From: a virus
Taxonomy: Duplodnaviria > Caudoviricetes
DNA length: 64,000 bases
Reading direction: 5' to 3' (one strand)
Virus record (IMG/VR): IMGVR_UViG_3300002052_000213
Location: 1,236-65,235 of that record
Positions 1 through 64,000 of the stretch are shown piece after piece. Position numbers and translations under genes: made by a program. A model generated the notes under the pieces. It saw only the letters and a list, made by a program, of their open reading frames with translations. It was not told where the DNA came from and searched no databases. Within the stretch, counting starts at the first letter, position 1. Each line of letters starts with the position of its first letter.

Positions 1-12
1 TTTTTCTTCTTC

Positions 13-47
13 TACTGTTAGAAACAGTATAGGAATATATTTATAAA
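13..47 (+). promoter_or_regulatory. Putative archaeal TATA promoter for the terminase operon, preceded by a 7-bp inverted repeat
   Basis: GGAATATATTTATAAA at 32-47, ~35 nt before ATG 81; TACTGTT-AGA-AACAGTA at 13-29. Confidence 0.45.
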
Positions 48-80
48 TGATGTACATACATGAAGTAGAGGATTATTCTT

Positions 81-617
81 ATGGCAATTTGTAAAATATG
101 TGTTTCTCCTAACGTACATGAGTACGAGAAATTATATTTAGAGGATAAATATAGCTATACTGAATTATGGAAATATGCTAAAATACAAAAGAATGAAGAC
201 TTACCTTATGATAGCTTTAGAAGACATATGAAGCTTCATGTAAAAGCTATTATAGAAGCTGGTAAAGAATTTAGTGATTTGCAAGTAGTAAAGATGAAGG
301 AAGAAATAGACAAGACTATAGAAATATCTAAAAACCTTAGAATGACTCTAGAACCCTTACAATCCTTCTTACAAAATAAAATAGAAAATTTAAGTGATGA
401 AACGGATAGACAATATCTTGAAGTATTGTTTAGAGGACTATCTGAGATTAGACAGATATACAAATTAATATTAGAACATGAAGAACAATTAGATATGGGA
501 CCACAGATAGATAAAGATAGATTATATGATCAAGTAATAGAATGTTTAATAGAAGCTGAAATACCAGACATTTACATATTCAAATTTTCTAAAGCATGGG
601 AACAAAGAGAGAAATGA
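81..617 (+). CDS. Putative terminase small subunit
   Basis: Overlaps the TerL start; N-terminal CxxC...HxxxH, helical C-terminus; assignment mainly by position. Confidence 0.6.
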   Translation: MAICKICVSPNVHEYEKLYLEDKYSYTELWKYAKIQKNEDLPYDSFRRHMKLHVKAIIEAGKEFSDLQVVKMKEEIDKTIEISKNLRMTLEPLQSFLQNKIENLSDETDRQYLEVLFRGLSEIRQIYKLILEHEEQLDMGPQIDKDRLYDQVIECLIEAEIPDIYIFKFSKAWEQREK

Positions 618-2992
618 TTAATATAAAATTACCAGTAGGATTAACACTACAAGAGAGATTAACTTTATTGAAATGGAGAGATCCTGTAGTATTTTTTACT
701 GATGTAACTGGAGATCCTCCATTTAAATATCAGGAACAGATATTGAAAGAAATGCCTGACTTAAATAAATTAAGATTCCTAATAACTGCTGGTGGAAATA
801 CTGGTAAAACTAGATTATTAGCAGATATAGGATTATGGTCTCCTACTATATTAGGTCCAATGATAATGGGAAGATCATATTCTGTAATTATAGAGTCTGG
901 ATCTCAAGAACAATCTAGGATATTATATGATTATCTAAAGACTTGGATAGAGAGTAATGATTTAATAAGTAAATTAGTAAAAGGTGAACCTCTTAAAACT
1001 AATACAACATTTAAAGATGGTTCTTTCATAAAGGCTCTTCCTGCATCTTGGAAGTGCTATGATGAAAAAACTGAAATATTAACTAAAAGTGGATTTAAAA
1101 AATATAATGATTTAAAAATGGGAGAGTGTGTAGCTACATTAAATAAAGAAGGATTTCTAGAATGGCAAGTACCAATAAAATATTTTTCTTATAATTATGA
1201 TGGACAAATGCTCAAAATAAAAAATAGAACTATGGATATTCTTGTTACATGTAATCATAAAATGTTAGTTGCTAGAAATCATTCTGATAACTTTGAGTTA
1301 ATTGAAGCTAATAGTCTTCCAATAGGTGCTAAATTTAAAAGAACTGCTAAATGGAAGGGAAAGAAGAGAGAATATTTTATTATACCTTCGTACTCTGCCG
1401 ATCATGGAACTTATATTGAAGAATTCTCAAAGAAAAAAATACCAATGGAAATATGGGTAGAGTTTCTTGGTTATTATCTTTCTGAAGGAAGTGTAAAAAA
1501 GGATAAATGCCATACTATAATTTCACAATCTAAGTTAATAAATCATAATAAATTTGAGAAAATTAAAAAATGTTTAGATAAGCTTCCGTTCTCATATTCA
1601 ATATATAAAGAACAGGAATTTTCTATTAATTCCTCACAGCTTGGTCATTTCCTATATCCAACAATGGGTTCTTATAATAAGAAGATACCTAAAGAAATAA
1701 AAGAATTGGATACTATATATCTTGAAATACTTTTAGATGCTTTAATGCTAGGTGATGGAGTAACTAATGAAAAACAAAGATGGTATTCTACTGTTTCAGA
1801 ACAATTAAGAGATGATGTTATGGAAGTAGCTCTTAAGTTAGGGATAGGTAATTCATATTCTTTAATTGAGGAAAGAACAAATAAATATGGAAATAAATGT
1901 TCTAAACATTTTAAGATTTATCTACATAGACACAAAAATTCATATTATAAAGGACAAAAAGAGGTAGTAAATTATAATGGAAAAATATGGTGTCTTGAGG
2001 TTCCAAATAACACTCTGTTCATTAGAAGAAATGGTAAAACTCTATGGTCTGGTAATTCAATTTATGGACAACATAGTGATTTACTTATAATAGATGAAGC
2101 TGTAGAGGCAGGTGGAGATCTTATAGATGATAGTATAAGAGTAGTTGGTACATCTCTACATAATGGAAAAAGTGCAGGTAGAATAATTCTATCTTCTACT
2201 CCTCATAATTACATGAGTAAATTTGTTACTATGTGGGAAGATCATAAAAAGTACAATAATTGGCTAAGAAGAAGTTGGAGTGCTTTAGCTTGTCCTCTAT
2301 ATACTGAAGAAGTTATAGAAGAAGCTAAGAAGAAAGGTAAAATGTATTATGATATTTTCATATTGGGTAAGCCATATCCACTTATGGGAACTATGATAAA
2401 TATAGAAGATTTAAAGGATGCAACTAAAGGAAATCCTATATATGTATACAATAAAGAATTTGGATATACTGTTATGGGATTAGATTGGGGATTTGCTCCT
2501 GATCCTACTGCTTTAGTTATTATTCAAAGAAATGATAGACAAATAAGAGTATTTTACTATAAAGATTACCTTAGAGAAGATCCAGAGAAGATGTGTGACA
2601 CTATACAAACTTTAGTTAGAAATTATAATGTAGAAAGAATATTTAGTGATAGTCATAATAAACATATGAATGCCTTGCTAAGGAAAAGATCAGTTCCGTT
2701 ATTTGAAGTATCATTTAAAGGAGAGAAAGGATTGCTACAAGCTAATCTTACTTCATTATTTGAGAATGGAGTTATAAAAATACCAGAAGAATATATTAGA
2801 TTAATATGGCAAATAAGGCAATACACCTATGAAACTAAAGGTGGAGATGATTTCGTAGATGCTCTTATGTTAGCATGTAAAGATTATAAAACTCAGTATT
2901 TAACAGATGATATATATTATAAGAAATTCTCCAGTAGAAAGAAAAAGAAAAGTGGATATCAACAATGGGTAGAAAAATATTCTAAACGATAG
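596..2992 (+). CDS. terL: Terminase large subunit containing an intein
   Basis: Walker A AGGNTGKT, Walker B LLIIDEA, motif III SSTP, RNase-H-like nuclease GLDWG...DPTA...DDFVDA. Confidence 0.92.
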   Translation: MGTKREMINIKLPVGLTLQERLTLLKWRDPVVFFTDVTGDPPFKYQEQILKEMPDLNKLRFLITAGGNTGKTRLLADIGLWSPTILGPMIMGRSYSVIIESGSQEQSRILYDYLKTWIESNDLISKLVKGEPLKTNTTFKDGSFIKALPASWKCYDEKTEILTKSGFKKYNDLKMGECVATLNKEGFLEWQVPIKYFSYNYDGQMLKIKNRTMDILVTCNHKMLVARNHSDNFELIEANSLPIGAKFKRTAKWKGKKREYFIIPSYSADHGTYIEEFSKKKIPMEIWVEFLGYYLSEGSVKKDKCHTIISQSKLINHNKFEKIKKCLDKLPFSYSIYKEQEFSINSSQLGHFLYPTMGSYNKKIPKEIKELDTIYLEILLDALMLGDGVTNEKQRWYSTVSEQLRDDVMEVALKLGIGNSYSLIEERTNKYGNKCSKHFKIYLHRHKNSYYKGQKEVVNYNGKIWCLEVPNNTLFIRRNGKTLWSGNSIYGQHSDLLIIDEAVEAGGDLIDDSIRVVGTSLHNGKSAGRIILSSTPHNYMSKFVTMWEDHKKYNNWLRRSWSALACPLYTEEVIEEAKKKGKMYYDIFILGKPYPLMGTMINIEDLKDATKGNPIYVYNKEFGYTVMGLDWGFAPDPTALVIIQRNDRQIRVFYYKDYLREDPEKMCDTIQTLVRNYNVERIFSDSHNKHMNALLRKRSVPLFEVSFKGEKGLLQANLTSLFENGVIKIPEEYIRLIWQIRQYTYETKGGDDFVDALMLACKDYKTQYLTDDIYYKKFSSRKKKKSGYQQWVEKYSKR
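1055..2056 (+). mobile_element. Intein (334 aa) with LAGLIDADG homing endonuclease
   Basis: Begins CYDEKTEILT, block B VTCNH, LAGLIDADG-like FLGYYLSEG and LDALMLGDG, ends WSGN followed by +1 Ser. Confidence 0.92.
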
Positions 2993-2993
2993 A

Positions 2994-5357
2994 TTAAATA
3001 TCATACAATACTTCTATATCACATGTTCTTCCATCTAAATCTGCTGTTAGATATATGTTTGTAGCATCAGAAGCTGAACTACGCCATATTCTCCCATCAC
3101 TTGTTTTTAATATATTTATTTTAGTTGGTGTCTTTTCTAATTCATGTGCAATTGTAGTTTCTGTAGAATTAACAGTTTTATTGGTAAGATAATTTTCTGT
3201 ATCATATCCTTCATTATGTCTTATCTTTGTATTAGTACCTAAATCTCTAATTGCAGAAGCCCAAGTACCAGTAAAAACATTATGCTCTATTAGTGTTTCA
3301 TCTGCTGCTGATAGAATATAAAGACCATAATTTTGAGTCATTGTTCCTTCTGATATACTTGTATTTCTTAAAATGTTTCTATCTCCGCCAATATAACAAC
3401 CATAGTTGTTATATTCACAATTAAGTACCTTAATCTCTAATACGTTATCATCTCCATCAACACCAAATCCATAATGACTAAAATGATCATAAGTAAATCC
3501 TCTTACGTTATTAGAATCTCCACCTGAAGTAAACATAATACCAATTTGAGTATTTCCATGTGATATAATGTCTAATTCATTATTAGAACCATTAATCTCT
3601 ACTCCTCTTAAAGCATTACCATAAGAAACAATCTTACCACTACAATAACTATCAACATAAACTCCATCATTAGCATTTTTATAAGATATTATATCAAGTT
3701 TAATGTAATCATTAGCTAAAATACCATATAGAGTATTCTTCCAAAATCTACCAGAAACAAATCCATTTATAGCATTAGCATAACATCCATATTGAGTATT
3801 ATGGTGTGCATTAGCATCAATAACATATCCATATTCTCCTTCTATTTCAAACCCATGTTCATCATTAGCATAACTCTCACATCCTTCAGCAACACCATAC
3901 TTACTTACTATAACTCCTCTTCCACCACAAAATGAAAATTTACATTTTAATAGAGTCCCTGCCATTCTATAAGTACCATCATTATTCCATTTTCTAATTC
4001 TACAATTATCAAGTGTAGCTTCAGAACTAACACAAACACCATATTGTACACCAGTATTATTATCTCTATTACCATCAATAACTAGATTGTACATTATAGA
4101 GTCATCACTTATAGAAATAAAGAATGTTACTGTACTATTGTAGCTATCAACTAATTTTATAGTTGCAAACTCTGATTCTATTATTAGTCCATATTGTACT
4201 TCAAATATTGGTTTGGTAGCACTATCTGGTGTTACAGAATAACTATCATAATTTATAAATATTTTACCTTTCTCAGGCATATCAGTACTAGCAATAGCAT
4301 TAGCAATATTATCTTCTATTATTAACATAGGTTGACCATTACCTTCAGAAGAATAGGCAACATAAACTTCTAATTTATTATTTGGAAACGTATCTCTATT
4401 TATAGTGTCAGTTATGATTGAAGGTGTATCTATCCAACCACTTGTACAATAATGTGCAATACCAAGAAATTCCCTAGAACTTGGATAAAATTCTGGATTA
4501 TTATCTTTCCATAATTCATAAACACCTTCATGTCCAGAATCATAATATCTACTAACTAATAAATAATAAATACCATTATATTTGAATGGGTGGGAACAAA
4601 ATCTTCTACCATCAAATAAAGGAGCAGGTTCTTGTAAAGTCCAATCTATTAAATTTGTACAAGTTAATAACCAAATACTTCTGTCTCCACCAACAGAATT
4701 TGCAAATAGATAATATGTAGAACCTACTTTTATAATACCACTTGGATCTTGACATCCAGTTTCATCTATAACTGGATTACTTCCAGACTTTGACCAATTT
4801 ACTCCATCAGATGAAATAACTAATCCTATTTTATGTGCTCCACCAGATGATCCTCTATAAAGAGCATACCAATCTGTTCCTTCTTTCCAAGGAACCATTA
4901 CAGCAACACCATCTTGATCCCATCCACTAGCTCCAGCTTCTAATACTGGATTATTAACTGTATCATTTGTCCAATCTACACCATTACTAGAGGTACAATG
5001 ACCAATAGCAAATTTAGTGTTATAAGTGTAAGTGTAATATCCATGATATGTAGTTCCATCATACCATACATACATGAAAATACCAAATGTATGAACTGGT
5101 GAACTTTGTTCTAATGCCCATGAATTTGATATATCATGAATTTTCTTAATAGTTTTACGCATAGTATCTTTAAAATCTGTACTAGTTGCTGTTGAGTAAA
5201 TCTTTCCTGCTTGTTCGGATTCATGACCATGTATTGCTTCAAAGTTCGATCCATTTCTTCTAATGATAAAAGTAAATGATTTTTCTAATCCATGATCTAT
5301 AACAGCATCTAATCCTTCCTTTGAACTTGGTATTTTTCCTTTATTAAATTCACTCAT
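2994..5357 (-). CDS. Tailspike: five-bladed beta-propeller glycosidase-like domain plus right-handed beta-helix
   Basis: Repeated IGxxxSxDGVxW/NPV blades (GH32/43/130-like fold) then parallel beta-helix NxxxGI repeats; at the end of the tail module. Confidence 0.7.
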   Translation of the reverse strand: MSEFNKGKIPSSKEGLDAVIDHGLEKSFTFIIRRNGSNFEAIHGHESEQAGKIYSTATSTDFKDTMRKTIKKIHDISNSWALEQSSPVHTFGIFMYVWYDGTTYHGYYTYTYNTKFAIGHCTSSNGVDWTNDTVNNPVLEAGASGWDQDGVAVMVPWKEGTDWYALYRGSSGGAHKIGLVISSDGVNWSKSGSNPVIDETGCQDPSGIIKVGSTYYLFANSVGGDRSIWLLTCTNLIDWTLQEPAPLFDGRRFCSHPFKYNGIYYLLVSRYYDSGHEGVYELWKDNNPEFYPSSREFLGIAHYCTSGWIDTPSIITDTINRDTFPNNKLEVYVAYSSEGNGQPMLIIEDNIANAIASTDMPEKGKIFINYDSYSVTPDSATKPIFEVQYGLIIESEFATIKLVDSYNSTVTFFISISDDSIMYNLVIDGNRDNNTGVQYGVCVSSEATLDNCRIRKWNNDGTYRMAGTLLKCKFSFCGGRGVIVSKYGVAEGCESYANDEHGFEIEGEYGYVIDANAHHNTQYGCYANAINGFVSGRFWKNTLYGILANDYIKLDIISYKNANDGVYVDSYCSGKIVSYGNALRGVEINGSNNELDIISHGNTQIGIMFTSGGDSNNVRGFTYDHFSHYGFGVDGDDNVLEIKVLNCEYNNYGCYIGGDRNILRNTSISEGTMTQNYGLYILSAADETLIEHNVFTGTWASAIRDLGTNTKIRHNEGYDTENYLTNKTVNSTETTIAHELEKTPTKINILKTSDGRIWRSSASDATNIYLTADLDGRTCDIEVLYDI

Positions 5358-5358
5358 T

Positions 5359-6624
5359 TTAATTACCTGCTACTATTACTGTAGGTGCAACAGAAAATGA
5401 ACCAAAGTGTATTTTATAACCCATTGGTAAATACATCATAACAGCACTTGTTAAGTCTTTTACAATTGTATTGTCGTTATAATCCATTACTGTTATACTT
5501 ACACCAGTTCCTCCTATTGATGTTATGTAAGAATCTATATGTTGTATTTCATATGTTCTATCAGCAGTAGGAACAGTATTTGTACCTATTAAGTTTATTC
5601 CATATGGAATGCTACTATCTGAGAATGGAGTAGATATAAGACCAACTGGATTAAATCCTATATTATTATATATTCTAGCATCAATAGGACCAATTACTTC
5701 TATTGCACCATTTAAATTTTTTATAAATTCATTCGATGAAATAAGATTAAGTGAATGACCAGTATAAAAAAATCTTACATTATGATCAGCAATTGGACTA
5801 TAGAAAACATTTCCTGAAATTACATTATTTCTATTATTTGCATCTAAATGAATATCAGAATATACACCACTATTATCCCAACTACTATTGCTGAAAACAT
5901 TTCCTATAATACTATTTCTTGAAGAATTAGCTAATGTCAGTCCTCTACCTCTATTTTTATAAAAATAATTTCCTATAACTGCTGAATCACCAGCAAACAT
6001 ACCAAGACCATGATGATTATACAAAAATTTATTTCCTATAATTCTCACATCACTTCCTCCATCTATTCTGACTCCATATGCACTAGTAGAAAAGGAGGAA
6101 TGCTCAAATATATTATTTGTTATTCTCCAAGCCCATGCTATATTATCTTCTCTTATTAAACATTCTCTTGCTTTATCAAAAAAAACATCATTTATATAAA
6201 TATCTTTTAATCCACCTAACTTATCATATACTATATTTCCACTTGTTTGATTTACTCCGTTACCAATAATTGTCATACCTTCTAACGTAAAACAATAAAT
6301 TGCTGTAGCTAAAGTATATTCAAACATATTGCAATTTGCATTATTTTCCATTTTTAAAAATGTATTCTCCATTCCTTCACCAGTTATTCTTACTGCATCT
6401 ACTATTGTCATAGGAGTACTGACCATATATGGATCATTTTGTTCTACTTTTCTAAGGTGTATATGCCCACCTTCAGAAAAAGAAGTAGCAATAGAATTTA
6501 TTATACCTGAAAATATAGTTCCCTTGTATTCTACTTTACCACTATCTCCAGATTTAGCGTAATATTTAGAATTTTCCTTATGTATAATCCATGAAGATTC
6601 TGATTTAATTATTCCATATCCCAT
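5359..6624 (-). CDS. Tailspike/receptor-binding protein with right-handed beta-helix (NosD/pectate-lyase-like)
   Basis: GGHIHL cap, VRITGEG, repeated IxGN motifs. Confidence 0.7.
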   Translation of the reverse strand: MGYGIIKSESSWIIHKENSKYYAKSGDSGKVEYKGTIFSGIINSIATSFSEGGHIHLRKVEQNDPYMVSTPMTIVDAVRITGEGMENTFLKMENNANCNMFEYTLATAIYCFTLEGMTIIGNGVNQTSGNIVYDKLGGLKDIYINDVFFDKARECLIREDNIAWAWRITNNIFEHSSFSTSAYGVRIDGGSDVRIIGNKFLYNHHGLGMFAGDSAVIGNYFYKNRGRGLTLANSSRNSIIGNVFSNSSWDNSGVYSDIHLDANNRNNVISGNVFYSPIADHNVRFFYTGHSLNLISSNEFIKNLNGAIEVIGPIDARIYNNIGFNPVGLISTPFSDSSIPYGINLIGTNTVPTADRTYEIQHIDSYITSIGGTGVSITVMDYNDNTIVKDLTSAVMMYLPMGYKIHFGSFSVAPTVIVAGN

Positions 6625-6626
6625 AA

Positions 6627-7874
6627 TTATACCTCAGCCATCCAGCTAATTTCTAAGCTTTCTCCTGCAATATGATACACTATAATGCTACCATTTAAAC
6701 CTAATGTGTTCCAACTAATTTCTATTGGAATACTACTTCTAGCATTTAAAATAACTTTACTAGGTAATGTTCCTAATTCTGTATCTAATGTATCTCCATT
6801 TGCTAATAAATTTACTCCTCTTTTCATTGTGTAGACAATTAAACTACCACCAATGAACATATTATCATCTGTTCTTAATGTGTTTACTCCCATTCTGTAT
6901 AAATTAACATCTGCTAGATTATCTCCATCTCCCCATGCCAATACTGAGAATATATTAATTTGAAATGGAGGAACTGCTTGTCCTGTTAATCCTATTTGTA
7001 GTGCAGTAAATGGACCAATTCCTTCTCTCTCAATTTTTAACATTTCACTTACTTCTAATGATCCCTCGCCTAATCTTTTTATATGAGCATCCCATTGACT
7101 TGATCTATCACCAAATCCAATTGATGAAGCAGTTCTACCAAAATATAAATTATAATCTGTATTTCCTGCTTGAAATGCATCATCTGTTCTAAGAATATTA
7201 GCAGAAAATCTATAAATATTAGTATCAAGAACAGATGCTCTATCACCAAACCATATTTTTTGTTCTGAAGAGCTTACTACAACATTAGCATTGACATCTC
7301 CAATACTTAAGTCACTATCAGTTCTAAGTACATCTACGAATCTATATAAATTTACATCTACTGAGCCAAATTCTAAAGTTCCAAGATTAGTTATATTATA
7401 TCCTTCCCAATCTTTGTTTACGTCTATACTTAAATCTGATAATGATCCTACTCCTGCTCCTCCGTTTGTTGGATATGTTCCTTTAACTATTAAATTTTGA
7501 GCAACATAAAAATTATCAGAAGTTGCAAGTGTGTTATTTCCAAATCTATATAGATTTACATCCCAAATATTACTTCTATTTCCGAAATGTATAATTGGAC
7601 TAGTTTCATTTAATCTGATATTATATGCTGAATCACCAACAAGAAAATCTTTATCTGTTCTTAAGGTACTTGTTCCTACTCCATATAAATTTACACCAGT
7701 TCCAAATGTTGCTCCACCTAAATTTCTAATCTTTCCACCACTAAAATCTATGTATGAAGGTCTAATGAATATAGGATCTTCTCCTATTTTAATATCATCT
7801 ACCATTCCTTCTTTTAGTATTTCCATTAAAGTTTCTTTAATTAATTCTTTGAATTCTTTTTTTGTTATGTTCAT
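6627..7874 (-). CDS. Tail fibre with repeated DxNLYRxxxxxLxTDD motif
   Basis: About six copies, e.g. DVNLYRFGNNTLATSD, DTNIYRFSANILRTDD, DVNLYRMGVNTLRTDD. Confidence 0.7.
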   Translation of the reverse strand: MNITKKEFKELIKETLMEILKEGMVDDIKIGEDPIFIRPSYIDFSGGKIRNLGGATFGTGVNLYGVGTSTLRTDKDFLVGDSAYNIRLNETSPIIHFGNRSNIWDVNLYRFGNNTLATSDNFYVAQNLIVKGTYPTNGGAGVGSLSDLSIDVNKDWEGYNITNLGTLEFGSVDVNLYRFVDVLRTDSDLSIGDVNANVVVSSSEQKIWFGDRASVLDTNIYRFSANILRTDDAFQAGNTDYNLYFGRTASSIGFGDRSSQWDAHIKRLGEGSLEVSEMLKIEREGIGPFTALQIGLTGQAVPPFQINIFSVLAWGDGDNLADVNLYRMGVNTLRTDDNMFIGGSLIVYTMKRGVNLLANGDTLDTELGTLPSKVILNARSSIPIEISWNTLGLNGSIIVYHIAGESLEISWMAEV

Positions 7875-8020
7875 GTTACATTCACTTCCAATACTTCCTT
7901 AGCTTTTAAATCAGTTACATTTCTGCTAGATATGTTTAATATTTCTGATGCAGTATCCAAAACGTCCAAAGCTGTAAATTGCATTCTTATATATGGAATT
8001 ATTTTATATGCTATACTCAT
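7871..8020 (-). CDS. Small hypothetical protein (49 aa, not in ORF track)
   Basis: MSIAYKIIPYIRMQF...EVNVT; fills the gap and has an ATGA overlap with the next gene. Confidence 0.5.
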   Translation of the reverse strand: MSIAYKIIPYIRMQFTALDVLDTASEILNISSRNVTDLKAKEVLEVNVT

Positions 8021-8021
8021 T

Positions 8022-8288
8022 TTATTTACACCTGAATTCTGTCATTTCTAAAGTTTTTTTCTTTTCTTTATCTTTTAATTCCTCTATTAAAAGATTACCA
8101 AATGTAAGTTTTTGTATAGGTATATCTGAATCTTCACATATTAATATTAATTCTTTTCCTTTTCTAATTCCCTTTATATATTTTAATCCTAAAATATCAG
8201 CAATTTCTTTTGGTGTATATTCTCTTATTTTTATTACTTTCAATATCCTATAGCTCCTTGAAAGTAAGATACTATAACAGTTCCCCAA
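8022..8288 (-). CDS. Hypothetical protein in tail module
   Basis: Co-oriented ORF; true start may lie downstream. Confidence 0.45.
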   Translation of the reverse strand: MGNCYSILLSRSYRILKVIKIREYTPKEIADILGLKYIKGIRKGKELILICEDSDIPIQKLTFGNLLIEELKDKEKKKTLEMTEFRCK

Positions 8289-10921
8289 TTACCATATGCA
8301 TTATAATTATTTACAAGAATTTGATGCATTAATCCCTCTAAAGGAAGATAATTAGTTGAAGTAATACTTCCTTCTAAATTATTATCAACATAAAATTCTG
8401 CAAGAGGAGTATTTGGATAATATCTACATTCTAATTTATATTCTTGCCCATAATTAAAAGTTGTTAGAGGAAACATAGCACCAGTTTGTTCACATCTATT
8501 TCCATATGAATAAAGAGTTCCATCATCAGAAAAAATAAATCCAAGTCCACATCCATTCCAAGTAGTTATACCTAACATAACAACTACTTCAGTATCATCA
8601 TTAGTCACTTCTGCTACTGAGCAAAAAATTAAATCTTTATCTGTTGGAACAATAGTGTGTAAACTTTTGAGGAAATTAGATTCTCCTCCTCTAGTTTTAA
8701 TTAATAATCTACCAGAACTGAAAAATACTGAGCCATCTGGACTATATTCACTACTAGAATATCCATCTTTTGATTCTCCAAACATTCCAAATTTCTTTCC
8801 TCCAAATCCCCACATTGGAGCTGATACACCTTCATCTAAAGACCACCAATCAAGTAATTCACCTCTTCCTTTAGTAATGGCAGATACATCAAATATTTTT
8901 CTCCATGCTTCAATATTCCAGAAGATATGTTCCATTTGCATTTGGAATTGTCCTAAAAGCTTTTCTATTGAAGGTAAATATCTACCAGACAACTCTAAGT
9001 TAGTAGTTAAATTAAAATCTCTAAGGGTATGATTAATTCTTCTTAAGTCAATAGTAGAGAATATATCACCAATTATAAATGCTACTCTGCATCCTAAACT
9101 AGCTTCAAAGCTTCTTGTAGTTATTAAATTAGTTACATTTTCTATTGGATACTTATAAGCTTCAACTACTAATGAAGATGCTAAACTACAAAGTTCATCA
9201 CTTCCCAATTTACGTCTTATCATATCTGGTCCTTCTCTAATACCAAAGCTACCTATAGATTCATCATCTCCATATTTATATGAATAATGAGTGGAAAAAC
9301 TCATTCCATCAATACTAAAATAAGATGCTTTATCAGTAGTAGATAAAGGAGAATTAACTATAATTCTAACTTTAAATATATTTGACCAATCTGGATTTCC
9401 AGTAGCAACAAATTCTCCTCTTCCATATTTTTCTGTGAAAGGTATTTGGAATTTTTCTAATTTGTCTGAGCTTTTCCATGCTAACCAAGGATAGTAAATA
9501 TTTGGTGGACGAAGTCTTACAATAAATCCACCACTTTCTAACCAAGAGTAAGTGTAATAATCAGAATCAGTAGAATAAAAAATACAACTCATGTCTAAAT
9601 CTTCAATATCAGCAGAAAGAGAAGGATAACAAGTTATTTGTTTGTATCCTTCAAGATATCCACCATATTCTAAGTTTAATGGAGTAGGAAATGTTCTTTC
9701 TATCCATAAACTATTTTCATTTCCTTCTCCCCTTAAATAATAATCTCCTTTTATTCTTGCAGATCCACCTAATGCAGATATACTTATATATCCTGACCAG
9801 TTATCAGTACTTTCTGTATATTCATTATCACTTCCTATTTTCTTTCCTTCAGGTGGTCCTTTCCCAATAATACTAATAGAATTTATCATTCTTTCAGAAT
9901 CAGACTCGTAGTTGAAACTCATAGCATTAGAACCAACATTATAACTTTGAAGTCTACTTCCTTTAGGAAATGCATGTAAGTCTTTACCAAAATCTACATA
10001 GAAATCCCAATCTACTCTATTTTGTGTAGGATTGGCAATATCTTCTCTTAGGATATCTCCAACATATCTTCCACCTTCTTCATGTTTAATTGATATTGTA
10101 TGATCACTTTCTGTTACATTATAAGTAGTAAGTAAACCAAGATTTTTTAATGATGTAGTAATAGTATCTATTACATCATCTATTTCATTTTTAACAAATC
10201 CAGTATGTTTCCTTTCAAATAGATATTTACCATATCCCTCACATTCTGTTTCATGCCATGTAGCTGTCTTACCAGTTTTAATTTCTCTATTTAATTTGAC
10301 TTTACCAGTAAATTGTTTAGTGAAACTACCATTCTTTCTTAACCATATTTTAACATGACTATTCATTAATGGGAGAGGTTCTTCATAATCATATTTAAAT
10401 GTAGCATCATCGAATCCTTCTGTTAATATTCTATTTATTTCAATTTCTGTAGGATATAATCTTCTAGTTGTAGCATTAGATATAATTACATAATCTATTT
10501 CAGCTTTTTCGTTTACATCTCCCCAAATTTGTATCCATATCCTATCTGGAGAATAACCACTTCCAAATATATCAAGTGTAGCATATCCAGATGAAGTTAA
10601 GTTTACCTTTTCAACATCGTCAATACCATCTACAAGACCAATAGTAATAGAATCTGCAGTTAAACTTGAACATTTCATAATACAATATCTAAAGTTATCA
10701 GCATCATAAGCAAGTGATGGAAAATATTTGTTTATAGCTGCAATATGTTTTCCTCCAGAAATATGTGTAGCTATTAGAGTTCCTATATCACCATTGCTAT
10801 AATAATCACCATAATCTATATTCCATCCTATAGGTGCTCTTCTATTATCTAAAGTTCTCATTCCATCATCTTCAATATGTACTTGTTCATATATTTCTAC
10901 AGAACTAGAAACTGTTAACAT
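8240..10921 (-). CDS. Distal tail/baseplate hub protein
   Basis: Directly after the tape measure; hub-like motifs FTGKV, DFYVDFGKDLHAF, SIGSFGIRE, INHTL; beta-rich inserted domains. Confidence 0.7.
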   Translation of the reverse strand: MLTVSSSVEIYEQVHIEDDGMRTLDNRRAPIGWNIDYGDYYSNGDIGTLIATHISGGKHIAAINKYFPSLAYDADNFRYCIMKCSSLTADSITIGLVDGIDDVEKVNLTSSGYATLDIFGSGYSPDRIWIQIWGDVNEKAEIDYVIISNATTRRLYPTEIEINRILTEGFDDATFKYDYEEPLPLMNSHVKIWLRKNGSFTKQFTGKVKLNREIKTGKTATWHETECEGYGKYLFERKHTGFVKNEIDDVIDTITTSLKNLGLLTTYNVTESDHTISIKHEEGGRYVGDILREDIANPTQNRVDWDFYVDFGKDLHAFPKGSRLQSYNVGSNAMSFNYESDSERMINSISIIGKGPPEGKKIGSDNEYTESTDNWSGYISISALGGSARIKGDYYLRGEGNENSLWIERTFPTPLNLEYGGYLEGYKQITCYPSLSADIEDLDMSCIFYSTDSDYYTYSWLESGGFIVRLRPPNIYYPWLAWKSSDKLEKFQIPFTEKYGRGEFVATGNPDWSNIFKVRIIVNSPLSTTDKASYFSIDGMSFSTHYSYKYGDDESIGSFGIREGPDMIRRKLGSDELCSLASSLVVEAYKYPIENVTNLITTRSFEASLGCRVAFIIGDIFSTIDLRRINHTLRDFNLTTNLELSGRYLPSIEKLLGQFQMQMEHIFWNIEAWRKIFDVSAITKGRGELLDWWSLDEGVSAPMWGFGGKKFGMFGESKDGYSSSEYSPDGSVFFSSGRLLIKTRGGESNFLKSLHTIVPTDKDLIFCSVAEVTNDDTEVVVMLGITTWNGCGLGFIFSDDGTLYSYGNRCEQTGAMFPLTTFNYGQEYKLECRYYPNTPLAEFYVDNNLEGSITSTNYLPLEGLMHQILVNNYNAYGNWGTVIVSYFQGAIGY

Positions 10922-10923
10922 TT

Positions 10924-13900
10924 TTAATATCTACCTCCTACAGAAAACATGTCTTTAGTTATTATCCTTTTAATTTCATTAGCTAATATACTTATATCTT
11001 TCTCTTCTCTTATAACTGGATAATTTATAGTTATAAATATATTTTGTCCTTGAGGAGCTGTCATAGGTTCTACTGGTTTTACATATACCGAATTAGGAGA
11101 TCCAAAATCACTTCTCATTCCCTTTAATTCATCAATTTCCTTTTTAATTTCACTCTTTAATTCAGTAAATTCCCCTACCCAGAAAGGTCTAGTATTTTCT
11201 GCTATTTGCTCTAACCATCTTAAGTAAGGTTGATATGTAGATATAAATGATAAATATTGAATCTCTGCTCCACCACTTTCTACTTCCGTTGATATATCTC
11301 CTACAAATTCATCTGCCATTAAGGAACTAGTTCTATATCTATTTGCTGTTGCATTTCTCAACGTCATAGATTCTCCTACCAATCTAGTTGTATCAAGAGC
11401 AGTAAACGATAAATCTTCTATACCTGTTAACATTAATTTATTTTTTCTACCTTCAATATCAAATTCTCTAGATACCAATTCTTGAGTTACAACTTGTGTT
11501 AACATAGGTAATTCTGGAATTGTAGTAGGTATTAATATTTGAGTTATCACTTGTTCCTTATCTAATATTTCAGGTATTGTTGTAGGAATCAATATTTGTA
11601 CTATTTCTTGTTCTTTATCTTCAACTTCTGGAATAGTCACTAAATCTAATTCTTGTCTTATCTCCTGAGTTAAAACTTCTGGTTGAGGTATAAATGCTGG
11701 ATTTAAATATTGAGTTATAGTTTGTCTTAAATCTCTTACTTCAGGTAGCATTCCTATTTCTACTAATCTTTGTATAATCAATTGTTCCATATTCTCTGGA
11801 ACTGGTATTTCAGCTTCTATAAGAGTTTGTTCTATAGTTTGCATAAGGTTATTTGGAGGAAATATTCTTACTTCTATCAATCTCTGTTTTATATCTTGGG
11901 TAATATCTTCTGGAATAGGAATTTCAACTGTATGTAATATTTGTTCTATTATTTGTTGTTGATTACTTACTGGAGATATTTCTATAGGTTCTAATGTTTG
12001 CACTATACTTTGTGTTAAATCATCAACCATAGGAATAAATACTTTTATCAATTCTTGAGATATTATCTGTTTCTGATCCTCTACTTCTGGAATTCTAGCT
12101 ACTTTCAAGTTTTGAACAATAGTTTGTGTCATATCCTCTACGTTTGGGATATCTACTTCATTAAGAATTTGTGTTATAGTTTGTGTTATATTTTTAATAC
12201 TAGGTATTTCAATTGTTTGTAACTCTTGAACTATTCTCTGAGTAACATCTTCTAATTCTATCTCTGGAATTTCAGCTTGTATAAGTTCTTGTGTAATTAT
12301 TTGTTCCATGTTTCTTGGTTCCATAATGTCTACTTCAACTAAAGATTGAATTATCTGTTGAGTTAAATTCTCCACTCTAGGTATTCTAGTTTCTATTAAT
12401 TCTTGTGTTATAAGTTGATTCATGTTTCTAATATTTGGTATTTCTACCGTTTGTAATTGTTGAACTATAATTTGAGTTAAATCTTCTATTTCAGGTGTCT
12501 GTACTTCTATTAGCTCTTGTCTAATGATTTGTTTTAAATCTTCTACTCTTGTAGGTCTAACTTCTCTTATTTCTTGTATTATTCTCTGAGTTAAATCTGG
12601 TACATTAGGTATTTCAGCTTTATCTAGAACCTGAGTAATTCTCTGTCTTATATCTTCAACTCTAGGAATATCTACTTCTTCTAATCTTTGTCTAATTTCT
12701 TGTACAATGTTATCTACTATTGGAATCCTAGCTTCAATTAATCTTTGAGTAATAGTTTGGATAATATCTCTAGGTTCAGTAATATCTGCTTCATCTAATT
12801 CTTGAGTTATACTTTGAATTAATTCTTTAGGAATAGGAATCTCTACTGCATCTAATACTTGTGTAATAATTTGAGTTTTATCTCTGATTCTAGGTATTTC
12901 CGTTTCTCTTAATATCTGTGTTATATATTGTATTTTATCTTCTATAGTTGGATATTCTGCTAATGTAAGTTCTTGTATAATTTCTTGATATTGAGCACTC
13001 GCTTCAGGTATATCTACTGGTATAAATTCTTGTGTAATTCTCTGTCTTTGATCACTTATAGTTGGTACATTAACTCTTATTAGTTCTTGTTCTATTATTT
13101 GACGCATATCTTCTACATCAGGTATAGGAACTTGTATTAATCTTTGTGTAATAGTTTGTACTATATCTTGTATTTCTACTTCTGGTATCTCTGCTGTTCT
13201 TAAATGTTGTCTTATTATTTGATCTACATTCTCTACTGTTGGAATCTCCACTTCTCTAAGTTCTTGAATTATAGTCTGTGTCATGTCTTCTTTAACAGGT
13301 ATTTCTATCTCTTCAAGTAATTGATAAATAGTGTAAGTTTGATCTTCAACTATAGGTATATCAGGCATTACTCTACCTAGAGTTTGGAATATGAATTGAG
13401 TTTGATCTTGTACTTCTGGAATTTCATAAGGAACTAATACTTGAAGTATTTCTTGATGAGGTACTTCAGGTATTTGTGTTTCTATTAATTCTTGATATAT
13501 ATTTTGAGTTATATCTTGTAACTCGGGAACTTCTATTTCTTCCATTATTGGAAATATTGTTATTACTTTCTCTATATCTCTAATTTCAGCTAATTCTAGT
13601 CTTTTTACTTCATCTCCTAAACTCTTTACTTCAGTTGTACTTTCTTTCAAAGCACTTACTAAAGAATCTTCAATAAGAATATCTTCCCAACTTTTTGTAG
13701 TTCCTATTCCTTGCTCTATTTCTTTCATCATATTTCTCATTTCTTTTTTCATTCTTTCCATTTCACTAGTTGCATAAGCTTGTGCTATTGCTAATGATAT
13801 AAATGTTCCAACTAAGAATGTTCCAATTCCTAAAACTACAGACATCGCAAATGCAGCTCCCATAGAAGAAGTTTGTAAGTAATTCATCATACCACTTAAA

Positions 13901-15603
13901 ATACCAGTTTTTCCTGCTGCTACAATTGCTGAATCCCCTGCTTTATCTTCCATAAATGCAGTAAGACTTACTTGAACTGCTGCTCCTGTTGCTTGCTTAC
14001 CAGTAAGTCCTAATGTTCCACCAAAAAAAGCTTCTTTCATAGATGCTGAAATTGCACTATCTCCTGCCATGCCTTGTAAGATACTTAATTTCATTAAGAA
14101 ATCCATTACAGTAAGTCCTGTTCTTATCATTGTTGGAAATGCTCCAAATATTAGCATTCCCCAAGACATAGCATACTGGAATGCACTTTGTCTAGCTGAT
14201 TCTAACGTAGCTTTTAATGCAAACTGAGCTTCCTTTACTCTAATTGTTGCTTGTCTAGCTTCTTCTGATCCTGCTCCATATTCAAACAATATTTCATTAT
14301 ATTCTCTTTGAGCTTCAGATAAACTCATGGCAGATCTAGTTAAAGACCAAGATTGTCTTTCCATTTCTACCTCTCTTCTAGTCATTCTAGCTATGCTCAT
14401 AGCAGTAAACATCATTCCTAATCCAGCCCAAAATATGTCTCTAGTAAATTCTCTCATTACTACTCCAGTAGCACCTATACTTGCCATAAATCTTCTTTGT
14501 ACTTCAGATATTTCTCTAAGTCTTATTCTCATAAATCCTAGTTGAGCTATCATTTCTTTTGCAGGTTCTACTCCACCAGTTAATAATGCTCTCCTGAAAT
14601 CTCTAAACTCTGTAGCTCCTATACCTACTTGATTCATAGTTATCTTAAAAACATCAGACCAGTATTTCCATATTTGACTAGATGTAAATCCAGCTTCATT
14701 TAATTTATCTAATGTTCCTTGAATCATTCCTACAGCATCACTAACAGTAGCTATAGGTCTATGAAACTTTTCTAATTCGGTAAGAAAAACTTTAAGTCCG
14801 AATACTCCTTCTTCTTTAAATATCTTAATTAAGTCATTAGCTACTGGAGAAGCTATTTCCATTTGTTTCATCATATTTTTAAGTGAGCCACCTAGATATT
14901 CCATAGTCTTATTAAACTCTAATCCAGCTACACTAACAGATCTTAAAACTCTAAATATTGTTGTTACTCCTTGAGAGAAAGATGTTATAGGTTGATTTAA
15001 TGCTTTATAACTTTCAAGTAGAACAGCATTTCCTTCTGCATCTTTCTTTATTGATTGATTTAATATGTTAACTCCTTGTTCTAACGATATAAGATCTTTA
15101 TTAAAAGCTGTAAAAGCATTTGAAGTATAACCAGTTCTTAATCTTAATTTTTCCATAGCTTCTACTGCTGGACCAAATAACTCTTCCCATGCTCTCATCT
15201 CTTCAAGATTTTTTCTAAGTTTTGGAACAAATTTATCGAATGATAATCCACCTAGACGTAATGTTTTGATATGAGCTAACATCTTTTCACTTGCATTCTC
15301 TATAATTTCTAAATATTTAGTCCAGTGTCTTCCAGCAAATTCAGTATTAGTTACTGTGTCTTTAGCTAATTCATTTATTCCTGCAGCTAAAGCTGGATCA
15401 AGTTTAGGTCTAGTAAATCCTTCTATAATAGGAGTTGCACTTCTAGCTACTTTAGCTAAATTAGATACTCCAGTACTAACTTTTGCACTAACTGTATTAA
15501 TTTTCTCTAGACTCTTAGCTAATTCACCTACTTCCTCAGCACCTGTTACACTAGCTAATATTTTTACATTTATTACAACATCTTCAGGAGTACTCATATT
15601 CAT
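10924..15603 (-). CDS. Tail tape measure protein
   Basis: 1559 aa after tail tube and chaperone; helical N-half with hydrophobic segments; typical short C-terminal tail. Confidence 0.85.
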   Translation of the reverse strand: MNMSTPEDVVINVKILASVTGAEEVGELAKSLEKINTVSAKVSTGVSNLAKVARSATPIIEGFTRPKLDPALAAGINELAKDTVTNTEFAGRHWTKYLEIIENASEKMLAHIKTLRLGGLSFDKFVPKLRKNLEEMRAWEELFGPAVEAMEKLRLRTGYTSNAFTAFNKDLISLEQGVNILNQSIKKDAEGNAVLLESYKALNQPITSFSQGVTTIFRVLRSVSVAGLEFNKTMEYLGGSLKNMMKQMEIASPVANDLIKIFKEEGVFGLKVFLTELEKFHRPIATVSDAVGMIQGTLDKLNEAGFTSSQIWKYWSDVFKITMNQVGIGATEFRDFRRALLTGGVEPAKEMIAQLGFMRIRLREISEVQRRFMASIGATGVVMREFTRDIFWAGLGMMFTAMSIARMTRREVEMERQSWSLTRSAMSLSEAQREYNEILFEYGAGSEEARQATIRVKEAQFALKATLESARQSAFQYAMSWGMLIFGAFPTMIRTGLTVMDFLMKLSILQGMAGDSAISASMKEAFFGGTLGLTGKQATGAAVQVSLTAFMEDKAGDSAIVAAGKTGILSGMMNYLQTSSMGAAFAMSVVLGIGTFLVGTFISLAIAQAYATSEMERMKKEMRNMMKEIEQGIGTTKSWEDILIEDSLVSALKESTTEVKSLGDEVKRLELAEIRDIEKVITIFPIMEEIEVPELQDITQNIYQELIETQIPEVPHQEILQVLVPYEIPEVQDQTQFIFQTLGRVMPDIPIVEDQTYTIYQLLEEIEIPVKEDMTQTIIQELREVEIPTVENVDQIIRQHLRTAEIPEVEIQDIVQTITQRLIQVPIPDVEDMRQIIEQELIRVNVPTISDQRQRITQEFIPVDIPEASAQYQEIIQELTLAEYPTIEDKIQYITQILRETEIPRIRDKTQIITQVLDAVEIPIPKELIQSITQELDEADITEPRDIIQTITQRLIEARIPIVDNIVQEIRQRLEEVDIPRVEDIRQRITQVLDKAEIPNVPDLTQRIIQEIREVRPTRVEDLKQIIRQELIEVQTPEIEDLTQIIVQQLQTVEIPNIRNMNQLITQELIETRIPRVENLTQQIIQSLVEVDIMEPRNMEQIITQELIQAEIPEIELEDVTQRIVQELQTIEIPSIKNITQTITQILNEVDIPNVEDMTQTIVQNLKVARIPEVEDQKQIISQELIKVFIPMVDDLTQSIVQTLEPIEISPVSNQQQIIEQILHTVEIPIPEDITQDIKQRLIEVRIFPPNNLMQTIEQTLIEAEIPVPENMEQLIIQRLVEIGMLPEVRDLRQTITQYLNPAFIPQPEVLTQEIRQELDLVTIPEVEDKEQEIVQILIPTTIPEILDKEQVITQILIPTTIPELPMLTQVVTQELVSREFDIEGRKNKLMLTGIEDLSFTALDTTRLVGESMTLRNATANRYRTSSLMADEFVGDISTEVESGGAEIQYLSFISTYQPYLRWLEQIAENTRPFWVGEFTELKSEIKKEIDELKGMRSDFGSPNSVYVKPVEPMTAPQGQNIFITINYPVIREEKDISILANEIKRIITKDMFSVGGRY
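11468..13537 (-). repeat. About 36 tandem 19-aa (57-nt) repeats in the tape measure protein
   Basis: Consensus EIPxVEDxxQxIxQxLxxx counted by eye. Confidence 0.9.
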
Positions 15604-15616
15604 CCCTCATATTATA

Positions 15617-16194
15617 TTATATTCTCCTAGTTTTAACTTTTGTCTTTCCTCTACCAGAAGGTCTTCTTCTTTGTTCTTGAGTTTTACTCTTTAATTTAGC
15701 CTCTTCAGTCTTTATCATCATGTTTAACCATGCTATCTGAAGATCTGTTCTACTTAAGAAATCTTCTTTAGCTTGTTCCCAAGAAAAATCTTTAAGCTTT
15801 AAGTATTGGTAGAAATCTTTACTTAAATTGCCCTCTGCTGTTGTAAAAAATCTCTCATAGACTTTCTAGTTTTCTCTGTTAACTTAGTAACTCTTTGGCT
15901 CCAATCCCAAGTCACAGCTTCTAAGATTGCATCTATTTTTGGAGAAGGACAATCTAAATATTCCTTGTATGTAATTTTAGGTTCTACAAGCATTTTAAGA
16001 GCCAATCTATTAGATATTTCTGTGGCTTGTTCAATGTCACTCATATCTTTCCATAAGGGACTTTTCATTGCTTCTTGTCTAACTTCTATTTTATCTCTAG
16101 TTGTGGGATCTCTAACTTTTACAGTAATATCTAAACTCTCTATTGGTAGATCTCTAGGTTCATTAGAGAGTAATTCTTGTAAGGTTATTTCCAT
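15617..16194 (-). CDS. Tail assembly chaperone, frameshifted long form (~192 aa)
   Basis: T TTT TTA slippery site at 15850-15844; the -1 frame is open for 75 codons (TTAEGNLSKDFYQYL...TRRI) to TAA at 15619-15617. Confidence 0.8.
15823..16194 (-). CDS. Tail assembly chaperone, short form
   Basis: Between tail tube and tape measure genes. Confidence 0.75.
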   Translation of the reverse strand: MEITLQELLSNEPRDLPIESLDITVKVRDPTTRDKIEVRQEAMKSPLWKDMSDIEQATEISNRLALKMLVEPKITYKEYLDCPSPKIDAILEAVTWDWSQRVTKLTEKTRKSMRDFLQQQRAI

Positions 16195-16197
16195 ATT

Positions 16198-17064
16198 TTA
16201 CCACTGAGCTATACTGGTGTCGTCAACTATTTGAATACCTCTAGTTGCTGCTGTTGATGGCATAGCTATCCAAGTGAACTCAACTTCATATACATCATGT
16301 CCAGTGAATTCATCTGGTAGTTCATTAAACCATATAGAGTTACAGTATATTGATAAACTACCTCTTCCTAAGCCCATAACAGTTATAGTAAGTTCATGTC
16401 CACCCTGAGTAAAGTATTGGATATCTGCTTGTCCACATGTAATTCCACCAGTAACTTCCAATCTTTGTTCTCGAATCTTAGTTGGTTGTTTTCCTTGTCC
16501 ACATGCATATCTTGATTCTAGGTTGTTATTAAATTCTACATATCCACTTTGTACTTCAGTTAAAGCATTACCATCTAATTGTACAATTACAGATGCTCCT
16601 GTCATAGCTTCTACAGACCAATCAGTATCTCCAGCTACTGCTATAGTTTCAGCTATAGTTCCTAACATTTCCATTTCATAAGTAACGAATTCACCTGCTG
16701 AAAAATTAATTCTTAATCTGTCACACTTAGCTCCATGTATAGTTAAACTATCTGATTCTGATTCTGCACTTACAGTACATTCTGGAATATCTGTTAGAAC
16801 AGTAATTGTACTTGGATTAGCATCTAACCATGCAGGATTAACACTTCCTAAAGCCAAATAAAATGGTTTACCAGACACAAGTTCTGCTTCTATTCTTGCA
16901 GTATATTCTTTAGCTCCTTCAGTAATGTCAACATCAAATCTTGTTCCAGATGCTACTTCCTGCTCAATTAGATTAAATACTTCACTTGCTTCAAATGATA
17001 TTGGAAAGTTTACTATAGTTCCACCTAGTCCTGCTGCACCAGTAATACTAACTTTTCTTGTCAT
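16198..17064 (-). CDS. Major tail tube protein
   Basis: Beta-rich 288 aa; GAKCDRLRINF, FNNNLE, EVTGGIT motifs; position. Confidence 0.8.
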   Translation of the reverse strand: MTRKVSITGAAGLGGTIVNFPISFEASEVFNLIEQEVASGTRFDVDITEGAKEYTARIEAELVSGKPFYLALGSVNPAWLDANPSTITVLTDIPECTVSAESESDSLTIHGAKCDRLRINFSAGEFVTYEMEMLGTIAETIAVAGDTDWSVEAMTGASVIVQLDGNALTEVQSGYVEFNNNLESRYACGQGKQPTKIREQRLEVTGGITCGQADIQYFTQGGHELTITVMGLGRGSLSIYCNSIWFNELPDEFTGHDVYEVEFTWIAMPSTAATRGIQIVDDTSIAQW

Positions 17065-17100
17065 AATCCACTCCTCTTAATATAATGTTCAAGTATCCCT

Positions 17101-17111
17101 ATATAAATATT
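17101..17111 (-). promoter_or_regulatory. Putative late promoter AATATTTATAT
   Basis: Upstream of tail tube gene, followed by TAAGAGGAG RBS; same 11-mer at 19463 and 22784. Confidence 0.6.
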
Positions 17112-17124
17112 ATTCTTACTCACT

Positions 17125-17994
17125 CTACTCTACTGTTGGTAATTCTTTCATACCTATTAATTTCTTTCTTAAGTTAAAGTTAGAACTTCTAACGTATATT
17201 TTCCTCATTATTCTATCTAGAGGAGATAATCCTAATGGAGTAAATAGAGTTACGTTAGGTAATTGTGTTCTTTTAAGAAATAGTCCTCTTTCTCCATAAC
17301 TTAATATTTTATCTACCTCATCAGGATATTGAGAATACACTAATATCATACCTACTATATTACCTAAAGCTAAAGAATCATGACAATATCTTTCTTCAGT
17401 TCTTCTATCAACTATATCAACTGCTATTCTAGGTAATTTATCTAAAGTAATAGTGTCATCTGGATATGTAGGATATATCCAATCATTTATATCTATGTTA
17501 AACATTAAATCAAAACTAACAGTAGTCCAAGTACTATTTGTACTTTCTTTAGGTATTCCCATTTGATAATTAGTCATTACAGTATCTCTACCTATTTTAT
17601 AATAATTAGTAGAATCTTGATTACTACTTTCAAACACTAACCAATATTTGTTTTTAGATATTAATTTAGAGTATAAACAACTTTTACTATCCCATGTATC
17701 GTTAGTAATATCTGAAGGAGAGAATGTAACAGATTTAACTTTAGTTCCTGAGGGAGCATCATTAGTGTCTGTTTGTACTGATACTGTAAGATCATCTAAT
17801 GTACTTCCTACAGTATTACAATATACTGATATAGAATTCATTCTAGTAGTAAAAGGATAGAATGATTGAGCATATTTGGTATCTATACTCATTCCAGTAT
17901 AGAATGTATTTCCTACAGTATTTCTAGGATATAAATAATCTCTAAGAACATCTGTAATATCTTTCTTTATACCCCAAAAATCTATGTACGACAT
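17125..17994 (-). CDS. Tail terminator-like protein with inserted beta-sandwich domain
   Basis: IYPTYP...LPRIAV terminator-like motif; AQSF...PSGT...KYWLV insert; upstream of tail tube. Confidence 0.55.
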   Translation of the reverse strand: MSYIDFWGIKKDITDVLRDYLYPRNTVGNTFYTGMSIDTKYAQSFYPFTTRMNSISVYCNTVGSTLDDLTVSVQTDTNDAPSGTKVKSVTFSPSDITNDTWDSKSCLYSKLISKNKYWLVFESSNQDSTNYYKIGRDTVMTNYQMGIPKESTNSTWTTVSFDLMFNIDINDWIYPTYPDDTITLDKLPRIAVDIVDRRTEERYCHDSLALGNIVGMILVYSQYPDEVDKILSYGERGLFLKRTQLPNVTLFTPLGLSPLDRIMRKIYVRSSNFNLRKKLIGMKELPTVE

Positions 17995-18443
17995 TATTTC
18001 AATCCCTCTTTAACAGATGATATCATAATTTCTTTTATGGTAGGTATTAAAATAGTTACTATAGCTCTAACTCTCATAGGATCTATTTCTACAATGTCTA
18101 ATGGTCTTCTATCTTCTGGTTCTATATATCTTAAATAAAATAAGTATCTACATCTTTTACTAGCATCTAATATTTCTTCTTCTTTTGATTTTAAGTATTC
18201 TATAATTCTAACTTCAGAAGGAGCAACATGTACTTCTTTTTTAGATACCATATACACTTCAGTTTGATATCCTTCTACTTCTTCATTAAGTCTACCTTGA
18301 ATAAGTTTTCCAGATTCTAATAGTGCAGGAGAAATATAAGTTAAATGTTCTAGAGAATTAGCAAGATTTTTTACTTTTCTAGTAGCTTCTTCTAATCCTT
18401 CTTTCTCTAGATTTACTTCAAACATATTATATCCTCTCCACAA
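17994..18443 (-). CDS. Neck/tail completion protein (HK97 gp10-like position)
   Basis: Synteny in the neck module. Confidence 0.45.
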   Translation of the reverse strand: MWRGYNMFEVNLEKEGLEEATRKVKNLANSLEHLTYISPALLESGKLIQGRLNEEVEGYQTEVYMVSKKEVHVAPSEVRIIEYLKSKEEEILDASKRCRYLFYLRYIEPEDRRPLDIVEIDPMRVRAIVTILIPTIKEIMISSVKEGLK

Positions 18444-18771
18444 CTAATTCTCTAAAGAAATCTCTTTCATTATGTTCGTTTATCTTATACTCTATATTCT
18501 CATATAGAATTCTATCATTATCACTCAAGTCTTCCTCTTCTTTAAATAACATTAGAAGATCTCCATCATATGCTCTACCAAAAGGAAACACTAACTCTAT
18601 CCATCCACCTATATTAGACACTAAAGCTCTACTAGTAATTGTAGTGTCATATGTAATATAAGAAGTTCCTCTATCTTCATCTCTATGCATAGTAGCTTTC
18701 CTTATTTTAACTACTTTACCTTCTTTCCTAATTAATGTCTTTACTAGAAATCCACCTTTAATGAAAGTCAT
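18427..18771 (-). CDS. Head closure/stopper protein
   Basis: 114 aa beta protein, DRILYENIEYKI motif, synteny. Confidence 0.6.
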   Translation of the reverse strand: MTFIKGGFLVKTLIRKEGKVVKIRKATMHRDEDRGTSYITYDTTITSRALVSNIGGWIELVFPFGRAYDGDLLMLFKEEEDLSDNDRILYENIEYKINEHNERDFFRELVVERI

Positions 18772-18782
18772 AGCTATCTCCT

Positions 18783-19427
18783 CTAATATTCATCTAGGTA
18801 TTTTTCTCCCATAGTAATATCTTTCTGTTTCTTCTTTACATATGGTCTTTTATTAAATGCATTTATAGCTTCATTATATCTTTGTTTCAAGTCCATATAT
18901 GGTTTAGTGTGTCTCCAAGAGAATGCACCCATTCTCGAACTTTGAGGAATTAATAGATATTCAGAAAATATATAATCATAAGTTGCCCATAAATTAGCTG
19001 CTCTTCTAAGTAATCCATAGTCAGGTTTATGTTTATAATAATAATAATCTATTGACACTGCATCAAAAGTAGCAGAAGGTATAGAAGACAAATATACTTT
19101 ACCAAAGTCAGGATTAATAGAAGAAACTCCCCATGTTATTCTAGTTGATATACTTTCTACATCTCCCCATACATATACAGTTACATCTGCTGTATTAACT
19201 ACACAATCATAATTAGTGTCTGCAATATGTTTATGATTAGTTTCTAATGTTCCTGTATTTCCATTTGGAGAACCATCTATTATTTCATTCATAACTCCTA
19301 TAGCTACATCATTAAAAACTATAGTATCTGCTTGTTCTATATAAAAATCTAATTTACTATCTGGTATATCACTTTCATCTAATCCAGCATATTTTCGTAT
19401 AGATCTAGGATCTGCATAATGAGACAT
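18783..19427 (-). CDS. Head-tail adaptor protein
   Basis: N-terminal YADPRSIRKY...IEQA typical of gp6/gp15-like adaptors; follows the capsid gene. Confidence 0.65.
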   Translation of the reverse strand: MSHYADPRSIRKYAGLDESDIPDSKLDFYIEQADTIVFNDVAIGVMNEIIDGSPNGNTGTLETNHKHIADTNYDCVVNTADVTVYVWGDVESISTRITWGVSSINPDFGKVYLSSIPSATFDAVSIDYYYYKHKPDYGLLRRAANLWATYDYIFSEYLLIPQSSRMGAFSWRHTKPYMDLKQRYNEAINAFNKRPYVKKKQKDITMGEKYLDEY

Positions 19428-19462
19428 TTATTTCCCTCTTAATGATACTATACACTGTTCTC

Positions 19463-19473
19463 ATATAAATATT
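19463..19473 (-). promoter_or_regulatory. Putative late promoter AATATTTATAT
   Basis: Upstream of adaptor gene, followed by TAAGAGGG RBS. Confidence 0.6.
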
Positions 19474-19476
19474 TTC

Positions 19477-19516
19477 AAAAAATAAAATAAGTCTTATTCC
19501 CCACAAGAGGAATAAG
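19477..19516 (-). terminator. Hairpin plus T-tract terminator after the major capsid gene
   Basis: Minus strand CTTATTCCTC-TTGT-GGGGAATAAG (10-bp stem with one GU) followed by TTATTTTATTTTTT. Confidence 0.6.
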
Positions 19517-19540
19517 AAACCATACACTTTTACTCAGTTA

Positions 19541-20671
19541 TTAGCTAACTGGTAAAGTGCTTGGGAACGTATTCTTTCCAGACATAACTAAACAGGCTGC
19601 TAGAGTATCTGTGATACCAAATCCTCTTTCTGCATAGAAGTAGTATGCAACCATGTCTTTCTCATAGACATCATCTCTGTAAGAACGTAGTTCTTCTTTG
19701 TGTACATCATATCCAAGTCTTGAAGTATCTACAACTATAGCACATCCTTCTGGAAGTCTCCTAGATTCAGTGATAACTTTTAGTCCCCATACCTTTCCTA
19801 TTTCTGCATTCATTAGTGGTTCTCTTCCACCATAAGCAGAAGCATCCAAGAAATTAACCTTGTCATCATATAATAGGCTAGGCATGTCATTCCAAGACAT
19901 CACTACAACATTAGGATCTCTACCATGAGAGATTAGCTTAGCTTTTCCTTTAAGGATACCCCAAGCGTTAATTCCAGTTTCTTGACTTCCTGGTTGAGCA
20001 CCAGTGATTGCAAGTAGATTTCTACCTGGTACTTGGTAGTGTATTGTATTAACTGCAGCTAGAGTTGAATACAGATATATGCTTCCTGCAGCATAATCTA
20101 TACCTTTGATAGTTCCTGCCATTGAAGTCTTGACAGAGTTTACTGTCCATACTGGAGCTGTCATAGGATATACTGAAGAGCCAGTAGCAAAACCTGTTAC
20201 CGTTTCTGCAGCTTGTTTGTTAGAAGCATATATTAGTTGGTAATATGCAGCATCATCTATTTGTTCCTTGTATTGAAGACCTACTTCATAGATGTTATCT
20301 TTTATAACATCTCTCATAGCAAACTTAATTGCTTCTCTAGTTATCTTCAACCAACCAGCAACTTTGTACACTCCAATTGTAGTTCCAGTGTAAGCTGTTA
20401 AACCTACTGTTGCTTTTAGACTTGTAACATCTTTACCTTCAATTGCACCTGCTGTAGTCTCTATAGTGAATCCACCTGCAGCATTAGCTGAGGGGAATAT
20501 CACTTCTTTACCTGGTTTGTTAAGGATATCTCTGTTTACTCTGTATAGTTGTGCCCAAGTAACTTTCTTGTGCACAATTTCCTCAAAAGTTGCAGCTATA
20601 ACTTCAGGAGTAATAATACCTACATCTGCAGCAGAAATTGACTCGCCTGTTAGTTCCTCTATGTCTAACAC
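19541..20671 (-). CDS. Major capsid protein (HK97 fold)
   Basis: GIITPEVIA, KVAGWLKITREAI, GKVWGLKVITES, YFYAERGFG pattern; GTG start with AGGTGA RBS. Confidence 0.88.
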   Translation of the reverse strand: MLDIEELTGESISAADVGIITPEVIAATFEEIVHKKVTWAQLYRVNRDILNKPGKEVIFPSANAAGGFTIETTAGAIEGKDVTSLKATVGLTAYTGTTIGVYKVAGWLKITREAIKFAMRDVIKDNIYEVGLQYKEQIDDAAYYQLIYASNKQAAETVTGFATGSSVYPMTAPVWTVNSVKTSMAGTIKGIDYAAGSIYLYSTLAAVNTIHYQVPGRNLLAITGAQPGSQETGINAWGILKGKAKLISHGRDPNVVVMSWNDMPSLLYDDKVNFLDASAYGGREPLMNAEIGKVWGLKVITESRRLPEGCAIVVDTSRLGYDVHKEELRSYRDDVYEKDMVAYYFYAERGFGITDTLAACLVMSGKNTFPSTLPVS

Positions 20672-20750
20672 TCTTTCTCACCTTTTTTATAATTATTAAT
20701 ATGTATAGACATAGAAGGCATATAAAAAGATATTGGTGAAAATAGAAAAT

Positions 20751-21002
20751 TTAGTATCTTAATCTTTTCTTACCGTCTGCAATTATGAAATCTACACACT
20801 TTTCTATAAGTTCTGAAGAAAGTATTTCCTCTTCCTGTAATGCTTCTCTTTCTTTGGGAGTCATAGATAAAAGTAGAGCTTTTCTCGTATCTCCATCTAT
20901 TCTCTGATTATTCTTTCTAAGCCCTACTATTTCATCTTTTAAAGCTTTTTGTGTTTTTAATATTTCTTGTAGAATAGGTACTAATTCATCTGCAGTTACC
21001 AT
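20751..21002 (-). CDS. Hypothetical protein
   Basis: Co-oriented between scaffold and capsid genes. Confidence 0.5.
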   Translation of the reverse strand: MVTADELVPILQEILKTQKALKDEIVGLRKNNQRIDGDTRKALLLSMTPKEREALQEEEILSSELIEKCVDFIIADGKKRLRY

Positions 21003-22744
21003 TTCTCTTGATCCCTCTCAATGATTAGAGTAGCAGCTTTCTCTAGCATATCTCCTTCTTTCTTCTTGATTATGTTTAATAGTTCTTTCTTTGTCCATTT
21101 CTTAGGTTGTGGAGTAACTATCTTTGCTTCCTCTTCTTTACTTTCTTCTTTAACTTCCTCTTTCTTCTCTTCTTTTACTTCTTCTTTCTTTGGCTCTTCC
21201 TTTGCTTCCTTTTCCTTACTTTCCTCTTCTTCTGGTTTCTTTTCCTTACTTTCTGATACTTCTTCTTTCTTTTCCGTACTTTCCTTTGGTGTTTCTTTAG
21301 GTGTTTCCTTAACTTCCTCTTTAGGTGCTTCTTTAGGCTCTTCTTTAACTTCTTTCTTTGATTCCTCTGATAATTCCTCTTTTGATAGATTATATTTCTC
21401 ACAACTTATTAAATGATCTACAAATTCTCTTTCTGTATTAAAGATACCTTCACAATATTTACACTTCATATTTATTGACAATGTATTCTTTCTAACATCA
21501 CAATGAGGGAAATGTTTACTTATACTATCAAATAATTCATTACAATATGGACATCTTTTTCTTTTCATTTCTTCTTCACATTCACTACATTCTTCTGTCT
21601 TCTCTTTATATTCTTCCTCTTCTTCAGATTTCTCTGCTACTTTATGACCTGTAGCTTTCATACGTTTCTCTATTCTATTTCTCATCCAACTCCACTCTGC
21701 ATCTGAATATCCACCTTTACTCTTATTCTCTGGTTTACCAGAATAAGCCCATGCAGCTCTTAAATGTGCATCATCCATAGGATATTTAAAGTTACATGGA
21801 TCTGCAAACATACTTTCAGGTACATTAGCATATTCACTTGGTTTAGTTACATGCCCACCATGTTCTAGTTTAGGAGATACGGGATATTTAGCACATCTAG
21901 TTTTCATAGCATTTATTTCTCCTTCTGTTGCTTTATGTTCTTCTATATCTTCAGATAAAGTAGTTTTTCTTGGAACTATTCCTTCTTTCTTCTCTTTCTT
22001 TTCTAAGCTACATTCAGTAAGCCAGTGTTCTAAATAATCTTGAAAGATAGGAAATGATGCTTTACACTTAGGACATAAGAATGTCTTCAATTCTGTGTAG
22101 ATTACTTGAACTCTATGTTCACCAGTCAATAAATCACTCATTTCTTCACTCCTCTTTTCTTCCTTTTCTTCTTTTATACCATAATATTGAAGGGATAAAT
22201 CTTCAGTATGAAATACATTACAATTACTACATGCAGGAAATTGTGTTAAAGTGTTATTCATAGGTCTCAAATCTACTGCTTTAGTGTAATCACCTACTGA
22301 CACTTTACGTTCTTTAAGTCTCATAGAAGTAGCAGTAAATCTACCAGTTTTAATATCTTCTATTGCTTTTGGATTATCTATTATAGATGAATATAGTGCA
22401 GCTTTTATTGTTGGATTATATTCTACATAGTCATGAGTACCAACTACATCATCTTCATATTCATCTGTTCTCTCATGTTCTACTGTCATATTCATTCCTA
22501 GAATATAATCTTTAAAGTTATTCACCATTTTCTCTATTTCTTCACCTGAATAATAAATACCATTATGCATTCCTTCCGCAAGTAATATACCAGTTATTTT
22601 AAGTTTATCTTTAAGATCTTCTATTGAAATAGCAGATAAAGATTCAACTTCTAAATCCTGTATATGTGATTTTAATAATTCTCTCATAATTCTATTTTCT
22701 TCTAATATTTCAGTATATATACCTTGAGAATCTTCTACTTTCAT
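20996..22744 (-). CDS. Prohead protease/scaffold fusion with zinc fingers, DUF6582-like domain and K/E-rich tail
   Basis: GILLAEG...NGIYYS...VEH...VVG protease-like N-terminus; CxxC..H fingers; FADP..KYP..HLRAAWAY; upstream of capsid gene. Confidence 0.65.
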   Translation of the reverse strand: MKVEDSQGIYTEILEENRIMRELLKSHIQDLEVESLSAISIEDLKDKLKITGILLAEGMHNGIYYSGEEIEKMVNNFKDYILGMNMTVEHERTDEYEDDVVGTHDYVEYNPTIKAALYSSIIDNPKAIEDIKTGRFTATSMRLKERKVSVGDYTKAVDLRPMNNTLTQFPACSNCNVFHTEDLSLQYYGIKEEKEEKRSEEMSDLLTGEHRVQVIYTELKTFLCPKCKASFPIFQDYLEHWLTECSLEKKEKKEGIVPRKTTLSEDIEEHKATEGEINAMKTRCAKYPVSPKLEHGGHVTKPSEYANVPESMFADPCNFKYPMDDAHLRAAWAYSGKPENKSKGGYSDAEWSWMRNRIEKRMKATGHKVAEKSEEEEEYKEKTEECSECEEEMKRKRCPYCNELFDSISKHFPHCDVRKNTLSINMKCKYCEGIFNTEREFVDHLISCEKYNLSKEELSEESKKEVKEEPKEAPKEEVKETPKETPKESTEKKEEVSESKEKKPEEEESKEKEAKEEPKKEEVKEEKKEEVKEESKEEEAKIVTPQPKKWTKKELLNIIKKKEGDMLEKAATLIIERDQEKW

Positions 22745-22783
22745 AAGATTTATTCCCTCTTATTAAGATGTATCTTATTTGAT

Positions 22784-22794
22784 ATATAAATATT
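22784..22794 (-). promoter_or_regulatory. Putative late promoter AATATTTATAT
   Basis: Upstream of protease/scaffold gene, followed by TAAGAGGG RBS. Confidence 0.6.
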
Positions 22795-22798
22795 CCTT

Positions 22799-25027
22799 TT
22801 AATCTTCATCTAATATTAATTGCATAAACATCTTCCTAAAATCTTTTTCTCCTGTTAAACTTAAAGTTTCTACAGTTGGATATACATTTGTACTTAATAG
22901 AGATAATTCTGCAATATCTTCAAATATAGTATGACTTAAAATTGATAGACATTCACTTGTTTCTCTATATAATATTCCTCTTAATGATAATTCCAAAGTT
23001 AAATATTTCTGTACAGTTCCAATTATTTTTAATGTACTTTGTATAGGAGCAAACATATCTCCTTTTATTAGTAATTTTATTTCATATCTTTCAGTGTAGA
23101 TTGCTCTTCTACGAGGTACTCTCCTTCTTACTCTTCTTGGAGGAGCTACTGCTTCTTCTCCTTCTAAAATAGCATCTGTAACTATTGTTCTAGTTTTAAG
23201 TAAACTAACTAAGAATGAATCTGTTTCTATAATTCTAGTTCCTATTTTCTTTAAGACACCATCAGATTCTACTATTCTTTGAGATATTATTTTAAGTATA
23301 CTATCAGTTAGAATTTCTCTACTGTAAATGCCTTTTAATATACTGTCAGTGTATATTATTCTTTCTAATGTTCCTGTTAATATTGCATCAGATAATATTG
23401 TTCTCTGGAATATACCTTTAAGTATTGAATCTGTTAATACTGTTCTTTCTAATGTTTTATATAGTATGGAATCTGTTATTAGTTCTTTACTTAATGTACC
23501 CTTTAGAATGGCATCAGTGATTATAGTTACTCCTAATCCAACAATGTAAGCATCTGTTACGATTGTTCTCTTAGTTATAGTTTCCTCTAAATATGCATCT
23601 GTAACAAAATCTCTAATTTCAGTCTTTGATAGAACACTATCAGTTTCTATTTCTCTAGAAAATACACTTTTAAGAATAGTATCTGATTTAAGTGTTTTTT
23701 CTATTGTTGAAAGTAATATAGCATCTATTGATATATCTCTAGTTAAAGTTCCTATTAAAATACCATCAGTTAAAAGTGTTCTAGTTAATAACTCACTAAG
23801 GATTACATCTGTTAAAATACTTCTTTCTTTTATACTTTTAAGGACACTATCACTAAGAATTATTTTTACAAATCTGTTTATTATATATGCATCTGTCTTT
23901 ATTGCTCTAGTGTATATTCCTTTTAGTGTGGAGTCAGATAAAATAGTTCTTATAAATCTATTTACAAGATAACTATCAGTTTGAATTTCTCTTATTGAAG
24001 CTAATTGCAAAATAGAATCTGATAATATTTCTCTAGAAACCGTTTCTAGTAAATAAGCATCTGTATAAATTTCTCTTACAGGAACTGATACAAGATTAAC
24101 ATCTGTGAGAACATCTCTAGTGGAAGATAACTTTAATATAGAATCAGATAGAGTATCTCTTGTTAGTGTTTTAATTAAAATACTGTCAGTTACCATATCT
24201 CTGCTTGTTATTCCAGTAAGATTAGCATCTGTTAATAGTGTTCTTGTATATTGTCCTTTTAGAACTGCATCAGATAAGACATCTCTACTTAACGTACCTT
24301 TTAGTATAGCATTAGATTCTATTGTTCTAGATACTATTATTTTTAATATAGCATCAGATTCTATTTCTCTTTGTGTTGTTTGTTTTAATACACTATCTGA
24401 TAAAACTGTTCTAGTTAATCTATTTACTAAATAACTATCAGTTAAAACTTCTCTAATGGAAGATATTAATAATATACCATCAGTTAATACTTCTCTTTCT
24501 CCTTGTTGCATTAATATTGCATCAGTAAGAACTTCTCTTTCATATTGGACAGCACCTTCAGTATAATAAACTGTTACTTGACAATAATCTGCTCCCCAAT
24601 ATGCTCCAGATTTACCATCAGCAGTAGCTGTTATTCTTATTCTAAAATTAGTTGATTTTATATGTGCTCCTGTCCAAGTTCCATTCCAATTATCTTCAGC
24701 ACCACCAAGTATTTTATCTACACAATCAGCACAAGTAGAACCTGTACCTGGATCAGTAACTTCTTTTAATACCCATGTATCAGTCGAATCTTTAAGTTCT
24801 ACATCAATATCATCATCTGTATCTCCAGCTATACAATGTATTAATACTTCAATTCCATCTATAGTTGCTCCATCTGACATCACAGAGAAATTAAAACTAA
24901 ATTCACCAGATACTGCATTCTTATTACCAGATGTACAACTTCCACTATGAGAACCTATAAAGTTAGATTCATTACTCCAATTACCTGCAGCTTGAAGAGT
25001 AGTAGCATTTCTAGTTTCACTTGCCAT
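22799..25027 (-). CDS. Repeat-rich putative virion fibre protein
   Basis: Globular N-domain, 33 14-aa repeats, Arg-rich linker, C-terminal domain. Confidence 0.55.
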   Translation of the reverse strand: MASETRNATTLQAAGNWSNESNFIGSHSGSCTSGNKNAVSGEFSFNFSVMSDGATIDGIEVLIHCIAGDTDDDIDVELKDSTDTWVLKEVTDPGTGSTCADCVDKILGGAEDNWNGTWTGAHIKSTNFRIRITATADGKSGAYWGADYCQVTVYYTEGAVQYEREVLTDAILMQQGEREVLTDGILLISSIREVLTDSYLVNRLTRTVLSDSVLKQTTQREIESDAILKIIVSRTIESNAILKGTLSRDVLSDAVLKGQYTRTLLTDANLTGITSRDMVTDSILIKTLTRDTLSDSILKLSSTRDVLTDVNLVSVPVREIYTDAYLLETVSREILSDSILQLASIREIQTDSYLVNRFIRTILSDSTLKGIYTRAIKTDAYIINRFVKIILSDSVLKSIKERSILTDVILSELLTRTLLTDGILIGTLTRDISIDAILLSTIEKTLKSDTILKSVFSREIETDSVLSKTEIRDFVTDAYLEETITKRTIVTDAYIVGLGVTIITDAILKGTLSKELITDSILYKTLERTVLTDSILKGIFQRTILSDAILTGTLERIIYTDSILKGIYSREILTDSILKIISQRIVESDGVLKKIGTRIIETDSFLVSLLKTRTIVTDAILEGEEAVAPPRRVRRRVPRRRAIYTERYEIKLLIKGDMFAPIQSTLKIIGTVQKYLTLELSLRGILYRETSECLSILSHTIFEDIAELSLLSTNVYPTVETLSLTGEKDFRKMFMQLILDED
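23165..24545 (-). repeat. 33 tandem 14-aa (42-nt) repeats
   Basis: Consensus R(T/E)(I/V)x(T/S)D(A/S)(I/Y)Lxxxxx. Confidence 0.9.
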
Positions 25028-25319
25028 TATCCCTCACCATCTTATAACCACATTTCTGTGGAAGATTATAGTTTGGAGGTAGATGTGCAATATCATCTGG
25101 ATTTGGGAATGGTAAACACTCTTCTATATAATATTTCCTTTCTATTTCTGAAGCATTATTAGCTTCTCCTATCTTAAACTTACACTCATATTCAGTATCG
25201 GATATTTTAATTAAAAATTTACATACTCCATGTTCGTTTAACATAAAAGAGGAATTCATTAATGGTGTTCTACAACATTCTCCACATTTGTTACAATATC
25301 CTTCTCGTTTCCAAGACAT
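25017..25319 (-). CDS. CxxCxxCC cysteine-cluster (YkgJ-like) protein
   Basis: CNKCGECC...CKFL...C..C.PFP...CGY. Confidence 0.7.
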   Translation of the reverse strand: MSWKREGYCNKCGECCRTPLMNSSFMLNEHGVCKFLIKISDTEYECKFKIGEANNASEIERKYYIEECLPFPNPDDIAHLPPNYNLPQKCGYKMVRDNGK

Positions 25320-25696
25320 TATAACATCTCCTCTGGTATGAATTTTATAGGTCTAAACCAACGATGATTCTTATAGAATCTATCAACTACTTCTATATGC
25401 CCATCTTCAAATAAAAATAATATATTTTGAAAATTAACTCCTTCTTTAGTTTCTTGCCATCCTACAATATAGACAACTTCTTTAATTCCACTACCTACTC
25501 TTAATGCTATTCTTTTTCTATATATCAATCTCTTATTTTGATCTAAATGCAGAACTATAACTGGAATAGTGTTATTATATAAAATAAAAGTAGTTAATTT
25601 ACTACGATCTATTAGAGAATATTTATTCTCAGAATCATCTTCATTGTATTGACTTAGATAAGTTCCATCATTATATATTGCTTTCCAATGGAACAT
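25319..25696 (-). CDS. Hypothetical protein
   Basis: Coupled ORF with AGGAGG RBS. Confidence 0.6.
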   Translation of the reverse strand: MFHWKAIYNDGTYLSQYNEDDSENKYSLIDRSKLTTFILYNNTIPVIVLHLDQNKRLIYRKRIALRVGSGIKEVVYIVGWQETKEGVNFQNILFLFEDGHIEVVDRFYKNHRWFRPIKFIPEEML

Positions 25697-25716
25697 TGTA
25701 TTGTTCCTCCTTTAGG

Positions 25717-26301
25717 TTACACTTCGTCATACTGGAATGTCAGTGTTTCTGCTGTTAAAGCTCCTGGTACAGCACTAGGTCTTACTTCCAATTGAAGTAC
25801 TACATAATCAGATGTTTCACCTATAGAATCTATACTGTTACCAGTTTCAGATATACTAACAGTAAATGGTGATCCAGATGTGTATGTTTCTCCATCTGTT
25901 CTAGCAGTTATGTCAGGATGATTAGCTACCATTTCATTTCCAGTATCTCCTGGAGTACCAGTAGCTACTGCATATCCAGCATCTGAACCAGAATTCTTAG
26001 TTGGAGTTTCATCTCCTACCCAAAGAGTACAATCAGTCCATCCAATTCCACCATCTGTATAAAACACTATATTGTCTACTTTAGTACTAGGTGCTATTGT
26101 ACAGAATAAATATATAGATTTCCAATAACCATATTTGGAACCTGCAGTAGGTATAGGTATTGGATTCTCTAAATCAATTGTGTTAAAATCATCTGTTCTA
26201 TGTCTTAGAGTTCCATCTCTCGTTACATGAATATTCTCTTCAGTACCTGGGGTATCATTAGATCCACCTATATCACAAAATACATCAAACGATGCTACCA
26301 T
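25717..26301 (-). CDS. Putative virion structural protein
   Basis: Acidic, T/G-rich beta protein ending TLTFQYDEV; AGGAGG RBS. Confidence 0.5.
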   Translation of the reverse strand: MVASFDVFCDIGGSNDTPGTEENIHVTRDGTLRHRTDDFNTIDLENPIPIPTAGSKYGYWKSIYLFCTIAPSTKVDNIVFYTDGGIGWTDCTLWVGDETPTKNSGSDAGYAVATGTPGDTGNEMVANHPDITARTDGETYTSGSPFTVSISETGNSIDSIGETSDYVVLQLEVRPSAVPGALTAETLTFQYDEV

Positions 26302-26352
26302 ATTATTTTCCTCCTTTTATTTTATTAATCTCCTATATTATAAAGATTACTC

Positions 26353-26694
26353 TTATGCGTAATATACTATTAACATCTTTATTCTTAATTCAACATTTAA
26401 AGATTTCTCAAATTTGAGTGAAGGACTCCATTTAATTTCCATTTGTTCAGTTTCATAAGGTTGTATTACTTTAGGAGCTGAAAGAATTTTTAATCCATCA
26501 ATTTTAGGTAACGTATATTCCATATCTTCTAATACACCAGAATTATCATTGTAAATATATAATGTCATTGTCTTCTCTGTTCCAGCTTCTACTCTACCAA
26601 AATGTAAAGTAAACTTTTCATCCTCAGAAGGAATTACTTCTTCTTTCTTTTCTTTATCTAAATAGAATTTCATTTTTCTTGTGTCTCCAACCAA
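26353..26694 (-). CDS. Ig-like beta-sandwich protein
   Basis: LHFGRVEAG...LYIYN...IQPYET..IKWSP pattern. Confidence 0.5.
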   Translation of the reverse strand: MVGDTRKMKFYLDKEKKEEVIPSEDEKFTLHFGRVEAGTEKTMTLYIYNDNSGVLEDMEYTLPKIDGLKILSAPKVIQPYETEQMEIKWSPSLKFEKSLNVELRIKMLIVYYA

Positions 26695-27398
26695 CTCTTA
26701 ATTAATTTAAGTTTGCTTTCCTTTAATTCTCTATCTAAGTCTTCATCTTTACCTTTTATTTCCTTTTCTATAGCTTTTCTTTCCTTCATTTTTTCTTCCA
26801 CATATAATTGTAATATAGATTCTCCTACAATATCCTTTATAGTTAAATCTTTCTTTTTTGGTTTCTTGATTTCTGGTATTTCTATAAACTTTTCTTCATC
26901 TGGTTTATATTTTTTAAAATACCATTTAGCATCAGATCCTCTAGCAAATAGATAATCTCCTTTTATTTTATTTCCATTAAATCTAAATATTTTCAAAGTT
27001 GGATTATTTTCTATAAGACTTACTTCACCATAATCTATAACATCAATTGTAGAAGACATATCTCCTACTTTACGTTTTAAATTATTTCCTTCTTTAATAA
27101 ACCATTTCTCAGGTTCATAAGATAATTTTGGTAACACTAAAGAACTATCATTTTCTAATATATCACTCCATAAATTAAACTCTAGTAACTGATCTGGTGC
27201 TATTCTTATCCTCAAATCCCAATGAGGTTGTTTTTCTTCTAGAGTATGCTTATGATATACAAATTCTAATTTATCTAATTCTTCAGAAGATAATTTATTA
27301 ATATAATCAGGTATATCATTCTCTAATTTCTTAGAAGTGTCAATCATGTCTTCAGTTATCTTCATAATCTTCTCCTCTATTACTAGATTGTCCTTCAT
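26670..27398 (-). CDS. LigD 3'-phosphoesterase-like protein
   Basis: HKH...HWDLRI motif and VIDYGEV...FRFNGNKIKGDY. Confidence 0.7.
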   Translation of the reverse strand: MKDNLVIEEKIMKITEDMIDTSKKLENDIPDYINKLSSEELDKLEFVYHKHTLEEKQPHWDLRIRIAPDQLLEFNLWSDILENDSSLVLPKLSYEPEKWFIKEGNNLKRKVGDMSSTIDVIDYGEVSLIENNPTLKIFRFNGNKIKGDYLFARGSDAKWYFKKYKPDEEKFIEIPEIKKPKKKDLTIKDIVGESILQLYVEEKMKERKAIEKEIKGKDEDLDRELKESKLKLIKSWLETQEK

Positions 27399-28980
27399 AA
27401 TAATAACCTTTTAGGTAATGACATTTAAATATATTTGCTAAATCACATGATATTGGAAATTCTATATTTTCTTTACTTAAATTACACCAAGATTCTCTAT
27501 AATATGGACATGTTTCTAACTGTAGAGATTCTATAAATTTAATATTTGTTAATTTACTCCATTCTTCAGTTTTATTATTAGCAATTTTAATAGGATATTT
27601 ACTATCTGCTACTTTAGCTATCATATTTTTTGATATTTTATATAACTCAGTAACATTAGATGTTAATAGATTAGGAGATTCACAAGCACAGGAACTACGT
27701 ACATAATGTAAGAATCTAGAATTTTCAGGTATTACATCAGGTATTTTATTCCATCTCTCATAATAACCTTTATTGTTTAAAGATTCTCCATCTAAATATA
27801 AGATATCATGTACATGAAATACCATACAATTTTCTTGTTCTGGAGATATCTTTTCTAAGATATCTTTATGAAGTTCTTCACAAATAGATGATTTCATTTT
27901 TGCTGACTTTACTATTTTTTTATTACAGTTATATAATACCATTTCAGAATCTAATATAAAATTATGATCTATACCCATCAATTCATTAATTACATTAGGT
28001 ATTAAAGAAGAAATATCTCTTTCATCTTCACAGAATATTCCTATTTTATCTCCTTCTTTATGAATAGTAAATCTTTTGCCTTTATAATCATTTTGTATTA
28101 TTATTCCTCTATCCAAATATTTACTAGCCCATACTTTATAGAAAGTGTTATAATTTGAAAATTCATTCTTATTACCAGTTTTAGTTTTTAGTACATCAAA
28201 TTTCATAAATGGTTTAATCTCAAAAATTTTAGGCTCTTCTATACTTTGTTCCTGTTTAGAAGTTTTAAATAATCCATGTTGAAACAAAGGAATATTATCT
28301 CCTTTATATATTCCATTAGGATCAAATATTACATTTATCATGTTAGATAACCAAGAAGGTTCTATACTTTTTATAGCATATATGACTCTAGGATCTACTT
28401 CTCTTTTAAATATTAAATCTATTCCTCTAATTTTAGATGTTTTTCCTTTGTTTACTATATCTCCACTTATATATGCTTCCCAAGGTTCTCCTTTAATTGC
28501 TACTGAAGAAGGAAAAGATTTCAGTACTTCTTCTAGAGTTACATATTCTCCTAATGGTTCTTCGATATAAGAATCTACTTCATCAATGTCAAAATGTGGA
28601 TATCCTCTATTTTCTAATTCTTCTTTAACTTTTATGTGTATATCATACATTTTATTAGCATGAGAGTATGCATGTAATATAATTAATTCGTCTAGAGTTG
28701 CTTCTTCAGTATTTTTCTTAGTTCCAAATACTTTAGGAATTATAGCTTCTATAGCTATTGAATCCATTAATTCTTGTAACATATGATGACTAATAGGTTT
28801 AGTTTCGTCTATTCCTCTTTTTCTAATAGTAGCATAAAATACACTCCATCCACCTTGACATCCTCTAATAGAAGTTCCATCTGTAAATTTTCTAGTTACT
28901 TTCTTAGGATTTCTTGCACAATATTTCGGATTATTTACCATACTTCTAGCCATATTTTTGAATGAAGCATGTATTGGCAT
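27352..28980 (-). CDS. Multidomain protein with degenerate ATP-dependent DNA ligase adenylation domain
   Basis: Ligase motifs ILDSE, HVHDILYLDG, MIAK..SKY, WSKL recognisable, but motif I reads QNDYKGKR instead of KxDGxR. Confidence 0.65.
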   Translation of the reverse strand: MPIHASFKNMARSMVNNPKYCARNPKKVTRKFTDGTSIRGCQGGWSVFYATIRKRGIDETKPISHHMLQELMDSIAIEAIIPKVFGTKKNTEEATLDELIILHAYSHANKMYDIHIKVKEELENRGYPHFDIDEVDSYIEEPLGEYVTLEEVLKSFPSSVAIKGEPWEAYISGDIVNKGKTSKIRGIDLIFKREVDPRVIYAIKSIEPSWLSNMINVIFDPNGIYKGDNIPLFQHGLFKTSKQEQSIEEPKIFEIKPFMKFDVLKTKTGNKNEFSNYNTFYKVWASKYLDRGIIIQNDYKGKRFTIHKEGDKIGIFCEDERDISSLIPNVINELMGIDHNFILDSEMVLYNCNKKIVKSAKMKSSICEELHKDILEKISPEQENCMVFHVHDILYLDGESLNNKGYYERWNKIPDVIPENSRFLHYVRSSCACESPNLLTSNVTELYKISKNMIAKVADSKYPIKIANNKTEEWSKLTNIKFIESLQLETCPYYRESWCNLSKENIEFPISCDLANIFKCHYLKGYYYEGQSSNRGEDYEDN

Positions 28981-29310
28981 TTATCCTACTTCCTCTATGA
29001 TGTCTACCCAAAATGGAGTCCAAGTAGTTATTGCTCCAGGTTCAATTACTTCTATATCACCTATATACTTTCCTACTTTATCAGTATCTCCATCCTCTAA
29101 GGTATATCTAATAGTTCCAGAAGTAGAATAAATATTACATGTATTATCAATAGTTAAAGTACTTTCACCATACTTCTTAAGGTGAATAGTTACTGTAGTA
29201 GCATTTGTTAAATCGTATAATGTTTCACTATCACTCTCATATAGAACAAATTCTAAATATTGACCATAATCTCCCTGTACTATAGTAGCTTCAGTAATCA
29301 TTTCTACCAT
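28981..29310 (-). CDS. BppU-like Ig-fold virion protein
   Basis: VQGD...YDLTNAT...GTIRYTL..GDTDKVGKY.GDIEV. Confidence 0.65.
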   Translation of the reverse strand: MVEMITEATIVQGDYGQYLEFVLYESDSETLYDLTNATTVTIHLKKYGESTLTIDNTCNIYSTSGTIRYTLEDGDTDKVGKYIGDIEVIEPGAITTWTPFWVDIIEEVG

Positions 29311-29312
29311 TA

Positions 29313-29969
29313 TTATACCTTCTTTTTAATATATTTATCTAGAAGTATTTTAGTATTATGTAAGTTAACTTTGAGTTTGTCATTTCCTAATGGTATATTT
29401 AGAGTTTTTTTAACATTACTATTATAATACGTTATATTCTCAATTTTAAGCATATAATTAGGATTTCCCATATTTCCTATATATGTTTCACTAGTAGTCC
29501 AACCACTTATATAATTTCTCTTAAGGAAATATGTTATTGTCCAAGTTTTTTTAGCTAATCCGAAATAATTTAATTCTTCTGTGATAAATGCATATCCTTC
29601 AAAATGTCTTCTCCAAGAATAATATTCACCAAATTTAGTATAAAGTCTTACTCCTAGATAAGCCCTTTTAGGAAATTCAAATGGACCTATTGTACATGTA
29701 TTTTGTAAATTCTCCTCTCCTACAGTGCTTTTGTAAACAACTGCAACTGGTTCTCCATCAGTAATTTCTGTTTCAGTAATAGCATCAATATCGTAAATAA
29801 ATACTCTTATTCCTAGATAAACTGTTAAATAACCATACTGTGTATGTGCACTATATAATTGATCATGATTACTTATATCTAGAAGATATTTACCCCAAGT
29901 AGAAAAATCATGTAATTCACCTGTAAAGTATCTAGTTTCAGAATTAGTTTCTTCTACCATTTTGATCAC
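29313..29969 (-). CDS. Hypothetical, putative structural protein
   Basis: Beta/aromatic-rich co-oriented ORF. Confidence 0.45.
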   Translation of the reverse strand: MIKMVEETNSETRYFTGELHDFSTWGKYLLDISNHDQLYSAHTQYGYLTVYLGIRVFIYDIDAITETEITDGEPVAVVYKSTVGEENLQNTCTIGPFEFPKRAYLGVRLYTKFGEYYSWRRHFEGYAFITEELNYFGLAKKTWTITYFLKRNYISGWTTSETYIGNMGNPNYMLKIENITYYNSNVKKTLNIPLGNDKLKVNLHNTKILLDKYIKKKV

Positions 29970-29990
29970 TTATATTTAAGTTTAAGTTAT

Positions 29991-30686
29991 TTATATACTT
30001 TTTAACTTTAATATATTTTTTATAAATGGAGGAAGACGTATTCCAGAACCAATTCTTATATAATCAATATGTTCTTCGGAATATGAATCAGTATATATTA
30101 CTATTTTACCATCATTAGAAGTTAATGGAAGTAGTAAATTATAGCTCCATATCTTTACTCCATTTCTATATATAGTAGTAACATCATTGTCACTATCTAT
30201 TATAAAAGACCAAATATAGAATTTTGTTGTATCTGTATTGATGTAAAAATTAATAAAACTTCCTCCAGAAATTATAACAGATATACGATCAGAATATATT
30301 CTAATCGAAATAGTATGTACGCCATTATTGAATATGAAAGCTATATGTTTTGATATATTAATAATGTCGCATTTGAACTTACTTTCTACGGTATAAAGAT
30401 TTGGTAATCCACCAGTAATAACTTTTTCTCTTGCAACATAGTCTCCATCTGTATATTGATGTAGTTGACCTACTGGATCTATTTCTGATATTCCACTCCC
30501 TTCTGGAAAAGATGATTTAATCCAATTTCCTAATGAATTCCAATTCTCATTAAGTAAATCCCAATTCTTGTCTACATTCTTAAATGTTGTTTTACTCTTT
30601 AATTGATTTTCTTTAAGTTTTAATTTTAATTGATTTTCATTAAGTTTTAATTTTAAGATATCAGTAACATTACTCATTTTAATCAC
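29991..30686 (-). CDS. Lectin/concanavalin-like domain protein
   Basis: YTVESKFK...TTIYRNG...HIDYIRI; N-terminal 9-aa duplication LKLKLxENQ. Confidence 0.5.
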   Translation of the reverse strand: MIKMSNVTDILKLKLNENQLKLKLKENQLKSKTTFKNVDKNWDLLNENWNSLGNWIKSSFPEGSGISEIDPVGQLHQYTDGDYVAREKVITGGLPNLYTVESKFKCDIINISKHIAFIFNNGVHTISIRIYSDRISVIISGGSFINFYINTDTTKFYIWSFIIDSDNDVTTIYRNGVKIWSYNLLLPLTSNDGKIVIYTDSYSEEHIDYIRIGSGIRLPPFIKNILKLKSI

Positions 30687-30723
30687 TAATATCTACCTAA
30701 AATATATTTAATATTCTTTTCTA

Positions 30724-31578
30724 TTACATATATCCTAGATATCTAAGACGTTCCATAATCTTATCTTTTTGTTTTCTTCCTTCTCTCTCTCCACCAGATG
30801 AAACATTTATTTCATATTGAAAATCATCTATTGTTGTAGCTTTACTTTCTATTGGAGTAGTACATTGCATACATCCTAAACTTCTAAATCTTAGACCATC
30901 TTTAGAGAAATATAAAGGATTAACTGGAACATCATATGTTTTAATATATTCCCAAATATCTAATTCGGTCCAATGTAATATTGGATGTACTCTTACATGC
31001 TCACAATCTTTACCAAAATCTGATTGATATAGTTCCCATAGTTCAGGTTCTACTAAAGACACTAAAGGAGCATCTCCTTCTTTAAGTTCTTCTTTAGTCT
31101 TCTCTCTAACTACTTTCCATTCCCACATATGTGTTCTTGGGCTAAAATAATGTTCTTTACTTCTTACTCCTAATTCATCCCATCTTATACCTAAAATAGC
31201 AGCATCATAATGTTCTTTCTGAAATAATTCCTTTAATGCCATAGTTTTTCTACACATACAACAATTAAATATTCCATCCTCACTTTCTAAATCTATTTCC
31301 TTACAATCTTCTTTCTTAGCTATCTTTAGTGGTATATGCCACCCAGAGGATATCATATCTCTGAACTTATACATTTGAGGAAATAATTTACCTGTATCTA
31401 TATGTACTATATCAAATGGTATTTCATAAAACATATTAAATATCATATGTAACAATACTGTACTATCTTTACCAGTACTCCATAACATACATGGTTTCTT
31501 GAATCTAGCTTTAGCTTCTCTTAGAATAAATTCTGTTTTACTTATTAAACTTTTTAAATCTCTATAGTAATATTTCAT
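30724..31578 (-). CDS. cysD: Sulfate adenylyltransferase subunit 2 (CysD)
   Basis: PP-loop WSTGKDS, HIDTG, RWDE..RSKE..FSPR, PELW, HVRVHPILHWTELDIW, RFRSLGC..CT, EREGR, ME.L...GY. Confidence 0.88.
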   Translation of the reverse strand: MKYYYRDLKSLISKTEFILREAKARFKKPCMLWSTGKDSTVLLHMIFNMFYEIPFDIVHIDTGKLFPQMYKFRDMISSGWHIPLKIAKKEDCKEIDLESEDGIFNCCMCRKTMALKELFQKEHYDAAILGIRWDELGVRSKEHYFSPRTHMWEWKVVREKTKEELKEGDAPLVSLVEPELWELYQSDFGKDCEHVRVHPILHWTELDIWEYIKTYDVPVNPLYFSKDGLRFRSLGCMQCTTPIESKATTIDDFQYEINVSSGGEREGRKQKDKIMERLRYLGYM

Positions 31579-32389
31579 TTAACTCAACTTCTTTTACTAT
31601 AATATTTCCTTCATATTCGTATGATATAGCTACTTTATTTCTTCTTCCGAAACATGGATATGCTGATATAACGAAATCTTTAGTTCTTATAACTTTATCC
31701 ATATTTAAAATATTAAAGATATTATCACTAGACAATATTCCTTCTCCTTGAAAAGTTAATGGATGAGAACTCCATATTGGAACATGTAAAGTTTCTTCAT
31801 CAAAATGTTTCCCTATTGGAAACTTATATTTTTTTAAATCTGTCTTTGAACCATGATCTGAAGTAATTACAATATTATCAAATATTTCTCTATATTTTTC
31901 TATAATAGGATTAATTTCTCCATAACAGAATTTAAGTTCTTCTTCATATGTTTTATGAATGAAATGATGTTTACTCATTACAAAATGTCCTCCTCTTAGA
32001 TGAATAAATATAATTAATGATTCTTCATTTACAGTAACATTAATGTCCTTTTCTATTTGTTTTATAATTTCTTTTTTAGATGTATTTACATTAATTTTAC
32101 TTAAAATTGGAAGGAAAGAATATTTTTTACTAATTTTATAATCATCAAAGATAGTTCTATAGGTATGAAAACACATTCCAGCTCTCCATATTTTTCCTTT
32201 ATCTTTAATAGAATATAAAAGAAGTTCAGGAGTTGTTAATCCAGTTATCATTGAAAATATAGATGGAAGAGTCCAATTACAATTAGCTATACATTCATAT
32301 TTATAAAAATCTTTAAAATTTAAAATGTGCGAATAAGAATAATTAACAGCATCTAAAACAACAAATAAAGTTCTCATTTTTTCTCCCAA
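31562..32389 (-). CDS. Alkaline phosphatase/sulfatase-superfamily protein
   Basis: VVLDAV, WTLPSIFSMITG, TSDHG, HVP. Confidence 0.75.
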   Translation of the reverse strand: MGEKMRTLFVVLDAVNYSYSHILNFKDFYKYECIANCNWTLPSIFSMITGLTTPELLLYSIKDKGKIWRAGMCFHTYRTIFDDYKISKKYSFLPILSKINVNTSKKEIIKQIEKDINVTVNEESLIIFIHLRGGHFVMSKHHFIHKTYEEELKFCYGEINPIIEKYREIFDNIVITSDHGSKTDLKKYKFPIGKHFDEETLHVPIWSSHPLTFQGEGILSSDNIFNILNMDKVIRTKDFVISAYPCFGRRNKVAISYEYEGNIIVKEVELNEILL

Positions 32390-33003
32390 TATGGTCCAAT
32401 ATTAGTAAACCCTTCTTTATTTAATATTTTAGTACATACTCCCTTTGCTCCACTATGCCAAGAAATAAATAATTTCATTTGAGGATTATTTCTTAACAAA
32501 TTTATCATTCCTGGTATAGCATATCTTTCTGCTCCTTGAATATCTAGTTTAATTAAATCTAAACGATCTTTAATTATTTCATCTAGTGCTATTACTCTAT
32601 ATTTACTCCAAGGAGGATATGTTCTACCTGGAGGTGTAGAATGTTGTAAATCAGATAATCCAAGACACAATGGTATTACATTTTTAAATCCATTAATAAA
32701 GGTAGCAATCATTAACCTAGTAAAATGTTTATAATATGGTTCAAAAGCATATACTATTCCTGTATTTTCCATTTTCTTAGCAGCTAAGAATGCATAATAT
32801 CCAGTTTGTGATCCACCATCTACCACTATCATATCCTTCTCTACTACACCTTTCCAAGATTCTGATTGTCTATTTTCCCATCTACCTGAATTTGCTATTG
32901 ATTTTTCACTTGATCCTTTACTAGTTTTAGAGAAGCAATATTTAATTCCAAAGTGTTCTATTATTTCATAATCATCTAGAATTGTATTTGAAATTTTATT
33001 CAT
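32374..33003 (-). CDS. FkbM-family methyltransferase
   Basis: VDGGSQTGYY, VYAFEP, LIKLDIQGAE. Confidence 0.85.
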   Translation of the reverse strand: MNKISNTILDDYEIIEHFGIKYCFSKTSKGSSEKSIANSGRWENRQSESWKGVVEKDMIVVDGGSQTGYYAFLAAKKMENTGIVYAFEPYYKHFTRLMIATFINGFKNVIPLCLGLSDLQHSTPPGRTYPPWSKYRVIALDEIIKDRLDLIKLDIQGAERYAIPGMINLLRNNPQMKLFISWHSGAKGVCTKILNKEGFTNIGPYWEKK

Positions 33004-33769
33004 TTAAATCAACTTCTAACCAAGGAATTTCCAATAGAGTTCTATATTGATGCAAATCTGGTCCATGACCTACATAACCATTCTCTTCAGGAAATCCTAA
33101 TGCTTCTCCATGATCTGAGCTTATTACTACTTTCTTATTCTTAGGAATTTCTTTTAATAAATTCTTAACTTCGTCTAATATCAATATCACATTGCTGATA
33201 TATCCTTCTCTACATTCATCTATGCTTAAATTTCCTCTTTTAACATAATCCCACATTATTCCCTGAAATCTCTTTCTTTCATCTATATTCATTTCCTGTA
33301 AATGTTTCTTTTCTTTGTTTTCTGTCCATTCTAAAAGAAGTCCCCTTCCTTTATTTCCTTGTGGATGTTCTAACCAAGGAAAGTGAGGTTGTAAATAATG
33401 AATTATTATTCTTTTATCTGGATATTTTTTAATTGTATTTATACCTATTCTAGTTATAGTATCTGGTCTTACTCCATTTAACTCTTCATCCCATCCTATA
33501 TCCCAAGCATCTACAATAGTAAAGAAATGCTCTCTATTTATTTTACTTAATTTAAAATTCGTAACCATAGGATTTCCAGATACATATATTAATTCAGGGT
33601 ATGGTTTAGTGAAGTTATCTCTTAACCACATCCAAGTTCCAGTATTAAGAGATTCTACTTTCTTTAATTTGCCTTTAATATTATTAAACATCTCAAATAC
33701 GTCATATCTCATAGCATCTAACAATATTAAAATATCCCATTTCTCTTTCATAACTTTTATTTTTTTCAT
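32996..33769 (-). CDS. Alkaline phosphatase/sulfatase-superfamily protein
   Basis: LLDAMRYD, HYLQPH, SSDHGE, GH, EIPW. Confidence 0.75.
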   Translation of the reverse strand: MKKIKVMKEKWDILILLDAMRYDVFEMFNNIKGKLKKVESLNTGTWMWLRDNFTKPYPELIYVSGNPMVTNFKLSKINREHFFTIVDAWDIGWDEELNGVRPDTITRIGINTIKKYPDKRIIIHYLQPHFPWLEHPQGNKGRGLLLEWTENKEKKHLQEMNIDERKRFQGIMWDYVKRGNLSIDECREGYISNVILILDEVKNLLKEIPKNKKVVISSDHGEALGFPEENGYVGHGPDLHQYRTLLEIPWLEVDLNE

Positions 33770-34332
33770 TTTAACATACCTATTTTAGTTTCCAATTCTT
33801 TTATAATATTTTTTACTTTATTTAAATTTTTAGATAATATAGTTATTCCATGCCTCTTACTATAAGAAGTAAATTCATATTTATATATATTAGAAAATAA
33901 TTCAATTGCCTTTAATTCTTTAGGGTTTATAGTTGTATTTTTCATCACTATAAACCCATCTTCTTTAAGAAGATTATGTATAAGTGTTAATTGTTTAAAG
34001 TAATGAGATTTATCTGAATTTAGATCTAAATCAACAAAGCACATATCTACTTGAATATCTAAATTAGGAAGAACATCTAAATCATATCCTTCTATAAATT
34101 TCCAATGTGGATGATTTTTATATCTTACAATAAATTGTTTTCCTCTTCCATTATCTATACTATATAATATTCCCTCTAACCCTAATAACATAATCCTTGT
34201 TGATCTACCAATACCTATTCCTAATTCTAAAATAGTACCATTTCCTATAGATTTAGCTAGTTCATATAATAGAATACCATGTTCATGTAAATAATCTCCA
34301 CCTATTCTACGAATTTTATTATAAATTTCCAT
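33766..34332 (-). CDS. Class I SAM-dependent methyltransferase
   Basis: ILELGIGIGRST, LYSID, LKEDGFIV. Confidence 0.8.
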   Translation of the reverse strand: MEIYNKIRRIGGDYLHEHGILLYELAKSIGNGTILELGIGIGRSTRIMLLGLEGILYSIDNGRGKQFIVRYKNHPHWKFIEGYDLDVLPNLDIQVDMCFVDLDLNSDKSHYFKQLTLIHNLLKEDGFIVMKNTTINPKELKAIELFSNIYKYEFTSYSKRHGITILSKNLNKVKNIIKELETKIGMLK

Positions 34333-35449
34333 TATCCCACTTCTTTACAGTTTTAATAATATAATGAACATCTTCATTAGTTAAATCTTGATGAATAGGA
34401 ATATGCATAATATTTTTTTCTGTTCTTTCAGTATTTAATAAATCCTTTCTTATTGGACCAAATATGGACCATTTATCATTCCTATGATAAAGTTGACTAA
34501 CTTCTATATTGCTTTTCTTCATATATTTAGCAAAGTTATTTCTAGCCCATACATGAATTGGGAATATCCAATAATTAGAAGTTTTATTCTGAGAATAATC
34601 TAATAAATGTACATTTCCTAAGAAGGATAATTCTTCAATATATCTTTCAGCAATTTCTTGTCTTCTTTTATATACTTCATCAAAATATTTTAAAGATTCT
34701 ATCCCAAATGTAGCTGTAATGTCATTCATGTTATATTTATATCCTAAATTATAGATATCTTTAGGAAATGTTCCTAAGTCTGTACTTACTCTATCTTTTT
34801 TATTTATACCAAACCATGAAAGAGTTTCTAGAAAATGTTTGATAAAGATATCATCTGTAACTACTGCTCCACCATCTCCACATGTAATAATCTTTACTAC
34901 TTGAAATGAGAAGCATACAAATTCATTTTTATAAAAGTTACCAATATATCTATTCTCAAATTTAGATCCTAAAGCTTGTGCTGCATCTTCTATAAGTACC
35001 AAATTATTTCTAATAGCTATTTTATGAAGTTCCCATAAATCACATGGATAACCAGCATAATGTACACACATTATTGCTTTAGTTTTATCTGTTATTCTAT
35101 GTTCTATATCTTTAGGATCTATATTTAATGTTTCATATTTTATATCAGCAAATACTGGTTTAGCATTTTGTTCTAATATGGAAGTGTTAGTAGCTTCCAT
35201 AGTCCAAGGAGTAGTTATTACTTCATCTCCTACTCCTACTCCTGCTACTGCTAAAGATAATCTTAAAGCACTAGTGCATGAATTAGTAAGAATTAAATAA
35301 GGAAATCTAAATTTATCTTCTAGTAATTCAGTAAAAAGTTTAGCCTTTTCTCCTGTGTTTAGCCATCCACTATCTATAGTTTTCTTTACTTCCTCACTAG
35401 CTTCTTTTGGGATGAATGGCGAGAACAATCTTATAGTATCTTTATGCAT
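34319..35449 (-). CDS. DegT/DnrJ/EryC1/StrS sugar aminotransferase
   Basis: NSCTSAL, GDEVI, IEDAAQALG, SFQVVKIITCGDGG (PLP lysine). Confidence 0.93.
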   Translation of the reverse strand: MHKDTIRLFSPFIPKEASEEVKKTIDSGWLNTGEKAKLFTELLEDKFRFPYLILTNSCTSALRLSLAVAGVGVGDEVITTPWTMEATNTSILEQNAKPVFADIKYETLNIDPKDIEHRITDKTKAIMCVHYAGYPCDLWELHKIAIRNNLVLIEDAAQALGSKFENRYIGNFYKNEFVCFSFQVVKIITCGDGGAVVTDDIFIKHFLETLSWFGINKKDRVSTDLGTFPKDIYNLGYKYNMNDITATFGIESLKYFDEVYKRRQEIAERYIEELSFLGNVHLLDYSQNKTSNYWIFPIHVWARNNFAKYMKKSNIEVSQLYHRNDKWSIFGPIRKDLLNTERTEKNIMHIPIHQDLTNEDVHYIIKTVKKWDNGNL

Positions 35450-36677
35450 TTTTAATTCTCCATTTATTAGATAAAATAAAATCTCTTAAATGATTAAAAT
35501 GTTCTGTTAATTCTTCACTACTACAGAAATCAGTTTCTATAACTGATTTAGAAGGATATCTAAAGAAATATTTAGAAAAATCTCTGGTAATAATTCTAAC
35601 TCCATATTTCTCTGGATTCTTCCATATATCACAACTAGGAAATGGGATAAATAATGTAACTGGAGCTTTATCTGGTTGAGTATCTATAACAAATTGTTTA
35701 GTTTTCTCTATAGTTTCCCATGTTTCACCTGGGAGTCCAGCCATTAAAAATAATTTTACTCCTATATTATATTCCTTAAGTATTTCAATAGCTTTTTTAG
35801 ATTGATTAACCGTTATTCCTTTATTCATTAATTTAAGTATACTATCATCTGCTGTTTCTATACCTAAGTTTACTTCTTTACATCCCATTCTAACTAACAT
35901 TTCACATATTTCATCATTTAAAGCATCTACTCTAGCTTGACATCTAAACAATATATGTAAAGATTCAAATACTAGAGTTAATTCTCTGAGTCTTTTTTTA
36001 TTCATAGTAAAATGATCATCTAATAAATCAAAATGTCTACAATTATATCTTTCAATTAAGAACTTTATCTCATTAGCAACATATTCTGTGCTATGAAATC
36101 TTACCGATTGAGGAATATTAGCACAGAAAGCACAGTTATATGGACAACCTCTAGATGTTATAATGGTAGTTGCAATTGGATCTTCATCATAAATAAATCC
36201 ATATCCGCCCCATACACTCTTAGTTACTATTCTATTATCTTTCATTAAATGTCTAGCTGGAAATGGAATAGAATCTATATTTTTAATACTTTCACCATAT
36301 ATTATACCTTTATTTCCATTAGCAATTAAATCTAATATTGTTTTTTCTCCATCTCCAACAATTATATTATCATAATATCCTAGAAAGTCTTCAGGTAGAT
36401 TACTAGCATGAGCACCACCTATAACTGAATTACCATCTCTTTTACTGAGATATTTTCCAATCTTCTTTGCATCCTCAGCTTCTGTAGTTGTTGCAGTTAC
36501 TCCGTATAAATCACCTTTGGGTATTAAATTAAGATTAGAATTTTCTCTTAAATCACATATTTTAACTCTATGACCTTCCTTCTCTAGTATTGCTCCTATA
36601 TACAATAAACCTAATGGGGGATATACTGTAGGTTCATTTAATAAAGGAGCTGGTGGAATTATTAGAATTATTTTCAT
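35442..36677 (-). CDS. Cobalamin-binding radical SAM enzyme
   Basis: PPLGLLY, GGAHA, SRGCPYNCAFC, GIET, GLPGET. Confidence 0.9.
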   Translation of the reverse strand: MKIILIIPPAPLLNEPTVYPPLGLLYIGAILEKEGHRVKICDLRENSNLNLIPKGDLYGVTATTTEAEDAKKIGKYLSKRDGNSVIGGAHASNLPEDFLGYYDNIIVGDGEKTILDLIANGNKGIIYGESIKNIDSIPFPARHLMKDNRIVTKSVWGGYGFIYDEDPIATTIITSRGCPYNCAFCANIPQSVRFHSTEYVANEIKFLIERYNCRHFDLLDDHFTMNKKRLRELTLVFESLHILFRCQARVDALNDEICEMLVRMGCKEVNLGIETADDSILKLMNKGITVNQSKKAIEILKEYNIGVKLFLMAGLPGETWETIEKTKQFVIDTQPDKAPVTLFIPFPSCDIWKNPEKYGVRIITRDFSKYFFRYPSKSVIETDFCSSEELTEHFNHLRDFILSNKWRIKNA

Positions 36678-36688
36678 TTATATCCACA

Positions 36689-37660
36689 TTAGAAATTGAG
36701 TATACTTTTCCAATAACTTTCATTATTTTTGTACCATTGAATAGTCTTCTTTATACCATTTGCTAAAGTTTCTTTCGGTTTCCAATTCAATTCATATCTC
36801 ATCTTATTTCCATCTAGAGCATATCTGAAATCATCTTTTAATCTATACCCAGAGAATCCTTTAAATAAATATTCCTTATTCATTAATTTTAATATTAAAT
36901 TAACTATATCAGGTACTGATTTATATGTAGCTGGTGGTATATGATATATTTCTCCCACATTTCCCTTAGTTGCTATTACATCCATAGCATTACTAGAATC
37001 TCCTACATATATCCATCCTCTAATAGACTCTCCTTTATATAATGTGAATGATTCTTCAGATAGAGCCTTAGTAATTATTTTAGCTATTAATTTCTCTGGG
37101 TGTTGATATGGACCAAACATATTCATAGATCTTACAAATACTACTGGAACTTTAAAACACTCACTATAAGATCTACAATACATTTCTGCAGAAGCTTTAG
37201 AAGCTGAGTAAGGATTCTGAGGATAAAATCTACTATCTTCTTTATAATATACGCCTAATGGTGCATCACCAAATATCTCATCTGTACCCATATAGATAAA
37301 TAATGGTTTCTTTTTTAGATATCTAATTATTTCTAATAGTGAAACTGTGCCTAAGATATTATTTCTTATGAACTCTTCGACACACATAAAACTTTTATCT
37401 ACATGTGTAGAAGCTGCTAAATGATATACTATCTCAGTATTGTTTCCTATGGTTTCCTGAAATAGTAGTTTATTATTAATATCTCCAGATATAAACTTAT
37501 AATTAGGATTTTCTTCTAAATCTTTCATATATATAGGATTAGAATCATAAGTACTTTTATCATAGTTAATAATTATCTTATCTTTATATGTATCTAATAA
37601 ATATCTTATTAGATTAGTACCAAAGAATCCTGAACCACCTGTTACAATTATTTTATTCAT
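36689..37660 (-). CDS. rfbB: dTDP-glucose 4,6-dehydratase
   Basis: TGGSGFFG, HLAASTHVDKS, TDEIFG, PYSASKA, FGPYQHPEKLI. Confidence 0.9.
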   Translation of the reverse strand: MNKIIVTGGSGFFGTNLIRYLLDTYKDKIIINYDKSTYDSNPIYMKDLEENPNYKFISGDINNKLLFQETIGNNTEIVYHLAASTHVDKSFMCVEEFIRNNILGTVSLLEIIRYLKKKPLFIYMGTDEIFGDAPLGVYYKEDSRFYPQNPYSASKASAEMYCRSYSECFKVPVVFVRSMNMFGPYQHPEKLIAKIITKALSEESFTLYKGESIRGWIYVGDSSNAMDVIATKGNVGEIYHIPPATYKSVPDIVNLILKLMNKEYLFKGFSGYRLKDDFRYALDGNKMRYELNWKPKETLANGIKKTIQWYKNNESYWKSILNF

Positions 37661-38007
37661 TTAACTTTACTCCTAAGTTCTTCATCAGTTATTGTTTCTT
37701 TATTAGGTTCCCACCATTCCATTATCCAATTATCAGCTTTAGATTCTAGAAGATGCGGAATATTGGGAGGGCAAACTATCATGTTTCCTTCTTTTAATTC
37801 AAATCTTATATCCTCTTTAGGATATTTATGAATAAATATTACTTCACCTTTAAGTATCACTCTGTACTCTAAAACATTATGTGAGTGCCCACCTCTTAGA
37901 TATCCTTTCTTAGTAAAGAATATCATAAGCTCTTGTAAAGGATCATCTTGTAACCTAAAAGAATAAACTTCTCCTCTCTTATCACTTTGTTCTAATTTAA
38001 ATCTCAT
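37657..38007 (-). CDS. Cupin, possible sugar 3,4-ketoisomerase (QdtA/FdtA-like)
   Basis: DKRG, RGGHSH, PPNIPH. Confidence 0.65.
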   Translation of the reverse strand: MRFKLEQSDKRGEVYSFRLQDDPLQELMIFFTKKGYLRGGHSHNVLEYRVILKGEVIFIHKYPKEDIRFELKEGNMIVCPPNIPHLLESKADNWIMEWWEPNKETITDEELRSKVK

Positions 38008-38008
38008 A

Positions 38009-38755
38009 TTATTTCACTCTAAACCAAGGTACTTTCCTTAAAGCTTCATTCACTATTCCTTTACCATGACCAAATGTTTCACCTTTATATCCTAACATTT
38101 CTCCATGATCTGATGTTATATATACAACCTTATCAGTATTAATATTCTCAATAAGTTTTTTAACCTCTTCTAAGACAATTAAAAAATTAGCTATGTATCC
38201 TTCTCTCACTTCTTCTACATTTACTTTATCTCCAACATATTGCCATACCATTCCTTCAAGTTTCTGTAATTCTTCTCTAGTTAGAAATCTTTTATTTTTA
38301 TCTTGTAAATAATCTCTCAGATTACCTCTTCCAACTCTTTTCTTAAATGATAGAAAGGGAGAATGTGGTTGCAGATAATGTATTATAAATCTCTTATCTG
38401 GATTCTCATCCATAGCTTGAATACTTGCTCTAGTAACTGAAGAAGGATGTACTGCATTTATTTTTTCATCCCAAGCCCAATCCCATACTTCTATGAGTCT
38501 ATAAAATGGATTTTCAATTTTTAACTTATTGTTTAACTTCCATTCTGATACCCAAGCATTTCCTGATACATATACTATATCTTTACATTCTCTATCAAAG
38601 TTATTATAAACCCATTCCTCTGTACAAGAACCTAAAGAATATCTAGGTTCTAATGTTCCAGATATATCATTGAATAATTCAAATACATCATATCTACATG
38701 CATCTAATATTATGAGAATATCCCATTCTTCATCTAATATTTTAAGAGCTTTCAT
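38009..38755 (-). CDS. Alkaline phosphatase/sulfatase-superfamily protein (paralog of 32996-33769)
   Basis: ILDACRYD, HYLQPH, TSDHGE, KVPW. Confidence 0.75.
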   Translation of the reverse strand: MKALKILDEEWDILIILDACRYDVFELFNDISGTLEPRYSLGSCTEEWVYNNFDRECKDIVYVSGNAWVSEWKLNNKLKIENPFYRLIEVWDWAWDEKINAVHPSSVTRASIQAMDENPDKRFIIHYLQPHSPFLSFKKRVGRGNLRDYLQDKNKRFLTREELQKLEGMVWQYVGDKVNVEEVREGYIANFLIVLEEVKKLIENINTDKVVYITSDHGEMLGYKGETFGHGKGIVNEALRKVPWFRVK

Positions 38756-39492
38756 TTTAGTGCTTCCATAAGTCTCTTTTTTCTAGGTAAAATATAACCT
38801 TCTTTTACAACATCTTCTAAAGGAAATACAGGCATATTTTTCATAAATTCTATCAAGTCTTCAAAAGTATTTACATTATATTCATCATATAAACTTCTAA
38901 CATTAGGTAACTTCTTTAATTTCCCTTGAAGTATCTCTAATCTTTTTCTATAATGTTCATTGTCTATATTTCTAAAATGTACTATAATATGTTTTATTTT
39001 TTTAAATATAGGAGATGTACCACTAAATCTAGCATCTATCATATCATGAGTTTCGTTTCTAGGATTATAATATCTCAATTTATCTACTGGTCCTCCCCTA
39101 AATTGTGGATCAGGGTATCTTTCTTTCTTACATTTATCTTGATAAACAATAGTTGCTCTTGCTGACACTGGAAATGCGTCAGATTCCTTTTCCCATAAGT
39201 CTTTTAATTCATCATATATATCTACATTAATCATTTCATCAGAGTCTAGATAATAAACATGAGAAGTTTTACATTCTCTAATAAGAAAATTATAAGCATT
39301 TATCCATTTACCTGTTATTTGTGGTCCTGTAAATACTGTAACATTATCCTGTTTTTCTAAATATTCTAATGTTCCATCAGTAGAATTTGAGTCAAGAACA
39401 ATTATATCATCAAATTTCTTTAAACTCTCTATACAGTGTTTAATAGAGTATATACAATTATATGTTAAAACTATACCAGTAATTGTTATCAT
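38752..39492 (-). CDS. Glycosyltransferase family 2
   Basis: VLTYN, LDSNSTDGT, LDSDE. Confidence 0.88.
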   Translation of the reverse strand: MITITGIVLTYNCIYSIKHCIESLKKFDDIIVLDSNSTDGTLEYLEKQDNVTVFTGPQITGKWINAYNFLIRECKTSHVYYLDSDEMINVDIYDELKDLWEKESDAFPVSARATIVYQDKCKKERYPDPQFRGGPVDKLRYYNPRNETHDMIDARFSGTSPIFKKIKHIIVHFRNIDNEHYRKRLEILQGKLKKLPNVRSLYDEYNVNTFEDLIEFMKNMPVFPLEDVVKEGYILPRKKRLMEALK

Positions 39493-40817
39493 TTTTTAGT
39501 TTCATTCCTTTCTATTACTTCATCTAAATCTTCTATTGTCTTTTTCATTTTCTTTTTAATTTGTTTCTTTTTGATTTTCTTATATAATTTTCTAAATTCC
39601 TCTTGCTTCTTCTTATCTTCCATATTTCTTTTCTTTTGTTCTAGTTTAGGAACTTCTTCTAAGAATGGAATCCAATAATTTTCCACTACTCTATCCCAAT
39701 CATAATCCATAGCTAACTTTCTAGCTTTGTTGCCAAATGTAATTATTTTCTTAGGATGATTATATGCATCTTCTATAGTATCTGCTATTGAATATACATC
39801 TGGTAAAGCAGTACAAGCATTAATAGCTGTGGTTAATATATTTTCTCCACTACAGAAATTTTTAACTAACCATCCACATTTACCATAATCTACCATTTCA
39901 CTCATACTGGAGAAATCAGTTACTATGTTAGGTCTTCCACATGCATTAGATTCCATAATAGGAAGACCAAATCCTTCTCTCTTAGATGGGTATAATTGAA
40001 AATCAAATGAATTATACATTAAACACATTTCCTCATCTGTTAATCTAATATGAGACAAAACTGGATCAGTAAATCTAACTATTTCATCTAATCCTTGCTT
40101 ATGCACAAATCTTGGTAAAGGTAACCCTCTAGTGTCTGTTGGATTAGTGTGACAATATACAAATATATCTTTTCTAGCATCTGGGTTATTATCAAAAAAT
40201 AATCTTAATGCAACAAAACATCTAGCCCATGATTTTCTATCTTCTTTATCACTATTAGCAGCTACTCTACCAATTACTACTGCTTCTGGAGGAAATCTAG
40301 TTTCTTTTCTAGCTTCTTTTATAGGTATTGGATGATATGTTTTAACATCTACTCCATGAGGAACATAATAACTATCTATTCCTACATTCTTTAATTCCTC
40401 CATTTGAAACTTACATAGAGCTAGAACATAGTTATATTCCTTAGTTAAATTAATTAATTCCTCTGGATAGTTAGTATGATCTTGTGGAGAATATAAAACA
40501 TTTATAAAAGGCATCTTAGGAAACCAAGGAAATGCCCACCAATCTGTATGTAATATACACATATCTGGTCTAAGTCTCTTAGCATGTAATTGACAAGATA
40601 CTTTACCAAATTGACCTATCTTGCTAGGTAAATGAGGTACTCCTTCAATTTTCATAGTACCTCCTGGCTCTAAACCATAATATGCTGACACAAATACATT
40701 ATATCCTCTTTGTATTATTCTACTAGTTACATTTCTAGTTACATTACCATATCCACTTTTAACAAATGCAGCTACAGAGTGCCATAAAATTCGTAATAAT
40801 TCTTTTTCATTAGACAT
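39489..40817 (-). CDS. Glycosyltransferase family 4 (GT-B)
   Basis: SGYG, VPHGVD, PSKREGFGLPIMESNACG. Confidence 0.9.
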   Translation of the reverse strand: MSNEKELLRILWHSVAAFVKSGYGNVTRNVTSRIIQRGYNVFVSAYYGLEPGGTMKIEGVPHLPSKIGQFGKVSCQLHAKRLRPDMCILHTDWWAFPWFPKMPFINVLYSPQDHTNYPEELINLTKEYNYVLALCKFQMEELKNVGIDSYYVPHGVDVKTYHPIPIKEARKETRFPPEAVVIGRVAANSDKEDRKSWARCFVALRLFFDNNPDARKDIFVYCHTNPTDTRGLPLPRFVHKQGLDEIVRFTDPVLSHIRLTDEEMCLMYNSFDFQLYPSKREGFGLPIMESNACGRPNIVTDFSSMSEMVDYGKCGWLVKNFCSGENILTTAINACTALPDVYSIADTIEDAYNHPKKIITFGNKARKLAMDYDWDRVVENYWIPFLEEVPKLEQKKRNMEDKKKQEEFRKLYKKIKKKQIKKKMKKTIEDLDEVIERNETKK

Positions 40818-40819
40818 TA

Positions 40820-40843
40820 AACATCTCTCAAAAGAGAGATGTT
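40820..40843. promoter_or_regulatory. Perfect 10-bp inverted repeat directly upstream of the glycosylation island
   Basis: AACATCTCTC-AAAA-GAGAGATGTT, 2 nt from the ATG at 40817. Confidence 0.55.
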
Positions 40844-40859
40844 ACAACATCTTTATTTA

Positions 40860-41159
40860 TCATATCTCTACTATAATTTTTCCCCATATACCTTTAAAAG
40901 TATCTAAATCATACTTTGTTAGAATTTCATCTAACTCTTCCCATGAGGAAAAATTCTTATTATCACTTTGCACTAATCCAGCTTTAGTTATTAAAGCATA
41001 TGTCTGAAAGTCTTCTGCTACCTTTACTATGATATTTGATATTAATATTAGAAACCCACCAATTTCTTTATCTTTGTATTTCTTTCTATTTTTTACATAC
41101 TTTACTACTTCTTCAAATGTTTTCTTATTCCAGAACATATAATGATGTTCAACTCTCAT
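40860..41159 (-). CDS. Hypothetical protein
   Basis: Coupled ORF. Confidence 0.55.
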   Translation of the reverse strand: MRVEHHYMFWNKKTFEEVVKYVKNRKKYKDKEIGGFLILISNIIVKVAEDFQTYALITKAGLVQSDNKNFSSWEELDEILTKYDLDTFKGIWGKIIVEI

Positions 41160-41431
41160 TTATAATGCTCCTCCAACATATCTAACATATTAAATATTGG
41201 AACTTTATCTTCTAATGCTCTCTCTGCTAACTCTGGATTTATTTGTGATAGTACTTCTACAATGAATTTCTTTCTTGCTTTACCATATGCTATCTGAATA
41301 CTAGATTCTGATTCTAATACATCATCATCTAGTATTTCTTTGCATATCATTAGCTCTCTATATCTCCTATCAGATAGATTATCCAAGTAATTTGGATTTC
41401 TTATTTTATCAGCTAAAGATAAATTCTTCAT
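41156..41431 (-). CDS. Hypothetical protein
   Basis: Coupled ORF. Confidence 0.55.
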   Translation of the reverse strand: MKNLSLADKIRNPNYLDNLSDRRYRELMICKEILDDDVLESESSIQIAYGKARKKFIVEVLSQINPELAERALEDKVPIFNMLDMLEEHYK

Positions 41432-41443
41432 GTTTACTCAACT

Positions 41444-41668
41444 TTATAGTAAATTGTCAACCTTTTTAAGATTAGTTTTACTTCTTAATAATCTCTCATA
41501 TCTCTTTCTATTTGCAACTCTAGGACATTTATGTTTTCTATGATGATAATACTTACGTTTCTCAAGCTTCCCTCTTCTTGATACTTTTTCCTCTTCTCTA
41601 AATCCTCTTTTGAACTGTAATCTATCTCTCATTTTACCTGCTTTACTTAATGATCCATGACTAGGCAT
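41444..41668 (-). CDS. rps30e: Ribosomal protein eS30 (S30e) homolog
   Basis: MPSHGSLSKAGKMR N-terminus and K.PRVANRKRYER C-terminal motif. Confidence 0.85.
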   Translation of the reverse strand: MPSHGSLSKAGKMRDRLQFKRGFREEEKVSRRGKLEKRKYYHHRKHKCPRVANRKRYERLLRSKTNLKKVDNLL

Positions 41669-41848
41669 TGTCTATTTTACCATCCTTTCTAATAATGAAA
41701 TAATTCTATTTAACAAATTACATACATCATTTAATGTTTTTGTTGTATATTCTTCTGCACATATTGGACAATAATCTACTCCTACAAAGTCTCCATGTTT
41801 TAAACATTTAATCCATTTATATTCTTCATTATTAAATATATTTTCCAA

Positions 41849-42994
41849 TTAATCCACTTTCACTTTCTCTATTTCTTCTAGATGTTTAAGTAACTTCTCA
41901 GCATAATATCTCATGTTTTTATATTCTAATGCAGAGTCTTCAAGTTCATCAGTATATACATCTGGATCTGGTTTTATAGGAATAACACCTACTTCATTAT
42001 CAAAGAATAAATACATAAGTACTCCACTTGGTCTTTGACTAATAGTTTTCTCCCATCTTTGAAATGCACCAGTACTATCTAATATGAATGATTCAAAGTT
42101 CATATCTGTAGATAACCAATGATAGTGACCTATACATACTCTCTCTATTGGTATTCCTTTAAGTCTATATTGACCTATTATTTTCCATACATCTCTAATT
42201 AAATCATAACTTATTGGATAGTAAGCATTAGAACCATATCCATGAGTGAAAAGTATATTAAAATTTCCTAAGTCTTCTCCAATGTTATATATCATATGAT
42301 GTCCACCATACTTTACATTATCCATAGCTCTTTTAATATACATAGCATAATTCTCTGCTAACTTCTCATGTGTACCTTTAATAATGAAAACATCATTCAC
42401 TTCAAGTGTTTTACTTATTTGATCTATAGTGTCCTTAATCACCATTTCTGCTAATGCTGTTTGCCAATGACCTCTAGAAGTTATTGTTCTAACTTCTTGT
42501 AATCTAAATACTCCTCTTCCACATACAATATCTCCATTCAATATTATATTTATATGTGGAATGTTAAAAGTAGATGTTAATACTTTAAGAACTAATTTTA
42601 CATTATGAATTGTTGACCAATAAGTTAATGGTAAATGATCAGTATCACCAAGATGTAAATCACTTATAACTAGAGTTACTCTAGCTTCTCCAGTTTTATT
42701 CTTTTCAAATGCTTTAATGGGAATTGGTACAAAAATACTTTTTCTATCTTTAAACTTATATTTTAATGGTTTAAGTTTCTTAAGATCTTCTAAAAGTATT
42801 TCTCGTATTTCTTCATCAGTAAATTCATCTGTAGTTTCTTGTTCTTTTCTAGGAATATTCCATTTATACATTCTTCTTGAAATAGTTGATCTTGCACAAC
42901 CATACATGTTTGCTATTTCAGTCATAGTTTTATCTTCTTTCCAATATAGTTTAAGTAATTCTTCTTTACTTAAATCTTCTAAATTTAATGCCAT
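41849..42994 (-). CDS. HTH plus calcineurin-like metallophosphoesterase
   Basis: N-terminal HTH; SDLHLG, NGDIV, GTHE, FTHG, GHYH. Confidence 0.8.
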   Translation of the reverse strand: MALNLEDLSKEELLKLYWKEDKTMTEIANMYGCARSTISRRMYKWNIPRKEQETTDEFTDEEIREILLEDLKKLKPLKYKFKDRKSIFVPIPIKAFEKNKTGEARVTLVISDLHLGDTDHLPLTYWSTIHNVKLVLKVLTSTFNIPHINIILNGDIVCGRGVFRLQEVRTITSRGHWQTALAEMVIKDTIDQISKTLEVNDVFIIKGTHEKLAENYAMYIKRAMDNVKYGGHHMIYNIGEDLGNFNILFTHGYGSNAYYPISYDLIRDVWKIIGQYRLKGIPIERVCIGHYHWLSTDMNFESFILDSTGAFQRWEKTISQRPSGVLMYLFFDNEVGVIPIKPDPDVYTDELEDSALEYKNMRYYAEKLLKHLEEIEKVKVD

Positions 42995-42998
42995 ATTA

Positions 42999-43148
42999 TC
43001 ACTTCTTATCTAATTCTTGTATAACTTGTATAAGGTACTTTTGGAATTTACAATCTGAAGGACAATCAACTAGTGAGTAAGGACATAAATCTAAACACAC
43101 ATACTTGCTTATTTTCTTTAAGATTGCATATATTTCCTTATTGCTCAC
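42999..43148 (-). CDS. Small Cys-containing protein (49 aa, not in ORF track)
   Basis: GTG-start ORF with C..LC....DC...C filling the gap. Confidence 0.4.
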   Translation of the reverse strand: MSNKEIYAILKKISKYVCLDLCPYSLVDCPSDCKFQKYLIQVIQELDKK

Positions 43149-43482
43149 TTTTATACTCCTCTAACAATTTTTTCCACTCTTCAACCCCTTTAAACCCATA
43201 TTTATCCTTTCTATTCCAATTCTTATATAGTTTATCCTTAAATACTTTATCAGGATCTAATTCAGGACAATAGAGCCTCCAAGCATCTAGACACATAAAG
43301 AATATATCTATTATTTCTTCTGCTACATCCTCTTTAGGTAATCCCTTTCTCCATTTACTAGCTACTTCTCCTATCTCTGAACTAGCATTAAGTAATTTTA
43401 TAGGAACAAATATAGGATGATTTCCATGTCCTTTAGCTTTTACTAATTTACCTATTTCTTCCATCATTTCTTTAAGATGCAT
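43138..43482 (-). CDS. MazG-like nucleotide pyrophosphohydrolase
   Basis: SEIGEVA...AEEIIDI...K..KN..R. Confidence 0.8.
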   Translation of the reverse strand: MHLKEMMEEIGKLVKAKGHGNHPIFVPIKLLNASSEIGEVASKWRKGLPKEDVAEEIIDIFFMCLDAWRLYCPELDPDKVFKDKLYKNWNRKDKYGFKGVEEWKKLLEEYKSEQ

Positions 43483-43591
43483 CTATTTCACCTATACCAT
43501 TACATTCTTCACAAGTATATGCCTTTTTATTATCAAACAAGGTTCCAGTTCCTTTACACTTAGGACATTTCTTTTTAAATTTAAAATTCAA
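43472..43591 (-). CDS. 39-aa DnaJ-type zinc-finger microprotein (not in ORF track)
   Basis: CPKCKGTG...CEECNGIG. Confidence 0.6.
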   Translation of the reverse strand: MNFKFKKKCPKCKGTGTLFDNKKAYTCEECNGIGEIDAS

Positions 43592-43790
43592 TCCATCCTT
43601 CTTTAGCTTGGAAATTTGATTCTTCACCAGAAATCACTTTTCGTATGCACTCAACACAAACACTCTTCATCATGCGTAAATCAGTCTCAAAGTAGCAGTT
43701 TGGGCATAGTTTATGTTGTTCATCAATCTTATCTCCAATTTTAATATAATAATCACATTTAAGATATTTCATATTTAAATCCACCACCAA
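43581..43790 (-). CDS. Small Cys-rich hypothetical protein
   Basis: CPNC, CVEC. Confidence 0.5.
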   Translation of the reverse strand: MVVDLNMKYLKCDYYIKIGDKIDEQHKLCPNCYFETDLRMMKSVCVECIRKVISGEESNFQAKEGWIEF

Positions 43791-43927
43791 ATATTCTTTT
43801 CATAAAATGAACTATCTATACTATAGTAATCACATTTATTACATTGACTCCAGTGAGTCCATTCATCAAAGCTCTTTCTCCATCCTCTATCTCTTATACT
43901 TTTACTTCCGCATTCAGGACATTTCAT
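43775..43927 (-). CDS. 50-aa zinc-ribbon protein (not in ORF track)
   Basis: MKCPECGS...CNKCDY. Confidence 0.55.
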   Translation of the reverse strand: MKCPECGSKSIRDRGWRKSFDEWTHWSQCNKCDYYSIDSSFYEKNIWWWI

Positions 43928-44047
43928 ATTAACAACCAATCCCATTTAAGATACAATAGATTGTAACTATTATTATTATTATGATTATAAGGAATCCCAC
44001 TAAAATAGATGGATCTTCTCTTATTTTATATCTTAAATTTTTTCTAC

Positions 44048-44524
44048 TCATTGTGATTTTAAGCTCCGTAACCCATATTGTATAATCTTAATATTAGGAC
44101 ATAATTCTCTTAACCATTTAATAATATCTGGAGTATCTTCAAAGTACACTTCTACTTTTTCTTCTTTTAATATCTTAGCTTTCTTCTCTGCTAATTTCTT
44201 AAACCATGTATCTAATTCTTTCTTACTAAATTGTCCAAATGGTGCTCTATGATTACAGAATATTAACTTATTATAACTTATTTTATTTCTCTTTAACCAT
44301 TCTTTAGTAGTTTCTTTAAGATAATTAGGTCTTCCTGTAATTAATATCACTTTATCATTAGGAAAGTTAGATATTAACTGAGGATCTAACTCTAATTTTC
44401 TATATGCATAATAATATTTCTCTATATTATCTCTAGCCTCTTTATCTGTTAATGAATCTATTACTCTTAACATAGGTAAATCTATATCAGCTATAACTCC
44501 GTCAATGTCTACTCCAATTATCAG
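44048..44524 (-). CDS. HAD-superfamily nucleotidase/phosphatase, CTG start
   Basis: Motif I IGVDIDGVIAD lies 5' of the tracked ATG; ITGR, K, FEDT; CTG at 44524 with AGGTGA RBS. Confidence 0.75.
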   Translation of the reverse strand: MIIGVDIDGVIADIDLPMLRVIDSLTDKEARDNIEKYYYAYRKLELDPQLISNFPNDKVILITGRPNYLKETTKEWLKRNKISYNKLIFCNHRAPFGQFSKKELDTWFKKLAEKKAKILKEEKVEVYFEDTPDIIKWLRELCPNIKIIQYGLRSLKSQ

Positions 44525-45075
44525 TTAAATATCACCTTCTTTCTACTTGCTATATAATCAGCTACACATAATATATATCCCAATAAGTCATCAGGTTCTG
44601 GACAATATTTATTTAACCAATGTGACATATGAGTAGATATTATTCTAGCTATTTTAAATAATCTCCAATCTGGATTTTTAGTTTCTAATATATATTTTCC
44701 AACTATAAAAGATGAAAGTAAAGGATGATAAAAGTATGCTTCATTACTTCTCCATAGCTTACCCACATATAATTTCTGAAACTCTTTATCATTATGTTCT
44801 TCTGATATAAATATACAATTAGAAATATCATGTAATATACTAGCAGATATAAGAATATCTCTTTCATCACCTTGAATATTAAATTCTCTCATAAGTTCAT
44901 ATAAAATATCTAACACTTCTTCTATATGTTTTTCCTGAGACTCTCCATGATGATATTCCCTAGATATAGAACTTGGAATACTTTTCATTTTATCTGTATA
45001 TTCACCTAGTATGTAAGAAGTCATAGTGTATACTTCTTTATTATAGATATCTTTTAAAGCATCTTCTATTTTCAA
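44521..45075 (-). CDS. HD-domain phosphohydrolase
   Basis: YHHG..H, ILHDI, HP, THM, VADYIAS. Confidence 0.8.
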   Translation of the reverse strand: MKIEDALKDIYNKEVYTMTSYILGEYTDKMKSIPSSISREYHHGESQEKHIEEVLDILYELMREFNIQGDERDILISASILHDISNCIFISEEHNDKEFQKLYVGKLWRSNEAYFYHPLLSSFIVGKYILETKNPDWRLFKIARIISTHMSHWLNKYCPEPDDLLGYILCVADYIASRKKVIFN

Positions 45076-45077
45076 TA

Positions 45078-45407
45078 TTATGTTCTCCAGAAATCATCAT
45101 CCATAAATCTTCTCATCATATCTAAGATATCTTGTGATGGTCTTCTAACTATTCTTTTATACTTCTGAAATGCTTTATCCATAGGTTCTCTACTCCATCT
45201 TTCTTTTCCACTAGTTTCAAAATCTCTTAAATCTGATAATAGTTCTCCTATTACCCATGCCCAATAGTCTTCATTATCTTTATCTTGTTCTTTCTTCTCT
45301 ACTGCTTCTTCTATATGTTGTTTAACTGTTTCTCTATATTCCAATTTTATTTCTCCAGTATGTGATCTATTGAACTTTTTAATGCTTCCTTTATAGTAAT
45401 GTGCCAA
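45078..45407 (-). CDS. Hypothetical protein
   Basis: Co-oriented ORF. Confidence 0.5.
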   Translation of the reverse strand: MAHYYKGSIKKFNRSHTGEIKLEYRETVKQHIEEAVEKKEQDKDNEDYWAWVIGELLSDLRDFETSGKERWSREPMDKAFQKYKRIVRRPSQDILDMMRRFMDDDFWRT

Positions 45408-45814
45408 ATTCCACCATGTTTCTTCTCTTTAAGATCTTTAACTCCACAATAGTTCAATAATCTACTACAAATGGTACAAGCAAAGAAATTAGATTTCCAT
45501 AAACTACCATCAGGTCTTCTTCCTATAATGTATAGTGTAGAACCTTTAACCATATTAGGTTTATTCCTTAAAGCATCTATTAATGTCATCCATTCACTAT
45601 GAATAGCATAACATAGTGCAGAATTCTTTCCTACTTCTAAATTCTTTATCTTATTTTTTATACAGTAAGTAGCACATTCTGGATTCAGAGCATAGTTATG
45701 TCCTCTACCTATCACTACTCCATCTTTCACTAAGCAACTACCAAAGTGTATTAGACAACAATTAGATTTTAATAGTTCTTCTTCACATATATTCCAGAAA
45801 AAATCTTCATTCAT
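45347..45814 (-). CDS. dCMP/cytidine deaminase-family protein
   Basis: S.C...FGS.LVKDG.VIG.G.N, IHSE, CTIC. Confidence 0.8.
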   Translation of the reverse strand: MNEDFFWNICEEELLKSNCCLIHFGSCLVKDGVVIGRGHNYALNPECATYCIKNKIKNLEVGKNSALCYAIHSEWMTLIDALRNKPNMVKGSTLYIIGRRPDGSLWKSNFFACTICSRLLNYCGVKDLKEKKHGGIWHITIKEALKSSIDHILEK

Positions 45815-45823
45815 ATCTATACC

Positions 45824-46006
45824 TCAATATACTTTAGTCATTTCTCCAAATCTTTTACTATAAACTTTATTACCACATTTTGTATGAGTCATTATCATTG
45901 TTCCACACATAGGACAGAATTCTTCCTTAATTTCAGTAGGATGAATCCATCCACATTTAATGCATTCATATACTCTATGTGGAGGCATTATTCCCTTTCT
46001 CATCAA
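45824..46006 (-). CDS. Zinc-ribbon protein
   Basis: CIKCG...CPMCG. Confidence 0.55.
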   Translation of the reverse strand: MMRKGIMPPHRVYECIKCGWIHPTEIKEEFCPMCGTMIMTHTKCGNKVYSKRFGEMTKVY

Positions 46007-46334
46007 TATAACACTCCTTCTTTAAGTCTAAATAATTACTTTCATCTAAATATGTATCCATAAGAGATTCATTCATAGGATCAGTTCCTTCATTCCAGAA
46101 ATTCAATTGTCTTATTATCTTATGTATCTGATGCCATAAAGCAGTACCATAAGATTTTTCTAATGGTATCCTATATCCATGCTTCATTAGTACTGCTTGT
46201 ATATCAGCCATTACTTTAAAGTTAGCTAATATATCAGCATCTATCTTAGCATAGTCATGTCCTTTAGCTTCTCTTATCTTCATTCTTTTTTCAAAGTCTT
46301 CTCTTTCTATTTTTAATGCTTCTTCTATTTTCAT
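45975..46334 (-). CDS. DUF1599/nucleotide-modification-associated-like protein
   Basis: KGHDY...NF...K..R...ES..DT..D..NY. Confidence 0.55.
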   Translation of the reverse strand: MKIEEALKIEREDFEKRMKIREAKGHDYAKIDADILANFKVMADIQAVLMKHGYRIPLEKSYGTALWHQIHKIIRQLNFWNEGTDPMNESLMDTYLDESNYLDLKKECYIDEKGNNAST

Positions 46335-46336
46335 AT

Positions 46337-46564
46337 CTAACTCTTCTCTATCATTTTTAAAACATAATCTATTTCTTCTTTTACTCTATCTTCTTCTGCT
46401 ATCAATCTTTCTAATCTTTTTTGTAGTATATCTATTCTTCTCTGTCCCCATACAGGGATTGGTATTTTAAGAATAGTACCACATTTGTAACATTTAATTT
46501 CTTTCATGTCAACTACTATTTCTTCTATCTCTGATTCTTTATCTTCTTTTATAGGTTTATTCAT
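46337..46564 (-). CDS. Zinc-ribbon/coiled-coil hypothetical protein
   Basis: CYKCG. Confidence 0.5.
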   Translation of the reverse strand: MNKPIKEDKESEIEEIVVDMKEIKCYKCGTILKIPIPVWGQRRIDILQKRLERLIAEEDRVKEEIDYVLKMIEKS

Positions 46565-46565
46565 A

Positions 46566-47093
46566 TTATTTCCTTCTTCTTAACTGCCATATTTCTATAT
46601 CTAATTCATAAGGATTTTTATTCAACTCTTCACATTTCTTAAGAAATTCGATTTCTAATTTTTTATAGGATTGTTCTTCGATTCCTTGTTCTTTTAACCA
46701 ATTTCTAATATGCCTATCTATAACAGCTACTTTATCTCCTCTAGTGTTTCTTAAAAACATAGAAGCTAACTTTAATCCAATTCCTCTTACTTTTGATATT
46801 AATTCATCTCTAGATATGTTCCTTAAATCTATAGTAGAGTTTCCAAATTCTTTAATATATGTACTTGTTTGATTTGGAAATCTATGTCCATTCTTCTTCA
46901 ATATTTCTCTGATTTCATTTAATGTTTTATTTTTAATAGAATCTCTAATTGTCATATCATAAGAATCTAATTCATCAAATATTTCACAAACTCTTGTATA
47001 AGGCATTGCTCTATCAAGTAAACAAAATACAAGAAATTTATCAAGTTCTTTATCTGTAAAATGTTTAACTTTATCTATATCATGAAGACTCAT
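46566..47093 (-). CDS. ogg: 8-oxoguanine DNA glycosylase/AP lyase (OGG2-type, HhH)
   Basis: GHRFPN, RDELISKVRGIGLKLASMFLRN, AVIDRHI, ELDIEIW. Confidence 0.82.
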   Translation of the reverse strand: MSLHDIDKVKHFTDKELDKFLVFCLLDRAMPYTRVCEIFDELDSYDMTIRDSIKNKTLNEIREILKKNGHRFPNQTSTYIKEFGNSTIDLRNISRDELISKVRGIGLKLASMFLRNTRGDKVAVIDRHIRNWLKEQGIEEQSYKKLEIEFLKKCEELNKNPYELDIEIWQLRRRK

Positions 47094-47436
47094 AATTCAT
47101 ATCTCTAATGTCTGATTCTTTTATTAAAACTCTAGGAACATTAAACATAATTTCTATACTTTTCTTAAACTCATTCAATCTATTATAATTATACCAGTAA
47201 AATTTAATTACAAAGTTTTTATACCTATGTTCAGTAAGTAAGCTATATAATTTATCTATCTCATAAGTTTCACAGCAATTAATATGAACATATGGTTCAG
47301 GATAATGTCCACAGCTACAAGTAGTATTAAATCCATTATTTCTAAGTAACTTCACAAGATTTCTAAGTGGTTCTTCTATTTTTAATTTATACCAATCTTC
47401 ATTTTCCAATTTATTCAAGTGTTCCTGAAATATCAA
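47080..47436 (-). CDS. Hypothetical protein
   Basis: LRNNGFNTTCSCGH motif; family not recognised. Confidence 0.5.
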   Translation of the reverse strand: MIFQEHLNKLENEDWYKLKIEEPLRNLVKLLRNNGFNTTCSCGHYPEPYVHINCCETYEIDKLYSLLTEHRYKNFVIKFYWYNYNRLNEFKKSIEIMFNVPRVLIKESDIRDMNYESS

Positions 47437-47614
47437 ATTCTTTTGTCTGTAATCTTTTCTTTGGTTCTGGAATTATAAAAGTCTTTAGTTTCTTAAGTTT
47501 CTTATTGTATTCTTTATATCTATAAGTTAATAATTCTCTCCACAATGGGCAATATTCACAATCTGTAGGTACTACTTCTAAATGACATTCTATCTCATAA
47601 TATCTACATTTCAT
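47411..47614 (-). CDS. Small Cys-rich hypothetical protein
   Basis: C..C..CEYCP. Confidence 0.45.
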   Translation of the reverse strand: MKCRYYEIECHLEVVPTDCEYCPLWRELLTYRYKEYNKKLKKLKTFIIPEPKKRLQTKEFDISGTLE

Positions 47615-49046
47615 TCCTAAGCCTTTCCGTTAATTCTTCCATAAATTCCTCTGCATCTTCAGGAGGTCTTTCTCTTACTTCTTTTTCTGGTTCTTCTTCT
47701 GGTAACTTACCAGTTTTCTTCCATTCATATATCATATCATCTAACATACTTGTTGGTAGATCTTCTAATTGTCTTAAATGTTTCTCTAACTCTGGATCAT
47801 ATTTAATTAGTGCTCTTCTAGCTAATGTAGCTATTCTTCTAGCTTTAGCTAAAGTAGTAGCAGGTATTTTAGATTTAAATTTCATAGCAGTAAGATTTTC
47901 TCTAGGTATTCCATTAGCATCCATATATTTGTAAAATATTTTTTCTAATATTTGATCAGCTAATCTTACTTGTAATGCTTCTACTCTATATTCAAATTCT
48001 ATAGCTTTAACATCTGCATATGCTGTTCTTCCTGTTTGTGGTGGCTCCATTACTAGTGATACAGATTTACCTAATCCTGTACACATAATGTCAGCATAGT
48101 AATAAAGTAATCTTTCACTTCCTGTAAGATCTGGAGAAGGTAATCTTTCTACTTGGATTTTATTTATTCCTTTAAAGGTAAATATATTATCTGTTTCTAT
48201 ATCCTCAAATTCTTCTGCTATCTTATCTACTTGTTCATTAGTTGGAACTACGTTTTCATCTCCTACTGTAATTATTAATCCACCACTTCTATATGCTCCT
48301 TCACCTACATTTCTAGAAATATTTAATCTAATAATAGCTTGTCTATAAGTTGATTCTAAAGGAGTACATCCTAGAAATGATTCTCCTAATCCCCATAACT
48401 TAAAATGAGAAATTCTATCTCTACCATCACTTCTTACTCTTATGTTCTTTTCTCCTACTTCTATTACATTCTTCTTCCATTTAATTTTCTCAAAATAAAT
48501 ACCACCAGATCTAACAAATCCAGTAAAGTCACCGTCTTTCTCTAATTTAACAAATCCTGTTTGTTCATCTCTAATATAATCTATGTATTTTGGATTCACT
48601 ATCTGAGCTTTTGTTATGTCTTTTTCATCAGTTGTATAACCAAGTTCTACCCATGCATTACCAGCTAAGAAGGAATCTCTAACTATTTCTTCCATTAATC
48701 TATTAAGTTTAATAGTCTTTGCCCATTCTAATAATTGTTTTACTGTTTCTTTCTCTCCTTCTAGAAAGTATCCTGGACCAATCATCCAATCTATATAATC
48801 ATTGATTACTCTAAAAGTTAAAGCATCTAAATGATATAATTTCTCTAATTTACTTAATGGAACTGTCTTAGTTACTCTTTCTTCAAGTTGTGCAAATAGA
48901 GTGCTATCATCTTTATTCTTACCTGCATGTGTAGTAACCACATATAAGTCAGATGATAATTCAGTAGTTTCTTCTTTAGGTTTTGGACTAATAGAATTTG
49001 CTAAAGTCTTACGAATACTATTGATGGCATCTCTTACTGCACTCAT
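47604..49046 (-). CDS. Portal protein
   Basis: 480 aa; DSFLAGNAWVEL, VNPKYI, HFK..GLG..FLGCTPLES, helical C-part typical of HK97/SPP1-like portals. Confidence 0.85.
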   Translation of the reverse strand: MSAVRDAINSIRKTLANSISPKPKEETTELSSDLYVVTTHAGKNKDDSTLFAQLEERVTKTVPLSKLEKLYHLDALTFRVINDYIDWMIGPGYFLEGEKETVKQLLEWAKTIKLNRLMEEIVRDSFLAGNAWVELGYTTDEKDITKAQIVNPKYIDYIRDEQTGFVKLEKDGDFTGFVRSGGIYFEKIKWKKNVIEVGEKNIRVRSDGRDRISHFKLWGLGESFLGCTPLESTYRQAIIRLNISRNVGEGAYRSGGLIITVGDENVVPTNEQVDKIAEEFEDIETDNIFTFKGINKIQVERLPSPDLTGSERLLYYYADIMCTGLGKSVSLVMEPPQTGRTAYADVKAIEFEYRVEALQVRLADQILEKIFYKYMDANGIPRENLTAMKFKSKIPATTLAKARRIATLARRALIKYDPELEKHLRQLEDLPTSMLDDMIYEWKKTGKLPEEEPEKEVRERPPEDAEEFMEELTERLRNEM

Positions 49047-49056
49047 CTATTTATTC

Positions 49057-49263
49057 CTACTTAGTTTTTAGAGTTTCTAACAGAATATCTCCTTCTCTAA
49101 GTAAAAGGTATATTCCTGCTCCAACTAAAACTCCACCTATAGCTCCAAATCCTAATGCTAATTCTATATTTCCTTGAGCATACTGATCTTGAGCTGCTGT
49201 AAGGAAAAATACACCTATAGATATAAGAGTAGTTGAAGTTGTTAGAGTAAATTTCTTCACCAT
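49057..49263 (-). CDS. Small membrane protein (2 TM)
   Basis: Two hydrophobic segments. Confidence 0.6.
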   Translation of the reverse strand: MVKKFTLTTSTTLISIGVFFLTAAQDQYAQGNIELALGFGAIGGVLVGAGIYLLLREGDILLETLKTK

Positions 49264-49278
49264 ATTTAAACCTCTTTT

Positions 49279-49728
49279 TTATATATATTTTGCTAATTTA
49301 TATCTTATTCGGTTAATACTTAAAACATAGAATAGAAACATAAGTGATATAGAGATAAAATACCAACATGGAATACAATCTCCCCAAGATAACTGTACAT
49401 AACAACCAGCACATGTCCATTCATCAGGTCTAATGAATCTTCCTAACCATACAAAATATAATCTATCTTCTACGAATGTCATTAAAGCTATATTTCCTAT
49501 ACCATAAAATAATGAAGCTAATCTATTCTTTTTCTTAATAGCATCATCTATGAAAGGATACCATGCCATTATAATAACTAACATTAACATAAAGAAATGA
49601 TATATTGATGGTTTTGGAAATAAGAAAATACTTTTGTTACTTGCTGGTAACAATATTGTTTCTATTTTTGCATACCATAATGACCATAGAATACACATAA
49701 TAGTGCTTATAGAATATTCTAATTTCAT
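49279..49728 (-). CDS. Membrane protein (~4 TM)
   Basis: Multiple hydrophobic segments. Confidence 0.6.
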   Translation of the reverse strand: MKLEYSISTIMCILWSLWYAKIETILLPASNKSIFLFPKPSIYHFFMLMLVIIMAWYPFIDDAIKKKNRLASLFYGIGNIALMTFVEDRLYFVWLGRFIRPDEWTCAGCYVQLSWGDCIPCWYFISISLMFLFYVLSINRIRYKLAKYI

Positions 49729-49961
49729 TTAACATTCACCTTATTTGATAATGTTATTAAATCTTGTATACTTAACAATATATATCCAACATAAACTATA
49801 AAGGCTCCTATTAAATAATGATGAGGAATAGGTAATCCTTCAAATGTACCACTCCAAATAGGTGAACCTAAAGTATAAGCAAATTCAAATGCTCCCCAAA
49901 GAAAAGTAAAATATCCTGCATTAAAAAGTATATGCCATATAAGCCTATACTTAAGGGACAA
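49725..49961 (-). CDS. Small membrane protein (2 TM)
   Basis: Hydrophobic segments with PHHYLIG. Confidence 0.6.
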   Translation of the reverse strand: MSLKYRLIWHILFNAGYFTFLWGAFEFAYTLGSPIWSGTFEGLPIPHHYLIGAFIVYVGYILLSIQDLITLSNKVNVK

Positions 49962-50958
49962 TATATTCTACCTCTAAGTCAGACTCTACAAAGTCATAAT
50001 GACAGTAGATAGTACTAACATTACTTCCTGCAAATAAGTTACCAAGTAAGAAATCATCTTCCATAGCTAATATTAAACTACTAGAGTCTCCACCTGCTGA
50101 GAATCCATTCTTCATAACTAAACCACATGGACCAAACATTAATGTTCCTCTACTATACCTAACACTTCCATACCAATCATTATCATATAGTTTACCATCT
50201 TTAGTGTATCCAGTTGTTCTACCAAATTTATGAAGTAATTCTCCTTCAATTCCTCTTCTCTTTCCCTTTGGTGCTCCTATCTGCTCTACTTCAAATATTA
50301 CATCTGATAGAGGTATTGTTATTTTAACTAACCCTATATCAACTCTATTTATGAGTGTATCTCTCTTGAAGAATCTATACATTTTATATAATGTATTTCT
50401 ATATGGACATTTAAAATCAGTAAACTTTAGTTCAACATATCTCCATAATTCTCCTACTTTATCGTTTAAATCTCCAGTATCATATTTACTTGGTACTGTA
50501 TATGGAGTCAACTTAGGTAAAGTATTTTCATTTGCACAACAATGATTGTTAGCTAATATACCTATAAATTGTTCTTCCAATAGTTTCTTATTCTTAGCAA
50601 ATCCACCAACTGTACAAGCAGTAGCAGTAAGATAATATGACATACCACTACATCCTGCTCTTACTGGTCTAGGATTATCTTTACAAGATAAAGCTACTAC
50701 TTCTCCAATTTCAACTATATCAGTAGGAATACCATCTATTTCTTTAGGTACTAAATCCTTTAGAGATACAAGTTCTTTAGGTAATTTCTTTTCTACATAT
50801 ATTCTAAAACTAGGTTTATCTGGATATATTATACCTTCACTTTCTTTAGGTTTTAAAGTACCAGAAAACCCATTTACATTCCTTTTCTTTTTAAGTTCTT
50901 TCCAATATTTGTCAATTAAACCATTTATCACAGTATCCATATTAAACACCAAAAGCAT
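49951..50958 (-). CDS. Trypsin-like (Nal1-like) serine protease
   Basis: ANNHC (His), VDIG (Asp), KFGRTTG, GGDSSS (Ser), LFAG. Confidence 0.85.
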   Translation of the reverse strand: MLLVFNMDTVINGLIDKYWKELKKKRNVNGFSGTLKPKESEGIIYPDKPSFRIYVEKKLPKELVSLKDLVPKEIDGIPTDIVEIGEVVALSCKDNPRPVRAGCSGMSYYLTATACTVGGFAKNKKLLEEQFIGILANNHCCANENTLPKLTPYTVPSKYDTGDLNDKVGELWRYVELKFTDFKCPYRNTLYKMYRFFKRDTLINRVDIGLVKITIPLSDVIFEVEQIGAPKGKRRGIEGELLHKFGRTTGYTKDGKLYDNDWYGSVRYSRGTLMFGPCGLVMKNGFSAGGDSSSLILAMEDDFLLGNLFAGSNVSTIYCHYDFVESDLEVEYIVP

Positions 50959-51247
50959 GTAAAACTAATGTTATAATTATACCACCAGCAACAGCTCCAG
51001 AAATTGAAAATATTAATTCTCTCCAATCTCTTCTTTTTTTCTTATTTTCATTTTTAATTTCTTTCATATATGAATTAAAATTATCTGTACATGAGTCCAT
51101 TTTATCTGACAATGTAGTAAATTTATCTTCAATCATTTCAGTTATTCTTAGAAATCTCTCATTACAGAATTTAGCTGTTATAAAATGTGGATTAGTTGGG
51201 TTTTCATAATCAACACTATTTTCATCACTCATGATATTCACCAGCAT
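50942..51247 (-). CDS. Coiled-coil protein with C-terminal TM (holin-like)
   Basis: Coiled coil, basic patch, single C-terminal hydrophobic helix. Confidence 0.5.
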   Translation of the reverse strand: MLVNIMSDENSVDYENPTNPHFITAKFCNERFLRITEMIEDKFTTLSDKMDSCTDNFNSYMKEIKNENKKKRRDWRELIFSISGAVAGGIIITLVLHAFGV

Positions 51248-53697
51248 TATACAAATTTAGTAAGAGGTACATATCCTTTTACTTCCTTCTCCAATTTATC
51301 AATATTTATATCAATTAAAGATAATATATCCTCACTTTTATTTATTACTGTTTTCTCTTTCATTATTTCATAATCTACAGTAAATCCTTCTGGTATTTCT
51401 TCTACTTTATTAAATGCTATTGCATCTACTTTATGTTGTCTAGTTCCTTCTCTAGTTGTTACTGAAAACATAGTTGGATATTGTTCTGGTATATCCTTAA
51501 TATATGCTAAGTAAAATCTCTTACCAACTTCTAATGGAATATGTAGGATATCCCTAGAATATAGAAATGCTTTAAGATGGTATGATGGAGTTTTATAATC
51601 TTCTGGTTTCTGAGTTAATCTTAATGGCATAGCTATGTCCTGTATAGTTTTACTGTTAAAATTATCACAATAATCTAGAAATGTTCTCTCTACTTCATAT
51701 GAAGTAGCACCATTTAAAATTTTCTTAAGTAATATTTCTTGTACTTCTTGAGTAACTACAGCTTGATCTCGTTTTACTAACTCTAGTCCTTTCCACTCAT
51801 AAGTTCCATCTTCTCTCTTTCCACCATATCTTTTCTTAGTTAATAAAGCTAATGTAGTAAATAATTTATCTTTCTCTAATTCTAATGAACTAGAAGTTTT
51901 TAATTTTTCTTTAAGTAAATTTTCTACAAATTTATTTAACATAGAAATTATCTTATCTATTTCATTAGGATTATTTATATGTATAAATAAACTATCTGTG
52001 TCTCCATACACTACAGTATATCCTAATTTCTCTAGATATTCATATGTTGCTTCTTGAATCATTCTTCCTACATAAGTAATAGCTGCTGCTATTCTAGGTT
52101 CATATAATCTAGCTGCTGGTTTCCTTTCTTTCCAATTACCAGAGAATCCGAACTTACCATATTCTGCATTTATTAGAGACTTTAATCCATCTGCTACTGC
52201 CTTATGATATTTATGTTCTTTACTATCTGAAGGATATTGTTTAGCTAATTTCTTATGAGGTTTTCTTAATGGTTCTAATTTATCAAATGCTTTAATAACA
52301 AAAGAAGGAACAGTAGATGTTTGAAACATTCCCTGTAAATTTTCTATTTCAAAGAATGTTCCTTCAAATTTTCCTGGAATAAAAGTAGTATATCCTATAT
52401 TTAATACTCTAACAATAGAAGGATACATAGCTGACCAATCTACTACTAAAACATTAGTGTATTTACCAGTTTTACATTTGAATACTTTAGCTCCTTCATA
52501 ATCTATATGTTGATAATATCTTCTACTAGGAAGAACTACATTCTCTTCCTTAGCATTTCTTAAATCTAAAATATCAGCTACTCTTGATCTATAAATTGTA
52601 TCTGAAAGATTGCATCCAACTGTTCTTCTAATAGTATCAAAATAAGTGAATAATTGTAACTCTTCATTTAATATTTTAACTAATTCCACATCTCTTAAGT
52701 TTCTTTTAAATACTTTCTTATAATCTTCTCTCCACATATCAGGTACATTTTCATTATGGTAAAATGCATCTAAGTTAAGTTCTTTTTTAGCTATAAATTC
52801 TAATGTTTCAAATTTTTGTTTTCTCAATGTGGTTCTATACATTTCTCCTATATCTAAAATCTGTAATCCAGATATCTTAGCTCCATCTCCAAATATTCTA
52901 GCTATATTCATAGGAGATAATCTTCTAGGATTAAGTTTTAATGCTCTCATTCTACCTATAGTATATTTCATGTCCCAAGGAGAGAATGTAATAATAACAT
53001 CTGGTTGTATAATGTCAAATAAATTAATTAATTTAATTAGTAACTCTTCTTCTGATTTCAAATGGTATAAATTTATTTTCTTACCTTTTTCTATCAGAAT
53101 TTTTTCAAGTATCTTTTTATTTATTTTCTTAGTAGATAGTATATGATATTCATCTGTATACTCATCATATATTCCATATACTATTATTTCTCCTCTAAAG
53201 TTATCTATGTCTTCTTCGTTTTCATAATCAACTTCTATATCTATTATTAATTTCTTAAATCTAGATGGAGCATCTATTGGTCCCATAATTTCTTTAGTGT
53301 AGATGCTGTATTCTATACCAGTATAAATTAATAAATCTATTAAAAATCTTAGAGGAAACAATATATCTGCTTCATAACTTTTAACGTTTATATCTCTTAA
53401 TAATTTCTTTAATGAACCAACTTGAGGAGGAGTAAAAGTATATACTCTGGTTAATCTATTTCCAGATAAATCTCTATATCCTCTCTGAGCTTCTTTAACA
53501 TAATAATATTTGTCTTGTATAATTTTATAATCTTTATTCTGCATATAAAAATAAGGAATAAACCAATCAACTAAAACTTCTATTCTATTAAAATTAGAAT
53601 CTCTACAAAAAAGATGGAGAAGTGGATGTCTATATCTATCAATGATAGTGTCTTGTCTTTCTATAGAATAATCTACAGTGCAAACTGATAATTTCAT
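51247..53697 (-). CDS. polB: Family B DNA polymerase
   Basis: ExoI DIEVD, motif A DWSAMYPS, motif B KSLINAEYG, motif C YGDTDS, KKRY, KGLE. Confidence 0.95.
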   Translation of the reverse strand: MKLSVCTVDYSIERQDTIIDRYRHPLLHLFCRDSNFNRIEVLVDWFIPYFYMQNKDYKIIQDKYYYVKEAQRGYRDLSGNRLTRVYTFTPPQVGSLKKLLRDINVKSYEADILFPLRFLIDLLIYTGIEYSIYTKEIMGPIDAPSRFKKLIIDIEVDYENEEDIDNFRGEIIVYGIYDEYTDEYHILSTKKINKKILEKILIEKGKKINLYHLKSEEELLIKLINLFDIIQPDVIITFSPWDMKYTIGRMRALKLNPRRLSPMNIARIFGDGAKISGLQILDIGEMYRTTLRKQKFETLEFIAKKELNLDAFYHNENVPDMWREDYKKVFKRNLRDVELVKILNEELQLFTYFDTIRRTVGCNLSDTIYRSRVADILDLRNAKEENVVLPSRRYYQHIDYEGAKVFKCKTGKYTNVLVVDWSAMYPSIVRVLNIGYTTFIPGKFEGTFFEIENLQGMFQTSTVPSFVIKAFDKLEPLRKPHKKLAKQYPSDSKEHKYHKAVADGLKSLINAEYGKFGFSGNWKERKPAARLYEPRIAAAITYVGRMIQEATYEYLEKLGYTVVYGDTDSLFIHINNPNEIDKIISMLNKFVENLLKEKLKTSSSLELEKDKLFTTLALLTKKRYGGKREDGTYEWKGLELVKRDQAVVTQEVQEILLKKILNGATSYEVERTFLDYCDNFNSKTIQDIAMPLRLTQKPEDYKTPSYHLKAFLYSRDILHIPLEVGKRFYLAYIKDIPEQYPTMFSVTTREGTRQHKVDAIAFNKVEEIPEGFTVDYEIMKEKTVINKSEDILSLIDINIDKLEKEVKGYVPLTKFV

Positions 53698-54752
53698 TTC
53701 TTTTCAAAGCACTCTGGAGTTTTACTTGTAACTTCTGTTTCCCATTTCTCTTCTATTGTCCATTTCTCTATCCAATCTCTTATAGCTTCAGCAACCATTT
53801 GATTAGAATCCATATTACCTCTTCTTTTCTGTATTGGTTTAGAATATTTGAAGAGTGTTTTAGGTAATCTAAATTGTCTAAGTTCGTAATTTTCTATATT
53901 CTGTAGTACTTCCATCCTAAATTCTAAATCTACAGGAATATTTCTTCCTATATCTTTAGCCATACTCTCTAAATCTCTAGACTTAGCACCATTAATACAA
54001 TAAAGTAATACTTTCTCTATCTTCTCATAGTTAGGAATACCATTAATATGTTTACACCAATCACTATCTATAATTCTAATCACTAAAGCTCTATATCTTA
54101 ATCCTTGAGGTAATTGATCCCATAGTTTCTTACATTTTAATCTAAGTTTCTCCAATATCATAAGCTTTTCATCTAATACTGGAGTTTCATCTAAAGTTGG
54201 TTGTGCTTTCTTTTCTTTCTCTTTTTTCTCTTTTTTCTTTTCTTCCTTCAGTACTTCTTCTTTCTTATGTTCTTCTATAACAGAATTTCTTAATGCTTGT
54301 GGTCCTTTAGCTTCATTGTACCAATTATATACTGAAGGTAAACTTGCACCCATTAATTTAGCTATCTTATCAAATTGTAATTTTCCAACTTCATGTAATT
54401 CTATAACTGCTTTTCCTTTATCTACAGACTCTACATCTCTATGTTGATGATTTTCTTGGAAAGAAGTACACATTTCACATATCCAAGAATCATATTCTAA
54501 GCCTTCAAAGTCATACATAACATATGGAACATTTCTTTTAGTTTCTATACATGATAGATATCTTCTTTGTCCAGCTATTATTTCCATTTTAGGGTTTACA
54601 ATAACTCTATTTGTTACTCCATCTTCTGCTATTGACATTGATAACAATTCTAAAGCTTCTTTGTTTATAGGACTCTTTCTAACATTATTTTTAGAAATAG
54701 TGAATGCAGAAGGAGGAGCTTCTCCTTCTTTAACAAGTCTTCCAATAGGCAA
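53694..54752 (-). CDS. ParB/Srx-like N-domain protein with HTH
   Basis: NVRK...SIAEDGV..RVIV...IIAGQRR, EN..R, HTH. Confidence 0.75.
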   Translation of the reverse strand: MPIGRLVKEGEAPPSAFTISKNNVRKSPINKEALELLSMSIAEDGVTNRVIVNPKMEIIAGQRRYLSCIETKRNVPYVMYDFEGLEYDSWICEMCTSFQENHQHRDVESVDKGKAVIELHEVGKLQFDKIAKLMGASLPSVYNWYNEAKGPQALRNSVIEEHKKEEVLKEEKKKEKKEKEKKAQPTLDETPVLDEKLMILEKLRLKCKKLWDQLPQGLRYRALVIRIIDSDWCKHINGIPNYEKIEKVLLYCINGAKSRDLESMAKDIGRNIPVDLEFRMEVLQNIENYELRQFRLPKTLFKYSKPIQKRRGNMDSNQMVAEAIRDWIEKWTIEEKWETEVTSKTPECFEKK

Positions 54753-54772
54753 ATTTCATCACCAGTATATTA

Positions 54773-55765
54773 TTAGTTCCTTTGGAAGTAATTTGGTAAA
54801 GGGAATATACCTTCTGCATTTATATTGTATTGCACTTGTTCATTGAATACTCCTTTCATTATGTTTCCTGCTAACAATACTTTAGTGTCTAATCCAAAGT
54901 CTAAAGGTAAATGTTCTGGAATCCATACAGTATAAGATCCACCCCACATTTCTTCATCATCTACTTCCATTTTTCTGTTTCCTTGATCATTTACTGAATA
55001 TTCTATTTCCCTAGCAATACATCTAATCAATAGTGGGTATGATTGATTAGTTCTATCATCATTCTTAGGATCTTTATTCATGCCAAATGCTTTTTCTATA
55101 TCTGATACTTTCCAAATCTTGTATCCAGAATTCAAAATAAGATTGGCTTTTTCATCCCAAGAGAGATCTCCATTAGGGCTAGGATCAAACTTAGTTACTG
55201 ACTTTGCATTTATTTTATGCATATTTAAATCAGTCTTTCCTACAGTTCCTCTGAACATATACATTTTATAGAATTCATATGGTTTATCTTCTTTAGCTAC
55301 ATCATCATTAAAGTTCAATGTAAAGAACTTTATTTCTTCCATTTGTCTTCCTTTTCCTGCTACACCATACATAGTTCTAGAGTATGAATGTCCTTTCAAT
55401 GGTTGACCAATATTAGGATTATCTTTAAAGTTTACTTGATCTCTAGTATCAAGAGGTATTCCATCTCTACTAACTATTTTAAGTTTATTGATGGCAAAAT
55501 CTCTTGTATTTGGATTTTCATACATTTTCTTAGCTTTTCTCTTCATAAGATCTACAAAGTCTATAATTCCAGTATCTCCAAAGATAAATCCTGACCACAT
55601 TATAGCAGAACTTCTTAAACTTCCGCTTTCTCTTAGAATATCTCCTTTCAATCTATCTAATGCTTTAGCTTTGTTATCAAATTCCTTGCATAATTCTTCA
55701 TATCTCTCTGTTATTTCCTCAATTGGTATCCCTGATTTCTCAGAATATTTCTTTAATATTTCTAT
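54773..55765 (-). CDS. Putative OB-fold ssDNA-binding (RPA-like) protein, probable ATA start
   Basis: Frame is open 5' of the tracked TTG, giving KKYSEKSGIPIEEITERYEE; AGGAGG 8 nt before ATA at 55765; beta-rich C-terminus. Confidence 0.5.
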   Translation of the reverse strand: MEILKKYSEKSGIPIEEITERYEELCKEFDNKAKALDRLKGDILRESGSLRSSAIMWSGFIFGDTGIIDFVDLMKRKAKKMYENPNTRDFAINKLKIVSRDGIPLDTRDQVNFKDNPNIGQPLKGHSYSRTMYGVAGKGRQMEEIKFFTLNFNDDVAKEDKPYEFYKMYMFRGTVGKTDLNMHKINAKSVTKFDPSPNGDLSWDEKANLILNSGYKIWKVSDIEKAFGMNKDPKNDDRTNQSYPLLIRCIAREIEYSVNDQGNRKMEVDDEEMWGGSYTVWIPEHLPLDFGLDTKVLLAGNIMKGVFNEQVQYNINAEGIFPLPNYFQRN

Positions 55766-55768
55766 TTT

Positions 55769-56008
55769 TTATTCCTCCTTTTTCTTTTTAATATTAAAAA
55801 CCAGATCTTTATATCTTTCTTTTAATTTACTAAAACAATAATCTATATGCTCATTTTGTTTGTCAAATTCTAATTTGGAAAAATCATTTATAAATACCAT
55901 AATTGAATCCCAAGTATCTTTCTTCTTTTTTCCTATTAGAATGAAAGTATCGCCCTCTTTGAAATCACTTGTTTCTGGAAAAATTAGTTTTTTACCCAAT
56001 TTTAACAT
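55769..56008 (-). CDS. Hypothetical protein
   Basis: First gene of the minus-strand arm. Confidence 0.5.
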   Translation of the reverse strand: MLKLGKKLIFPETSDFKEGDTFILIGKKKKDTWDSIMVFINDFSKLEFDKQNEHIDYCFSKLKERYKDLVFNIKKKKEE

Positions 56009-56106
56009 CTTTTATAATATCTTATTTCTTGAGATATTTAAGTCTGTCTGAGACACACTTTTATATTTCCTTGCATATATTAGATTAAAGAAAAATGTGA
56101 TTTAAA
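56009..56106. promoter_or_regulatory. Divergent promoter region (strand switch)
   Basis: AT-rich gap with TTTTATAT box and TGTCT-G-AGACA palindrome at 56045-56055. Confidence 0.5.
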
Positions 56107-56271
56107 ATGAGTGAGAAAATAAAAACTAAAACAGAAGAAGAAAGAATACAATCTGCTTTAAAGTATGCAGGTATGGCTATTAGACAACTATCACATTGTA
56201 CTTCATCTAAAGCCTTAAGAGCCTTTCAGAAATGGGCTGAAGGACTAGCTATACTTGGAGAAGAAGATTAA
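56107..56271 (+). CDS. Small hypothetical protein (54 aa, not in ORF track)
   Basis: MSEKIKTKTEEERIQ...; TAATG coupling to the DHH gene. Confidence 0.55.
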   Translation: MSEKIKTKTEEERIQSALKYAGMAIRQLSHCTSSKALRAFQKWAEGLAILGEED

Positions 56272-57251
56272 TGAATATATATCAACATTTAAAAGATAAA
56301 GAACCACTTATAGTAGCAACTCATTATGATGCTGATGGATGTTATAGTGCTGCATTGTTATCTACAGTATTTGAAATAGATAGAGTATTCTTTCCTTGGA
56401 TATTTGGAGATTATAATGAAATAAAAGAAACAGTAGGAGATGAAGAGAAAATATATGTTCCTGATGTAGTGCTTGATCTTGGTTCACCTATGTCTAACAC
56501 TCCAAAAGAAATGGTGATAATAGATCATCACAAAATATCAGAAGTATCTCCTACTGATTTCTATATACATGATTTCATTCCAACTACAGGGATAATATAT
56601 AATTTATTTAAAGAACATATACCTAATGAAGAGAAATGGAAAGTAGTAGGTGGATTAGTAGGAGATGGACAAGCAGAGAAAGTTCCTATAGAGATATGGG
56701 ATATGTTTCCTATACTATTAGAAACTAGAGGTAATATCTACAGAGGACAATATGGTAAGTTTAAAGAATATCCATATCCTTTGTATAAACATTTATCTTC
56801 TCCTATAAATGCTTCATGCAGAATGGGTAATCCTGAGATGGCATATAAAATAATATGTAGAGCTACAAATCCTATTGATATTCTAGAGAATATAGCATTA
56901 AAGAATGATGTAGAATCTATAGACCAAGAAATTAGAAATATATTCAGAGAAGGAATAGTTGAAAATAATGTTACTCATTATTGTAGTGTTGTTTCAATAA
57001 GAAGTGATAAAAGGGTAGGATCTAGAATTTGTAGTACATTAGGTTCTATGAATTACTCTAAAACTTGGGTGGTAATTAATGATGGAACTAAGAAATTCTC
57101 TATTAGAGGAGACTTAGCAGATTATATAGGAACTAAATTAGAAGATTATGGATTTGCTTGTGGTGGACACTCTGGTTTCTGGGGTGGATACTTGAAGAAA
57201 GATCAAGAAAGTAAAGACATCATTAAAATGTTAAGAGCTGTATTAAAATGA
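56271..57251 (+). CDS. DHH-family phosphoesterase (RecJ/GAN-like nuclease)
   Basis: HYDADG, LDLG, IDHH, GD, SIRG, GGH. Confidence 0.85.
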   Translation: MNIYQHLKDKEPLIVATHYDADGCYSAALLSTVFEIDRVFFPWIFGDYNEIKETVGDEEKIYVPDVVLDLGSPMSNTPKEMVIIDHHKISEVSPTDFYIHDFIPTTGIIYNLFKEHIPNEEKWKVVGGLVGDGQAEKVPIEIWDMFPILLETRGNIYRGQYGKFKEYPYPLYKHLSSPINASCRMGNPEMAYKIICRATNPIDILENIALKNDVESIDQEIRNIFREGIVENNVTHYCSVVSIRSDKRVGSRICSTLGSMNYSKTWVVINDGTKKFSIRGDLADYIGTKLEDYGFACGGHSGFWGGYLKKDQESKDIIKMLRAVLK

Positions 57252-57422
57252 GAAAAATAATATGCGACAAATGCCAAAAAGTTATTGATTTAGAGTGTGA
57301 AACATGGGAATTAAGTGTAGTAAGACCTAGCGGATCTACTCATACCTATGAATCAATTTTAATTGATTTATGTAATAAATGTTGGGAAGAAATAAAGGAA
57401 TTTATTTTTAGAGATTATTAAA

Positions 57423-57716
57423 ATGAATATAACTGAACATGTAATAAATTCTCTATGTGCTCAATCTCCATTATTTAAAAGATTCTTTGATACACACTTT
57501 GAGATAATAAGGAAACAATCTTTAGTACCTAAAATTACTGATGGTAAACCTACTTTTCCTACAAAAACAGCAATGCATCATAAAGATATAACATTTGAAG
57601 AGAAACTTAGATATTATGAACAGGATATTAATGAATGGAATAGAGAACAAAAGTACTTTCCTAAGAAATATATAATGATAAGTTTTAGTCTTGAAGAAAT
57701 ATCAGGTTGGGAATAA
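57423..57716 (+). CDS. Hypothetical protein
   Basis: Co-oriented ORF. Confidence 0.5.
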   Translation: MNITEHVINSLCAQSPLFKRFFDTHFEIIRKQSLVPKITDGKPTFPTKTAMHHKDITFEEKLRYYEQDINEWNREQKYFPKKYIMISFSLEEISGWE

Positions 57717-57914
57717 ATGAAAAAGAAAGAGGAAGCTGATTTATTAACAAAGATTTTCATATTTATTGTTAGTTTAATTGTTATATGCTCTGTCATATAT
57801 GGTCTTCTTGATTTTATACAATTGAGCTTTCCTCTTAATTTTATGTATTCTTTAATAAGTTTATGTATGTTTGGAATATATCTATTTTCAATGTTAGAAA
57901 TATATGGAGTATGA
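57717..57914 (+). CDS. Small membrane protein
   Basis: Two hydrophobic segments. Confidence 0.5.
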   Translation: MKKKEEADLLTKIFIFIVSLIVICSVIYGLLDFIQLSFPLNFMYSLISLCMFGIYLFSMLEIYGV

Positions 57915-58320
57915 GATAATGAAATATCAAATTATGGAAGTAACATCTATGGAAGATTTGCTAAAGGTAAGTAGAAACTTTATATTTAAAATGAGTTTTG
58001 GAAGTATTCATATCTATTATTCTGGTGTAACTGGTGGAGAATTTGTTGGATTAAATGTATTTGTTACTGAACATGACTACATAGGAGAATTACAATTATC
58101 CTCACAAGGTAAAATAGAGAAAATAAAGGAAATGAGTCCACATTCCTATTCAGTAATATTTGTAAGTGATGACACTTTACTTAGACCAATATTAGCTAAT
58201 TATATAGTGAATAAATTTGGATATAGTAAGAAAATAATGGATCAGACAGCTAGTGTTTTAACTAGATTAATATCAGATAAAATGAGTGCTGAATCTAATG
58301 ACAGAAATACTAAAGTATGA
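57904..58320 (+). CDS. Hypothetical protein
   Basis: Co-oriented ORF. Confidence 0.55.
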   Translation: MEYEIMKYQIMEVTSMEDLLKVSRNFIFKMSFGSIHIYYSGVTGGEFVGLNVFVTEHDYIGELQLSSQGKIEKIKEMSPHSYSVIFVSDDTLLRPILANYIVNKFGYSKKIMDQTASVLTRLISDKMSAESNDRNTKV

Positions 58321-58504
58321 TAGAGTATCATACAGAACTTGGAAAGTATTAACTACTAAAAAGGAATATTTAGTAAGTTTAGATTATAGAGGATGGCATT
58401 GTGATTGTTTCTATTATAGTGTTAAAAAAAGAATATGTAGTCATATCAAATATGTCAAAGAACATGAGCATATTGATAACACCCCTGAAGATTCCTTGAA
58501 ATAG
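58286..58504 (+). CDS. SWIM zinc-finger protein
   Basis: YLV...WHCDC......ICSHI. Confidence 0.75.
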   Translation: MLNLMTEILKYDRVSYRTWKVLTTKKEYLVSLDYRGWHCDCFYYSVKKRICSHIKYVKEHEHIDNTPEDSLK

Positions 58505-58534
58505 GATGAAATCATTTTTTGATAGGGTGATTAA

Positions 58535-59440
58535 GTGAGAAATACTCAAGAAATAGAAATAGAAAAAATAGAGTTAGATGGAAATATAAGAAGTGAACCA
58601 ACAGAAGAAGGAGTTAGAAGAATAAAAAATTCAATTCCTCCAAGAGTTGAGAAAAGTCTTCCACCACTTATCAATCCAATAAGTGTAGAAAAAATTAATG
58701 GAACTTATAAATTAATAAGTGGTAAACAAAGACTACTTGCTATGATAGACTTAGGATATAAGACAATTGAAGCATTTGTATTTAAGAATCATCCAATGAA
58801 AGATTGGGAAAGCCATGATGAGAATAGAGCATCTAATGATTTATCTTGGTATGATTATGCTAAATTCTATAAACATAAGAATGAGGAAGGTATGACTCAA
58901 ACTGATATAGGAAAGAGAGCTGATTTGAGTCAAATTTCAATAGGTAAAATGATAAGAGCTTATGAAGTTTGTGAAATATTCGGCACCGAATATTTGATGA
59001 GGCATCCATATCCAACTATATATGAAATGAGTTTAGCTCCTAGAGAAGATTGGGATAAAATAGTTAAATTGATAGTTAACAAGAATTTCTCAGATAAGAA
59101 AGTAAGGGCAGTAGTTAATGAAACCAAAGAAATTAGAGATATGATTCTAACAATAGAAGATGAGAAGAAGCAAACTTGGGCTAGAAATCAAATAGAACCA
59201 TTACTTTATACAGAGAATATGAATAAACTTATTGCTATGGATATAATATTGAGAGCTAGAGGACTTTATATGGAAACTCCTGAAGTAGTATTCCATCTAT
59301 CTGATATGATAAAGAGAATGAAGAAATTTAGTGAAACATATACTAAAAATTCTGAATATAAAGAATGGGAAGAAGATGGTATTCTTAAATTCCAACTTAC
59401 AGGTTGGATAAAATCAGAAATGTTAGAAGTTGGTAAGTAA
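58535..59440 (+). CDS. ParB/Srx-like N-domain protein with HTH
   Basis: NIR, LINPISV, YKLISGKQRL.A...LG, EN, GMTQTDIG. Confidence 0.8.
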   Translation: MRNTQEIEIEKIELDGNIRSEPTEEGVRRIKNSIPPRVEKSLPPLINPISVEKINGTYKLISGKQRLLAMIDLGYKTIEAFVFKNHPMKDWESHDENRASNDLSWYDYAKFYKHKNEEGMTQTDIGKRADLSQISIGKMIRAYEVCEIFGTEYLMRHPYPTIYEMSLAPREDWDKIVKLIVNKNFSDKKVRAVVNETKEIRDMILTIEDEKKQTWARNQIEPLLYTENMNKLIAMDIILRARGLYMETPEVVFHLSDMIKRMKKFSETYTKNSEYKEWEEDGILKFQLTGWIKSEMLEVGK

Positions 59441-59898
59441 TGGTAGAAATAATGACTATTAATGAATGGAAAGAGAAATATCCTAAATTAGCTAAAGAAA
59501 CATTAGAAATACTAAAAACACATGAGCCTATATTAGATTATCTAAAAGGTAGAATGAAGAAAGTTTCTATTAGTGAAAAGAAAATATTTGATAGAGCTTC
59601 ATTACCTATAAGGATAGTAGAAGCTACTAAATCAAGGATTGTTTCTTTTAGTAATGAAGTTAGAATCTTAGATGGTAAACCTCTATCTGAAGTTTCTTCT
59701 CAACAAAGAAAAGCATATATGATACAAGATAATTTAAGATGGAGAACTGCTGATTCTTCTAAAGAGATTACAGAAAATATAAAAGAACTAAATAGAATTT
59801 CTACTAAACTTTCTAATATGCCTAAAAATGTAGATGATATGAAGAAAAATGATAGAAGAATTCTAAATAATCTAATGAAAAGAGTGTGGATGTTTTGA
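59440..59898 (+). CDS. Hypothetical protein
   Basis: Coupled ORF. Confidence 0.55.
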   Translation: MVEIMTINEWKEKYPKLAKETLEILKTHEPILDYLKGRMKKVSISEKKIFDRASLPIRIVEATKSRIVSFSNEVRILDGKPLSEVSSQQRKAYMIQDNLRWRTADSSKEITENIKELNRISTKLSNMPKNVDDMKKNDRRILNNLMKRVWMF

Positions 59899-60016
59899 GT
59901 GGCAAATATTGTGAAATATTAAGAGATATATGTCTTTTTGTTGAAAGAGAAATATCTCCATATAATTACGATGATGATATATATTGTAAAGAATATTGTC
60001 TTAAGAGGGGATAGAA

Positions 60017-60994
60017 TTGGTTGAATTAGAAGAAATAGCAGGTCTTGGACCTAAAACATCAGAAGAATTAAGATCTAAAGGAATTAAAAATCCAGAAAAA
60101 CTTTCAACTATGAGAGCAGATGAACTTAAAGAAATTTTAAAAGTTAGTAGAGCTAAAGCAACTAAGATTATACAATCAGCTAAAATATTAGCTCCTTCTA
60201 TAACTTTTAAAACAGCTAAAGAAGTACTAGATTATAGAACCAAGCATATACAGTATATTAGCACTAATAGTAGAAAACTGGATTCTATATTATTTAAACA
60301 TGATAAGACTTCAGGTGGAGTACAAACAGATGCTATAACTGCACTTGCTGGTAACTTATCATCTGGTAAAACTCAGTTATGTCATCAATTAGTGTTGAAT
60401 ATGATATCTAAATTTAATAGAAAAGGTGCATGGATAGAAACAGAATCTCAAACATTTAAACCAGAAAGATTAACAGAAATGGCTCAAGGACAAGGTAAAG
60501 AAATAAACTTAGATGATGTATTAGTTGTTGAATCTCAAGATGTAGATGATCCTGTATCTTTGTTTAGAGCCTTAGAATACATAGAAGAGAAGATAAAAGA
60601 TGGAACAGATATTGGAATAATAATTATAGATTCATACTCTGCTCCATTTAGAGGATTCTATACTGGAAGAGAAATGCTTACACCTAGATCAGTAGAAACT
60701 GGAAGACATATGTTACTCATGAATAAGATAGCATCTAAGTATAATGTAGCTATAGTGTTAACTATTCAAACTATGGGAGTACCTGATGCTGGACAACAAC
60801 TAGGAGTACAGATGAAACAAGGAATTAAACATAAGTTGTATGGTGGATCAGTATTAGAACATGGTGTTACATTCTGGATATCTTGTTATCAAATATCTAG
60901 TACAGAAAATACTTGGGGATGTTGTACATTTGATTGTCCATTACCTAGAGATACTGCTGTATTTAGAATAGATGAATCGGGTATACGAGATTGA
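60017..60994 (+). CDS. radA: RadA-like recombinase
   Basis: N-terminal HhH (GLGPKT), Walker A GNLSSGKTQ, TFKPERL, Walker B IIIIDS, YTGREML, F.IDESGIRD. Confidence 0.93.
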   Translation: MVELEEIAGLGPKTSEELRSKGIKNPEKLSTMRADELKEILKVSRAKATKIIQSAKILAPSITFKTAKEVLDYRTKHIQYISTNSRKLDSILFKHDKTSGGVQTDAITALAGNLSSGKTQLCHQLVLNMISKFNRKGAWIETESQTFKPERLTEMAQGQGKEINLDDVLVVESQDVDDPVSLFRALEYIEEKIKDGTDIGIIIIDSYSAPFRGFYTGREMLTPRSVETGRHMLLMNKIASKYNVAIVLTIQTMGVPDAGQQLGVQMKQGIKHKLYGGSVLEHGVTFWISCYQISSTENTWGCCTFDCPLPRDTAVFRIDESGIRD

Positions 60995-61221
60995 TAACTA
61001 CCCTTTATTTTATAAAAGATAAAACTAAAGCAAAGATACTTGAAATTAGAAGTGGTAGAAGAGCTAGAAGTAGATTAGAAGCTTTAGGATTAACTTATGG
61101 AGAAATAATTGAGAAAGTATCTTCTCTAGAAGGAGGTCCTATTTTAATTAAAGTTAGAGAAAGTGTTATAGCTCTTGGAAGAGGAGAAGCATTAAAAGTA
61201 TATGTAGAGGTATCAGAATGA
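60991..61221 (+). CDS. feoA: FeoA-domain (SH3-like) protein
   Basis: RLEALGL..G...GPILIKVRESVIALGRGEA.KVYV. Confidence 0.88.
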   Translation: MITTLYFIKDKTKAKILEIRSGRRARSRLEALGLTYGEIIEKVSSLEGGPILIKVRESVIALGRGEALKVYVEVSE

Positions 61222-61478
61222 GTAATTCTCCTAAAGAACAATTTTATCAGATAATTATTAATTGGAATTTACCTTACTATGCTACTAAGGCTTTATTTAA
61301 GATATTAGAGAAATCAAAAACACCTAGAGAATTTGAATATAAAGTATTAGAATTATCCCATAAACTTAAGCAAGTAAGGAAGTTAAGTGATTATTATAAT
61401 GATAATTGGCATAGCGAACACTGTGAATGTAATGAATGCTTAGGTATTAAAAGAATGGCATGGAGAATAGATTTTTGA
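61218..61478 (+). CDS. Hypothetical protein with DYYxDNWH..CxCxxC motif
   Basis: Motif shared with 61830-62123. Confidence 0.55.
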   Translation: MSNSPKEQFYQIIINWNLPYYATKALFKILEKSKTPREFEYKVLELSHKLKQVRKLSDYYNDNWHSEHCECNECLGIKRMAWRIDF

Positions 61479-61813
61479 TAAACTGTTATTTCTGTCATAA
61501 AGAAGCTACAATTAGATGTGATTGGTGTAATACTCCATTTTGTAAGAAACATTTTAAAAGACACAATAATCTAGAATGTTACTGGATAGAAGAACAAGAA
61601 AGGATTAAGAAATATGGTTCAATTGTTTCAGTACAAAAGCCAAGTCTTCCAACTAGAGTATTAAGAACATCTGAATTAATAAAAAAGAGAAAGAGAAAGA
61701 AAATAGATTATTATGAATCCGCACTAGAAGATCCATTATTCTATATTCCAATATTAGGTCCAATTCTCCATTTTCTATCTTGGGATTATGCAGAAAGAGT
61801 ACAGAGAAATTGA
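61460..61813 (+). CDS. AN1/B-box-like zinc-finger protein
   Basis: CYFC...CDWC...FCKKH...H...C. Confidence 0.6.
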   Translation: MENRFLINCYFCHKEATIRCDWCNTPFCKKHFKRHNNLECYWIEEQERIKKYGSIVSVQKPSLPTRVLRTSELIKKRKRKKIDYYESALEDPLFYIPILGPILHFLSWDYAERVQRN

Positions 61814-61829
61814 TGAGGAAGAATAGATA

Positions 61830-62123
61830 ATGAATGATGAATCAGTTATGGAAAGAAAAAATTCAATATTAAAGAAGCTTTTTAAAGGATGGAAAATTCC
61901 TCAATTTATGCAGAAAGAAATTATGACAGCAATTATACAATCTAACTTAGACACCACATATAAATTAGCTTCATGGTTATTGATTTGGTCTGGGAAATTA
62001 GAGAATATGGCTAATGAATTACTAGATTATTATAGAGATAACTGGCATCATGTAGAATGTAGTTGTGATCTCTGTGAATATGAAAAATATAAAAGAGGAG
62101 ATTTTCCATATGATGAAAGTTAA
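61830..62123 (+). CDS. Hypothetical protein with DYYxDNWH..CxCxxC motif
   Basis: Motif shared with 61218-61478. Confidence 0.55.
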   Translation: MNDESVMERKNSILKKLFKGWKIPQFMQKEIMTAIIQSNLDTTYKLASWLLIWSGKLENMANELLDYYRDNWHHVECSCDLCEYEKYKRGDFPYDES

Positions 62124-62700
62124 ACTAATGGCGTACACTCAGAATCCAGAATTAACAATAACTAAAGCTATGAGGGGATGTAGACACAAAGATCCAGCAT
62201 ATAAAATAGAATTAGATAAACCAATAGAATACTACATTAGATTAGCTAAACAAAGTGGACATTATTCAGTGTTAGAACATGCTTCCTTTACTTTTTCTGT
62301 AGAAGGAATATCTAGAACTTGTTCTCATCAATTAGTTAGACATAGAATAGCTAGTTATAGTCAACAAAGTACTAGAGTTGTTAAACCTAAAGAAATAGTG
62401 ATTCCTAAATCTGTACAAGATGATATGAATTGGAATTTATATGTTCAAGATTTTCTAAAAAAAGTATGGATAGCATATGATGATATGGTTGAAAGTGGAA
62501 TACCAAGAGAAGATGCTAGATATTTCTTACCTATGGGAAGTACTACTAATATTGTAATCACTATGAATGGTAGAGAACTTCTGCACTTTTTTAAGTTAAG
62601 ATTACATCCACCTGCACAATGGGAGATACAAGAGTTAGCTAAGAGAATGTTAAAAGAAGTCAAGAATGTAGCTCCTACTATTTTTGAAGATGTAAAATAA
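62110..62700 (+). CDS. thyX: FAD-dependent thymidylate synthase ThyX
   Basis: GHYSVLEH, SR..SHQLVRHRIASYSQQSTR, EDARY.LP, AQWEI; likely start at ATG 62110. Confidence 0.95.
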   Translation: MMKVKLMAYTQNPELTITKAMRGCRHKDPAYKIELDKPIEYYIRLAKQSGHYSVLEHASFTFSVEGISRTCSHQLVRHRIASYSQQSTRVVKPKEIVIPKSVQDDMNWNLYVQDFLKKVWIAYDDMVESGIPREDARYFLPMGSTTNIVITMNGRELLHFFKLRLHPPAQWEIQELAKRMLKEVKNVAPTIFEDVK

Positions 62701-63179
62701 TGAAGATAGATGATTTAGTAGATATAGAATCACTTCAAGGAGTAGAATTAGAACTTAGTGAGTATACTTGGGAATGGTGTAAGTTACCATATCCTAATCA
62801 TCCTTATGGATGTCCTAATTATGGAAAGAAAGAAGTATGTCCTCCATGTCCTAAAATAAATGAAATAATGAGTGAACCATACATGCTAGTTGCAATAAGA
62901 TTTGATTTAGAGAGTTGGAGTAAACATATGAAGAATATGCATCCTACTTGGACAGATAGACAATGTAGAAATTTATTATATTGGCAGAAAGGAGTACTTT
63001 CTAGACTTAAGAAATATTGTGATGGTATTCTTAATGCTAATGATAATATGATAGCTACTTACGTTCCTGAAGCATTAGGAGTACAAGTTTTTAATACTGT
63101 ATTTAAATATGGTATCAAGCTTGAAAGAAACCCTAAGAAATATGTCTACAAAATAGCAATATTGGGGTTTAAAAAATAA
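62700..63179 (+). CDS. DUF2284-like metal-binding protein
   Basis: C...GCPNYGK..VCPP...PEALGVQV. Confidence 0.65.
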   Translation: MKIDDLVDIESLQGVELELSEYTWEWCKLPYPNHPYGCPNYGKKEVCPPCPKINEIMSEPYMLVAIRFDLESWSKHMKNMHPTWTDRQCRNLLYWQKGVLSRLKKYCDGILNANDNMIATYVPEALGVQVFNTVFKYGIKLERNPKKYVYKIAILGFKK

Positions 63180-63417
63180 TGGGAGAAACAATAGTAATAC
63201 CTATACCAATTGAACATGGAATTGCTGGAGTAATATTTGTATTTATTGTAACTTTTATAATTATGTATTATTGGCATAAGAGATTTCCAGAGATAATATA
63301 AAATGAATTATAGTATTAGAATCTATATAGGAGAAGATATCTATTCACATGATGAGAGAGAAGATTTCATTGTAGATGTCATTAAACCATTAATGTGACA
63401 TTAATGAATATCATGTA

Positions 63418-63861
63418 TTGTATGAAACTATGGCATACCATTATCCTAATGGAGCTGTAACATATGGAGATGCATATATAGCTTTAAGAGTACAAGCCAC
63501 TAAAGAACAAATACATTCTATAATATCTTCATTAGAGAAGCTAGATACTAAATATGATGCACTACCTTACTTTCTTCTAGAAGATGCATATAATAGAATA
63601 ACTAGAAAATATGGAATACAAGATTACTTTAAAAATTATCATGAAGGATGGCATTATTCATTTATATCACAAGATCAGAAAGTAGAGGAATTTGTTAAAC
63701 TCCTAAAAGTATTTGGTAAATGTGCTAACATTATACAAGATGAATTTGGTAGAGTACCTAAAGATAGTTGGTTAATGTCAGTACTTATACATTTGATATT
63801 GAATAGTTTAGGATTTACACATAAACAAGAGGAAAAGGTAAGGGAGTTTAGGTATATATGA
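63418..63861 (+). CDS. Hypothetical protein
   Basis: Co-oriented ORF. Confidence 0.5.
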   Translation: MYETMAYHYPNGAVTYGDAYIALRVQATKEQIHSIISSLEKLDTKYDALPYFLLEDAYNRITRKYGIQDYFKNYHEGWHYSFISQDQKVEEFVKLLKVFGKCANIIQDEFGRVPKDSWLMSVLIHLILNSLGFTHKQEEKVREFRYI

Positions 63862-64000
63862 AAATAGCAATAGTTGGTGCAGAAGAATCTAAATGGAATA
63901 AAACACAGAAAGCATGGGCACAATATCATATTATAAACATACTAGTTAATCCTTGTGTTATTTCTTATAAAGGAGAGAGTGAAGGATACTGTAGAACAGA
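63858..64000 (+). CDS. Partial ORF running off the window (MKIAIVG..., possibly SLOG-like)
   Basis: ATGA overlap with the previous gene; open to the window end. Confidence 0.4.
   Translation, partial: MKIAIVGAEESKWNKTQKAWAQYHIINILVNPCVISYKGESEGYCRT

Follow-up and report, generated by a model that had tools for sequence, protein, structure and literature searches.

The window analysed here, a 64,000-base stretch, is part of a 65,235-base IMG/VR virus record that is linear and has a CheckV completeness of 56%. On its minus strand, within a run of co-directional viral genes, lies a gene for a 74-aa homologue of ribosomal protein eS30 with an expanded middle. The gene, its parts and its immediate neighbours are as follows.

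41444..41668, minus strand: long eS30 homologue gene, 74 aa; ATG start, stop codon at 41444-41446
41627..41668, minus strand: codons 1-14, MPSHGSLSKAGKMR, N-terminal tail; 12 of 14 residues as in the Saccharolobus copy (L018)
41525..41626, minus strand: codons 15-48, expanded linker of 34 aa versus 15 (alignment A6)
41495..41524, minus strand: codons 49-58, PRVANRKRYE, C-terminal motif, aligning to PRVRNRKEYE of PDB 9fhl_e
41447..41494, minus strand: codons 59-74, RLLRSKTNLKKVDNLL, C-terminal tail, divergent from cellular copies
41672..41848, minus strand: upstream neighbour, 58-aa Cys/His-containing ORF ending 3 nt before the eS30 start
41156..41431, minus strand: downstream neighbour, 91-aa ORF of no known family, 12 nt past the eS30 stop

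The two strings by which an earlier note on this DNA had recognised the gene, HGSLSKAGKMR and PRVANRKRYER, were both present, at aa 4-14 and aa 49-59, respectively. The protein is strongly basic (26 K/R in 74 aa), and the ...GQNW end of many cellular copies is missing from its C-terminal tail. The upstream ORF had no Pfam or PHROG family. The description of the flanking genes in the earlier note as viral, and not as a ribosomal operon, was found to hold, as the neighbours are viral or unannotated and no ribosomal operon is present. The G+C content of the eS30 gene (30.2%) and its GC3 (17.3%) fell within the range of the virus, which in 30 other genes was 29.3 ± 2.9% and 14.5 ± 3.5%, respectively. 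A sigma-70 scan around eS30, the consensus of which does not cover archaeal promoters, found fewer promoter-like sites than in shuffled sequences, and the same scan found no terminator near the gene.

Homology of the encoded protein to eS30

The window's protein was matched by Pfam PF04758 (Ribosomal_S30) with an E value of 0.014 and 16 bits (curated cut-off 27) and by NCBIfam NF006817 (S30e) with an E value of 3.9e-8 and 33 bits (curated cut-off 75). Both scores are below the curated family cut-offs, and the insert splits the match. When all PDB chains were searched with phmmer at E<=10, all 39 sequences returned were eS30. The best match was the archaeal S30e 9fhl_e (52 aa, E 1.5e-4), which aligned in two pieces, to query residues 1-16 and 43-61, and the middle of the query is therefore without a partner. 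Profile-profile comparison of 22 long forms with 25 named cellular copies (hhalign) gave a probability of 99.4% and an E value of 6.3e-22 over 48 aligned columns, with a single gap over the insert.

The N-terminal motif M-P-[ST]-H-G-S-L-[ST]-K-A-G-K-V-R is represented in the window by MPSHGSLSKAGKMR, which aligns to residues 1-16 of 9fhl_e, and the C-terminal motif P-R-[VI]-x-N-R-x-x-Y was found as PRVANRKRY at aa 49-57. Across 51 family members, M1, H4, G5, L7, K9, A10, G11 and R54 were conserved in at least 90% and P49 was invariant; these same residues are the ones conserved in cells. On sequence grounds the homology to eS30 is firm despite the sub-threshold scores of the single profiles, and the earlier note's assignment, for which an HMM search had been its first check, was upheld. 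A tblastn search of the window's eS30 against GenBank phage records gave no match, and the eS30 family is not present in PHROG.

The virus contig and the integrity of the eS30 locus

Genes with identifiable viral functions were located elsewhere in the window.

596..2992, plus strand: terminase large subunit with a LAGLIDADG intein (Terminase_6C, 2e-8; LAGLIDADG_3; PHROG terminase families)
16198..17064, minus strand: tail tube protein (Pfam Phage_tube_2, E 3.3e-15)
19541..20671, minus strand: major head protein (phrog_544, E 1.2e-12; Pfam Phage_capsid_4, E 1.2e-5)
51247..53697, minus strand: family B DNA polymerase (Pfam DNA_pol_B, 2.9e-38)

RadA, an ATP-dependent ligase, ThyX and a large sugar-modification cluster are also encoded. 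The best tblastn matches of the DNA polymerase were tailed viruses of Halorubrum and Haloarcula, the nearest named relatives, at 23-25% identity; the head protein had no tblastn match in GenBank phage records. The terminase intein comprises approximately 380 residues, and the tblastn matches of the terminase to phage records had to be set aside since they covered the intein part only (residues about 145-525), in ribonucleotide reductase and other intein-bearing genes. When 67 large and 23 small ORFs from the window were screened, no ribosomal-protein family other than eS30 was recognised, and no tRNA genes were found in the window. The contig is that of a tailed virus of archaeal type, and the eS30 gene belongs to it.

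Genes between 2994 and 55651 are encoded by the minus strand and those flanking this stretch by the plus strand, and both gene orientation and GC skew flip sign near 56 kb (about 56000) and again near 2-3 kb. The sugar-modification cluster, 10 kb in length (30724-40817, minus strand), adjoins eS30 on the lower-coordinate side and contains genes for a PAPS reductase, FkbM and other methyltransferases, a DegT aminotransferase, a B12-radical SAM protein, GDP-mannose dehydratase/epimerase, a cupin, a sulfatase-like protein, GT2 and GT4. Likewise, in the complete virus L005 a glycosyltransferase/methyltransferase/epimerase cluster (13-9842) ends directly before eS30. A small FeoA-domain protein is encoded in the window at 60991-61221 (plus strand, E 2.8e-14) and in the unrelated eS30 virus L002 at 8985-9287 (E 9.3e-12).

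The 4-kb stretch around eS30 was present in six public runs from five studies, which were marine sediment or seawater metagenomes with no RNA run among them. In four of these six runs, which belong to three studies and carry no flag as a possible origin of this DNA, eS30 and both neighbours were bridged by single contigs, 1,116-1,684 bases in length. Three of these contigs had no differences from the window and one had a single difference, at 41076, outside eS30; none had joints, and the eS30 gene sequence was invariant across the four runs. The locus is therefore not a chimera, the flaw that the earlier note had named as fatal to its reading. An artefact in any form, be it a chimera of the assembly, cellular DNA mistaken for viral or an ORF arising by chance, draws on the linear state of the record and its completeness of just 56%. 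It is very improbable given the bridging contigs, a gene composition equal to that of the virus, viral hallmark genes on the same contig and homologues on nine other virus contigs.

Some distance from the gene, behind position 43354, contigs of the same four runs show an insertion of two bases (CA), which has full depth in X3 and X4 and roughly half the depth in X5 and X6. The inserted bases lie inside the ORF at 43138-43482 (minus strand) and would shift its frame. The contigs have loose ends near 43354 and may derive from a relative.

The expanded linker

R14 and P49 are separated by 34 residues, among them 17 K/R/H and 5 D/E, and the matching stretch in the Saccharolobus copy is 15 aa. When the spacing between two conserved residues, Lys9 and the Pro preceding R-x-x-N-R, was measured, the window's eS30 gave 40. 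In 76 cellular copies from GTDB species genomes the spacing was 21 in 75 (15 of them read by eye, as the regular expression caught an earlier proline) and 23 in one; two further cellular copies failed the regular expression and were left out. The viral protein thus carries 19 extra residues, and only four of 238 measured sequences had a longer spacing.

The linker is not variable throughout. The consensus of alignment A6 reads FRE...G....K..H.KKHK.PR, and F23-R24-E25, G33 and H43-R-K-H-K-C48 of the window's linker are conserved family positions. An aromatic residue occurred within the linker of 65 of 69 long forms versus none of 78 cellular copies. AlphaFold2, run with the family alignment, placed strands at residues 24-29 and 35-40, forming a beta-hairpin, followed by a helix from residue 49. 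The pLDDT was 75-83 over the linker-hairpin block and up to 89 when the helix was included, with a mean of 72.9 and a pTM of 0.34. The hairpin is thus a prediction of moderate confidence. A Foldseek search of the model against the PDB returned no match at E<=0.001, as is expected because eS30 is a small extended ribosomal protein. The earlier note had described a longer K/R/H-rich middle; the length was confirmed (34 versus 15 aa), but the conserved positions and the predicted hairpin indicate that the stretch is not mere basic filler.

The long eS30 family and the viruses that carry it

A HMMER search of 1.84 billion cluster representatives, with the window's protein and one close relative as queries, returned 50 proteins at E<=0.001, most of them 60-95 aa in length and with an expanded linker. 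A second round with the alignment of those 50 returned 334 proteins at E<=0.001, and among the best 120 of these the short 53-aa forms were S30e of Bathyarchaeia, Nitrososphaerota and other Thermoproteota. Long eS30 (spacing 25 or more) amounted to 69 measured sequences, nine from virus contigs and 60 of unknown origin. Every feature of the family's linker occurs in the window's protein: R/K-E preceded by an aromatic residue, then a Gly, and H-x-[KR]-K-H-K immediately ahead of P-R. As judged from the alignments, the expanded middle is a trait of a family of at least 69 sequences and not a peculiarity of this virus.

Scans of IMG/VR took up the survey of viral databases proposed in the earlier note and added nine contigs of archaeal-virus type that bear an eS30-like gene (L002, L005, L006, L007, L008, L009, L010, L175 and L180). 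Two other candidates, L003 and L004, were rejected as spurious since they rested on an off-frame YHHRKHK word inside a tail-fibre gene. At least two of the nine, at 79 and 59 kb, represent complete genomes and have terminal repeats. In six of the contigs (all but L009, L175 and L180) the neighbours of eS30 included PolB, RadA, ribonucleotide reductases, TFIIB, TBP, Clp protease and many ORFans, and no ribosomal operon was found next to eS30 in these six. A head protein detectably related to the window's was found in only two of the nine contigs (26% and 30% identity), so the eS30 gene is spread over unrelated tailed-virus lineages. Among the stretches recovered in a metagenome scan (at least 599, mostly short Bathyarchaeia-type copies), one long form was present in the matches listed, L093, which is the same virus as L002.

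The functional residues of eS30 are conserved across the ten virus contigs. In L008/L009, the only pair similar enough for such a comparison, pN was 0.18 compared to a pS of 0.82 over 73 codons, with synonymous sites saturated. This indicates purifying selection on eS30 in these two, which are other viruses than the window's, and it bears indirectly on the window's own gene, which showed no variation.

The same contigs gave some further observations. A DUF6899 protein is encoded directly upstream of eS30 in L007 (2050-2406) and about 1.7 kb upstream in L008 (7969-8262), and none was found in the window. A TFIIB homologue is present in L006 (4713-5600) and a TBP homologue in L010 (13866-14387), so that components of archaeal transcription are encoded by those viruses as well. 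Among the IMG/VR records, a giant-virus MAG (L181, 9986-10198 on a 115.8-kb contig) encodes an eS30 of eukaryote type, with the short linker QTPKVDKQEKKK... and no insert.

Cellular copies and the origin of the insert

A GTDB genome scan, restricted to the pattern MP[ST]HGSL[ST]K, gave at least 165 confirmed matches, and the best 80 of these all had the short linker. The 80 loci were from Bathyarchaeia, Sulfolobales, Desulfurococcales, Nitrososphaerales and one MAG labelled Methanobacteriota. This last locus (L025, genome G002) is a Sulfolobales-type eS30 on a 5.9-kb contig and could reflect contamination during binning instead of an eS30 of Euryarchaeota. A six-frame search with the long-form profile was made in 401 Thermoproteota genomes, drawn evenly from the phylum of a Bathyarchaeia genome. 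It matched in 356 of them with a top score of just 40 bits. Among the matches listed (213 further ones lie beyond these), the full-length ones spanned 47-54 aa, which is the short form, and many others covered the N-terminal 19-20 model positions only. The long insert was found in none of the 76 measured cellular Thermoproteota copies and in none of the matches listed from the 401 further genomes.

A tree of 146 rows and 54 columns was built by a quick IQ-TREE search, with 92 short sequences of unknown origin left out. The 76 cellular copies were on one side of a branch with an SH-aLRT of 95, and the long/short state required two changes. The inner branches are weak because the tree has so few columns. 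The nearest row to the window was P0005, a 70-aa protein on an 85.8-kb contig, and the window was placed in a group of 20 rows (support 85) with the virus loci L005 and L175. The phylogeny against archaeal eS30 that the earlier note had called for thus splits the long forms from the 76 Thermoproteota copies.

The split, with its two long/short changes, would also be expected if the insert were not a viral invention and the gene had been captured from a host lineage with a long eS30, most likely Asgard archaea of the Loki type. The virus would then merely supply a host-like eS30, either for dosage or for ribosome upkeep after host shut-off. Two Atlas look-ups placed a 66-aa cluster named 'Ribosomal protein S30' beside the query (score 0.92-0.93); this cluster is 91% Archaea, most commonly Promethearchaeota. 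Moreover, three long sub-groups (P0052-56/26/58, P0018/57/156 and P0046/59/61) still terminate in the cellular-type ...GQ(N/R)(W/Y), and none of the three turned up in IMG/VR. Because of the archaeal Atlas cluster and these GQNW-ended sub-groups outside IMG/VR, the insert may be Asgard-inherited. The marine sediment habitat fits Lokiarchaeia, and their G+C content is compatible with the virus's 29%.

However, the length of the 66-aa cluster may come from a longer tail and not from a longer linker, and the same look-ups ranked first a 71-aa cluster that is 87% viral. The Atlas is not discriminating here, as the window's protein and P0052 fell to the same two neighbouring clusters. The P0052 group sits on short contigs of at most 7.6 kb, and the window's protein is 34-42% identical to six of its members (alignment A2), with the GQNW tail lost. 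Taken together, we regard capture of a long host eS30 as possible but doubtful. If Asgard hosts do share the long form, the insert tells nothing about remodelling.

Probable host of the virus

To our knowledge, eS30 is one of three small-subunit proteins that are shared with eukaryotes by TACK and Asgard archaea only. The distribution given in the earlier note, in which the protein occurs in TACK and Asgard archaea and is missing from Euryarchaeota, agrees with the table in PMC9932298 and with PMC11698992, and these sources report it as absent from Nanoarchaeota as well. Because of this absence from Euryarchaeota and Nanoarchaeota, the host is probably a TACK or Asgard archaeon, and one of marine sediment. 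The earlier note had proposed a ribosome incorporation test in a Sulfolobales host. At 29% G+C, and with its sequence coming from metagenomes of marine sediment and seawater, the virus is unlikely to have Sulfolobales as its natural hosts. A viral eS30 is of use in restricting the range of candidate hosts for sediment viruses that have not been cultured.

Proposed role of the viral eS30

The eS30 of S. solfataricus is located within the mRNA entry channel, where it touches h16, and its Pro2 rests against h44 next to the A site; codon-anticodon pairing in eukaryotes is stabilised by a histidine of the eS30 tail (both PMC11698992). The best explanation for the viral gene, which we consider reasonably probable, is that it is a virus-borne, selectively maintained long eS30 that is built into the host 30S subunit and changes how the ribosome engages mRNA or factors. 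This explanation starts from the observed homology, the anatomy of the insert, its viral context, its conservation across viruses and its absence from the sampled Thermoproteota, and from these we infer expression, ribosome incorporation and any effect on translation.

Most likely, the viral eS30 would be made during infection and built into the host 30S at the normal eS30 site, at helix h16 and the mRNA entry channel. The retained N-terminal tail, with Pro2 and His4, would reach h44 beside the A site, and the extra 19 residues, with their predicted beta-hairpin, would protrude at the mRNA entry side. Occupancy of the eS30 site together with a new surface at the entry side is suggested because both anchors are kept almost unchanged with the hairpin between them. 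By analogy with what has been proposed for phage bS21, altered engagement of mRNA or factors would favour or protect viral translation. Under capture of a long host eS30, as set out above, ribosome binding would be the same, and what differs is where the insert comes from and what it signifies. The earlier note had also suggested a relation of eS30 to the frameshift and non-AUG starts of this genome, for which this analysis gave no supporting evidence.

The long eS30 could also be a virus-specific version passed between unrelated tailed viruses of TACK and Asgard archaea, with the hairpin, placed at the mRNA entry channel, making virus-specialised ribosomes. We put this forward tentatively, as a possibility that falls short of being probable. 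If true, the long eS30 would be a small-subunit, archaeal counterpart of phage bS21.

In a different use of the protein, it would no longer be ribosomal and would act as a basic nucleic-acid binder (in genome condensation or as an RNA chaperone), or else shut off host translation as a decoy, by obstructing either 30S assembly or the site of eS30. Its very basic composition, the profile scores under the thresholds and the divergent C-terminal tail are consistent with such a role. Moreover, the assembly factor Sas10 mimics eS30 at h16 (PMC9932298), so that occupancy of the eS30 site can serve other uses. However, the N-terminal tail and PRxxNR are the most conserved parts across very divergent viral copies, and the sole known job of the N-terminal tail is at h44 and the A site, which a general DNA binder would not need. 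A non-ribosomal role is accordingly improbable, and a long eS30 built into the host 30S remains the reading that we favour.

A viral eS30 family with a defined insertion is a natural experiment on the mRNA entry channel and decoding site, and through the long eS30 the idea that archaeal viruses specialise ribosomes can be put to a concrete test.

Comparison with known systems

Cellular archaeal eS30, such as that of S. solfataricus (9fhl chain e), resembles the viral protein in its tail MPSHGSL(T/S)KAGK(V/M)R, in PRVxNRKxYE and in being small and very basic. In contrast, its linker is 15 aa compared to the viral 34 aa with aromatic-R-E, a Gly turn and HxKKHK, and the viral copy has another C-terminal tail, sits among viral genes and misses both cut-offs.

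Among virus-encoded ribosomal proteins, the bS21 and bL12 of phages (Mizuno et al. 2019, PMC6375957) are alike in being small viral ribosomal proteins at functional ribosome sites, with a proposed use in biasing or maintaining translation. They are unlike in that the protein, the domain of life and the ribosome site are all different. Phage ribosomal proteins can enter host ribosomes (PMC8651126, citing Mizuno et al.). The sole eS30 in the available part of Mizuno et al. is an antisense fau copy in a murine retrovirus. The giant-virus eL40 (PMC11499249) and the eS30 of L181 are likewise virus-encoded ribosomal proteins of eukaryote/archaea type, but their hosts are eukaryotic and the L181 protein, unlike the window's, has the short eukaryotic linker without the insert.

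The closest parallels in tailed archaeal viruses are the eL21 (L21e) of haloarchaeal hafunaviruses, described as the first ribosomal protein of archaeal viruses (Liu et al. 2021, PMC8651126), and the bL19 of a Bathyarchaeia virus, added by Duan et al. (2023, PMC10541130), where L21e is named as previously the only one. A 2026 survey of proviruses reported S6e, L15, L15e and L30 (PMC13573593). The available portions of these three papers do not mention eS30, and a full-text literature search, as far as the texts were available, found no report of it in an archaeal virus. Both eL21 and bL19 share with the window's protein their place in a tailed archaeal virus and differ in belonging to the large subunit. 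The viral eS30 would extend the ribosomal proteins of archaeal viruses, namely eL21, bL19 and the few that are provirus-encoded, to the decoding side of the small subunit.
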